DNA of 37,250 nucleotides from an uncultured Bacilli bacterium. GTDB taxonomy: Bacteria > Bacillota_I > Bacilli_A > RF39 > UBA660. This document shows, piece after piece, positions 1-37,250 of this stretch. A model generated the notes under the pieces. The model worked only from the letters and a program-made list of their open reading frames with translations. It had not been told where the DNA came from and searched no databases. The number at the start of each line of letters is the position of its first letter. Position 1 is the stretch's first letter. The translations under genes and the position numbers were made by a program. Location of the stretch: positions 1 to 37,250 of the forward strand of contig CANQDI010000002.1 in assembly GCA_947591575.1 (NCBI GenBank), given 5' to 3'.

Positions 1-137
1 ATATAACAGTTAAAGCACTATTTAATTGTAGATAATTATATGAATAACATTGGTAACATCTTTTAAATGAACAGTATTTACCACACTTTAATCTTTCATT
101 TAGCATGCATCTCTTTTACTTATCTCCTAATTTGTCT

Positions 138-2177
138 CTATGGTTGATTGGTTTTACTCTTTAAAATACGTAATGTATTGAGAATAGTCAAAATTGTCAC
201 ACCCACATCAGCAAATACAGCCTGCCACATTGTAACCAAATCGAATAATGAAAAAATTAATGTTCCTAGTTTAATGCCAAGCGAAAACACCAAATTTTCT
301 ACAATAATATGATGAACAAAAGAAGAAATTTGGAGTGCTTCTAAAATTTTAGAAGGGTGGTCTTCCATCAAAACAACATCACTTGCTTCAATCGCCGCAC
401 TACTTCCTATTCCTCCCATTGAAATACCAATATCACTTCTTCGTAAAGCAGGACTATCATTAATTCCATCTCCCACAAAGGCTGTATATGATTTATCTTG
501 TAACAGGTTTTCTAATGCCTCATATTTTTCTTGTGGAAGTAATTCAGCTTGAATATGTTCTATGCCTATTTTTTTTCCAATTTTATCAGCAACTTCCCTT
601 TTATCACCTGTAAACATAAATGTTTCTATTTTCTTCTTTTTCAAAGATGATATGGTCTTTTTAGCATCACTCTTGACAGTGTCTTCTAAGACAAGAGCAC
701 CTTGATACTTGTCATTAATTGACAAATATAAAACAGTTTCATCTATAATTTGATTTACCTTTACATATTTAGCATTTCCAACTTTGATCTTCTTGTCATG
801 ATAGATATAGGAAAGTCCCTTCCCCGTTTCTTCTTTAAATTGTGTGACTTCCTTAAGTGGTAATGGTCTTTTATTAGAAGAAGTAATTGCTTTTGCAAGA
901 GGATGATTAGAAAAGGATTCTCCCAAAGCCATATAAAACAATATATCTTCCTCTTTTGTTTCTCCAACAGGAAGTATTTTAGAAACATGGAAATCTCCCG
1001 TTGTCAAAGTTCCTGTCTTATCAAATACAATCTTTTTTATCCATCTTAATTTATCCAGATAAACACTTCCCTTTACAAGAATCCCTTTCTTACTTAACAC
1101 ACCTATTCCTGTAAAATAAGCTAGTGGAACGGAAATAGCAATCGAACAAGGACAAGAGACAACCAAAAATAGTAAAGCATGATAAACACTAGTTTGATAA
1201 GTAGCAGTCGTAAAAATAGGCAAGATGAGTCCTACCAAAATGGCAAGAATGATGACAATAGGTGTATAAATTGCAGCTCCTTTTGATACAAAGGTTTCAG
1301 ATTTTGCTTTTTGACTACTTGCATGTTCCATCAAATTTAAAATTCTACTCGCCGTACTATCTTCATATTTTTTAGTAGTTTTAATATGAATTGCATCTTT
1401 CATATTAATGGTTCCTGATAATAGTAGTTCACCCTTTTCTTTAATCTGGTATGTACTTTCTCCAGTTAAAGATTTTGCATCAATTTCCGTTACATCCTCT
1501 AAAAGAGTACCATCAATAGGAATTTTTTCTCCTTTTTTTACAAGAATAGTACTACCTACTCTGACATCTTCTGGTGAAACTTCTATATAAGAATTGCCTT
1601 TTTTTAAATAAGCGGAAGGAACTTGCAAGTCCATTAAATCAGAAATCGATTTTCTACTTTTTTCAATAGCCTTACTCTCTAAAATTTTTCCAATTTCGTA
1701 TAAGAATAAAACCATAAATCCCTCACTCGATTTCCCAATGAGATAAGCACCTATAGCAGAAATAACAATTAAGCTATTTTCATTAAGTGTCTTTGTCCTC
1801 AAATTATAATAAGCTTTTTTTAAAGTCTTTAGAATCAAAACTACATAAGAGCAAACGATCAATAGAGGTTTTAAAATATCAGGCACTATAAAACTCATAA
1901 GAAAGAGAATCACTCCCAAGAAAATACGAAAAATATCTCCGCTGTTCTCAGTACTTTCTTCTTTTAATTCTTCTAGAGATACATCAGGTTCTACTTTTTG
2001 AAGTTCTTGAACTAATTTTTCTTTGGAATATTCCTCTTCTGTTTCAAATTGAAGTGTTTCCATCGCAAAATTAAGAGAAATGTTTGAAAATTTTTTTTCA
2101 TTTCGAAGATAATCTTCTACTCTTTGAGCACACATTGCACAATCCAACCCTGTTATCTTATATTTATATTTCTTCAA
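138..2177 (-). CDS. cadA: Heavy-metal translocating P-type ATPase, Zn/Cd/Pb (P1B-2) type
   Basis: 679 aa. N-terminal HMA domain with GLDCAMC (CxxC). TM6 CPC motif (SCPCSIAIS). DKTGTLT phosphorylation site and GDGINDSPAL hinge. TM7 N-x7-K (NLVFSLGIK) and TM8 DxG (ADVGV) fit the Zn/Cd/Pb subgroup. The start overlaps the stop of the upstream repressor gene by 14 nt. Confidence 0.9.
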   Translation of the reverse strand: MKKYKYKITGLDCAMCAQRVEDYLRNEKKFSNISLNFAMETLQFETEEEYSKEKLVQELQKVEPDVSLEELKEESTENSGDIFRIFLGVILFLMSFIVPDILKPLLIVCSYVVLILKTLKKAYYNLRTKTLNENSLIVISAIGAYLIGKSSEGFMVLFLYEIGKILESKAIEKSRKSISDLMDLQVPSAYLKKGNSYIEVSPEDVRVGSTILVKKGEKIPIDGTLLEDVTEIDAKSLTGESTYQIKEKGELLLSGTINMKDAIHIKTTKKYEDSTASRILNLMEHASSQKAKSETFVSKGAAIYTPIVIILAILVGLILPIFTTATYQTSVYHALLFLVVSCPCSIAISVPLAYFTGIGVLSKKGILVKGSVYLDKLRWIKKIVFDKTGTLTTGDFHVSKILPVGETKEEDILFYMALGESFSNHPLAKAITSSNKRPLPLKEVTQFKEETGKGLSYIYHDKKIKVGNAKYVKVNQIIDETVLYLSINDKYQGALVLEDTVKSDAKKTISSLKKKKIETFMFTGDKREVADKIGKKIGIEHIQAELLPQEKYEALENLLQDKSYTAFVGDGINDSPALRRSDIGISMGGIGSSAAIEASDVVLMEDHPSKILEALQISSFVHHIIVENLVFSLGIKLGTLIFSLFDLVTMWQAVFADVGVTILTILNTLRILKSKTNQP

Positions 2178-2448
2178 TATGTTCGCGTCCTTTCAAAAAA
2201 ATGTCTTTAATATGCTCATCATCTAAACTATAGTAAATCGTTGTCTTATCTCTTCGAAACTTTACTAAATGACTCTGTTTTAAGATTCTTAATTGATGAG
2301 AAATGGCAGATTGTGTTGTTCCTACAATTTTAGCAAGTTCAAATACACACAATTCTTTTTCTAAAAGTGCTGCGATGATTTTAATTCGAGTAGAATCAGC
2401 AAATACTTTAAAAAATTCTGCTAAATCATAGATTTGTTCATCTTTCAT
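2164..2448 (-). CDS. ArsR/SmtB-family metal-sensing repressor with an alpha5 site (CzrA/SmtB-like)
   Basis: 94 aa winged-HTH protein (ELCVFELAKIVGTTQSAISHQLRILK). The C-terminal DEH-x10-H-x2-E (DDEHIKDIFLKGREHIEE) matches the DxHx10Hx2E alpha5 Zn/Co site. Translationally coupled to the ATPase gene. Confidence 0.85.
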   Translation of the reverse strand: MKDEQIYDLAEFFKVFADSTRIKIIAALLEKELCVFELAKIVGTTQSAISHQLRILKQSHLVKFRRDKTTIYYSLDDEHIKDIFLKGREHIEEI

Positions 2449-2459
2449 GAGATCACCCT

Positions 2460-2489
2460 TTTATATATGAATACTTGTTCATATATAAA
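2460..2489. promoter_or_regulatory. Candidate ArsR/SmtB operator (12-6-12 perfect inverted repeat)
   Basis: The repeat reads tttatatatgaa-tacttg-ttcatatataaa. Its TGAA-N6-TTCA core with ATA flanks has the same geometry as the published 12-2-12 SmtB/CzrA operator consensus (aATAxxTGAACAxxTGTTCAxxTATt). It lies 12-41 nt upstream of the repressor ATG. Confidence 0.55.
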
Positions 2490-2518
2490 TATATGATACT
2501 TTCTTTAAAAAGTAAAGT

Positions 2519-2830
2519 CTATTTACTCTCTTTTTCGATCAATTCTTCTAATTTTTGATATTTTTGAATTAATAATTCATCATATTTCTTTAATAAATCC
2601 ATTTTCTTACTCTTTGAAAAAATATTTTCTTTTAAAATTTCTTTCCTTAATGAATTTCTCTTTTCTTCAATCGGCATAATTATAAGTTTTTTATACATAC
2701 TAATTTTATCTTGCATTTTTATCACTACTTCCTTGATTTTATTATAGTGGTTATAAAGCCAATAGTCAAACGGCATATTTGATTGATAGAATTTCTTATA
2801 GATTAGGTGGAAATATGGAAAAAATGACAA
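2519..2830 (-). CDS. Hypothetical small coiled-coil protein, start uncertain
   Basis: 103 aa maximal ORF with a Lys/Glu-rich helical C-terminus. The maximal start overlaps the divergent HTH gene. The internal ATG at 2716 (65 aa) has an upstream AAGGAAG and is a more plausible start. I recognise no family. Confidence 0.35.
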   Translation of the reverse strand: MSFFPYFHLIYKKFYQSNMPFDYWLYNHYNKIKEVVIKMQDKISMYKKLIIMPIEEKRNSLRKEILKENIFSKSKKMDLLKKYDELLIQKYQKLEELIEKESK

Positions 2831-3060
2831 AGGTTGATGTAGGAAATGGAGAATATCGCTTTAAATTAGAAGGACTTCTTGACAAAAAACAGATTAGTAA
2901 AAACAAGTTAATGAGAGACACTGAAACAGATTTTAAAGTTATTCAAAGAATTGCTAAAGGAACCATTACAAAAGTCGATATTTATGTACTTGCTAGAATT
3001 TGTGATTATTTAGATTGTAGTATTACCGATATTATTGATTATCAAAAGAAAAAGAATTAA
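2815..3060 (+). CDS. Cro/C1 (XRE, HTH_26-like) transcriptional regulator
   Basis: 81 aa counted from the ATG at 2815, which is preceded by AGGTGG (2805-2810). HTH core is ISKNKLMRDTETDFKVIQRIAKGTITKVDIYVLARICDYLDCSITDII. The ORF-track TTG start at 2779 has no RBS. Confidence 0.75.
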   Translation: MEKMTKVDVGNGEYRFKLEGLLDKKQISKNKLMRDTETDFKVIQRIAKGTITKVDIYVLARICDYLDCSITDIIDYQKKKN

Positions 3061-3086
3061 AAAAAAGAGAAAACGCTCTCTTTCTT
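3061..3086. terminator. Bidirectional intrinsic terminator candidate between the convergent HTH and dut genes
   Basis: Stem aaagaga / tctcttt with loop aaacgc. An A-run lies on the left and T-rich sequence on the right. Confidence 0.45.
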
Positions 3087-3100
3087 AATAGATTCTTTTT

Positions 3101-3556
3101 TTATTTATCGGTAGAACCAAATCCACCTTTACGAATTCCTTCTGCCCTATCATCATCAACTACTAAAAACTTTTGAAAGATAACTTGTCCAATCACATCG
3201 CCTTTATGAACAATCAACTCTTCATTTTTAAAATTATAATATTGAAAGTAAAAATGACCATCATTACTTTCATTTTCATAGTAATCTGCATCAACGATTC
3301 CAATACTATTGCACATTACGAATCCCTTTTTAGGACCACCACTACGATTTACCAGCATATAGTATTCATCTTCTTGACAATAAGCCTTAAGACCTGTTGG
3401 AATTAAAACTGGTTTTTGTCCAAGTTGAAAAGGTGGTATGATTACATCTTCAGCTGCTTCTATATCATAACCAGCTGAATGTTTTGTTTTTCTAGTTGGA
3501 AGATGAATATCCTTATCTTCCCATCCTTTTGCAATTTCAAATCCTCTTTGTCTCAT
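3101..3556 (-). CDS. dut: dUTP diphosphatase (trimeric dUTPase)
   Basis: 151 aa. Contains the dUTPase motifs AGYDI, GIVDADY and a C-terminal RKGGFGSTDK. Starts 10 nt downstream of the nrdG stop. Confidence 0.9.
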   Translation of the reverse strand: MRQRGFEIAKGWEDKDIHLPTRKTKHSAGYDIEAAEDVIIPPFQLGQKPVLIPTGLKAYCQEDEYYMLVNRSGGPKKGFVMCNSIGIVDADYYENESNDGHFYFQYYNFKNEELIVHKGDVIGQVIFQKFLVVDDDRAEGIRKGGFGSTDK

Positions 3557-3565
3557 AAAATCTCC

Positions 3566-4141
3566 TTAACTATTTAATGTACACGAAACAACCTGTGGTT
3601 CGTTATTTTCTACTGCAAATTGACTATTATCAATATATAGAACAATTTGATCTTGATCTAAACTTTTTTTCACATCAATAATTCTTTGATTGCTACTACC
3701 AACATAGTGAAGTTTATCTTCTTTTAATTTCATAATGAAGCGTCCCTCTAAAATAACATCAATATTTTTGAGAATCTCTTCTAAATTGGCATCTAATTCT
3801 CTTTGAGCCATTAATTCTTCCCAAGTATATCCAGTATAAAGCCAAATTGTTTTATGAGGATAAAGTTGTCTTATATTGGTCACTAAATCACGGATAGTCT
3901 TTCGATTTCCTAAATAAAGTGGATCTCCCCCTGATAAAGTAAGACCACTACACCAATCTTGATCTAATTGCTCGTAAATTTCTTTGATCGTATCATCATC
4001 AAAAGGAACACCATCTTCAGGATCCCAAGTCAGTGCATTTTGGCACCCTGGACATTGATGAGAACAACCACTTACCCAAAGAACAACGCGAAGTCCTTCA
4101 CCATTTAACATATCTGCTTTTGTTATATTATGATATTTCAT
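3566..4141 (-). CDS. nrdG: Anaerobic ribonucleotide reductase activating protein (radical SAM)
   Basis: 191 aa. CX3CX2C cluster (GCSHQCPGCQN). The start abuts the nrdD stop (4141/4142). Confidence 0.9.
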   Translation of the reverse strand: MKYHNITKADMLNGEGLRVVLWVSGCSHQCPGCQNALTWDPEDGVPFDDDTIKEIYEQLDQDWCSGLTLSGGDPLYLGNRKTIRDLVTNIRQLYPHKTIWLYTGYTWEELMAQRELDANLEEILKNIDVILEGRFIMKLKEDKLHYVGSSNQRIIDVKKSLDQDQIVLYIDNSQFAVENNEPQVVSCTLNS

Positions 4142-6346
4142 CTACATTGATTTCCTTTCTGCAATTTCCACCATTTTTGCTCGATTTAATCTAGTATCAC
4201 CGTGAACTCTTGAATAAGAAAGGTAACCATTCATACGATCGATTTTAGTAAGATCAGCACTGCCACATTTTGGACAAACATCCATATCCAATTCTTCATG
4301 TCCACAGACATTGCAGTAAGAAAGGGATAAATTAACACCTTCATAAAATCCTTTTTCCATTGCACGTTCTACATAAGTAATCATTGCTTCTTTATTATAA
4401 TTTAAATTGTAGCGAACATATTGAATTCTTCCACCACGGAATAGATCCCAAAATCTTCCTTCCAAGTCTTGTTTTTGAATACCAGTAATATCCTCCCAAA
4501 CGCCACAGTGAAAACTATTAGAAACATATTCTCTGTCAGAAACACCTTTTACAATACCATATTTTTTCCTAAATTGTTCTACTTGAGTACCACAAAGGCT
4601 TTCAGCTGGCGTACCATAAATAGCATAAAGAATTCCATCTTCTTTTTTGTAATCTTGGATCTTTTTATTAATATATTTCATTACTTCTAAGGCAAATTCT
4701 CCATCTTCAACAAGACTTTTTCCATTATAAAGTTCTTGCAATTCATTAAGAGCCGTAATTCCAAAAGAAGCAGTAGAAGATTTTAACAATGGTTCAATTG
4801 GTTCATTTGGTTTTAAGTGTCCTCCATAGAATCCACCTTCACAATAAGCGAGTGGACTAATAGATGCTTTTTTCTTTGCTAAATAATGGTAAGTACGAAT
4901 ATGAATTTTACGAATCATTTCAAGATAATAATCTAATACTTCATAAAAATCTTTCTGTTCCTCTCTTGCTTTTGCTAAAATCATAGGTAAATTAAGGGAA
5001 ACAGCTCCAATATTAAATCTTCCAATAAATACAGGTTTATCATCTTCATCAGCTGGTTCCATTCCTCCACGTTCAAACCATGGTGACAAGAAAGCACGGC
5101 ATCCCATAGGGCTGACAATTTTTCCATACTTTTTAAACATTTCAGGGACATATCCTTCTCCTGTTAAAGATAAATAGTCTGGATACATTGTTTTGGCACT
5201 ACAATCAAGTGCTGTATCAAATAAATGATACATTTTCTTTCCACGGCCATGAAGATTTTTATCATAAAGAAATACAAGTTTTGGAAACAACGTTGGTTTT
5301 CTAAATCCTGGTTTCCCTTGTCCTTTCATATGGGTATTTAAAATCACTTCAGAGATCATCTGCCCAAAAGGATCTTCTTCATGTCCAAAAGTGAAGGTTA
5401 CAAATGGATAATCGCCCCTACTTGAACCTACACTATTTAATTTATATTCAATTCCTTGGTATCCTTGTTCACATTCACGACGTGTTTTCTTCCAAGCATA
5501 CTCTTCTGCTTTTGTAGGTTCCTCGCCACCAGTAATTTTCATATACTCTTCATAATACTTATTATAACTTTTCTTAGCATAAGGTGTTAAAATCGTATCT
5601 ACTTCAGGAACAGTGAAACCTCCATACTGCATGGCAGCTGTATTAATAATGACATCTCCCATTACATCATAAGCTGTATCAAGACTTTTGGGTTCATTAT
5701 ACCAAAGATTTCCCATTTCAAATCCATCTTTCATCACTGAACCAACGTCGCATAAGCAACAGTTCATTGTATCACGTCTTGCACTCATATCGTGTACATA
5801 GATATATCCATCCTCACAAGCTTCCACTTCAACTTTTGTAAGAAAGAATTTTTTATAAAGTTCTTTATTTAAATTGCCATAAACTAAACTACGTTGTGTT
5901 GATACAAGAGCACTATCTGTATTAGAGTTTTCTTTATCTCCTATATAACTAATTGCCTGTGCTTTTTTATAAACATTATCCAAAATATGAACAAAATCAT
6001 TTTTATAATTACGGTATTCACGATAACTCTTCGCAACAAGCGGATTTACTTGTTCAAGAGCTGCCTCTACACAATTATGAATTTGATTAACCTCCGCATC
6101 ACTCGTTTGATTTTTTAATAAATCAATAACAATGTTTACAACCTCTTCTTTTGCTTCCTGTGTTAAATCAACCATTACTCGCTCAGCACTTTTCTCAATC
6201 GCAGCTTGAATTTTCTCACCATCAAATGGTTGCCTTGTCCCATTCTTCTTAATAATATTAATTTTGGGATTATTATACTTCTTTTTTGGTCTTCCTCTTT
6301 CTATTGTCTTTTCTTCCTTTTTCTCCTTCACATTTGTCTTTGTCAT
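4142..6346 (-). CDS. nrdD: Anaerobic ribonucleoside-triphosphate reductase (class III)
   Basis: 734 aa. N-terminal ATP-cone (IKKNGTRQPFDGEKIQAAIEKS). NCCL and MGCRAFL active-site Cys motifs. C-terminal Zn ribbon (CNVCGHE...CPKCGS). Glycyl-radical motif RMNGYL. Confidence 0.95.
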   Translation of the reverse strand: MTKTNVKEKKEEKTIERGRPKKKYNNPKINIIKKNGTRQPFDGEKIQAAIEKSAERVMVDLTQEAKEEVVNIVIDLLKNQTSDAEVNQIHNCVEAALEQVNPLVAKSYREYRNYKNDFVHILDNVYKKAQAISYIGDKENSNTDSALVSTQRSLVYGNLNKELYKKFFLTKVEVEACEDGYIYVHDMSARRDTMNCCLCDVGSVMKDGFEMGNLWYNEPKSLDTAYDVMGDVIINTAAMQYGGFTVPEVDTILTPYAKKSYNKYYEEYMKITGGEEPTKAEEYAWKKTRRECEQGYQGIEYKLNSVGSSRGDYPFVTFTFGHEEDPFGQMISEVILNTHMKGQGKPGFRKPTLFPKLVFLYDKNLHGRGKKMYHLFDTALDCSAKTMYPDYLSLTGEGYVPEMFKKYGKIVSPMGCRAFLSPWFERGGMEPADEDDKPVFIGRFNIGAVSLNLPMILAKAREEQKDFYEVLDYYLEMIRKIHIRTYHYLAKKKASISPLAYCEGGFYGGHLKPNEPIEPLLKSSTASFGITALNELQELYNGKSLVEDGEFALEVMKYINKKIQDYKKEDGILYAIYGTPAESLCGTQVEQFRKKYGIVKGVSDREYVSNSFHCGVWEDITGIQKQDLEGRFWDLFRGGRIQYVRYNLNYNKEAMITYVERAMEKGFYEGVNLSLSYCNVCGHEELDMDVCPKCGSADLTKIDRMNGYLSYSRVHGDTRLNRAKMVEIAERKSM

Positions 6347-6599
6347 TTTTTAACACCTCTCTCTATTTTTGTGATATTCCAATCATATCTTGTTTTTTTG
6401 TTATTTATTCTACTTTTTACTATTTGTAAACTTTTTTATTTGTTTGGTTTACACTAAAAAGAAGACAAAAAAAACATATGGCTAAAAGAAGAAGAAAAAT
6501 GCTTCTTTTTCCTTATTTTTCAGTCGCTTTTGCTACTACAAAGTGCCATTTTTAAAAATGTTTTTTTTGAGAACTTTTTTGTGTATTATATTTATATTA

Positions 6600-6628
6600 T
6601 TGATTTTTCAATGTTTTTAAAGTATAAT
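6600..6628 (+). promoter_or_regulatory. Sigma-A-type promoter for the NrdD-like paralog
   Basis: TTGATT (6600-6605), a 17 nt spacer, then TATAAT (6623-6628). AGGAGG at 6642-6647 lies 9 nt before the TTG start. Confidence 0.6.
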
Positions 6629-6656
6629 AAAAGAAGAAACAAGGAGGTGTCAATCA

Positions 6657-8744
6657 TTGGAAAAAATGACATTATTTGACACTCTAATCGTTGTGAAGAG
6701 AAGTGGACAACGAACAACCTTTCAAGGTGAAAAAATTGCTATTGCAATTAAAAAGGCCTTTGATAGTGTTGAAAACAACTATAAAGAGGAAGATGCCAAT
6801 AAGGTATATGAAGCTGTTTTAAAAACCATTGAAAAAGAATATATAGATCGTAAAACCATCCAAATTGAAGATATCCAAGATCTTATTGAAATGACACTAC
6901 AGAAAAAAAATTATCAAGATGTTTTTTTGTCATTTAAAACTTATCGTGAACATCGCAATGCTTCTCGAAAAAGTTTTATTACAAAGCAACAACACAAATT
7001 TTTAAAAACAATCGAGACATTAGGATTTAATAAAGAAGAAGAAAATGCTCTATTAAAAAGGAAAAGTCCCAGTCAACTACTAGAAAATTATGGAACAACA
7101 ATTGCATCTGGTTTTACAAAATCTTACTTATTAGATACAAAAATTGTAAGAGCAATTGATAGCGGACTGATTGGCATTTCTCATCTAGAATCCATTGCTT
7201 TAGGAAGTATTGAAAGTATTGAGTTAGATGTAAGTAGACTCTTTAAAGAAAAAATTCTATTAACAACAAAACAAGACTACCTCGTTCAAAATATTGACGA
7301 CTTTTTTGATAGCTTACTTCTTTTAATAAAATCTTGTGCTCACTCTGTTTATGGACAAATACAAATTTCTAACCTAGATTATGATATCGTTCCTTATATT
7401 CTTACTACTTATAAAGAATGTCTACAAGAAGAAATCAATGATTTTTTAGAATTTAGTGGATTTAAAATGTTTCTTAGTGGTGATAGAATAAAAAAGGAAA
7501 TTGATCGCTTAGGAAGTATAAAGGAAAACATTACTTTACTAGATGAACTTTGTTCACAAGAAGAATTATTAGAAATTTCTTTCAAAAGAGCCATACAACT
7601 TGCCAAAGAAAAAACAAATAAGAGGATCCATAAGAGTCTTACTCGATTCCTTATAAACTTAAATTCTATTTATGATAAACTAGAAAACTTTCCTAAAATA
7701 AGCATAGGAATGGGTACTGCTACTCAAGAAGAGGCAAAAATTTTTATGCAAATTTTATTAGAAATTGCAAAACAAGAAGACTATTTGGAACCAACTTATG
7801 TTTTTAAATTAAAGAAAGGAAAAAATATTGAAGAAAATGATCCAAATTATCATTTATTAGAATCTTATCTTCACCTTGCCATTAAAAGTAAAAAATTTTT
7901 ATTTGCCAATTTGGAAGCTAAACAAAATAGAAAATATTATGAGGAAGGTGTTCCGAATAGTGAAATTTGTTATTTTAGCGATGGAAGTAGAGTTGTCGAA
8001 GATTCTACAATACAAGATGCAAGGATTATGGGAGGTAAAGGAAATTTATTTACCTGCTCTATTAATTTACCTCGATTGGGATTTAAAGTGAAAGATATGA
8101 AGAACAAAGAAGAAGCTTTCTTTTCACTCCTTCAACAATCCTTAGAACTCGCAAAAGATACTTTACTATCCTCTTTTGAATTACTTACCAACAAAAAATG
8201 TGAGGAGTTTCCATTTTTATTAGGCCAAAACATTTGGCAAGATGGAAGAAATGTGAAAGAAACAGACCGATTAAGGAAATTATTTAAACATGGTACATTG
8301 TCTATTCATTTTGTAGGTCTCGAGGAATCTTTATCTCTTTTAACGCAAGAGGAAGATAGCTTAAAAAAGGAAAAATTAGGAACCAAAATACTTGAGTTCA
8401 TGCAAGAAAAAGTGATGTCATACTGCATTTTACATAATCTAAACTTTACTTTATCTGCTAAAAAAGATGATTACATTTGTAAAGAATTTAATCAAATTGA
8501 TACAGCTATTTATGGTAAAAACAAAGGAATTACTACAAAAGATGCATACCACAATGGATTTGAAAAAGATGTATTAAGCTGGAAAGAAACATTAGAGATA
8601 GAAGCTAAATATCACTCTTATACGTGGGGTGGACACCTCAGTTGTTTTTCTCTTTCCAAAAAAGATATATCTCAAATAAAAGCAATCTTAAATGACATAG
8701 AAAAAGAAGCTATTGGTGCTTTCTACTTGGAAGCAAAACATTAG
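6657..8744 (+). CDS. ATP-cone plus NrdD-like barrel paralog lacking the Zn-ribbon/glycyl-radical domain
   Basis: 695 aa with a TTG start. ATP-cone is VVKRSGQRTTFQGEKIAIAIKKAF. It is collinear with the adjacent NrdD: NIDDFFDSLLLLIKSCAHSVYGQIQISNLDYDIVPYILTTYKE aligns with SLDTAYDVMGDVIINTAAMQYGGFTVPEVDTILTPYAKKSY, GKGNLFTCSINLPRLG with GRFNIGAVSLNLPMIL, and GTLSIHFVGLEES with STASFGITALNEL. The protein ends exactly where the NrdD Zn ribbon begins. Confidence 0.8.
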   Translation: MEKMTLFDTLIVVKRSGQRTTFQGEKIAIAIKKAFDSVENNYKEEDANKVYEAVLKTIEKEYIDRKTIQIEDIQDLIEMTLQKKNYQDVFLSFKTYREHRNASRKSFITKQQHKFLKTIETLGFNKEEENALLKRKSPSQLLENYGTTIASGFTKSYLLDTKIVRAIDSGLIGISHLESIALGSIESIELDVSRLFKEKILLTTKQDYLVQNIDDFFDSLLLLIKSCAHSVYGQIQISNLDYDIVPYILTTYKECLQEEINDFLEFSGFKMFLSGDRIKKEIDRLGSIKENITLLDELCSQEELLEISFKRAIQLAKEKTNKRIHKSLTRFLINLNSIYDKLENFPKISIGMGTATQEEAKIFMQILLEIAKQEDYLEPTYVFKLKKGKNIEENDPNYHLLESYLHLAIKSKKFLFANLEAKQNRKYYEEGVPNSEICYFSDGSRVVEDSTIQDARIMGGKGNLFTCSINLPRLGFKVKDMKNKEEAFFSLLQQSLELAKDTLLSSFELLTNKKCEEFPFLLGQNIWQDGRNVKETDRLRKLFKHGTLSIHFVGLEESLSLLTQEEDSLKKEKLGTKILEFMQEKVMSYCILHNLNFTLSAKKDDYICKEFNQIDTAIYGKNKGITTKDAYHNGFEKDVLSWKETLEIEAKYHSYTWGGHLSCFSLSKKDISQIKAILNDIEKEAIGAFYLEAKH

Positions 8745-8751
8745 CTTCTTT

Positions 8752-9999
8752 TTATATTTTCTCCTTTTGCACTTTTTTTCGTAGTTTTTTTCGAATGACA
8801 AAGCGATAAATACGAACCAATTTTAAAAAGAAAAAGGTAAAAATCGGTCTTATAATATAATCAAATTCCCCGATAAATTCTAAATACTCTCCTCCAAACT
8901 TTTTCTTAAACTCATGAAGTCCTACTAAAGGATGATCACTTTTGGGTTCTCCAATGGTTCCAAATTCATCAAAAACAGAGGAACCTTTTTCTTTTGAAAT
9001 TTCAATTTGATAATCAAATAAGCGATAGTTCGCATAAGTCATTTTATAGTCCATATCATTTGCTCCATATAAATACCAACTTTTATCACCATAATGCACT
9101 GTAAAATAACTACTGACAACAATCTTATCTTCTTTTCTTTTCTTCTTTTCTTCTTCTAAAAACGAAAGTTCTTTTTGTTTTTTTTCTAAAGAGATAAGAT
9201 TGATTTCTTTCGCAGATTTTTCCTTTTGAATATCTTCTTTTAAAATGGCAATCATTTTAGAAAGAGAAACTTTTGCCAACAATAAAGATACATGATTAGA
9301 AGCTGAAAAGATATCATAAAATTTCTCATAATAATCATCTGGATGAGAAAAGAAATTTTGTCTTTGTTCGGTCAGCTTCATAAGGCGGATAAATTGAGGA
9401 ATATCCTCCTTGGTTCCAATAGAAGGTTCTACTTCAAAATGTTCTGCCTTTTTTATAAAACGTAGGGCTGTTTTAGAGTAACGTTTTCGTATATCTTCTA
9501 TTTCATTTTTTAAATCAATACGAAATGTATAACGAGGTTGAGACGTTTCAAAATATTTGGTAAGAGGTAAATGCTTATATCCTATCTTCTTAAGAAAAGA
9601 AACTAATTGATAATGATTTTCCCCTTCGATACACGTTGCATCTTCTGAAATGGTATGGAGACGAATATCAGGATCAATTTTAAAATAAAGCCCTTTCTGC
9701 TTTTTCACAAACTTTTTTAAAGAAGTTGTAAAAAAAGATAAGCATTCTAAATTTTGATAATCCATGACAAATCCCCTAGGAATATAAAAATAGCAATATC
9801 CAAATGGCAGCGACTTTTTTAAAAGAAGTGCGGTAGCAATCAACGTTTCATTTTCTTTTACACCAACATAAAAAGGTGTATATCCCCTTGATTTTGAAAG
9901 TTCTCCCCATAAAGGAGAAGCAAGGAAATGAGATTTTGTAGGATGATTTTCTACAAAGGATGAAAATTCTTCTAAGTCAACTTGTTCTATAAATTTCAT
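8752..9999 (-). CDS. FemAB-family aminoacyl-tRNA-dependent peptidoglycan peptidyltransferase
   Basis: 415 aa counted from the ATG at 9999 (the ORF-track GTG at 10011 abuts the RBS). Resembles S. aureus FemA along its length (YFYIPRGFVMDY, LYFKIDPDI, central coiled-coil insert, C-terminal FKKKFGGEYLEFIGEFDYI). Confidence 0.85.
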   Translation of the reverse strand: MKFIEQVDLEEFSSFVENHPTKSHFLASPLWGELSKSRGYTPFYVGVKENETLIATALLLKKSLPFGYCYFYIPRGFVMDYQNLECLSFFTTSLKKFVKKQKGLYFKIDPDIRLHTISEDATCIEGENHYQLVSFLKKIGYKHLPLTKYFETSQPRYTFRIDLKNEIEDIRKRYSKTALRFIKKAEHFEVEPSIGTKEDIPQFIRLMKLTEQRQNFFSHPDDYYEKFYDIFSASNHVSLLLAKVSLSKMIAILKEDIQKEKSAKEINLISLEKKQKELSFLEEEKKKRKEDKIVVSSYFTVHYGDKSWYLYGANDMDYKMTYANYRLFDYQIEISKEKGSSVFDEFGTIGEPKSDHPLVGLHEFKKKFGGEYLEFIGEFDYIIRPIFTFFFLKLVRIYRFVIRKKLRKKVQKEKI

Positions 10000-10028
10000 A
10001 TTCTTATACACTTCCTTTGATTATTGTT

Positions 10029-10058
10029 AGTATACCCTTTTCTCATCTTTTTTGTCAA
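10029..10058 (-). promoter_or_regulatory. Sigma-A-type promoter for FemAB gene 1
   Basis: On the minus strand: TTGACA (10058-10053), an 18 nt spacer, then TATACT (10034-10029). Confidence 0.55.
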
Positions 10059-10087
10059 TTTTCCTCGATTCTTTGAGATAGATGATA

Positions 10088-10117
10088 TTGTGATATTTAA
10101 AAAAAACATGCTATAAT
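10088..10117 (+). promoter_or_regulatory. Sigma-A-type promoter for FemAB gene 2
   Basis: TTGTGA (10088-10093), an 18 nt spacer, then an extended -10 TGCTATAAT (10109-10117). Confidence 0.55.
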
Positions 10118-10147
10118 AAAAATAGATAGAATAAAGAGGTGACTTTT

Positions 10148-11437
10148 ATGCTTGTTGAATTAAAAAAGATAGAATTTGATACATTTGCATCTACCCATAT
10201 TCATAATAGCTTTCAGCAAAATTCTTATTGGGCAAAATTCATGGAAGGAGATGGATGGCATAGTTATTTTGTAGGATATAAGGATAACAATCAAATCATT
10301 GCTGCCACTTTGCTTCTTTCAAAAAATACCCCTCTTCTTAAAAAACGGTATTTTTATGCCCCTCGTGGTTTTCTAATCGATTATAATAATACAGAGCTTG
10401 TTCAATCCTTTACAAAAGACGTCGTACAATTTGTCAAACAAAAAAAAGGAATTTATTTAAAAATAGATCCTTATATACCTTGGGTAGAGCGAAATAAAGA
10501 CGGAGAATTAATAGAAGGAGGAAAAGATAATAGCCGTATTGTCAATATGTTAGAAAAAATAGGATTTGTTCATGTTGGCAATGATTTTAAAAGGAATATG
10601 GTGCAACCTCGTTGGTTATATGCAATTGATACAAGAGGAAAAACCATCGAAGATTTAGAAAGTGAAATGCATGATAAAACAAGACAGATCATTCATAGAA
10701 ATGAGCGAGAAGGAATTGCATTTCGTTTTCTTGAAGAGGAAGAGATACCACAATTTGTAGATATCATGAAAGAAACCAGTGATAAATATCATACGCTTGA
10801 ATATACAAAGCAATATTATGAAGATTTTATGCATTGTTTTCCAAAAGAAAATATTAAAATGGCAGTAGTTGAACTTCATCCAAAAGAAGCCATTCAAAAT
10901 ATCGAAAATCAATTAAAAGAACTAAAACAAAGTTATTATGATCGGGCATTTAAAAAAGAAGAAGTGCTCCACATGAATGAATCTACTTTTGAAAAGAAAG
11001 AAAGAGAACAAGAAGAAATGATTGCACGATTAGAAGAAAAACAAAAAAACTATGAAGATATTTTACAAGAAAAAGGAGAAAAGATTCTATTAGGTGGTTA
11101 TTTTATCATTCTATATGGAAATGAAGTCATTGCTCTACACGGAGGTATTTATGAAGAATGGAAAAAACTAGATGCTGCCGTAACCTTACATTATGAGATG
11201 TTAAAGTATACCAAAGAACATCATTATGAACTATATAATTTATATGAAATATCAGGAGATTTTCGAGAAAATAGTCCTATGTATGGAAGCTTTTTATTCA
11301 AAAGAAACTTTGGAGGAGAAGTCGTTGAATTAATTGGTGAATTTGATTACATCATTGATTTAACTGCCTATTCTTTTCTTAAATACTTCTTTCCATCCTA
11401 TTATGGAATTAAAGTCATTCGAAAAGAAAAAGTATAA
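10148..11437 (+). CDS. FemAB-family aminoacyl-tRNA-dependent peptidoglycan peptidyltransferase (second paralog)
   Basis: 429 aa counted from the ATG at 10148 (GAGGTG RBS at 10136-10141). Motifs YFYAPRGFLIDY, IYLKIDPYI, a coiled-coil insert, and FKRNFGGEVVELIGEFDYI. Confidence 0.85.
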   Translation: MLVELKKIEFDTFASTHIHNSFQQNSYWAKFMEGDGWHSYFVGYKDNNQIIAATLLLSKNTPLLKKRYFYAPRGFLIDYNNTELVQSFTKDVVQFVKQKKGIYLKIDPYIPWVERNKDGELIEGGKDNSRIVNMLEKIGFVHVGNDFKRNMVQPRWLYAIDTRGKTIEDLESEMHDKTRQIIHRNEREGIAFRFLEEEEIPQFVDIMKETSDKYHTLEYTKQYYEDFMHCFPKENIKMAVVELHPKEAIQNIENQLKELKQSYYDRAFKKEEVLHMNESTFEKKEREQEEMIARLEEKQKNYEDILQEKGEKILLGGYFIILYGNEVIALHGGIYEEWKKLDAAVTLHYEMLKYTKEHHYELYNLYEISGDFRENSPMYGSFLFKRNFGGEVVELIGEFDYIIDLTAYSFLKYFFPSYYGIKVIRKEKV

Positions 11438-11449
11438 GATATAAAATAT

Positions 11450-11620
11450 TTAATAATAGATAATCATTGCAGAATAAGAATAAATTTGATCTTCTCCTTG
11501 TGCGAAACTATCGATTTGGTATTGTATATCAACAACTTCCCCCTCTAAGTCCTTTAAAAAATCATTCATAGCTTTTTCTAAATCTTCTTCATCTTCAAAA
11601 TCAAATAGTTTTACTTTCAT
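11450..11620 (-). CDS. Cse60-like small protein (56 aa, below the ORF-track cutoff)
   Basis: Hand translation gives MKVKLFDFEDEEDLEKAMNDFLKDLEGEVVDIQYQIDSFAQGEDQIYSYSAMIIYY. AGGTGA lies 5 nt upstream of the ATG. The pattern (KVKxFD, E-x-DLE, VDIxYQ, EDQIYxxSAxIxY) matches my recollection of the B. subtilis Cse60/YteV family. Confidence 0.6.
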   Translation of the reverse strand: MKVKLFDFEDEEDLEKAMNDFLKDLEGEVVDIQYQIDSFAQGEDQIYSYSAMIIYY

Positions 11621-11643
11621 ATATATCACCTAAAATAGTATAA

Positions 11644-11678
11644 AAAAAGTTTTCCACAAAATATGTCGAAAACTTTTT
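11644..11678 (-). terminator. Intrinsic terminator candidate after leuS
   Basis: On the minus strand: AAAAAGTTTTC, a 13 nt loop, GAAAACTTTTT, then TT. The stem is a perfect 11 bp but AT-rich. Confidence 0.4.
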
Positions 11679-11699
11679 TCTTACTTTTTTTATTTACCT

Positions 11700-14516
11700 T
11701 TACTTTACAACAATATTACAGATTCTTCCTTTAATTAAAATAATTTTCACAATCTGTTTTCCTTCAATATGTCTTTTCACATTTTCTTCTTGTAAAGCTT
11801 TTTCTTCGATCTGACGTTCTGTATCTTCTAGATGAACTTTAATTGTAGCTCGAACTTTACCATTGACCTGTACAGCAATTTCTTTTTCCTCTTCTACTAA
11901 ATACTTTTCATCATATTGAGGCCATTTTTGATAAGCGATTGTCTCATTATGACCCAATATTTGCCACATTTCTTCCCCTACATGAGGAATGATACAACTA
12001 ATCATTTTGATAAACCCTTCTGCATATTCTCTTGGGCAATGACCTATACGGTAACATTCATTCACAAAAATCATCATTTGACTAATAGCTGTATTAAAAC
12101 CTAAATTCTCATAGTCATCTGTTACCTTCTTAACAGTTTGATGATATATTTTGGTAAGATGACCATCATTATCATCTACAATATGATCTACATTTGTAAA
12201 AAACCTCCATACACGTTCGATAAATCGTTTGGCTCCTTCTACTCCACTAGCACTCCAAGGTTTAGAGGCTTCAATTGGACCCATAAACATTTCATAAAGA
12301 CGCAAGGTGTCTGCACCATAATCTCGCGCAATATCTTTAGGATCAATAGCATATTCTGGGTATCTCTTTCCCATTTTAATACCGTTTTCACCTAAAATCA
12401 TTCCTTGGTGAACCAACTTTTTAAATGGTTCTTTTACAGGAGATAATCCTTTATCATATAAATAACGATTCCAAATACGAGCGTACATTAAATGCCCAAC
12501 TGCGTGTTCTGGTCCTCCCATGTAAAGATCTACTGGAAGCCAATGTTTAGCAAGTTCTGGATCACAAAACATTGTTTCATTTTTAGGATCAATATAACGG
12601 AAATAATACCAACTAGATCCAGCACTTCCAGGCATTGTTGAAGTTTCCCTAAACCCTTTTCTACCATCTTTTGTAGTATATTTTTTCCATTCCGTTGCAT
12701 TTTCAAGTGGTGCTTTTCCATTATGTCCCTTATAGTCCTCCAATTCTGGTAAGATAAGAGGTAACTCTTCATCTTCTAAAACATAGTCTTCTCCATCTTC
12801 TAGATGAACGATTGGAACAGGTTCACCCCAATATCTCTGGCGAGCAAAAATCCATTCTCTAAATTTATAATTGACCTTACGACTTCCACAATGATGTTCT
12901 TCAAGCCACTTAATCATCGTATCAATTGCTTCCTGCTTATTCATCCCGTTTAAAAATTCTGAATTGATATGAACTCCATCTCCAACCATAGCACCAGGAT
13001 GCTTAGCATATTGATATGTTTTATTGTGCAAAGGATCTTTTATTTCTTCTAGTGTTTTCTCATCCACCCACTCAATCGTAAACTCTTCATCATCTTCTAA
13101 TTCTTTTTCATCTTGAATTTCATCCTTTAAATAGAATAAAAATCCTGTACTCTCAATATGAAAATATTTATCCTTATTATAAGCATAATAGTGGTGATTA
13201 ATTTTTGGAAGTTCTGCTTCTAAGGTTAAATGTACATATCCTGTTTCTTCCTTAATCTCGCGAAGTGCACAAGAAAGGGCATCTTCCTTCTCTTTTCTTG
13301 TTCCGCCAATAAATAAACGTCCCCCTTTATCATGCCAATTCAGTGTTAAATATTTTTTTGTTTTTGGATTATAAACAACAGCAACAATCGATTGTTTTTC
13401 AAATTCATTTTCATGAGGTGTTCCTGTTACTTCTTCTAAAACTTGAATAATTGGAATATTAAATTTCTTGGCAAACTCATAGTCTCTTTCATCATGAGCA
13501 GGTACTGCCATAATGGCTCCTGTTCCATAACTTGCTAAAACATAATCACTAATATAAATAGGGATTTCTTGTTGATTAACAGGATTAATGGCATAAGCTC
13601 CTGTAAAGACCCCTGTTTTTTCTTTATTGAGTTCTGTTCGTTCTAAATCACTTTTAGAAGCACAAATGGCTTGGTATTTTTTGACTTCTTCTTTATGCTC
13701 TTCACTTGTAATCAAATTCACATATTCATGTTCTGGAGCAAGCACACAATAAGTTGCACCAAAAAGCGTGTCACAACGTGTTGTGAAAACGGTAAATTCT
13801 TTATCATAGCCTTTTATTTGAAAAGTTACATGTGCACCAATTGATTTTCCAATCCAATTTCGTTGCATTTCTTTAGTTGATTCTGGCCAATCAATTTCAT
13901 CTAAACCTTCCAATAATTTTTCAGCAAAAGCAGGTTGATCAATACAAAGCTGTTTCATATTTTTACGAACAACTGGATACCCACCACGTTCTGATTTTCC
14001 ATCAATTACTTCATCATTAGAAAGAACTGTTCCTAGTTTTTCACACCAATTGACAGGCATATCTATATATTTTGCATAACCATCTTCATAAAGTCTTTTG
14101 AATATCCATTGAGTCCAGTGATAATAGGTAGGATCACTTGTAGATACCATTTTATCCCAATCATAATCAAATCCTAATGTATTTAATTGTTCACTAAAAT
14201 AAGCAATATTCTTTTCTGTAAATCCATTGGGATGATTTCCTGTTTGTACTGCATATTGTTCTGCTGGAAGACCAAATGAATCATATCCCATAGGATGAAG
14301 GACATTATAACCTTGCATTCTTTTCATACGAGAAACAATATCTGTTGCCGTATACCCTTCTACATGTCCTGCATGAAGACCTACTCCACTTGGATAAGGA
14401 AACATATCTAAAACATAATATTTTGGCTTACTAAAATCCCAAACATCTGTCTTAAAAGTTTGATGCTCTTTCCAATATTTTTGCCATTTTTTTTCAATTT
14501 CTCTAAATGGATACAT
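11700..14516 (-). CDS. leuS: Leucyl-tRNA synthetase carrying an internal Nudix-domain insertion
   Basis: 938 aa. HIGH motif is HAGH. CP1 editing-domain motifs are [12 protein letters not shown] and [19 protein letters not shown]. The KMSKS-equivalent is KMGKR (12363-12377). About 130 residues longer than typical bacterial LeuRS because of an insert at about aa 366-508. Confidence 0.95.
12993..13421 (-). other. Nudix hydrolase domain nested within LeuRS (about aa 366-508)
   Basis: [24 protein letters not shown] (nt 13304-13236) fits the Nudix box G-x5-E-x7-R-E-U-x-E-E-x-G-U at every position. The flanking beta-strand-like segments ([34 protein letters not shown]) are consistent with a full Nudix fold. 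Confidence 0.8.
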
Positions 14517-14862
14517 TTTTTCTCTTTCCTTTCTTTTGATATATTTTTCCTACAAAGTGATAACTCACTAAAATAATAGGAAGTGTAAGACATATTCCCA
14601 GTAAAAGCTCCAATAAAAAGCTTTTTGCAAAAACTATTATAGTAACAATAATGGCAATGTCAAAAGAACTGACAAAACTAATAACATTGAGTAATTGCTT
14701 ATAGGGAAGCTTTTTGATATCTAGTTGATAACGTGCCTCTAAATAACGTACTTCAACTGGCTTCTTTTTGGAATTACCTTTTTTCTCTTTTCGAACAACA
14801 AAAAGTTCGTAAATGCCAAAGACGAGAAGAAAAGTTAAAATAAATAAATAGACTTCTTGCAT
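14503..14862 (-). CDS. Small integral membrane protein (about 3 TM), first gene of the T-box-controlled leuS operon
   Basis: 119 aa counted from the ATG at 14862. AGGAGG (14873-14868) lies 5 nt upstream. Hydrophobic segments are [43 protein letters not shown] and [19 protein letters not shown], with a basic tail. The stop overlaps the leuS ATG by 14 nt. Confidence 0.65.
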
Positions 14863-14870
14863 CAATACCT

Positions 14871-15073
14871 CCTAAAACAAAAGATTCTATGTATAAGAAC
14901 GAACAAAGTCCGCGGTACCATCTTATTTCATAGAATCTATGCAATCTTTTTTTGATAACGGAAAACCCGAAATGCATCTATGAAATCAAGTTCACAACAT
15001 CTCTTTCTCTATTTTCACCACCCATAGAGTCTCTTTAAAAGATATCATTTGTTACTACTATTTCACTGCATTT
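14871..15073 (-). promoter_or_regulatory. T-box riboswitch leader, leucine specifier (CUU)
   Basis: Read on the minus strand. Stem I base is AAATGCA/TGCATTT. AGAGA bulge. Distal helix is CTCTAT/ATAGAG with loop GGGTGGTGAAA. Specifier loop is GAA-CUU-G (codon at 14990-14988). T-box sequence is AAGATGGTACCGCGG (14924-14910). A hairpin plus TTTGTTTT tract follows (14938-14871). Confidence 0.85.
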
Positions 15074-15088
15074 ATAAAATGTAGTTTT

Positions 15089-15117
15089 AGTATACGCAAG
15101 TTTTTTTCTTTTTTCAA
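15089..15117 (-). promoter_or_regulatory. Sigma-A-type promoter for the T-box leader
   Basis: On the minus strand: TTGAAA (15117-15112), a 17 nt spacer, then TATACT (15094-15089). Confidence 0.6.
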
Positions 15118-15157
15118 GTGTTTTATCCAATTCCTTAGTAATTTCCCTCAAAAAAAT

Positions 15158-16582
15158 TTAATATTGAACTCCCCATACAACATGATATTTAGCTTCTTTA
15201 CCACAGACAACACAATGTGTATCAATTTTTTCGCCATCTTCTAAAATACACCGTGATTTTGTTCCTTTAATTTCTTTCATTCTATTTTCACATGCTTCAT
15301 CGCCACACCACATAGCATGAATAAATCCTGGTTGTTTTTCCATTTGAATCTTAACTTCTTCTAAATTATGACAAGTAAAAGTAAAACTATCTCTTCTTTC
15401 TTTTGCTCTAAAAAACATTTCTTTTTGCATGCGATCAAGGATTTGTGTTACAACTTCCCCTATGTTTTCCTCGAAAGAAACAACTTGCTTTTCTCTTGTA
15501 TCTCGCCTTGTTACGATTATTTTATGATCTTCTAAATCACGTTTACCTATTTCAATACGAAGTGGTATCCCATTCACTTCTGCTTCTGCAAACTTGAATC
15601 CTGCCGATTTTTCACTTTGATCTATATCTACAGTTATTCCAGCATCTTCTAATATTTTCTTTACTTCTTCTGATTTTTTTTGTACATTTTCTGACATTTG
15701 AATTGGTACAATAACAACTTGTGTTGGCGCAATTTTAGGAGGTAATACCAATCCATTATCATCACTATGTACCATGATCATAGCACCAATCATACGAGTT
15801 GTTGAACCCCAAGAAGTTTGATAACAATATGAAAGAGCATTATTGCGATCCTTAAAAGAAATATCATAAGCCTTTGCAAATTTCTGTCCAAAGTAATGTG
15901 AAGTAGCAGATTGCAAAGAAATACCATTATACATCAGTGCTTCTACCGTTAAAGTATATTCTGCTCCTGCAAATTTTTCCTTTTCTGTCTTTTTACCTGT
16001 AATGACAGGAATAGCTAAATATTCTTCAAAAAATTGACGATAAATATCTAACATTTTATGAGTTTCTTCCTCTGCTTCCTCCCGAGTTTCATGAATTGTG
16101 TGTCCTTCTTGCCATAAAAATTCACGACTTCGAAGAAAAGGCCTTGTTTCCTTTTCCCAGCGCATTACACTGCACCATTGATTATATTTTAATGGAAGAT
16201 CTCGATAAGATTTTACGACATGACTATAGTAATCACTAAATAACGTTTCACTAGTAGGACGAATGCATAAACGCTCATCTAACTCTTTATCTCCTCCTTG
16301 GGTAACCCAAGCTACTTCTGGAGCAAAACCATTAATTAACTCTCCCTCTTTTTTCATGAGACTTTCTGGAATTAAAAGAGGCATGTATACATTTTGATGT
16401 CCCGTTTCTTTAAACATTTTATCCATCGTCTTTTGGATCATTTCCCATAAAGCATATCCTCTTGGTTCAAAAACAATACATCCTTTCACGTTTGAATAAT
16501 CTGCAAGATGAGCTGCTTTTACAACGTCAGTATACCATTTTGCAAAATCAACTTCCCTTGAAGTAATTGCTTTATTTTTCAT
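15158..16582 (-). CDS. proS: Prolyl-tRNA synthetase, archaeal/eukaryote-like type (no INS editing domain)
   Basis: 474 aa. Class II core. C-terminal Zn-binding domain (CGDEACE...HCVVCGK) ending in the conserved terminal Tyr (VWGVQY). Confidence 0.93.
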   Translation of the reverse strand: MKNKAITSREVDFAKWYTDVVKAAHLADYSNVKGCIVFEPRGYALWEMIQKTMDKMFKETGHQNVYMPLLIPESLMKKEGELINGFAPEVAWVTQGGDKELDERLCIRPTSETLFSDYYSHVVKSYRDLPLKYNQWCSVMRWEKETRPFLRSREFLWQEGHTIHETREEAEEETHKMLDIYRQFFEEYLAIPVITGKKTEKEKFAGAEYTLTVEALMYNGISLQSATSHYFGQKFAKAYDISFKDRNNALSYCYQTSWGSTTRMIGAMIMVHSDDNGLVLPPKIAPTQVVIVPIQMSENVQKKSEEVKKILEDAGITVDIDQSEKSAGFKFAEAEVNGIPLRIEIGKRDLEDHKIIVTRRDTREKQVVSFEENIGEVVTQILDRMQKEMFFRAKERRDSFTFTCHNLEEVKIQMEKQPGFIHAMWCGDEACENRMKEIKGTKSRCILEDGEKIDTHCVVCGKEAKYHVVWGVQY

Positions 16583-16668
16583 AAATAGCCTCCTTCCATT
16601 TGCATCTATAAATACATCTATATTATATCTTATTTCGAAAAAGAAAAGAAGTACTTTTTAATGAATCA

Positions 16669-16700
16669 TAAAAGAAAAAGAAGCCTATGAAAGCTTCTTT
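16669..16700 (-). terminator. Intrinsic terminator after rplQ
   Basis: On the minus strand: AAAGAAGC, an 8 nt loop that contains the rplQ TAG stop, GCTTCTTT, then TTCTTTT. Confidence 0.6.
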
Positions 16701-17047
16701 CCTTCTTGTACTAATCTTAAGACAACCATTAAAGCATCGTCTCCACGACGTTCTTGTAATTTTAAAATTTGTGTATAACCACCATCACGCTCTGCATAAC
16801 GAGGTGCTAATTCATTAAATACTTTATTCACTACTTCTTTATCATTGTGAACGAATGCTAAGGCTCTACGACGTGCTCCAAGACTTCCATCTTTTCCATA
16901 GGTAATCATTTTATCTACAAATTTACGAACCTCTTTAGCACGTGTTTCTGTCGTTTCAATACTTTCATTCATAATGACTTGTTTTGTAAGAGTTGCTAAC
17001 ATACTTCTTCTATGTTTGTTATCAACTCCAAGCTTTCTATATGCCAT
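16685..17047 (-). CDS. rplQ: 50S ribosomal protein L17
   Basis: 120 aa, [17 protein letters not shown]. Last gene of the alpha operon, following rpoA. Confidence 0.97.
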
Positions 17048-17060
17048 TTTATACCTCCTT

Positions 17061-18011
17061 CTAATCGTCTTCTCTTAGGACAAGTCCTAATTCTCTAATT
17101 TTATCAAGGACTTCTTTCAATGATTTCTTTCCTAAGTTGCGAATCTTCATCATATCATTTTCACTCTTATTAACCAAATCTTGAAGGGTATGGATACCAG
17201 CTCTTTTCAAACAGTTATATGCACGAACAGAAAAATCTAAGTCTTCAATAGAAGTTTCCAATGCCTTTACCTTTGGATCTTCTGTTTTTTCAATCATCAT
17301 ACCACTTACATCAGCAATTGTACTTAAATTGGTCAATAATGAGAAATGCTCGATTAAGATACGAGAAGCAAGCGCCATTGCTTCTTCTGGTTTAATAGAA
17401 CCATTTGTAGTAACTTCCATAATTAATTTATCGTAGTTTTCATTTTGTCCAACACGTGCTGGCTCTACTGCATAAGAAACAAGTTCAATAGGTGAATAAG
17501 ATGTATCCATAGCAATGACCCCTACCTTTTTATTATCTAATAAGCGCTTATTTTCTTCACTTCTTACATAACCACGGCCATTGGTAACAGTCATTTCCAT
17601 ATCAAGTTTTCCACCTTTAGCAAGTGTTGCGATTACATGATCTTTATTGATGATTTCAACATCTGCATCAGTTTCAATATCTCCTGCTGTTACAACACCC
17701 TCTTTAGAAGCTGATAAACGAATCGTTTTTGCTTCCTCGGCATGATTCTTAATAACAACACCTTTTAAATTTAAGATGATGGTTGTAACATCTTCTATAA
17801 CACCATCAAGTGTTTGAAATTCATGAAGAGCTCCTTCAATTTTAACACTTGAGATGGCACTACCAGGAAGAGAAGAGAGCATCACACGACGAAGTGCATT
17901 TCCAAGTGTAATACCAAATCCTCTTTCTAGTGGTTCTAATTCAAATTTTCCATAAAAATTATTTTCTACATAATCTGTAATTTTATAAACTGGTTTTTCA
18001 AATTGTAACAT
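17061..18011 (-). CDS. rpoA: DNA-directed RNA polymerase alpha subunit
   Basis: 316 aa. N-terminal domain ([15 protein letters not shown]) and C-terminal domain ([19 protein letters not shown]). Confidence 0.97.
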
Positions 18012-18033
18012 GAAACTAACCTCCCTTTATGAA

Positions 18034-18417
18034 TTACCCTCTTGGGCGTTTTGGTGGACGACATCCATTATGTGGAATTGGAGTAACATCATTAATTGCT
18101 GTTACTTCAAGTCCAGCTGTCTGTAAAGATCTAATTGCTGTTTCACGTCCAGGTCCTAATCCTTTAACAAATACTTCTACTTTACGCATACCAAGATCAA
18201 ATGCTGCTTTTCCTGCACTTTCAGCAGCCATTCCTGCAGCAAATGGAGTAGATTTTTTACTACCTTTAAATCCAATTGCACCACTGGAAGCCCAGCTAAT
18301 TGTATTTCCTTCTTTATCTGTAATAGTCGTGATTGTATTGTTAAATGTAGAATGGATATGTGCAATACCTTCAGGTACGTTCTTTTTCACTTTTCTTTTT
18401 CTTGTTTTATAAGCCAT
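18034..18417 (-). CDS. rpsK: 30S ribosomal protein S11
   Basis: 127 aa, [18 protein letters not shown]. Confidence 0.97.
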
Positions 18418-18436
18418 ACTTTAACCTCCTTCTCGA

Positions 18437-18805
18437 CTAAACTTTCTTCTTATTTGCAACGACTTTTCCGCGACCCTTACGAGTACGAGCGTTACGATTT
18501 GTTCTTTGGCCTCTTACAGGTAGCCCTCTTTTATGACGAGTTCCTTGATAAGAATTAATTTCCATTTTTGTCTTGATATTCATACTTACTTCACGGCGTA
18601 AATCACCTTCTGTAAGATATTTCCCTACTTCATCACGAAGACGAACCTGTTCTTCTTGAGTAAGTTCTCCAGCTTTCTTTTCTGGATCTACTTTTGCATC
18701 ACGACAAATAGTTTTTGCTAAACTACGTCCAATTCCATGAATACTTGTAAGTGCAATACAAGTATGTTTTTCATTTGGAATATCTACACCTTTAATTCGT
18801 GCCAC
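18437..18805 (-). CDS. rpsM: 30S ribosomal protein S13
   Basis: 122 aa, [10 protein letters not shown]...GIGRSLA. Confidence 0.97.
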
Positions 18806-18820
18806 TTTCTATACCTCCCT

Positions 18821-18934
18821 TTAACCTTGTCTTTGTTTGTGTTTTGGATTTTCACAAATAATACGGATTGTACCTTTTCTTTTAATTATCTTGCATTTTT
18901 CACAAATTGGTTTTACGCTTGATCTTACTTTCAT
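18821..18934 (-). CDS. rpmJ: 50S ribosomal protein L36 (not in the ORF track)
   Basis: Hand translation gives [37 protein letters not shown] (37 aa), with a CxxC...C...H Zn motif. Lies between infA and rpsM, as expected. Confidence 0.95.
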
Positions 18935-18948
18935 ATTTTATCTTCCTT

Positions 18949-19164
18949 TCATTTACGATAGGTAATACGCCCACGTGTTAAGTCGTATGGAGATAATTCT
19001 ATCATGACCGTATCACCTGGTAGAATGCGAATGTAATTCATTCGTATTTTACCAGAAACGTGAGCTTCTACAATGTGTTTGTTTTCTAATTCTACTTTAA
19101 ATTTTCCACCTGGAATAATTTCAAGTACTTTTCCTTCTACTTCAATCACATCATCTTTAGCCAT
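18949..19164 (-). CDS. infA: Translation initiation factor IF-1
   Basis: 71 aa, [13 protein letters not shown]...GRITYRK. Ends in a TGA stop. Confidence 0.97.
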
Positions 19165-19168
19165 CTTT

Positions 19169-19918
19169 TCACTCTCCTGTTAGTATTTCGCATCCATCAT
19201 CCGTAACAACAACAGTATGTTCAAAATGAGCAGATGCTTGATTGTCATCTGTAATAACTGTCCAGTCATTATTACTATCAATATAAATATCTGGACTTCC
19301 TAAAGTCAACATTGGTTCTACGGCAATAACCATTCCCTTACGAAGACGAGGACCTGTATTACTTTTCCCATAATTTGGAACATCCGGATCTTCATGAACA
19401 TTTGTCCCAACACCATGTCCTACTAATTCTTTGACAACACCTAGATGATAATTTAAAGCATACTTTTCGATCGCTTCACCAATATCACCAATATGACCAT
19501 CTTTATGAATAGCTTTAAGTCCTTCATACAAAGCTTGTTCTGTGTGTTCAAGAAGTGCTTTCTTTTCTTTATTGATTTCTCCTACTGGATAAGTCCATGC
19601 TGAATCACCATGATAGCCTTGATAACAAGCACCAATATCAATTGATACAATGTCACCATTTTGTAATTGATAATCACTTGGAATTCCATGAACTACTTCT
19701 TCATTTACACTGATACATAAAGCACAGGGAAAACCTTCATACCCTTTAAAAGAAGGCGTTGCTCCTTGACTTCGAATAAACTCTTCTCCTAACCGATCCA
19801 ACTCACGAGTTGTAATGCCTTCTCGAATAAAGGGTTTCAAATATTGATGAGTATCATACACAATTTTTCCAGCTTTTCGAAGAAGAGCAATTTCACGATC
19901 ACTTTTAATCGTTATCAT
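19169..19918 (-). CDS. map: Methionine aminopeptidase type I
   Basis: 249 aa counted from [17 protein letters not shown], with a GGAGGG RBS 6 nt upstream. Metal-ligand context is [25 protein letters not shown] and HFEHTV. The longer ORF-track start is an over-extension into adk. Confidence 0.93.
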
Positions 19919-20573
19919 AGTATCCCTCCAAAACCATTGCAATTCTTTTGAATACTTCTTCAATAGAAAGATTTCCATCAATCTGATATAAGATATGCTT
20001 ATTCTTATAGTATTCTAAAAGAGGCCCTGTTTTTTCAAGATAAACTTGATAACGATTTTGAAATGACTCTAAATTATCATCATTTCTTTGATAAAGATTA
20101 CCGCCACAAAGATCACAAGTTGATTCAATTTCTGGAAGCTCACTTGGAACATTAATGTTATAAATAGCTCCACAATCTTCACAGACACGTCTTCCTGTAA
20201 TTCTTTTTGCAAGTAATTTTTCATCAATTTCTAACGATATCACATATCCAAGTTCTTGTCCCAAACGCTTTAATATTTCATCATACTTCTTGGCTTGTTC
20301 CACATTTCTTGGAAAGCCATCTAGAATATATCCATTTTGACAATCTTTTTCATGTAATCTTTTTTCAAGTAAAGTGTACATAATATCATCTTTGACAAGA
20401 CCTCCACTTGAAATAGTTTCTAATACATATTCACCTATTTCACTATCTTCTTTCATCACTTCTCGTAAAATATCACCTGTTGAAATGTGTGGAATATGAT
20501 ATTTTTCTGAAACAAGATTGGATTGTGTTCCTTTCCCCGCAGCCGGGGGTGCTATAAATATGATATTTTTCAT
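19905..20573 (-). CDS. adk: Adenylate kinase (Zn-lid type)
   Basis: 222 aa. P-loop APPAAGKGTQ. Lid CEDCG...CDLCGG. Confidence 0.95.
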   Translation of the reverse strand: MKNIIFIAPPAAGKGTQSNLVSEKYHIPHISTGDILREVMKEDSEIGEYVLETISSGGLVKDDIMYTLLEKRLHEKDCQNGYILDGFPRNVEQAKKYDEILKRLGQELGYVISLEIDEKLLAKRITGRRVCEDCGAIYNINVPSELPEIESTCDLCGGNLYQRNDDNLESFQNRYQVYLEKTGPLLEYYKNKHILYQIDGNLSIEEVFKRIAMVLEGYYDND

Positions 20574-21835
20574 CTTCTCTTATAACCCTTTTTATAATTT
20601 CTTGATAATAAACTTCCTTCTAATTGTTTATATGTCTCAAGTGCTACTCCGACAACAATCAAAAGTCCTGTTCCACCAATTGATACCGTTGTTGGCAAAT
20701 TAGTAAAACTAGAAAATAATATTGGAAGTCCTGCAATCACAACCAGGAAAGCTCCTCCTAAAACAGTCAATCTCATAAGAACCTTACTCAAATATTTCTT
20801 AGTATCGTTTCCTGGACGAATTCCTGGAATATAACCTCCATTTTCTTGTAAATTTTTCGCAAATTCTTCTGGTTTTAAGTACATAAATGTATAAAAATAA
20901 CCAAATAAGAAAATAAAGATTGCATAAAGGATAAATCCTACTGGCGTTGTATATGTCAAATATTTTTCCACAAATAAGGTAAATCCTTCTTTATTAATTA
21001 CTTGAGCAATAATTCCGGGAACTGAAATCAAACTTGATGCAAAAATCACGGGAATCACACCTGCTGCATTTACTTTTATAGGCATAAAACTTGTAGCTTG
21101 CCCATAAGCATTTGTTGATTTATTTGCATATTGGATAGGAATTCTTCTTTCAGCTTCTTGTACATAGATGACTCCAATGACAATAAAGAAATAAAGAAGA
21201 ACAAAACCGATAAATTTAATAATTCCAAAAGTAATTGTCTGTGTTGTATCAAAAACGACTAATCCATTAAATGCATCAATAAACATTTGTGGAAGAGTTG
21301 CAATGATACCAGCCATAATAATTAAACTTAGACCATTTCCAATTCCCTTTTGTGTCACTTGGTCTCCTAACCAAAGCAAAAAGGCTGTACCAGCTGTTAA
21401 GACCGTTGATATATATAAGTATTCCTTAGGACTTGCTGTATTGCCAAGGAAAAGAAATGAAAAGGCATAGCCCTCAATAAAGGCAAATAAAAGTCCTAAA
21501 AATCTTGAAATTTGATTTATTTTTTGTCTTCCAACATAACCTTGTTTACTCATCTCCTGAACAGATGGAACAATTTCCTGTAAAAGCTGCATAACAATCG
21601 TTGCTGTAATATAAGGCATTACACCTAAAGCAAAGATTGAAAAACGTTTTAAGGCTCCACCACCCATTGAGTTCAAAAGTTCTAGAAATCCAAGGTTGCT
21701 CGTAACATCTTGTGTTCCTGGAATTCGAATTCCAGTTCCAATAATAAAGATGGCAAGAGCAATCAGAGTAAAGCGAATTCGCTTCCTTAAATCTTTATTC
21801 GTAGGAGCGAATATTTGCTTTAGTGTAGAAAACAT
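20570..21835 (-). CDS. secY: Preprotein translocase subunit SecY
   Basis: 421 aa polytopic membrane protein in the canonical position after rplO. Confidence 0.95.
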   Translation of the reverse strand: MFSTLKQIFAPTNKDLRKRIRFTLIALAIFIIGTGIRIPGTQDVTSNLGFLELLNSMGGGALKRFSIFALGVMPYITATIVMQLLQEIVPSVQEMSKQGYVGRQKINQISRFLGLLFAFIEGYAFSFLFLGNTASPKEYLYISTVLTAGTAFLLWLGDQVTQKGIGNGLSLIIMAGIIATLPQMFIDAFNGLVVFDTTQTITFGIIKFIGFVLLYFFIVIGVIYVQEAERRIPIQYANKSTNAYGQATSFMPIKVNAAGVIPVIFASSLISVPGIIAQVINKEGFTLFVEKYLTYTTPVGFILYAIFIFLFGYFYTFMYLKPEEFAKNLQENGGYIPGIRPGNDTKKYLSKVLMRLTVLGGAFLVVIAGLPILFSSFTNLPTTVSIGGTGLLIVVGVALETYKQLEGSLLSRNYKKGYKRR

Positions 21836-21836
21836 C

Positions 21837-22280
21837 TTAGATCACCTCAGCTTTGCTTCCGCTCTCTTTAATCTTTTCTAATGCACTTGCTGAAAATTGA
21901 TGAGCTTGAATCGTTACTTTTTTTTCTAAAGTTCCTTTTCCAAGTACCTTAATTCCAGAAAGTTGTTTTTTTACAATACCAGCTTCTTTTAATAAAGCAG
22001 GTGTAATAACTGTTCCATTTTCAAAACGGTTTAAATCGCAAACATTAATAACTGCATATTCCTTTTTGAAAATAGCATTACTAAATCCTCTCTTTGGTAG
22101 TCTACGATAAAGTGGTAATTGTCCACCTTCAAACACTGGATTTACTCCACCGCCACTACGCGCATTTTGTCCTTTTTGCCCTTTTCCACTTGTTTTTCCT
22201 AAACCACTACCTGGTCCACGTCCTACACGACGACGTTCTTGTTTAGCTCCAGGATTTTTTTCTAATTCATGTAATTTCAT
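21837..22280 (-). CDS. rplO: 50S ribosomal protein L15
   Basis: 147 aa, Gly/Lys-rich N-terminus ([19 protein letters not shown]). Confidence 0.96.
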
Positions 22281-22786
22281 TATCCTAAAATCTCCTCTTT
22301 TGTTTTTCCACGAAGACGGGCAACTTCTTCAGGGGTTTTAATTGATTTAAGTGCATTTAATGTTGCAGTAGCCATATTAATTTTGGTTCTAGCACCAAGT
22401 GATTTTGATACAATATCACGAATTCCTGCCAATTCCAAAATAGCTCGAACACTACCACCTGCGATGACTCCAGCACCAGCTTTAGCAGGTTTTACAATTA
22501 CACGTGCAGCACCACTTCTTCCAGTTGCTTCATGTGCAATTGTTCTTCCATCAATAAGAGAGATTTTAATAACATTTTTCTCGGCATCTTGAATAGCCTT
22601 TTTGATGGCATCAGGTACTTCGGCTGCTTTACCGATTCCTAAGCCAACACGTCCTTTTCTATCCCCAATCACAACAACTGCTTGGAATCTACGTTGACGT
22701 CCACCTTTGTTAACCTTAACAACACTTTTAATTTCAACGACTAATTCTTCAAATTGTTTTTCTTTGGGGCTCATGTTCTTTTGCAT
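22280..22786 (-). CDS. rpsE: 30S ribosomal protein S5
   Basis: 168 aa, [21 protein letters not shown]. Its stop overlaps the rplO ATG (TAATG). Confidence 0.96.
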
Positions 22787-22797
22787 AATACCCTCCT

Positions 22798-23160
22798 TTA
22801 GAACTCTAATCCATTTTCACGTGCTGCGTCTGCCAACGCCTTAACACGTCCATGATAAAGATATCCACCTCTATCAAATACAACCTTTGTAATGCCAGCT
22901 TCCTTAGCGCGTTTTGCAACTAATTCACCAACTTTACTTGCTGCTTCTACATTACTTCCATTTTTAAGGTTTAACTCTTTGTCTAATGAGGAAGCAGAAC
23001 AAATGGTTTTTTTATGGTCATCATCAATGATTTGTGCATAAATTCCTGTATTAGAACGAAATACATTAAGTCTTGGTGAACTTTCAGTTCCATGCATATG
23101 ACGTCTAATTCTTTCATGACGAACAAGTCGCATACTATTCTTTGATTTTTTACTAATCAT
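22798..23160 (-). CDS. rplR: 50S ribosomal protein L18
   Basis: 120 aa, [18 protein letters not shown]...[16 protein letters not shown]. Confidence 0.96.
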
Positions 23161-23180
23161 ATTCTTTTCTCCTTCCTACC

Positions 23181-23711
23181 TTAAGCAGCTTTCTTTCCTT
23201 CTTTACGTCTAATATGTTCATCTTTATAACGAATTCCTTTACCTTTATATGGCTCAGGTTTTCTTACTTTTCGAACATTCGCAGCAAATTCTCCAACAAG
23301 TACTTTGTCAATTCCTTTGATAGTAATCTCTGTATTACTAGGAGATTCTACAGTCAATCCTTCTGGGATTTGTAGTTCTACAGGATGTGAATATCCAGCA
23401 TGAATTACAAGTTGCTTTCCTTGCACATTGAAACGATATCCAACACCAACAATTTCAAGGCTTTTTTCATAACCTTTTGTAACACCTGTAACCATATTTT
23501 GAAGAAGTGCATTCATCGTTCCATGCATTGCTTTCGCTGCGTCGTTAACTCTTTCAAGAGTAATTTCATTTCCCTCTTGTTTCATACTAATACCTTTTAG
23601 CATTACTTGAGACAAGCTTCCCTTTGGGCCCGTTACTTTCACAATGTTATCAACTAATTCTACTGTAACGCCTGTGGGAACTTCAATTTTACGATATCCT
23701 ATACGGCTCAT
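23181..23711 (-). CDS. rplF: 50S ribosomal protein L6
   Basis: 176 aa, MSRIGYRKIEVPTGV...PEPYKGKGIRY. Confidence 0.96.
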   Translation of the reverse strand: MSRIGYRKIEVPTGVTVELVDNIVKVTGPKGSLSQVMLKGISMKQEGNEITLERVNDAAKAMHGTMNALLQNMVTGVTKGYEKSLEIVGVGYRFNVQGKQLVIHAGYSHPVELQIPEGLTVESPSNTEITIKGIDKVLVGEFAANVRKVRKPEPYKGKGIRYKDEHIRRKEGKKAA

Positions 23712-23729
23712 TTTGCCACCTCCTTTAAA

Positions 23730-24131
23730 TTACCAAATATAAGCAAGTACTTCTCCACCTATATTTTGTTTGCGAGCTTCTTTATCTGTCATAATACCTT
23801 TGGATGTTGAAAGAATAGCAATTCCAAGTCCATTTAATACTTTTGGAATTTCTGTATTCTTAGCATAAACACGAAGACCAGGTTTAGAAATTCTTTTAAG
23901 ACCTGTGATAACTCTTTCTTTTTTATCACCATATTTTAAGGTTAAGAGAATTCTTCCTTGGGCATCAGTTTGTTCAAATTTGTAGTCTTCAATAAATCCT
24001 TCTTCTTTTAAGATTCTTGCTACTTCAAGCTTTAATTTTGAAGAAGGTACAACTACTTCAGTATAACGCATTTGATTTGCATTTCTAATACGTGTCAACA
24101 TATCTGCAATGGTATCCGTTACTACAGCCAT
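23730..24131 (-). CDS. rpsH: 30S ribosomal protein S8
   Basis: 133 aa, [14 protein letters not shown]...GGEVLAYIW. Confidence 0.96.
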
Positions 24132-24150
24132 CTTTTGTTTCTCCTTTCTT

Positions 24151-24336
24151 CTACCAGCTTGATTTTTTAATTCCTGGTATTTGTCCTTTATAAGCTAATT
24201 CGCGAAAACATATACGACAAATTCCAAACTTACTCATTACAGCATGTGGTCGTCCACATCTAGCACAACGAGTATAAGCACGTACTTTGTATTTTGGTTC
24301 ACGATTTGCTTTTACAATCATACTTTTTTTTGCCAT
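24151..24336 (-). CDS. rpsZ: 30S ribosomal protein S14, type Z (zinc-binding)
   Basis: 61 aa counted from MAKKSMIVK. Zn motif CARCGRP...CRIC. The ORF-track start is an over-extension. Confidence 0.95.
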
Positions 24337-24349
24337 TTTTACCCTCCAA

Positions 24350-24889
24350 TTACTTTCTAAAAGGAATTCCAAGTCCTGCTAATAAGTCATGAGCTTCTTC
24401 ATTTGTTTTCGCAGTGGTTACGAAGATAATATCCATACCACGTACTTTTACAATATCATCATAATCAATTTCAGAGAAAATTAATTGTTCTTTAATTCCC
24501 ATAGTATAATTTCCACGTCCATCAAATGCTTTTGGGCTAACTCCACGAAAATCACGTACACGTGGAAGTGCAATCGCAATTAACTTATCTAGGAATATAT
24601 ACATATTTTCTCCACGAAGTGTTACTTTACATCCAATTGCTTGCCCTTCTCTTACTTTAAATCCTGCGATTGATTTTTTTGCTTTTGTAATAATAGGCCT
24701 TTGTCCTGCAATTTTAGTAAGATCTTCTAAAGCTGCATCTAATAACTTTGAATTACTAGTTGCATCTCCTACACCCATATTAATGACAATTTTTTCAAGT
24801 TTTGGTACTTCCATAATTGACTTATATTGATATTTTTCTTGTAAACTTGGAACAACTTCTTGTAAGTATTTTTCTTTTAGGCGGTTCAT
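24350..24889 (-). CDS. rplE: 50S ribosomal protein L5
   Basis: 179 aa, MNRLKEKY...NMGVGDA. Confidence 0.96.
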
Positions 24890-24907
24890 TAAAATACCCT
24901 CCTTCCA

Positions 24908-25213
24908 TTAATCAAGCTTAGCGTTTGATTTTTTACTAATTCTTATTTTTTTATCTTTTTCGGTTGTATATCCAACACGCGTTCCCTTTTTAGTTTTCGG
25001 ATCAACAATCATAACATTGGATACATGAATTGGCGCTTCTATTTCTAAGATACCACCAGTTTCTTGTCCATTTCCTTTTTGGTGTTTTTTTACAATATGA
25101 ACACCTTCTACGATGACTTTTTCTTCGTTTCTTAAGGTTTTGATGATTTTTCCTTCTTTTCCTTTATCAGCGCCAGATATAACAACTACTTTATCTCCAA
25201 CTTTTAATTTCAT
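24908..25213 (-). CDS. rplX: 50S ribosomal protein L24
   Basis: 101 aa counted from MKLKVGDKVVVISGADKGKEG (KOW motif). AGGAGG lies 5 nt upstream of the second ATG. Confidence 0.93.
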   Translation of the reverse strand: MKLKVGDKVVVISGADKGKEGKIIKTLRNEEKVIVEGVHIVKKHQKGNGQETGGILEIEAPIHVSNVMIVDPKTKKGTRVGYTTEKDKKIRISKKSNAKLD

Positions 25214-25223
25214 CATATCCTCC

Positions 25224-25592
25224 TTATAGTACTTCTTTCGCAAGTGATACTATTTTCATATAATCTTTCTCACGAAGTTCACGTGCAACTGGACCAAAAA
25301 TACGTGTTCCAATTGGACTTTTGTCATCACGAATAATCACACAAGCATTATCATCAAATTTGATGTAACTTCCGTCTTCACGTCTAACACCTTGTTTAGA
25401 ACGTACAATGACTGCTTTTACAACTTTTCCTTTTTTCACAGATGAATTTGGAATTGCATTCTTTACGGTTGCTACAACAACATCACCAATATTTGCTGTT
25501 TTTCGATGACTTCCTCCAAGACAACGAATGACAAGTACTTCACGTGCACCAGAGTTATCAGCAACTTTTAATCTAGTTTCTTGTTGTACCAT
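25224..25592 (-). CDS. rplN: 50S ribosomal protein L14
   Basis: 122 aa, [19 protein letters not shown]. Confidence 0.97.
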
Positions 25593-25618
25593 AGATTTTT
25601 TCCTCCTTTACTTAAGAG

Positions 25619-25876
25619 TTATAGAATAACTGCTTCTTTTACAATTTCTTTTAAATAGAAATGTTTTGTTTTTGAAATTGGACGTGTTTCAACAATACGC
25701 ACAACATCGCCAACTTTTGCTTTATTCGTCTCATCATGAACACTATATTTTTTAGAAGATTTTACTCTTTTATGATATAGTGGATGCATTTTATAAGTTT
25801 CTACTAAAACAGTAATTGTTTTATTATTTTTTGAACTTACAACTGTTCCTGTTAATTCACGACTTTTCTTCTCCAT
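25619..25876 (-). CDS. rpsQ: 30S ribosomal protein S17
   Basis: 85 aa, [19 protein letters not shown]...HDE. Confidence 0.96.
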
Positions 25877-25888
25877 AAGATCCTCCTA

Positions 25889-26080
25889 TTATGCCTCTTC
25901 ACGTTCTTTAAGAACGGTTTTTAATCTTGCAACGGTGTGTCTTAAGTCTCTTAGTCTTGAAGGCTTTTCTAGGTTTCCAGTTGCTTGTTGAAAACGTAGG
26001 TTAAATAGTTCTTCTTTACATTCTTTTAATTTTGCATAAATCTCTTCAGTTGTCATTTCTCTAATTTCTTTCACCTTCAT
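25889..26080 (-). CDS. rpmC: 50S ribosomal protein L29
   Basis: 63 aa, [17 protein letters not shown]. Confidence 0.95.
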
Positions 26081-26502
26081 TACTTTTCACCACCAGTTTC
26101 TCTTTTTACAAATTTACACTTAATTGGTAACTTGTGACTAGCAAGGCGTAATGCTTCACGAGCAACTTCTTCAGTAACTCCTGCCACTTCAAACATGATT
26201 TTACCTTCTTTTACTACAGCAACCCATCCTTCAACGCTACCTTTACCTTTACCTTGACGAGTACCAATTGGTTTTGCAGTAAGTGGTAAGTGTGGGAATA
26301 TATTAATCCATACTTTTCCACCACGTTTCATATAACGAGTCATTGCAACACGAGCGGCTTCAATCTGATTTGCAGTAATCCAAGCACCTTCTTTTGCTTG
26401 TAATCCATATTCACCAAAGTGTAATTCTAGATTTCCTTTTGCTTTTCCTTCATAAGGAAGTCTGTGTACACGACGATATTTTGTTCTTGATGGAATTAAC
26501 AT
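26080..26502 (-). CDS. rplP: 50S ribosomal protein L16
   Basis: 140 aa, [14 protein letters not shown]. Confidence 0.97.
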
Positions 26503-26504
26503 GT

Positions 26505-27158
26505 TTACTTACCTCCTTTACCTTTTTTAGAAGGAAGAATTTCACCTTTGTAAATCCATACCTTAACTCCAATTTTTCCAAATGTTGTATCTGCTTCACT
26601 TGCTGCATAATCAACATCTGCACGAAGTGTATGTAGAGGAATAGTTCCTTCTGTATAACCTTCGCTTCTTGCCATATCAGCACCACCTAAACGTCCTGAT
26701 ACTTGTGTTTTAATTCCCTTTGCTCCTGCCTTCATAGCATTTCGAATTGCACGTTTTTGTGCCATTCTAAATGATGCACGATTTGTAATTTGATTAGCAA
26801 TGGAATCTGCTACAAGTTGTGCGTTTATATCGGCCTTTTTGATATCAGCAATGGTAATTTGTACAGGTTCACCTGCAACTTTTGAAAGACTCTTCTTTAA
26901 TTTTTCAATTTCTTCACCACCACGGCCAATCATGACACCTGGTTTAGAAGTATGAACAATCACTTCACATTTCTTAGAAGTTCTTTCAATTTCGACTTTT
27001 GCAATACCAGCACTTTTTAAATTTTCACTTAAATACTTACGGATTTTTAAATCACGATCAAGCATGGTAGAAAAATCTTTTTTGTTGGCATACCATTTTG
27101 CTTCCCAGTCTTTATTGATACCAAGTCTAAGTCCATTTGGACTAACCTTTTGTCCCAT
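26505..27158 (-). CDS. rpsC: 30S ribosomal protein S3
   Basis: 217 aa, [18 protein letters not shown]. Confidence 0.97.
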
Positions 27159-27174
27159 AAGTTTCCTCCTTCAG

Positions 27175-27507
27175 TTATTTACTTGCCACTGTAATAATAA
27201 TGTGACTAGTTCTTTTATCTTTGTGTCCGATACGTCCACGAGAATCAAATAAAACTCTCTTCATCACTGGACCTGCGTCCACTCTTGCTTCTTTTACATA
27301 TAAAGTGTTGATATCAGCTTGCTGATTATTGACTGCATTTGCGATAGCTGAATCTAGTACTTTCTTTGTAAGCCTTGCTGGCTTTTTGTTCATATTACTT
27401 AAAATATTTTGTGCATCACTTACTTTTTTTCCACGAATTAAATCAACGACTAAACGTGTTTTAATGGGAGAAACTCGAAGTGATTTTGCGATAGCTTTTG
27501 CTTCCAT
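27175..27507 (-). CDS. rplV: 50S ribosomal protein L22
   Basis: 110 aa, LRVSPIKTRLVVDLIRGK. Confidence 0.96.
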   Translation of the reverse strand: MEAKAIAKSLRVSPIKTRLVVDLIRGKKVSDAQNILSNMNKKPARLTKKVLDSAIANAVNNQQADINTLYVKEARVDAGPVMKRVLFDSRGRIGHKDKRTSHIIITVASK

Positions 27508-27522
27508 TTAATTTCCTCCCTC

Positions 27523-27792
27523 TTATTTTTTCTTATCTTGTCCGTGTCCACCAAATTTACGTGTTAGTGCAAATTCACCTAACTTGTGTCCAACCATATC
27601 TTCTGTTACATAAACAGGGATAAATTCACGTCCGTTATGAACAGCAAATGTATGTCCAATAAAGTCAGGATAGATGGTAGAACGTCTTGACCAAGTTTTA
27701 ATAACTTCTTTTTTTCCGCTTTTATTTAATTCTTGAACCTTTTTAAGTAATCGGTCGAATACATAAGGTCCTTTCTTTAAACTTCTTGCCAT
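27523..27792 (-). CDS. rpsS: 30S ribosomal protein S19
   Basis: 89 aa, [11 protein letters not shown]...[16 protein letters not shown]. Confidence 0.97.
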
Positions 27793-27801
27793 AGTTCCCT
27801 C

Positions 27802-28632
27802 CTATTTACTTTCACGACGGCGAACAATAAATTTATCCGTCTTTTTATTATTACGTGTTTTAAGTCCAAGTGCTTTTTTACCCCAAGGTGTAAGTGGAGC
27901 TTTACGTCCTACTGGAGCACGTCCTTCACCACCACCATGTGGGTGATCATTAGGGTTCATAACTGAACCACGTACTGTTGGACGAATTCCCATATGACGT
28001 TTACGTCCTGCTTTTCCAAGTTTTACTAAACTTGCATCTTCGTTTCCAACTTCACCAATGGTTGCCATACAAGTACCAAGCACTTTTCTTTGCTCACCAC
28101 TTGATAAGCGAATCATAACATAATTTCCTTCACGACCAAGGATTTGTGCAGAAGTACCAGCACTTCTTGCTAGACTTCCACCTTTTCCAGGACGAAGTTC
28201 AATATTGTGAATGACTGTACCAACTGGAATATTCATAATTGGTAATGCGTTACCTACTTTGATATCTGCAGCAGCACCTGACATAATTTCCGTTCCAACT
28301 TCTAATCCTTTTGGAGCAAGAATATATCTTTTTTCTCCATCACGATAATGAATAAGTGCAATATTTGCAGTTCTGTTTGGATCATACTCAATACTTGCTA
28401 CTGTACCAGGAATATCAAATTTATTACGCTTAAAATCAATAATACGATATTTTCTTTTTGCTCCACCGCCTTGATGTCTTACAGTAATCTTTCCTTGATT
28501 ATTACGTCCTGCATTCTTTTTTGTAGTTACAACAAGACTTTTTTCTGGAGTTTTCTTTGTAATCTCGCTATTGATAAGCGTACTTTTCTTTCTTTGTCCT
28601 GGTGTAGTAGGTTTATAATTTCTAATTGCCAT
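27802..28632 (-). CDS. rplB: 50S ribosomal protein L2
   Basis: 276 aa, [18 protein letters not shown]. Confidence 0.98.
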
Positions 28633-28646
28633 TTTATTTCCTCCTT

Positions 28647-28928
28647 CTAACCAAGATCAATGGTTTGTCCATCTTTTAGGGTAACAATCGCTTTTTTTGT
28701 ACGATTTGTAAGTCCACTATAACGTCCAACTCTTCTTTTCTTAGGTTTTACATTTAATGTACGAATTTCTTTTACATTGACTTTGAAAATTTTCTCAATT
28801 GCATTTTTAATTTCTGTTTTATTAGCACGAGAGTCGACTTTGAATACATATTGCCCAAGGTTTGCTCTATCTTGTGATTTTTCTGTAATCACTGGTGCTT
28901 TGATAATTTCTAAGTACTTAGTATCCAT
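28647..28928 (-). CDS. rplW: 50S ribosomal protein L23
   Basis: 93 aa, [11 protein letters not shown]...KKAIVTL. Confidence 0.95.
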
Positions 28929-29554
28929 TACTTAAGCACCTCCTCTATTTTTGTAAGTGCACCTTCAGTAAAGATAACAACGTCTGCATTGACAAGATCT
29001 AATACATTGACTTCATCATTAGCAAGCAATGCAACATTTTGTAAGTTTCTACTTGCAAGAATCACATTTTCATCAAAAGCATCTACCACAATTAAGACTT
29101 TCTTATCTGCTACTTGTAATGTGTTTAATAAAGAAATCATTTCTTTGGTTTTAGGTGTTACAAAAGAAATTTCTTCCAAAACCATTACTTGCTTTTGAGC
29201 AAATTTTTCTGATAATGCACTTTTTAAGGCTAAACGTCTTTCTTTACGATTCATTTTTTTGCCATAATCACGTGGTACTGGAGTTCCATAACGTCCTCCA
29301 CCTACCCATTGTACAGCACGGATAGAACCTTGTCTTGCATGTCCTGTTCCTTTTTGTCTCCAAGGTTTACGTCCTCCACCAGAAACTTCAGAACGAGTCT
29401 TTGTGGAATGAGTTCCTTGTCTTAATGATGCTTGCGCTAAAATAACAGCATCATACATTACTTTTTGGTTTGGTGTAATTCCAAATACTTCTTCATTTAG
29501 TTTTAATTCTTTAACTTCTTCACCTTTTAGATTTAAAAGTTTCACTTTATTCAT
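28928..29554 (-). CDS. rplD: 50S ribosomal protein L4
   Basis: 208 aa counted from MNKVKLLNLKGEE. AAAGGAGGAAATAAG lies immediately upstream. Contains GGGRKPWRQKGTGHARQGS. Confidence 0.95.
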   Translation of the reverse strand: MNKVKLLNLKGEEVKELKLNEEVFGITPNQKVMYDAVILAQASLRQGTHSTKTRSEVSGGGRKPWRQKGTGHARQGSIRAVQWVGGGRYGTPVPRDYGKKMNRKERRLALKSALSEKFAQKQVMVLEEISFVTPKTKEMISLLNTLQVADKKVLIVVDAFDENVILASRNLQNVALLANDEVNVLDLVNADVVIFTEGALTKIEEVLK

Positions 29555-29599
29555 CTTATTTCCTCCTTTCATCACAAAATGTGTCATTTTTACTCATGA

Positions 29600-30394
29600 T
29601 TATTCTTCTACTTTTTCTTCTTGTGATGATTCGTCTGTTGTTTCACTAGTTTCTTCTAAAGTCGTTTCAGTTTGCACTGTATCAGTAGATGTTTCTTCTA
29701 CAATTTCTACTGGAGTTTCTTCTACTTCTTCCACATAGGTGACTAACTCTTCCATTTCACGAACCGTATCTTTGTTCTTGATAGCAGTTCTAATTAAAAC
29801 TAAACTGTTTTTTGGTCCTGGAACATTTCCTTTAATAAGAAGACAATTATTTTCTAAATCAACTTGCACTATACTTAAATTTTGTACAGTTGACATTACA
29901 TGTCCCATTTGTCCTGGTAATTTCTTACCCTTTAATACGTGCATTGGTCTTAGTGTTCCTAAAGAACCTACACCACGATGATATTGAGAACCATGTCCCA
30001 TTGGTCCACGACTTTGATTATGACGCTTAATAACACCTTGGAAACCCTTTCCTTTACTAACGCCACTTACATCTACCATTTCACCTTCTGTAAACACTGA
30101 AGCGTCTAGAGTTTGTCCAAGAGTATAATCATCTACATTTACTCCTCTAATTTCTCTTAAGAAGCGCTTAGGTTCACATCCAGCTTTTTTTGTATGACCC
30201 ATTTTTGGTTTGTTGCTTTTCTTTTCTGATACTGTTTGATATCCTAATTGAATTGCAGCATAACCATCTTTTTCTACTGTCTTAATTTGAGTAACCACAT
30301 TAGGTTCTACTGAAACGACAGTTACCGGAATAAGTTTACCATTTTTAGTAAACACTTGAGTCATTCCGATCTTTGTACCTAAGATTCCTTTCAT
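29600..30394 (-). CDS. rplC: 50S ribosomal protein L3 with an acidic C-terminal extension of about 56 aa
   Basis: 264 aa. The canonical L3 core runs to about aa 208 ([15 protein letters not shown]...[20 protein letters not shown]). A Glu/Thr/Val-rich tail follows. Confidence 0.95.
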
Positions 30395-30409
30395 TTTATT
30401 TTCCTCCTA

Positions 30410-30721
30410 TTAGTTTGTTTTAATTTGAATGTCTACTCCACTTGGTAAGTCAAGTCTTGCTAATGCATCAATGACTTCCTTGCTTGGATTTTTAACATCA
30501 ATTAATCTTTTGTGTGTACGCATTTCAAATTGTTCACGTGAATCCTTATCTTTGTGTACTGCACGTAAAATTGTAAACTTTTCAATTTCTGTTGGTAGTG
30601 GAACTGGTCCTGAGATCTGTCCTCCACCTCTTTTAATTGTTTCAACAATCTTTGTGACAGCATTATCCAGAATTCTATGATCATATGCTTTTAATTTAAT
30701 GCGAATTCTTTCAGTTGACAT
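30410..30721 (-). CDS. rpsJ: 30S ribosomal protein S10
   Basis: 103 aa counted from [24 protein letters not shown] upstream. The ORF-track start is an over-extension into the leader. Confidence 0.96.
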
Positions 30722-30840
30722 TTGTAAATCCTCCCTTCGCCTATATCGAGTATAGACTTGCTCCGTGCGAATAACCCGATAACCAATTAACAACTTAACC
30801 TGGTGTATCGGCAACCTCTCACATCTAAGCAGTCACACGT
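30722..30840 (-). promoter_or_regulatory. GC-enriched 5' leader of the S10 operon (candidate structured autoregulatory RNA)
   Basis: About 115 nt between the predicted promoter and the rpsJ ATG, visibly more GC-rich than its surroundings. It has a hairpin CCGATA-CA-CCAG...TTGG-T-TATCGG and a TTCGC...GCGAA helix abutting the SD. Confidence 0.35.
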
Positions 30841-30845
30841 ATTAA

Positions 30846-30874
30846 ATGATACCATAATCATTTTAAAAAAACAA
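30846..30874 (-). promoter_or_regulatory. Sigma-A-type promoter of the S10-spc-alpha operon
   Basis: On the minus strand: TTGTTT (30874-30869), a 17 nt spacer, then an extended -10 TGGTATCAT (30854-30846). Confidence 0.55.
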
Positions 30875-30940
30875 GTATTTTTATACGTTTTTCTTTCATT
30901 TTTATAGGTTTCACTTACTATATTTTACAAATGAAGATAG

Positions 30941-30975
30941 AAAAAAAGACCTATCTTAAAAGATAGTCTAAAAAA
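30941..30975 (-). terminator. Intrinsic (bidirectional) terminator upstream of the S10 promoter
   Basis: On the minus strand: AGACTATC, loop, GATAGGTCT (one bulged base), followed by T7. An A-run sits on the other flank. Confidence 0.6.
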
Positions 30976-31132
30976 TTGATTGCTTTAGAAGATGAAAAAA
31001 GATACAAATTCTCGTCTATATTGCAAACACAAATGAAGCTTCTCTTGCCCATGTGCCTTCAATCATTCGTACACCGCAGCAAATCACGACCAACTGGATA
31101 CGTACGATAAAACAAGTTGTTCTTTCCTATTA

Positions 31133-32362
31133 TTAATTCCCCTGTGACTCTTTTAATTTTTCAGGTTGTCTTCTCTTTTCTTCATGATAACTTGCAGGCA
31201 TAATACTATTTGCTCCATACTTACTTGTAATTTGATCAATAGCTTCTTGTACTTTATTGTTTTTTTCTTCTTGATGCTTTTCAAAGAAAGAAACCTGTTC
31301 ATGAACAGTCGTTGTTAAATCACTTAGTCGTATTCCAATATTTCTTATAGCATCTTCTCTCCAACTACCATCAAACAGAAGCACAGCATATTGATATATA
31401 TCTGCACTGATATTAGTAGGATTTACTAAGGTCATTTGATGAGAATAACTTTTGAAACAATGATTTTTATATGTCACTGCAATTGTTTTAGCATACATTT
31501 TTTTCTTTCTTAATGCTCTTCCGACCTCTTCAGCTTGATAAAATAAAATTTTTTTTAATTTAGACCCATCTTGATAATCATATTGCAATGTTTCCGAAAC
31601 ACTGATACATTTATTGGGTTCAGAAGTAGAGACTACCTCACTATCATCTTTTCCACAAGCTGCTTCTTTTAAAAAAATAGCTTGATTTTTAAAATGTTTT
31701 TTTAATAGAGAAAGGGGTGCTTGTGATAAATCTCCTATTGTATAAATTCCAAGAGACATTAGCTTTGCCTCCGTTTTCTTGCCTACCATAAATAAATCTC
31801 CCACTTTTAATGGCCATAATTTTGTTGCAAATTCATTTGGAAATAATGTATGAATCTTATCTGGTTTTTCAAAATCAGAAGCCATTTTAGCACATAATTT
31901 ATTGGAGGCGATTCCAATATTTACTGTAAAACCAAATTTTTCTTTTACCTCTTTTCTAATCTTTTCAGCAACAGCTATATAATCATGATATAAAAAAGAA
32001 GTTCCTGTAAAATCTAGAAAACATTCATCAATTGAAAATTGTTCCAAAGTAGGAGTATATTGGCTTAAATAATTCATCAAATCTTTGGAACATTTTCTAT
32101 ACCAAGAATAGTTTGCAGGAAAAACTTGAAGTTTCGGACATTTTTTTCTTGCACTATAAATAGTCTCTGCAGTTACAATCCCATATTTCTTTGCAACAGG
32201 ACTCTTCGCAAGAACAATCCCCCTTCGCTTCGTCTCATCACCACCTATAATAGAGGGAATGGTACGAATATCGATAGGATAACCCTTTTTTAGTAAATCG
32301 ATTGCGCTCCATGAAAGAAAAGCATTATTAACATCAATATGAAATATAATTCTTGGCATCAT
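31133..32362 (-). CDS. Y-family DNA polymerase (DinB/UmuC-like)
   Basis: 409 aa. N-terminal HIDVNNAFLSWSA corresponds to the DxD/NxFxAS motif. SIDECFLD catalytic motif. The little-finger region is present. A LexA box lies in its promoter. Confidence 0.88.
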   Translation of the reverse strand: MMPRIIFHIDVNNAFLSWSAIDLLKKGYPIDIRTIPSIIGGDETKRRGIVLAKSPVAKKYGIVTAETIYSARKKCPKLQVFPANYSWYRKCSKDLMNYLSQYTPTLEQFSIDECFLDFTGTSFLYHDYIAVAEKIRKEVKEKFGFTVNIGIASNKLCAKMASDFEKPDKIHTLFPNEFATKLWPLKVGDLFMVGKKTEAKLMSLGIYTIGDLSQAPLSLLKKHFKNQAIFLKEAACGKDDSEVVSTSEPNKCISVSETLQYDYQDGSKLKKILFYQAEEVGRALRKKKMYAKTIAVTYKNHCFKSYSHQMTLVNPTNISADIYQYAVLLFDGSWREDAIRNIGIRLSDLTTTVHEQVSFFEKHQEEKNNKVQEAIDQITSKYGANSIMPASYHEEKRRQPEKLKESQGN

Positions 32363-32385
32363 TCAACCTTCTTTTCTTATTTCAT

Positions 32386-32414
32386 ATTATACCTTGCAAA
32401 CATAAGTTCGTCAA
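32386..32414 (-). promoter_or_regulatory. Promoter with an embedded LexA (Cheo/SOS) box for the Y-family polymerase
   Basis: On the minus strand: TTGACG, a 17 nt spacer, TATAAT. CGAACTTATGTTTG (32410-32397) has one mismatch to the Firmicute consensus CGAAC-N4-GTTCG and overlaps the -35 and spacer. Confidence 0.7.
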
Positions 32415-32423
32415 TATGAACAA

Positions 32424-32447
32424 AGAAAAAACACGATTCGTGTTTTA
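32424..32447 (-). terminator. Intrinsic terminator after gpmA
   Basis: On the minus strand: AAAACACG-AAT-CGTGTTTT followed by TTTCTTT. Confidence 0.6.
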
Positions 32448-32467
32448 AAAAATCATCATGAAAAAGC

Positions 32468-33154
32468 TTACTTACCTAAGTCATATTGTTTTATAATATG
32501 GCAATTTTCGTCCATTTCATATATAAGTGGAATACCCAATGGAATTTCTAAGTGAGGAATTTCCTCTGCACTTATTTTTTCCAAATACATGCGAATAGCT
32601 CGCAATGAATTCCCATGAGCAACAATTAAAACATCTTTTCCACTAACTATTTGTGGTCTTATTTCTTGAAGAAAATAAGAAACAGCCCGATTCATGGTAT
32701 CTTTGAGACTTTCCGTTAATGGAAGTTCTTCTTCTGTTAAATCTTTATATTTAGGATCATTTCCAGGATAACGATCATCTGCTTTGGATAAAGTAGGAGG
32801 AGTTACCTCAAAACTTCTTCTCCACAATTGAACTTGTTTTTCTCCATATTTTTGTCTTGTCTCATCTTTATTAAGACCCTGAAGTGCTCCATAATGTCTT
32901 TCATTCAAATGCCAATTCTCAATCGTTAAAATTTCTTCCCCTAATGTTTCTTTGATAATAGAAAGGGTATCGACTGCCCTTTTTAATACTGAAGTATAAG
33001 CCATTTCAAAAGAAATTCCTGTTCTTTTTAATAGTATTCCTGCATGTTTAGCTTCTTTCTTTCCTTGTTCCGTTAAAGGAACATCTGTCCATCCTGTAAA
33101 ACGATTTTCCTGATTCCAAAGACTTTCACCATGTCTTACTAATACTAAATACAT
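32468..33154 (-). CDS. gpmA: 2,3-bisphosphoglycerate-dependent phosphoglycerate mutase
   Basis: 228 aa counted from [27 protein letters not shown] (RHGE catalytic motif). AAAGGAG RBS upstream. HGNSLR second His motif. Confidence 0.92.
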
Positions 33155-33174
33155 CAACAAATATCTCCTTTCTG

Positions 33175-34446
33175 TTATCCTTCTTTCAAGCAAAAGATCG
33201 CATAAACAGGTAAGTAACGTACCCCTTTTTTAGTAGAAAAATTATTTTCTGTAATACGATATGCATCAGTTACAACAAATTTTTTCATGAAAACAGATAA
33301 GCTTTTCGCTTTAGATCCTGTTTTTGTTGCAATTTCAATAGGAATAACTTTTCCCATTCTATTTTGAATCACAAAATTCACTTCTGCTTTTCCTTCCGAT
33401 TGATAGTAATATAGTGAATACCCTGTCTCAACAAGGGTCTTGGCAATATGATTTTCGTAAAGTGTTTCTTTTATACCTTCCCCTTCTACAAATTGTTTTT
33501 TTGATAAATGAAGTAACATTGATAAAATTCCATCATCCGGAAAATAAAGTTTAAAATGATCTATTTCTCGACAAGAACTCAAAGGAGATTTCACCTGTCT
33601 TATTTTATAACTTCTATAAACGATTTGTTTTTTTACAAGACTTTGGATAATATTTTCATATTCCTTGGCACGATGTCCAAAACCAATCATCCCATATTGA
33701 AATTTTTTGTTTTCTTTAAGCAATTGTTTTGGCATGCTATTTAAAACTTCTAATCCTCTTGGTACATCAATTAAATTTTCTTCTCGTACCAATTCTCCCT
33801 TAATGACATCAAATATTTTTCGTTGAATTGCACTTATTTCTCCATAAGATGCCCCTCTTTCCTTCGCAGCAACCACTTCTGGATATCCTCCAGTTAATAA
33901 ATAATCATAAAACAGAGACAAGCTTTTAGAATGATATGGATTACTTTTTCCTTTTAAGAATGAAGTTCGAATTTTTTTTGCCATATCAATTTCATGAAAA
34001 GCTACTAAATATTCCTCATAATCCATTTCATGCATCATCTTATATTGAAATTCTTCTCCTTTAAAATTTGAAAGCAAATCAATTCTTGAGGTAATAGCAA
34101 TTACATGATAATGATTTCGTTCATATCCAAATAATTTAATTCCCTTAATAATATCCATCTCTTCTACATTGTCAAAAATAATAAGTGTTTCATCTGGATA
34201 AAATGGGACACCTGTCATCTGAGAAAAGGCAGTGACTAGTTTTGCCATAGATCTTTCTTTTTTAAATAAATCTATCAACTTTTGATGAGAGGAGGTATCT
34301 AGATAAATCGTACTACGATAATAATTTTCTCCAAAAGAAAGAGCTGCATATGTTTTTCCTATTTGTTTAGATCCATATAACAATAAGGGCTTACGAAGCA
34401 AATCACTTTTCCATTTTTTAAAAACAGTTGTTATTTTTCGTTCCAT
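33175..34446 (-). CDS. AAA+ superfamily ATPase (AAA_14 / DUF4143-like architecture)
   Basis: 423 aa. Walker A-like GSKQIGKT. Walker B-like LIIFDNVEE. The length and layout fit the widespread predicted-ATPase family (COG1373-like), which I recall rather than verified. Confidence 0.6.
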
Positions 34447-34583
34447 AAATTGCTACCTCCTTACATATTTTATAAAATAAGTATATCTTTTTTCTTTTAT
34501 TTCGTCAATTATAAAAGCATTGTTTCTTTTCCTCTTTCTCTATGCTAAATTTGTAGTATAATAAAAAAAGAAAGGATGATCAA

Positions 34584-35570
34584 ATGCCTGCTAGTGTTAC
34601 CCATGCTTATTTTGCAATGGATCTTTATTATCAACTTCCCATCGGATTAAAAAAATTATTAATGGACGAAAAAGGAAAATTAAGAATGTTTTCTCAAAGT
34701 ATGGACGCCATGTTTTTTTATCGTATATTTACACCACAAAAAGGAAAAAGAATTCGAGAATTTGGCCATTTTTTTCATGAAAATGAAAGTCAAACTTTTT
34801 TTATCAATCTTGTTAATTATATTAAATACAACGGTTATTATCAAAAAGCAGATGTCATGGCTTTTTTATATGGTATGATTGCTCACTACATATTAGATTC
34901 TACTATGCATCCTTTTATTATTTATCAAACGGGTATTTTCGATCAGAGAAAAAAAGAAACAGCAAAATATCGAAATCTTCACGATGAAGCAGAAACTTTA
35001 CTTGATCTTGCTATGATAAAAGAAAGAGAAAAAGGAAATCCTTATGCTTTTCGAATCGATCAGTTTTGTTTCGATCAAGAGCCATTTAGTCATGAATTAA
35101 AAGAAGTAATTGATTATGCTTTCAAAGAGACATTTGATGTACATGAAATGAGTAAATTTTATAGCAGAGCATTAAAAGATATGAGACATTTTTTGCGACT
35201 TTTTCGCTATGATAGAACTGGAATAAAGAGAATAGGATACACATTAATAGAAATATTTACGTTAAGAAAGACATTCCATTTTCATGTACTTTCTTATCAT
35301 TTATCTTTGAAGAAAAGAAACACTTATCGCAATTTAGAACATAATACTTGGAATCATCCAGGAAGAAAGCAAGAAAAACATACAACCTCATTTGATGATT
35401 TATATGAAATGGCCCAAAAAAAAGCAATCAATACCATTACTAGCGTCAATGATTATCTCCAAAATAAAAAAAGAACAGATCTAAAAAAAGTTTTTCCAAA
35501 CACTTCCTATACTACTGGAAAAGACTGTCATAAGAAAATCATCTTAAAATATATAAAAGAGGATCTATAA
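34584..35570 (+). CDS. Putative zinc-dependent phospholipase C-like family protein
   Basis: 328 aa. N-terminal MPASVTHAYFAMD. His/Asp-rich motifs GHFFHENES and AHYILDSTMHPF recall the Zn_dep_PLPC-like family. AAAGGATGA RBS. Confidence 0.45.
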   Translation: MPASVTHAYFAMDLYYQLPIGLKKLLMDEKGKLRMFSQSMDAMFFYRIFTPQKGKRIREFGHFFHENESQTFFINLVNYIKYNGYYQKADVMAFLYGMIAHYILDSTMHPFIIYQTGIFDQRKKETAKYRNLHDEAETLLDLAMIKEREKGNPYAFRIDQFCFDQEPFSHELKEVIDYAFKETFDVHEMSKFYSRALKDMRHFLRLFRYDRTGIKRIGYTLIEIFTLRKTFHFHVLSYHLSLKKRNTYRNLEHNTWNHPGRKQEKHTTSFDDLYEMAQKKAINTITSVNDYLQNKKRTDLKKVFPNTSYTTGKDCHKKIILKYIKEDL

Positions 35571-35619
35571 AAAACTTTTTCATACATAAAACAAAGAAAA
35601 ATAGGCATTCTAAAAACAG

Positions 35620-36633
35620 GTGATGATAATGTTTTTAAGATATGCTTATCGAAAAGAAAATGGAAAACTTGTCTTATATTTATACAAAACAACACAGTTT
35701 GAATTTGCACAAGAAAATCTTGTCATAGAAGATGAACCCATCCAAACATTAGAAGAAGAAGCAATTCATTATATTAAAGAAAACAAATTACCTCTTTCAT
35801 TTGATAAAGTTTATATTCTAATTGATGGAAATATCGTAAAGACCATTCCAAAAGATCAATTTAGCTTAGAAGAACGAGAACTACATCAAAGAAAGAAAAA
35901 TGAGACCACCTTTTTAATTACATTAAGAGATGGAGACAAAGAAAAGCAAATAAGTCTCTTTCAATATTTAATGGGTTCTTTATTTGCAAATATTCCCTTT
36001 CCACTCCATCAAGAATCTTTAAAAGCACTTGTGATTCTTTATCGTACTTATGCGCTTGATAAATTGAATGAAGTTGGGTATATTGAAGCTAAAAATTCCT
36101 TTATTACTTACAAAGATCCATTCATCTATAAATTTACCTACTTAGAAAGATTTCAAGAAATTTATGACAAGTACAAAGAAGCTATTTTGAAAACAAAAGG
36201 ATTATATTTACTTTCTAATGGAAAACCCATTAAACCATATATACATTTTGTAAGTAGCGGATATACAAAAGAAAATAAAAAGGATACTTATTTAGTATCC
36301 AAAAATAGTTTGTGGGATATGAAAGCTAAAAATTATTTACAACAATTTTTCTTTTCTTATTCGGATTTAGCAAAAAGATTTTCTCTTCATCAAAAAAGTA
36401 CAAATAACCTTCATAAAAGTTATTCAAAAAAAGAAATTGCTTGTATATTAGGACTTCCTTCATTTGATTTCACTTGCATTGAGGAAAAAGATGGAATGAC
36501 CTTTCTTTCAAGAGGAATTGGTAATGATTTAGGGCTTTCCCTTTTCGGTGCCAATTACTTAGCAGAACAAGGATTTTCTTATTCACAAATTTTAGCTTAC
36601 TATTTTCAAAATATTATGATGTATCAACTATAA
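35620..36633 (+). CDS. SpoIID/LytB-domain protein, divergent and possibly non-catalytic
   Basis: 337 aa. YLMGSLFANIPFPLHQESLKALVILYRTYAL aligns without gaps to the SpoIID core (YV.GVVASEMP....EALKAQALAARTY). The C-terminal GIGNDLGLSLFGANYLAEQGFSYSQILAYYFQN corresponds to GHGVGMSQ.GA......Y..IL.YYY. The start codon is ambiguous (GTG 35620, ATG 35623 or ATG 35629). Confidence 0.65.
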   Translation: MMIMFLRYAYRKENGKLVLYLYKTTQFEFAQENLVIEDEPIQTLEEEAIHYIKENKLPLSFDKVYILIDGNIVKTIPKDQFSLEERELHQRKKNETTFLITLRDGDKEKQISLFQYLMGSLFANIPFPLHQESLKALVILYRTYALDKLNEVGYIEAKNSFITYKDPFIYKFTYLERFQEIYDKYKEAILKTKGLYLLSNGKPIKPYIHFVSSGYTKENKKDTYLVSKNSLWDMKAKNYLQQFFFSYSDLAKRFSLHQKSTNNLHKSYSKKEIACILGLPSFDFTCIEEKDGMTFLSRGIGNDLGLSLFGANYLAEQGFSYSQILAYYFQNIMMYQL

Positions 36634-36650
36634 GCCATTCGGCTTTTTTC
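36632..36650 (+). terminator. Weak terminator candidate between the convergent SpoIID-like and amidase genes
   Basis: AAGCC-ATTC-GGCTT followed by TTTTC. The stem is only 5 bp. Confidence 0.3.
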
Positions 36651-36656
36651 TTTTGA

Positions 36657-37190
36657 TTAAGAAGATTCTTTTTTAGAAATCGTATCAAAATAGGTAATAA
36701 CACTTTTTGTAATAGAATTGGCCAAACTTTTTTGATAATTTTTATCTTGTAAATTGACTCGATCATGATAGTTAGAGAGAAAACCACATTCAATTAATAC
36801 CCCTGGTATTCTTGTATTAGAATACAGATAGAGATTTGTCTTTTTTAGTGTTCTTACTTTCGAGAAATCCAATTTAAATTGATCTATTAAGATTTTTCCT
36901 AATACTTGATTATTAGGATGAATAGGATGATATAACACCTCGATACCGCGATAGGAAGCATTCTCATGGAAATTCATGTGAATGGATAAATAAAGGTCAC
37001 TTTTTTGTTTTTGAATTTTCAAAATTCTTCGGTATAAATCTCCTCTTTTTTTCAAAGGATCCCATTTACTAGATAAGTCAGTGTCATCTTCCCGAATCAT
37101 ATAGACAATCGCACCTTTTTCAATCAGAGTACTTTCTAATACTTTAGATACTGCAAGATTTATATCCTTTTCTTGAATAGAACCAACCAT
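36657..37190 (-). CDS. N-acetylmuramoyl-L-alanine amidase (Amidase_3, CwlD-like), 5' end problematic
   Basis: 177 aa from the first ATG. Contains SIHMNF, GIEVLY and GVLIECGFLSN motifs. The conserved AHGGRDPGA Zn-ligand motif is encoded in frame upstream of that ATG (37217-37191). It is preceded by in-frame TAA TGA (37247-37242). Confidence 0.7.
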   Translation of the reverse strand: MVGSIQEKDINLAVSKVLESTLIEKGAIVYMIREDDTDLSSKWDPLKKRGDLYRRILKIQKQKSDLYLSIHMNFHENASYRGIEVLYHPIHPNNQVLGKILIDQFKLDFSKVRTLKKTNLYLYSNTRIPGVLIECGFLSNYHDRVNLQDKNYQKSLANSITKSVITYFDTISKKESS

Positions 37191-37250
37191 CGCTCCAGGA
37201 TCACGACCACCATGTGCAGGAATAGGAAAAGTCCAAAAATATCATTATTT

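Follow-up and report, generated by a model that had tools for sequence, protein, structure and literature searches.

A predicted radical-dead homolog of class III ribonucleotide reductase with a conserved ATP-cone, encoded beside nrdDG in uncultured gut Bacilli

The window analysed here is a stretch of 37,250 nucleotides from an uncultured Bacilli bacterium (contig CANQDI010000002.1). It carries a homolog of the anaerobic (class III) ribonucleotide reductase (RNR) catalytic subunit NrdD, referred to below as the paralog, which is divergent from an nrdD-nrdG-dut unit. The features of the locus are as follows.

3101..3556, minus strand: dUTPase gene (dut), the last gene of the nrdD-nrdG-dut unit (Pfam/NCBIfam)
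3566..4141, minus strand: NrdG activase, a radical SAM protein (Pfam/NCBIfam)
4142..6346, minus strand: active, full-length NrdD, 734 aa (TIGR02487, 557 bits, profile positions 1-581 of 581)
6347..6656, no strand assigned: divergent intergenic region of 310 bp between nrdD and the paralog, common to both genes
6416-6430, intergenic region: palindrome TTTACTATTTGTAAA
6450-6477 and 6558-6585, intergenic region: 28-nt inverted repeat with the invariant cores AAAAAAACAT and ATGTTTTTTT
6600-6605 and 6623-6628, plus strand: promoter of the paralog read from the sequence, TTGATT-17-TATAAT (TTGATT and TATAAT, respectively)
6641-6649, plus strand: ribosome-binding site (RBS) of the paralog read from the sequence, AAGGAGGTG
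6657..8744, plus strand: paralog, 695 aa, TTG start and TAG stop, ATP-cone and NrdD barrel predicted to be catalytically dead
6687..6959, plus strand: ATP-cone domain, residues 11-101, extended to R104 by the nucleotide-binding helix
6960..7046, plus strand: connector region, residues 102-130, which holds the basic helix
6984-7007, plus strand: conserved basic helix KQQHKFLK, residues 110-117
7047..8741, plus strand: predicted dead alpha/beta barrel, residues 131-695 (alignment and structure comparison)
8752, minus strand: end of a FemAB gene, convergent with the paralog and 7 nt past its stop codon

Orthologs of the paralog begin with MEK(S/M)TLFD at the position at which the paralog itself starts. 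The neighbouring NrdD carries an ATP-cone, the MGCR thiyl loop, the NCC and GTPAES motifs, two CxxC motifs and RMNGYL.

The paralog had been described, in a preliminary description made from the sequence, as an ATP-cone joined to an NrdD barrel, and profile searches bear this out. The ATP-cone profile of Pfam (PF03477) matches residues 11-101 with 49.8 bits (cutoff 25.8; E 5e-13), and the NRDD profile (PF13597) matches residues 129-688 with 192 bits at profile positions 1-501 of 562, so that the C-terminal 60 positions of the profile are missing from the paralog. The top NCBIfam model is PRK07111, but its score of 345.5 bits is less than half the equivalog cutoff of 764, and TIGR02487 (178.8 bits against a cutoff of 326) is likewise below equivalog level. 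Searches of Pfam and NCBIfam find the ATP-cone and NRDD only, and no recognisable DNA- or RNA-binding domain. An AlphaFold2 model (pLDDT 82.8) has its best Foldseek matches among the NrdD structures of Prevotella copri, Streptococcus thermophilus and phage T4 (8P2C, 9D3X and 1H79 among them; E down to 2e-37, TM 0.65-0.86), the nearest solved structure being P. copri NrdD (8P23/8P28). As judged from the profiles and the model, the alpha/beta-barrel fold of NrdD is present in the paralog.

To score the functional residues, those named for P. copri NrdD (PcNrdD), in which Gly711 is the glycyl-radical residue, Cys416 the thiyl-radical residue, Cys171 the cysteine on strand beta-A and Glu581 a loop residue (10.1101/2023.06.20.545753), were located in the paralog by alignment. 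The position of the thiyl-radical cysteine is occupied by D442 (nt 7980-7982), since YMGCRTRV is aligned to YFSDGSRV, and this cysteine is missing across about 90 clusters of the family to which the paralog belongs. The second catalytic cysteine, on beta-A, is replaced by S187, since MGTTTCCQ is aligned to LGSIESIE. As had been proposed, the cysteines of the NCC motif are lost, HDMS..NCCLCDV of NrdD being aligned with SHLE..SIESIELDV, and so is the GTPAES motif: the TPAE sequence of the Glu581 loop becomes KKDD (K602-D605), GTPAES and ATPAEG being aligned with AKKDDY. HxHD is replaced by G173, S175 and H176 (IGISH in place of IHIHD), the NxN active-site flap, located after the connector helix in active NrdDs, is missing through a deletion, and the hairpin motif of the specificity site (residues 199-210) is degenerate. 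Asn463 is retained in the barrel. Thus, each catalytic or substrate motif scored in this way is lost. The preliminary description suggested that C438, in EICYF, might be a displaced thiyl cysteine. This candidate was rejected, because the alignment places the thiyl cysteine at D442 and because C438 is not conserved in the family.

Exactly at the C-terminus of the paralog, ...AIGAFYLEAKH, its relatives go on with the CxxC ribbon, followed by the RxxGY loop, in agreement with the earlier proposal that it stops just short of the Zn ribbon and glycyl-radical loop of NrdD. No CxxC occurs within the last 110 residues, the ribbon region is missing from the alignment, and the paralog has no RxxGY loop, the sole copy in the window being that of the genuine NrdD. 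A tblastn search of the whole window detects no separate glycyl-radical peptide or ribbon besides the C-terminus of that NrdD. A frameshift or a missing tail was ruled out, because the end point is shared by all family members, no remnant of the glycyl-radical loop is present, and the convergent gene, ending 7 nt downstream, leaves no space for one. By these alignments the paralog cannot act as a glycyl-radical reductase.

A gene from which the whole catalytic machinery is gone, and whose product is 39-66% identical between genomes in which the adjacent NrdDs are 87-95% identical, might be in decay as a pseudogene, or it might stem from an assembly error or a frameshift in a full-length nrdD. 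The dN/dS ratio of the paralog is, however, 0.06-0.10 at a dS of 0.16-0.36, as compared with 0.05-0.08 for NrdG and 0.01-0.03 for NrdD. Its barrel evolves 4-5 times faster than NrdD. Intact ORFs of 590-720 aa with the same end point make up about 90 clusters when grouped at 50% identity, and 43 distinct genomic loci carry one; the window holds no glycyl-radical coding remnant (tblastn). The near-consensus promoter and strong RBS noted previously are present, the -35 and -10 hexamers being invariant in 14 of 14 diverged loci, all of which keep a purine-rich RBS. Decay or artefact is therefore hardly credible, and these sequence data indicate that the paralog is under strong purifying selection, with the constraint focused on the cone, and is probably expressed.

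The absence of an RxxGY loop is shared with the split NrdDs of gut Clostridia and Bacilli, which belong, like the paralog, to the PRK07111-type branch and consist of a large subunit of 757-770 aa and a separate glycyl-radical peptide of 55 aa. The large subunit of a split NrdD, however, keeps both catalytic cysteines, all substrate motifs and the Zn ribbon, none of which is kept by the paralog, and its glycyl-radical peptide (GEGVKFERIRRITGYLVGT..., ...RIRRITGYL...) and NrdG are encoded directly downstream, which is not the case for the paralog. With the catalytic cysteines gone and no such peptide detected in the window by tblastn, the paralog is not the large subunit of a split NrdD. Relatives of 757-770 aa without RxxGY, which could be taken for a bigger radical-less family, are actually split NrdDs.

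The paralog is only 18% identical to the neighbouring NrdD and about 37% identical to active PRK07111-type NrdDs. A recent duplication of the neighbouring gene is ruled out by this low identity and by the top model, which represents a different NrdD subfamily. The paralog had been regarded as a paralog of its neighbour; the sequence comparisons instead assign its descent to the PRK07111-type branch. With active members of this branch it has in common equal nucleotide-binding residues in the cone, a ten-stranded barrel (TM up to 0.86) and the connector helix motif KQQHKF[LV]KA, and it differs from them in lacking the glycyl-radical domain, the Zn ribbon, both catalytic cysteines, NxN, HxHD and TPAE. 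A PRK07111-type NrdD would have been duplicated, and the active partner would later have been replaced in different lineages; one locus (L053), in which a member of the family stands in tandem with its closest active relative, may be a survivor of the original arrangement.

The same motifs are lost throughout a family of about 90 clusters at 50% identity. In a rough neighbour-joining tree, 86 of 95 dead sequences fall into a single pure clade, and the other nine have no resolved placement. A survey of genomic co-occurrence, which had been suggested, shows an active nrdD next to the paralog in 41 of the 43 distinct loci, divergent from it in 27 and on its strand in 14; the other two (L029 and L049) have no nrdD inside the available flanks. 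The loci fall into five arrangements or partner types. In type-1 loci the nrdD-nrdG-dut unit is conserved opposite the paralog. All partner NrdDs have ATP-cones, and they belong to different types according to lineage, including NrdDs fused to Trx/Grx. A literature search that covered few subscription journals found no description of dead NrdD paralogs, an absence that is no proof. This is thus a large and apparently undescribed family in uncultured gut Bacilli, encoded almost always beside a working reductase operon. One of its proteins (P0014) is named 'anaerobic ribonucleoside-triphosphate reductase' in NCBI; if more carry this name, automated gene counts overstate the number of RNR genes in these metagenome-assembled genomes.

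Conservation within the family is highest in the ATP-cone. The two (d)ATP molecules in the cone of PcNrdD are contacted by Lys7, Arg8, Tyr83, Arg87 and Arg91 (10.1101/2023.06.20.545753). These residues correspond to K14, R15, Y96, R100 and R104 of the paralog, which are 97-100% conserved among 129 family members. In the same set, residues 12-120 hold 51 of the 77 positions that are conserved at 85% or more. Within the dead family, the cones share a mean pairwise identity of 0.52 and the barrels one of 0.28; the corresponding values among active relatives are 0.33 and 0.51. The constraint on cone and barrel is thus inverted in the dead family as compared with its active relatives. The cone of the paralog had been regarded as more canonical than that of NrdD, but it scores lower with the Pfam profile (49.8 bits against 59.0). 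The proposal that it still binds ATP or dATP fares better: with all five contact residues kept, the cone is predicted to bind nucleotides.

The best explanation for the retention of the paralog is the N-terminal ATP-cone and connector helix, carried on an inert barrel scaffold. The preliminary description proposed a radical-dead regulatory homolog; its view that the protein cannot reduce ribonucleotides and keeps a cone fit for nucleotide binding agrees with the alignments, and the regulatory or sensor role is our inference. We consider it an evenly balanced question whether the paralog is a pseudoenzyme that senses ATP/dATP and, probably via its cone, modulates class III RNR. The cone would sense the ATP/dATP ratio, and the paralog would modulate the neighbouring class III RNR in trans, most likely by nucleotide-dependent association of its cone with the cone or the core of NrdD. 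Class III RNR activity is controlled by dATP-driven dimerisation or tetramerisation of cones (10.1101/2023.06.20.545753 among other reports). Association with the paralog would be comparable to the cone dimers and tetramers that dATP induces in active NrdDs and that shut these enzymes down, connector and flap being kept off the active site. The net effect of the association would be to tune feedback inhibition by dATP. More tentatively, the paralog may constitute a trans-acting allosteric layer, in which a dead reductase reads ATP/dATP and switches the neighbouring reductase or its operon, and might replace NrdR. Several considerations weigh against this mechanism, among them the two loci with no nrdD inside the available flanks. 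The partner NrdDs have their own cones, and the two solved NrdD homologs are regulated without a helper, so that a cone acting in trans is not obviously required. In addition, the cone-cone geometries differ between these two homologs, so that a cone interaction indifferent to the partner is not guaranteed. Retention of the barrel at full length, even though it evolves fast, is left unexplained by a pure cone function.

A rival explanation is that the paralog pairs through its barrel interface with one active NrdD monomer in an obligate heterodimer, which would hard-wire half-of-sites behaviour. In the dimer of P. copri NrdD only one monomer is active at a time (10.1101/2023.06.20.545753), the barrel fold is retained at full length, and the tandem arrangement with the closest active relative in L053 would allow dimers of this kind to have existed when the family arose. 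However, the partner NrdD in the window is 18% identical to the paralog, the barrel evolves much faster than NrdD, the partner varies among lineages over five types, including Trx/Grx-fused NrdDs, and the specificity-site hairpin motif, which lies at the dimer interface, is degenerate. Heterodimers of this kind, which had been suggested previously, are improbable on these grounds.

The intergenic region allows another role for the cone to be considered, namely that it senses ATP/dATP and the paralog controls the transcription or translation of nrdDG, and of its own gene. The paralog would then be a functional analogue of NrdR, with the dead barrel or the basic connector helix in place of the Zn ribbon. 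The genes are arranged head to head with a spacer of conserved length (about 300-310 bp; 300-312 bp in most type-1 loci), as is typical of regulator-target pairs, and in the 14 same-strand loci the paralog lies upstream of nrdG and nrdD. The spacer contains the palindrome, the symmetric elements with invariant A/T-tract cores and a -10-like TATGAT/TATAAT sequence for nrdD, and the connector KQQHKFLK is basic and conserved. No NrdR boxes are found in 14 intergenic regions, where the best matches have 4-6 mismatches of 16, so that nrdD upstream regions in 14 lineages differ from nrdDG of Listeria and Streptococcus, which have such boxes. No small ATP-cone ORF was seen in the fetched loci, which span a few kb each. 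However, the paralog has no DNA- or RNA-binding domain recognisable with Pfam or NCBIfam, the conserved DNA elements occur in type-1 loci only and could be the target of any other factor, and there is no covariation between the variable cores of the repeat. Because of this lack of covariation the 28-nt repeat looks like a DNA-level symmetry rather than a stem, and an RNA structure was rejected on the same ground and because Rfam gives no match in the region at the gathering threshold. Control of gene expression by the paralog is accordingly an unlikely, if conceivable, alternative to modulation of the reductase.

The paralog nevertheless resembles NrdR in being non-catalytic, in using an ATP-cone as the functional module that reads ATP/dATP and in its devotion to RNR control, if the sensor reading is correct. 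NrdR is a protein of about 150 aa that binds paired 16-bp NrdR boxes with a Zn ribbon, whereas the paralog has 695 aa, no ribbon, a dead barrel of 560 aa and an intergenic region without NrdR boxes. RNR-derived proteins that have lost catalytic residues and are kept for a non-catalytic role are also represented by Rnr4 of yeast, which is R2-like, lacks iron ligands and is the partner of Rnr2, and by the catalytically dead R1 homologs M45/UL45 of beta-herpesviruses. These eukaryotic and viral proteins go back to class I subunits, whereas the paralog derives from a bacterial class III catalytic subunit and retains the allosteric activity domain.

It had also been suggested that the protein was recruited to a different chemistry, in which case the barrel would have gained a non-radical activity or a ligand that has nothing to do with RNR control. 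The ORF as a whole is under purifying selection, and in a close subfamily (n=21) residues Y439, G443, R445 and D449 and GGKG at 459-462, all in the remodelled finger loop, are invariant. These residues are not conserved across the 129 members, however, and no new conserved polar cluster is found in the barrel of this set. The barrel positions that are conserved (N470, R473, G546, E557, N596 and D615) are common to active NrdDs in the alignment and may therefore reflect the inherited fold, not a new site. That the gene is linked to nrdDG nearly everywhere also points to an RNR-related role, and a new enzymatic or ligand-binding function is very improbable.

Judged by the loci examined, these anaerobic gut bacteria appear to encode class III RNR as their RNR, and the cone-based allosteric control of this class has been explained structurally only in 2023-2025. 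In the family of the paralog the chemistry has been discarded, while the cone and connector have been kept and tightened, a natural separation of the regulatory module from catalysis, which suggests that cones can act in trans. If the paralog regulates NrdD or nrdDG, it would be a new component of dNTP homeostasis, and as a regulator it might serve as a narrow-spectrum target in uncultured gut Bacilli. It would then also be possible that NrdR has been replaced by the paralog in gut Bacilli with reduced genomes.

The paralog, a 695-aa protein translated from a TTG codon, consists of an ATP-cone (residues 11-101, 49.8 bits) and an NrdD barrel (residues 129-688) that matches positions 1-501 only of the 562-position Pfam profile. 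Its top NCBIfam model is PRK07111, with 345 bits versus an equivalog cutoff of 764. The orthologs start with MEK(S/M)TLFD at the position matching the TTG codon. A complete class III system lies divergent from the paralog at a separation of 310 bp, and a convergent FemAB gene terminates 7 nt past its stop codon. The genes and signals around the paralog are as follows.

3101-3556, dut (profile match)
3566-4141, NrdG (profile match)
4142-6346, minus strand, NrdD (TIGR02487, 557 bits, full profile)
6600-6628, plus strand, paralog promoter TTGATT-17-TATAAT (from sequence)
6641-6649, plus strand, paralog ribosome-binding site AAGGAGGTG (from sequence)
6657-8744, plus strand, paralog
8752-10011, minus strand, FemAB-family peptidyltransferase
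10139-11437, plus strand, FemAB-family peptidyltransferase

The promoter and ribosome-binding site are as the preliminary description gave them, and the paralog is probably expressed. The two FemAB-family genes form a divergent pair directly downstream, and this synteny is kept in L001, a locus whose paralog is 61% identical to that of the window. Both loci also encode a leucyl-tRNA synthetase (window 11700-14516, minus strand, 938 aa; L001 8140-10959, minus strand) with a NUDIX hydrolase domain inserted after the editing domain (window residues 376-495, PF00293, 43 bits). The only Rfam match of the window at the gathering threshold is an S10-Clostridia ribosomal protein leader (RF03136, 30737-30835, minus strand, 39.7 bits).

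The paralog was aligned with active relatives and the neighbouring NrdD, and functional residues were assigned according to Prevotella copri NrdD (10.1101/2023.06.20.545753).

Functional elements of active NrdD and their state in the paralog
Radical-initiator Cys: YMGCRTRV; YFSDGSRV (D442)
Beta-A Cys: MGTTTCCQ; LGSIESIE (S187)
HxHD triphosphate motif: IHIHD; IGISH
Phosphate/Glu loop: ATPAEG; AKKDDY
NxN flap: deleted
Specificity-site hairpin motif: GFSTGHG..REP; KILLTTKQDYLV
Zn ribbon and RxxGY loop: absent, the paralog ending ahead of both

The sole retained feature is the Asn after the finger loop (GKGNL). The Cys of EICYF (C438), previously proposed as a possible thiyl Cys, is not this residue: the true position lies four residues further downstream, and many members of the dead family (the homologs of the paralog) have V, I or S in place of C438. 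Rescue by a separately encoded Gly-radical subunit was checked by tblastn, which found neither such a peptide nor a separately encoded ribbon in the window. The AlphaFold2 model of the paralog (pLDDT 82.8) has the NrdD fold, with P. copri, S. thermophilus and T4 NrdD as its best Foldseek matches (E down to 2e-37, TM 0.65-0.86). These results show that the paralog is catalytically dead, without recognisable substrate- and specificity-site motifs, and confirm the original observation. Recruitment to a different chemistry is quite improbable, because no new conserved polar cluster is seen across the family.

The paralog is not a copy of the neighbouring NrdD, to which it is 18% identical; its closest active proteins are PRK07111-type NrdDs (~37% identity). 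This branch includes full-length enzymes of 778-797 aa with RIRRITGYL and an abundant 757-770 aa form with a Cys-rich tail and no RxxGY. The latter is a split NrdD with a 55-aa ORF (MKADEKKVGEGVKFERIRRITGYLVGT...) and NrdG directly downstream, and is therefore active and distinct from the paralog. Its large subunit retains all catalytic residues and the Zn ribbon, and terminates with a degenerate remnant of the Gly loop (ERIKNASLNS) and the Cys-rich tail (..CGGR, CCGR, NNCK, C.C); the true glycyl-radical loop (GEGVKFERIRRITGYLVGT) is in the 55-aa ORF, between NrdD and NrdG. This split RNR is very abundant in gut metagenomes (L008 8001-10301 and 10314-10481; L009; many of the loci L019-L072). 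In a rough NJ tree, 86 of 95 dead sequences form one pure clade. Outside it are eight dead sequences and P0124, a 730-aa relative in which the thiyl and beta-A cysteines are lost but the three scored Zn-ribbon cysteines remain, with Tyr at the Gly position. P0124 may represent a transitional stage, or it may have been inactivated in a second, independent event.

A word-indexed search gives 20 short relatives (660-715 aa, 37-66% identity). When 1.84 billion cluster representatives were searched with a profile, ~90 clusters (50% identity, 590-720 aa) ranked at the top, all of which lack the thiyl Cys, beta-A Cys, TPAE, ribbon and Gly loop. Across the same genome pairs, identity is 39-66% for the paralog, 87-95% for NrdD and 66-83% for NrdG, indicating that the paralog evolves much faster than its partner NrdD. 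Its dN/dS in unsaturated comparisons (dS 0.16-0.36) is 0.06-0.10, which is comparable to that of NrdG (0.05-0.08) and far from neutrality. This dN/dS and the breadth of the family refute a decaying pseudogene or an artefact, which is hardly credible. Over 129 members, the frequency of the top residue averages 0.66 in the cone, 0.57 in the connector and 0.32-0.51 along the barrel, and 51 of the 77 positions conserved at 85% or more lie within residues 12-120. Cones of the dead family share a mean pairwise identity of 0.52 and its barrels 0.28; in 16 active relatives the values are 0.33 and 0.51, respectively, so that constraint has shifted from the barrel to the cone. K14, R15, Y96, R100 and R104 of the paralog are 97-100% conserved and match Lys7, Arg8, Tyr83, Arg87 and Arg91, with which the P. 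copri cone holds its two (d)ATP molecules (10.1101/2023.06.20.545753). Also nearly invariant in the dead family are KRSGQRT, the 'roof' of the cone, and KQQHKFLK, the basic helix of the connector.

The family-bearing contigs are from uncultured gut Bacilli of hosts including rabbit, Hadza and other humans, goat and chicken, and examples of their labels are 'Clostridium sp. CAG:524/451/762', Candidatus Onthousia and, for MAGs, Mollicutes, Mycoplasmatota or Erysipelotrichaceae. An active nrdD adjoins the paralog in 41 of 43 distinct loci; in the other two (L029, L049) none is present within the available flanks. Five arrangements or partner types are seen.

Type 1 (window): divergent from nrdD-nrdG(-dut), intergenic region ~300-312 bp in most loci
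Type 2 (L002, L073): divergent from another NrdD (697-700 aa) with NrdG
Type 3 (L040, L067): divergent from nrdG and a ~790-aa NrdD with a fused C-terminal thioredoxin/glutaredoxin domain
Type 4 (13 loci): same strand, paralog, ~700 bp, Trx-fused NrdD
Type 5 (L053): paralog followed after 20 bp by a full-length PRK07111-type NrdD and NrdG

The type 5 arrangement is probably the ancestral tandem state. The fused partners of types 3 and 4 are ATP-cone NrdDs of 775-794 aa (for example L040 2580-4955, minus strand; L075 4587-6920, plus strand; partners in L074-L090), and the ~700-bp gap of one type 4 locus (L085) holds a radical-SAM nrdG-like gene for a 228-aa activase. ATP-cones are present in every partner type. 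The linkage across varied partners indicates that the association with class III RNR outlasts repeated partner replacement, which argues for a functional link independent of a specific barrel-barrel interface. An obligate barrel heterodimer with NrdD is rather improbable, since partners are swapped among loci and the s-site motif of the paralog is degenerate. The paralog is under selection centred on its cone and genomically tied to class III RNR.

The intergenic region (6347-6656) was compared among 14 diverged type 1 loci. The -35 and -10 hexamers of the paralog are invariant, a purine-rich ribosome-binding site is present in all 14, and a -10-like TATAAT ~40 nt upstream of nrdD is conserved. 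Upstream of the latter, the palindrome TTTACTATTTGTAAA (6416-6430, TTTAC-N5-GTAAA) is present in 8 of the 14. A symmetric pair, AAAAAAACAT ... ATGTTTTTTT, ~80 nt apart, is invariant and in the window is part of a 28-nt inverted repeat (6450-6477/6558-6585). The variable cores of this repeat do not covary and the region has no Rfam match, suggesting that these elements work at the DNA level, as factor sites or phased A-tracts, rather than as RNA. A near-consensus minus-strand promoter-like site (6653-6624, TTGACA-18-TATTAT, 11/12 matches) overlaps the -10 box and ribosome-binding site of the paralog; if it is used, the nrdD leader would be ~280 nt and span the whole intergenic region. NrdR boxes, which nrdDG carries in Listeria and Streptococcus, are not found in this region in any of the 14 loci. 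Their absence and the gene arrangement are suggestive of an expression regulator like NrdR, a known ATP-cone-only regulator, but the paralog has no nucleic-acid-binding domain, and this role is unlikely.

In active NrdDs, dATP drives cone association and ATP reverses it, as for P. copri NrdD, which forms antiparallel cone dimers and tetramers with dATP (10.1101/2023.06.20.545753). S. thermophilus NrdD forms parallel cone dimers with dATP. Cone association keeps the connector and NxN flap away from the active site. The paralog is very probably a pseudoenzyme under selection, with a functional link to class III RNR. The chances are about even that it is an ATP/dATP sensor: its cone would sense these nucleotides and, most plausibly by nucleotide-dependent association with NrdD, would act in trans on the neighbouring RNR. 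The earlier proposal of a regulatory partner or sensor is supported in part and extended. No description of NrdD paralogs lacking the glycyl radical or the cysteines was found in an incomplete coverage of the literature, which is no proof of their absence from it, and a comprehensive preprint on RNR phylogeny is silent on dead NrdD paralogs. Among class I RNRs, dead paralogs are known in yeast (Rnr4) and in herpesviruses (R1 homologs). For class III, a dead catalytic subunit whose activity site is retained seems to represent a new variant.

Follow-up and report, generated by a model that had tools for sequence, protein, structure and literature searches.

A predicted Nudix hydrolase module nested in the CP1 editing domain of leucyl-tRNA synthetase from uncultured gut Bacilli

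Bacterial aminoacyl-tRNA synthetases (aaRSs) are among the best-studied enzymes, which makes a second enzyme nested inside one of them a matter of interest. Such a case is raised by leuS in the window, a 37,250-nt stretch of DNA from an uncultured Bacilli bacterium, where a first-pass annotation made from the sequence had claimed a complete Nudix hydrolase domain within leucyl-tRNA synthetase (LeuRS). We asked whether this domain is genuine and maintained, where in LeuRS it sits, and on what it might act.

A Nudix module in place of a CP1 surface loop

The 938-aa leuS product scored 987.6 bits against the NCBIfam model leuS_bact (TIGR00396, cut-off 548.4), in three stretches that are split by the insert, and aligned end to end with Thermus thermophilus LeuRS (1h3n) in three blocks (669 bits). 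It is homologous over its whole length to canonical bacterial LeuRS (1H3N/2BYT; E. coli 4AQ7/4ARC; TIGR00396), with which it has in common the class Ia core, a CP1 domain with the Thr-rich and AHD motifs, the anticodon-binding domain and the C-terminal domain. The signatures HAGH, TTRCDT, AHD and KMGKR were all located (Table 1), in line with the earlier impression that the remainder of LeuRS is functional. Nevertheless, the protein departs from the canonical form at several points: the KMSKS loop reads KMGKR, the cysteines of the first zinc knuckle of T. thermophilus LeuRS are substituted (CEKLG...KSERGG), and about 70 residues of 1h3n (580-651), presumably the leucine-specific domain, have no counterpart. 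The locus of one insert-less orthologue (L088) is syntenic with the window, which suggests that this leuS is the resident copy.

In the alignment with the closest insert-less relative (P0047), 147 residues replace 7, and the flanks are 87-89% identical. Likewise, residues 5-367 aligned to 7-368 of 1h3n and residues 513-709 to 380-579, so that about 145 residues replace an 11-residue loop; this CP1 loop of T. thermophilus LeuRS (residues 368-380) thus stands against the 147-residue Nudix insert of the window protein. Judged from these alignments, the Nudix module occupies the place of a surface loop of 7-13 residues inside the CP1 editing domain, the part of LeuRS that takes up the acceptor end of tRNA(Leu). 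The insert had originally been placed between the end of CP1 and the return to the catalytic core, and this placement had to be revised. The Pfam LeuRS editing-domain model PF13603 matched aa 219-371 with model positions 1-151 of 185 (211.5 bits), i.e. the insert interrupts the editing domain near position 151/185, and the return segment forms the end of CP1. The 10-residue conserved segment quoted for this return was confirmed by translation at aa 512-521. From the initial borders of the feature (12993-13421, aa 366-508) the end at 12993 was kept, while the other was extended to 13433, giving aa 362-508.

Table 1. Features of the leuS locus in window coordinates.
Feature	Residues (aa)	Position	Strand	Basis
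leuS CDS, bacterial-type LeuRS with nested Nudix module	938 in total	11700..14516	(-)	ORF list, TIGR00396, 1h3n alignment
HIGH signature HAGH, synthetic site	48-51	14364..14375	(-)	translation
CP1 editing domain, part N-terminal to insert	219-361	13434..13862	(-)	Pfam PF13603; 89% identity to insert-less P0047
Thr-rich editing motif TTRCDT	245-250	13767..13784	(-)	translation; (nearly) invariant in 71 species-level orthologues
Editing-site AHD, conserved Asp342	340-342	13491..13499	(-)	translation; surrounding 12-residue segment invariant in 71 orthologues
Nested type-A Nudix module with both linkers	362-508	12993..13433	(-)	alignments with insert-less P0047 and 1h3n
Pfam NUDIX PF00293 match	376-495	13032..13391	(-)	43.3 bits in whole protein, 45.9 bits on excised segment, cut-off 21.1
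Nudix box G405-x5-E411-x7-R419-E420-I-x-E423-E424-x-G426-Y427	405-427	13236..13304	(-)	strict pattern match
HHYY, 14-17 residues past box	441-444	13185..13196	(-)	H441, H442 and Y443 invariant
CP1 return segment C-terminal to insert	509-548	12873..12992	(-)	87% identity to P0047 residues 369-420; matches T. thermophilus LeuRS from residue 380 on
KMSKS-type loop KMGKR	714-718	12363..12377	(-)	translation; variant of KMSKS
Small membrane-protein ORF, upstream partner outside the Nudix feature	120 in total	14503..14865	(-)	overlaps leuS start by 14 nt

The proposal of a complete Nudix domain within leuS was borne out by each line of analysis. The Pfam NUDIX model PF00293 was matched with an E-value of 7e-12 and its cut-off was exceeded both in the whole protein and when the insert was scanned as an excised segment. 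The Nudix box conforms to the strict pattern, including the REx2EE glutamates, and across 71 orthologues the glycine columns of the box (G405 and G426) and E411, E420, E423 and E424 are invariant, R419 being kept in at least 90%. A whole Nudix fold, suspected beforehand from the strands on both sides of the box, was recovered by AlphaFold2 and Foldseek alike: the model of aa 361-513 (pLDDT 91.3, pTM 0.85) has a predicted full Nudix alpha/beta/alpha fold, in which helix 53-65 spans the REx2EE portion of the box. A Foldseek search with this model gave 445 PDB hits at E <= 0.001, those listed all being Nudix proteins, with the best TM values (0.74-0.77) to Nudix structures and 2azw, a protein of no known function, as top match. 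HMM score, box and predicted fold agree in placing the module in the Nudix superfamily (PF00293). Furthermore, a model of CP1 together with the module (346 aa; pLDDT 89.3, pTM 0.83), in which the junction blocks reached 87-92, suggests that the Nudix module is rigidly mounted on CP1. Judged from its sequence, the leuS product is a two-enzyme protein consisting of a bacterial LeuRS that is complete by its signatures and a folded Nudix module with a full catalytic box.

Distribution, conservation and exchange of the module

Among the GTDB species representatives, 301 contain relatives of the Nudix module. Of the top 80 loci, about 74 encode full-length LeuRS+Nudix proteins as 935-951-aa ORFs with the same insert in uncultured gut Bacilli, the hosts of which include humans, chickens, rabbits, mice and ruminants, and LeuRS segments were present in 80 of the best 150 representatives of 50%-identity clusters. 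Database labels for these proteins stop at 'leucine--tRNA ligase' or 'class I tRNA ligase family protein', and annotation pipelines conceal the Nudix insert behind the name of the synthetase. The earlier statement that no LeuRS with an embedded Nudix domain has been described stands with regard to the literature, a search of incomplete coverage having found no published description, but not as a statement about rarity: the architecture is common, yet unstudied. We are aware of no earlier account of a second catalytic domain within the CP1 proofreading domain. IleRS with a GNAT domain (NCBIfam NF040702, 'ileS_w_GNAT') is likewise a class Ia aaRS, equipped with an additional enzyme domain that modifies small molecules. 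It differs in the synthetase and in its GNAT passenger, and NCBI has a curated exception model for it, whereas no comparable NCBIfam exception model matched LeuRS+Nudix.

Across 71 species, column conservation stood at 0.78 in the Nudix part, compared with 0.73-0.82 in the backbone, and dN/dS values were in the range of 0.07-0.2, with dS saturated. By these measures the Nudix part is conserved like the synthetase, and purifying selection maintains the module across a broad group of related uncultured gut Bacilli. The insert shows no anomaly in GC content, and its borders lack direct or inverted repeats of any note. We are highly confident that leuS contains a real, catalytically competent Nudix domain that is under selection and nested in a working LeuRS.

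Furthermore, the CP1 site is variable in its content. The relationships of the insert states were taken from a neighbour-joining tree, in which insert-less LeuRS of 798-800 aa (alleles at 85% identity) is nested within the clade. The same CP1 site alternatively holds no insert, a type-A module, a type-B module (29% identical to A) or a B+A tandem, and members of this Nudix family are nested at several sites around CP1, in one to three copies. On this comparative evidence, the module behaves as an exchangeable cassette that LeuRS as such does not need, since close relatives do without it; its loss or absence in these relatives also argues against a core function. Origin of the insert-less alleles by simple deletion was considered and fits poorly, as these alleles carry the canonical GGD/NI..EAYT loop. 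Sliding-window nucleotide identity revealed no recombination breakpoint.

Free-standing CP1*-Nudix proteins and other hosts

Proteins of 276-284 aa that combine a CP1-like domain with the Nudix module (CP1*-Nudix) are encoded just upstream of leuS in three loci (L001, L003 and L086), where the adjacent leuS backbone is foreign (41-46% identical). Of 14 such free-standing proteins, 13 have the strict Nudix box. None of the 14 has kept the Thr-rich editing motif, and the Asp of AHD is changed to Asn or absent in all except P0148. Since the box persists where the editing motifs are lost, Nudix activity appears to be what selection retains in these split proteins. AlaX, YbaK/ProX and ThrRS-ed are free-standing trans-editing paralogues of aaRS editing domains. 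The CP1*-Nudix proteins are likewise free-standing copies of an aaRS editing domain, but CP1* is devoid of the catalytic editing motifs (the Thr-rich motif is missing, AHD has become HN, and GTG is deleted) and carries an intact Nudix. Free-standing CP1-like proteins thus exist, although to our knowledge such CP1 homologues were not previously described. A stand-alone Nudix (P0018) that might have represented the ancestor was rejected: it is a piece of a leuS that is riddled with frameshifts, from an assembly of poor quality, and LeuRS-domain fragments flank it in its locus (L089).

Related Nudix domains also occur in hosts other than LeuRS. One is nested in an IleRS (P0251) that additionally has a histidine-phosphatase domain, and others were found in PNPase-N-half-like proteins (P0174, P0214, P0241 and P0279). 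At another locus (L095) the IleRS carries a histidine phosphatase, and Nudix genes lie on its flanks. The domain pair of P0251 is that of mycobacterial MutT1; however, MutT1 is a stand-alone protein, whereas the pair in P0251 is inserted in a synthetase, and the window LeuRS has the Nudix only. Four free-standing relatives, a small sample, had mixed neighbourhoods: two of the genes adjoin class I aaRS genes (valS in L092; argS and ileS in L095), whereas the other two have no aaRS gene next to them. A single Nudix family seems to have moved repeatedly into RNA-3'-end-binding enzymes (LeuRS, IleRS, PNPase-like), mostly in reduced-genome lineages such as CPR.

A profile search for host architectures, limited by its word index, returned mostly free-standing proteins. 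The free-standing relatives that had a source name in this search were from Ca. Paceibacterota. The source labels of free-standing relatives read 'MutT'. As a separate observation, one protein (P0016), encoded on a 1.5-kb contig, combines Nudix with ZT_dimer.

Candidate substrates and alternative functions

The module and its family members scored 13-36 bits against NCBIfam Nudix-family models with cut-offs of 98-154. NudB (NF006961) was the best match of the module, at 27.7 bits far from its cut-off of 103. The same holds for the RppH/NudH models NF001938 (12.9 bits, cut-off 116) and TIGR02705 (23.7 bits, cut-off 154.4) and for the MutT 8-oxo-dGTPase model TIGR00586 (14 bits, cut-off 97.9). 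The best NCBIfam matches of the family members, all weak, were the RppH models PRK00714 and TIGR02705, and a PDB sequence search with the module gave matches only at E >= 0.007. In the structural comparison, the Foldseek top 50 included many entries of E. coli RppH (TM 0.63-0.68), Msm MutT1 and Mtb Rv2985 (the latter deposited under the name diadenosine polyphosphatase), as well as human Ap4A hydrolase and Tth Ndx1, NudB and MutT1 were both among the structural matches, and the ranking was nearly flat over Nudix subfamilies. The tyrosine cluster that had been noticed downstream of the box was placed at HHYY. Counted from Y427, its Y443 and Y444 correspond to an aromatic pair 16-17 residues past the box across the wider family; we take an aromatic residue (Tyr) about 16-18 positions after the box to be a marker of ApnA hydrolases that alone does not define the subgroup.

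With E. coli RppH/NudH and the Ap4A hydrolases (NUDT2, Ndx1, Rv2985, MutT1) the module shares fold and box (TM 0.61-0.68), but it differs from them in its low identity (13-23%), in HMM scores far under the cut-offs and in being nested instead of free-standing. Sequence and model together suggest, weakly, that the RppH/ApnA-hydrolase group contains its nearest known enzymes, and an RppH/ApnA-type substrate class can be assigned tentatively at best.

The explanation that we favour overall, with moderate confidence, is that of a bifunctional LeuRS with an inherited, exchangeable Nudix hydrolase, possibly of RppH/ApnA-type substrate. The module would be an active Mg2+-dependent hydrolase of a pyrophosphate linkage, fixed on CP1 where the acceptor end of tRNA(Leu) is received. 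Because its closest resemblance is to NudH/RppH and ApnA hydrolases, its substrate may be a dinucleoside polyphosphate (e.g. Ap4A) or an RNA end that bears a polyphosphate or a nucleotide cap. Ap4A is a by-product of aaRSs; its clearance, however, would predict fusion to the aaRSs that make most Ap4A, at any convenient site, and the observed hosts differ from this. CP1 of LeuRS and IleRS and the PNPase-like proteins fit a role at RNA 3' ends better than a role on free nucleotides. Together with the weak resemblance to RppH and ApnA hydrolases, these hosts narrow slightly the range of putative roles listed in the first-pass annotation. Action of the Nudix on tRNA(Leu) or on by-products of the synthetase would constitute a new quality-control or immunity layer in translation.

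A role at the 3' end might also consist in repair: the module could be a de-blocking enzyme that removes a pyrophosphate-linked block from A76 of tRNA, for instance the 3'-pyrophosphate added by the toxSAS FaRel2/CapRel, a function that we regard as unlikely. No Nudix enzyme is known to us that acts at the 3' terminus of RNA. In the free-standing CP1*-Nudix proteins, the binding residues for A76 and the aminoacyl group are gone. On the other hand, all hosts in which the Nudix is not free-standing bind RNA 3' termini, be it LeuRS (80 of 150, in or next to CP1), the IleRS P0251 or the PNPase-N-half-like proteins. The pairing of Nudix and phosphatase in P0251 and L095 would suit a conversion from 3'-PP via 3'-P to 3'-OH, although the window LeuRS has no phosphatase partner domain. 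Moreover, patchy presence and absence, type swaps and duplication resemble accessory or defence functions, while a pattern scan of viral contigs, of limited sensitivity, found no relatives. FaRel2 of the gut Bacillota Coprobacillus pyrophosphorylates the tRNA CCA end and stops aminoacylation, and this block is enzymatically reversible, namely by SAH hydrolases (bioRxiv 10.1101/2021.04.30.441581). The same study does not mention Nudix, and the connection to toxSAS is purely conceptual. If true, a de-blocking Nudix would make the tRNA chargeable again and would amount to built-in immunity of the synthetase and to a chemically new kind of 'editing' in an aaRS, and the A/B/0 cassette polymorphism would mirror an arms race. 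In its widest form, this unlikely reading would make the Nudix family a dedicated nested module for de-blocking or proofreading RNA 3' termini inside their binding enzymes, namely in CP1 of LeuRS and IleRS and in PNPase-like proteins.

It is rather improbable that the module is a generic house-cleaning Nudix, MutT-like and engaged in NTP/NDP sanitation or (p)ppGpp turnover, which has settled in a permissive loop of CP1 within a highly expressed essential gene and is unlinked to LeuRS or tRNA function. CP1 itself tolerates insertions, and the hosts have reduced genomes (gut Bacilli and, for most free-standing relatives, Ca. Paceibacterota). The 'MutT' labels, the structural matches to MutT1 and NudB and the two free-standing relatives not adjoining an aaRS gene would also be compatible with such an enzyme. 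However, the score against the MutT model TIGR00586 is far below its cut-off, and nesting has recurred around CP1, in one to three copies, and not at termini or in unrelated proteins. In addition, Nudix and a dead CP1 scaffold stayed at the locus after a foreign leuS had replaced the backbone, and their retention beside this gene argues for a link to LeuRS or CP1.

That the domain is non-catalytic, serving as a nucleotide-binding sensor or as a structural or docking element that modulates LeuRS and uses its box for binding only, is very unlikely. The rigid mounting predicted on CP1 would suit such an element, as would the copies without a strict box in multi-Nudix LeuRS, where this box is present in two of three Pfam stretches of P0151 and P0154 and in one of two of P0185. 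Against this, each full-length fusion has one or more strict boxes in which every metal-binding Glu is retained, and the box columns are invariant in the 71 species and in the split proteins. Finally, the low coverage of the contig (about 5x) might point to an assembly chimera, a pseudogene or a mis-called ORF, a reading of negligible probability that is excluded by the identical 938-aa protein in four ENA assemblies and by the recurrence of the uninterrupted architecture in about 74 species-level genomes that come from separate studies and various hosts, and is further opposed by purifying selection and the lack of a compositional break.

For the preferred reading, an active Nudix hydrolase mounted on the CP1 domain of LeuRS, nature provides its own controls in the form of the insert-less alleles, the A and B types, the tandems and the split gene for dead CP1 and Nudix.

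No T-box leader was detected 5' of leuS at the Rfam gathering threshold. The small membrane-protein ORF that precedes leuS in the window recurs at related loci: in 39 of them its homologue ends at most 40 nt from the start of leuS or of the CP1*-Nudix gene, with an identity of 76% in the insert-less locus L088 and about 30% in L001 and L003.

Position and authenticity of the Nudix insert

The leuS product of the window is a bacterial LeuRS: NCBIfam TIGR00396 matches it in three stretches, and the score of 987.6 bits is above the cut-off of 548.4. All motifs quoted in the first-pass annotation were present and their coordinates were verified by translation, its span 12993-13421 corresponding to aa 366-508. 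The Nudix domain it had recognised was recovered by Pfam in the whole protein (see table) and, with 45.9 bits, in the excised insert segment alone. Its placement of the insert after the CP1 editing domain had to be corrected: the insert interrupts the Pfam editing-domain model, and the presumed return segment forms the last part of this domain, so that the insert is internal to CP1 and not situated between CP1 and the catalytic core. In an alignment with T. thermophilus LeuRS (1h3n), aa 5-367 match residues 7-368 and aa 513-709 match 380-579, so that about 145 residues occupy the place of 11. P0047, the closest insert-less LeuRS (799 aa), has the seven residues GGDISKE where the window LeuRS has aa 362-508, with flanks 89% and 87% identical.

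Four ENA assemblies encode the identical 938-aa protein, each on a contig about 37 kb long. When an alignment restricted to the Nudix part was run against GTDB, with every species represented by a single genome, 301 genomes proved to encode a relative; about 74 of the best 80 loci have an uninterrupted LeuRS of 935-951 aa in which the insert occupies the same position, the remainder being three short split forms and loci cut by contig ends. In the window, GC content is unchanged across the insert and no repeats flanking it were found. Together, the identical protein in four assemblies, the recurrent architecture and the lack of GC change or repeats exclude chimeric assembly. The hosts are uncultured gut Bacilli of rabbit, chicken (Ca. 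Faecenecus, Ca. Onthocola), human, mouse and ruminants. One apparent stand-alone Nudix protein (P0018) was discarded as an artefact, a leuS-Nudix gene broken into many short ORFs (L089 4456-7173) in the low-quality assembly GCA_009741595.1.

Public labels read 'leucine--tRNA ligase', 'leucyl-tRNA synthetase' or 'class I tRNA ligase family protein'. Whereas IleRS fused to GNAT has an NCBIfam exception model, the window LeuRS matched no comparable one. An incomplete full-text literature search gave no relevant paper, in line with the first-pass annotation, which knew of no described LeuRS with an embedded Nudix domain.

Coordinates of features in the window and in related loci
Feature	Location	Strand	Details
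leuS ORF	11700-14516	minus	938 aa
LeuRS editing domain	aa 219-371	minus	Pfam, model positions 1-151 of 185
NUDIX domain	aa 376-495	minus	Pfam, 43.3 bits, cut-off 21.1
LeuRS regions differing from T. thermophilus	12378-12440, 14000-14080		aa ~155-185, ~709-730
Small membrane-protein ORF (predicted)	14503-14865	minus	120 aa, TTG start; overlaps leuS start by 14 nt
ProRS gene	15158-16582	minus	474 aa, ProRS-C_1 (PF09180)
S10-Clostridia ribosomal protein leader	30737-30835	minus	RF03136, 39.7 bits
Genes downstream of leuS	8752-10011 (-), 10139-11437 (+), 6657-8744 (+)		Pfam labels
Spore_Cse60 ORF	between 11438 and 11699		56 aa, Pfam label
CP1*-Nudix gene, L001	6001-6855		followed by leuS, 6870-9290
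CP1*-Nudix gene, L003	6001-6831		followed by leuS, 6848-9268
CP1*-Nudix gene, L086	4689-5543
Insert-less leuS (P0047)	L088 3346-5745
IleRS gene with phosphatase insert	L095 6094-9648
PNPase-like gene with nested Nudix (P0174)	L099 4967-6526

Conservation and the split form

Modelled by AlphaFold2 with 53 sequences, aa 361-513 show the Nudix strand-helix-strand order (pLDDT 91.3, pTM 0.85), bearing out the whole fold previously proposed. A further model, of aa 215-560 with CP1 and Nudix together (pLDDT 89.3, pTM 0.83; junction blocks 87-92), suggests that the module is fixed on CP1 rather than floppily tethered. Across 71 species-level orthologues, G405, E411, E420, E423, E424 and G426 of the Nudix box as well as H441, H442 and Y443 are invariant, R419 is at least 90% conserved, and the editing motifs TTRxDT and a second one of 12 residues are conserved. 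In this set the columns of the Nudix part have a mean conservation of 0.78, those of the LeuRS parts 0.73-0.82. Nudix dN/dS against the nearest relatives was 0.07-0.2 (Nei-Gojobori), a rough value because dS is saturated. The nested Nudix domain is real, widespread and selected.

In some MAGs (L001, L003, which equals L037, and L086) a gene of 276-284 aa lies between the conserved small membrane ORF and a leuS of 806 aa. Its product matches the CP1 domain boundaries exactly, with Nudix inside; the Nudix box is strict, while the Thr-rich editing motif is gone, HN replaces AHD and the GTG stretch is missing (CP1*). It is 49% identical to the window CP1 plus Nudix (63% within Nudix) and only 31-33% identical to CP1 of the adjacent LeuRS, which itself shares only 41-46% with the window LeuRS. 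These identities are most simply read as replacement of the resident leuS by a foreign one, with Nudix and its CP1 scaffold retained; selection would then act on Nudix activity and on the surrounding CP1 rather than on editing. Other clusters at 50% identity also contain short CP1*-Nudix proteins, one of them labelled Ca. Aenigmatarchaeota; we know of no description of free-standing CP1-like proteins.

Cassette-like behaviour and the wider Nudix family

In a neighbour-joining backbone tree with the insert removed, insert-less LeuRS of 798-800 aa (P0047, whose locus is syntenic with the window, P0074, P0083 and the P0144 group) branch within the Nudix-bearing clade in three places. Simple deletion does not account for these alleles, as it would not restore the canonical GGD/NI..EAYT loop that they have. 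We suspect allelic exchange by homologous recombination over the highly conserved flanks; no breakpoint was seen in nucleotide identity along leuS. A subclade of 948-949 aa (P0082, P0102) carries at the same CP1 site a different, type B Nudix with a strict box, 29% identical to the window's type A, and forms of 1102-1105 aa (P0065, P0076, P0078) have B before A and two copies of the DGVHINS junction.

Exhaustive searching of 1.8 billion cluster representatives with phmmer returned 182 matches at E <= 0.001, and 80 of the best 150 contain LeuRS segments. LeuRS contain one to three copies of the module, which can follow the CP1 core, as in the window, precede it or stand on both sides. Among divergent LeuRS that have two or three Nudix domains, placed on one or both sides of the CP1 core (P0151, P0154, P0159, P0160, P0164, P0166, P0185, P0186, P0200), some copies have degenerate boxes. 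Each full-length fusion has at least one strict box, and all except P0154 keep the editing motifs. The IleRS P0251 (1345 aa) combines a nested Nudix (aa 270-396) with a histidine-phosphatase domain (aa 665-809); another, at L095, has the phosphatase insert only, with free-standing Nudix genes on its flanks. Proteins of 424-531 aa resembling the N-terminal half of PNPase (P0174, P0214, P0241, P0279) carry the same family between the halves of the first PH domain, RNase_PH and RNase_PH_C. Free-standing relatives (150-177 aa) have an N-terminal FG.PH..E..R strand in common, and all that carry a source name come from Ca. Paceibacterota. Class I aaRS genes adjoin two of the four examined: valS at L092, argS and ileS at L095.

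Possible activity and genomic setting

The window Nudix resembles characterised Nudix enzymes only weakly: its NCBIfam scores were well under cut-off (NudB 27.7, BsRppH 23.7, MutT 14, RppH 12.9 bits), and PDB sequence matches had E >= 0.007. In the structural comparison 2azw, an uncharacterised Nudix of E. faecalis, ranked first; next came many RppH structures of E. coli, Msm MutT1, Mtb Rv2985, NudB, human Ap4A hydrolase and Tth Ndx1; RppH models were the best, weak, HMM matches of family members. An aromatic pair lies 16-17 residues beyond the box, a position we take to be an ApnA-hydrolase marker. Based on the RppH-like matches and this pair, we take the module to be most probably an active pyrophosphohydrolase held on CP1 and tentatively assign its substrates to the NudH/RppH/ApnA-hydrolase class. 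A role at the tRNA 3' end is a serious, though less likely, alternative: it would fit the enzymes that harbour the module (LeuRS and IleRS at CP1, and PNPase-like proteins), the additional phosphatase domain of IleRS and the accessory-like distribution. We know of no Nudix enzyme that reverses CCA pyrophosphorylation by toxSAS. In related gut Bacillota these toxins prevent charging by pyrophosphorylating the CCA end, a block that is enzymatically reversible (bioRxiv 10.1101/2021.04.30.441581).

Compared with T. thermophilus LeuRS, the window LeuRS has no counterpart of residues 580-651 (about 70 residues), presumably the leucine-specific domain, and is without the first zinc-knuckle cysteines (CEKLG...KSERGG); the foreign 806-aa LeuRS of L001 retains CPTC...CERCG. 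In 39 related loci the leuS start is adjoined by a homologue of the 120-aa membrane ORF, which has no Pfam family. In many Bacillota leuS is under T-box control; upstream of leuS, including window 14866-15157, no T-box or other Rfam element reached the gathering threshold. The next gene upstream of the small ORF and leuS encodes ProRS; class II core, anticodon-binding and ProRS-C_1 are the only families recorded for this protein, which we take to be of the archaeal/eukaryote-like type without the bacterial INS editing domain. The RF03136 leader precedes the S10-spc-alpha ribosomal operon, which fills most of 16685-30814. At L088, two genes absent from the window (304 and 207 aa, no Pfam family) lie at 5755-7295 between leuS and the Cse60 ORF. 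Downstream of leuS the window encodes two FemAB-family proteins and an anaerobic ribonucleotide reductase (ATP-cone and NRDD).
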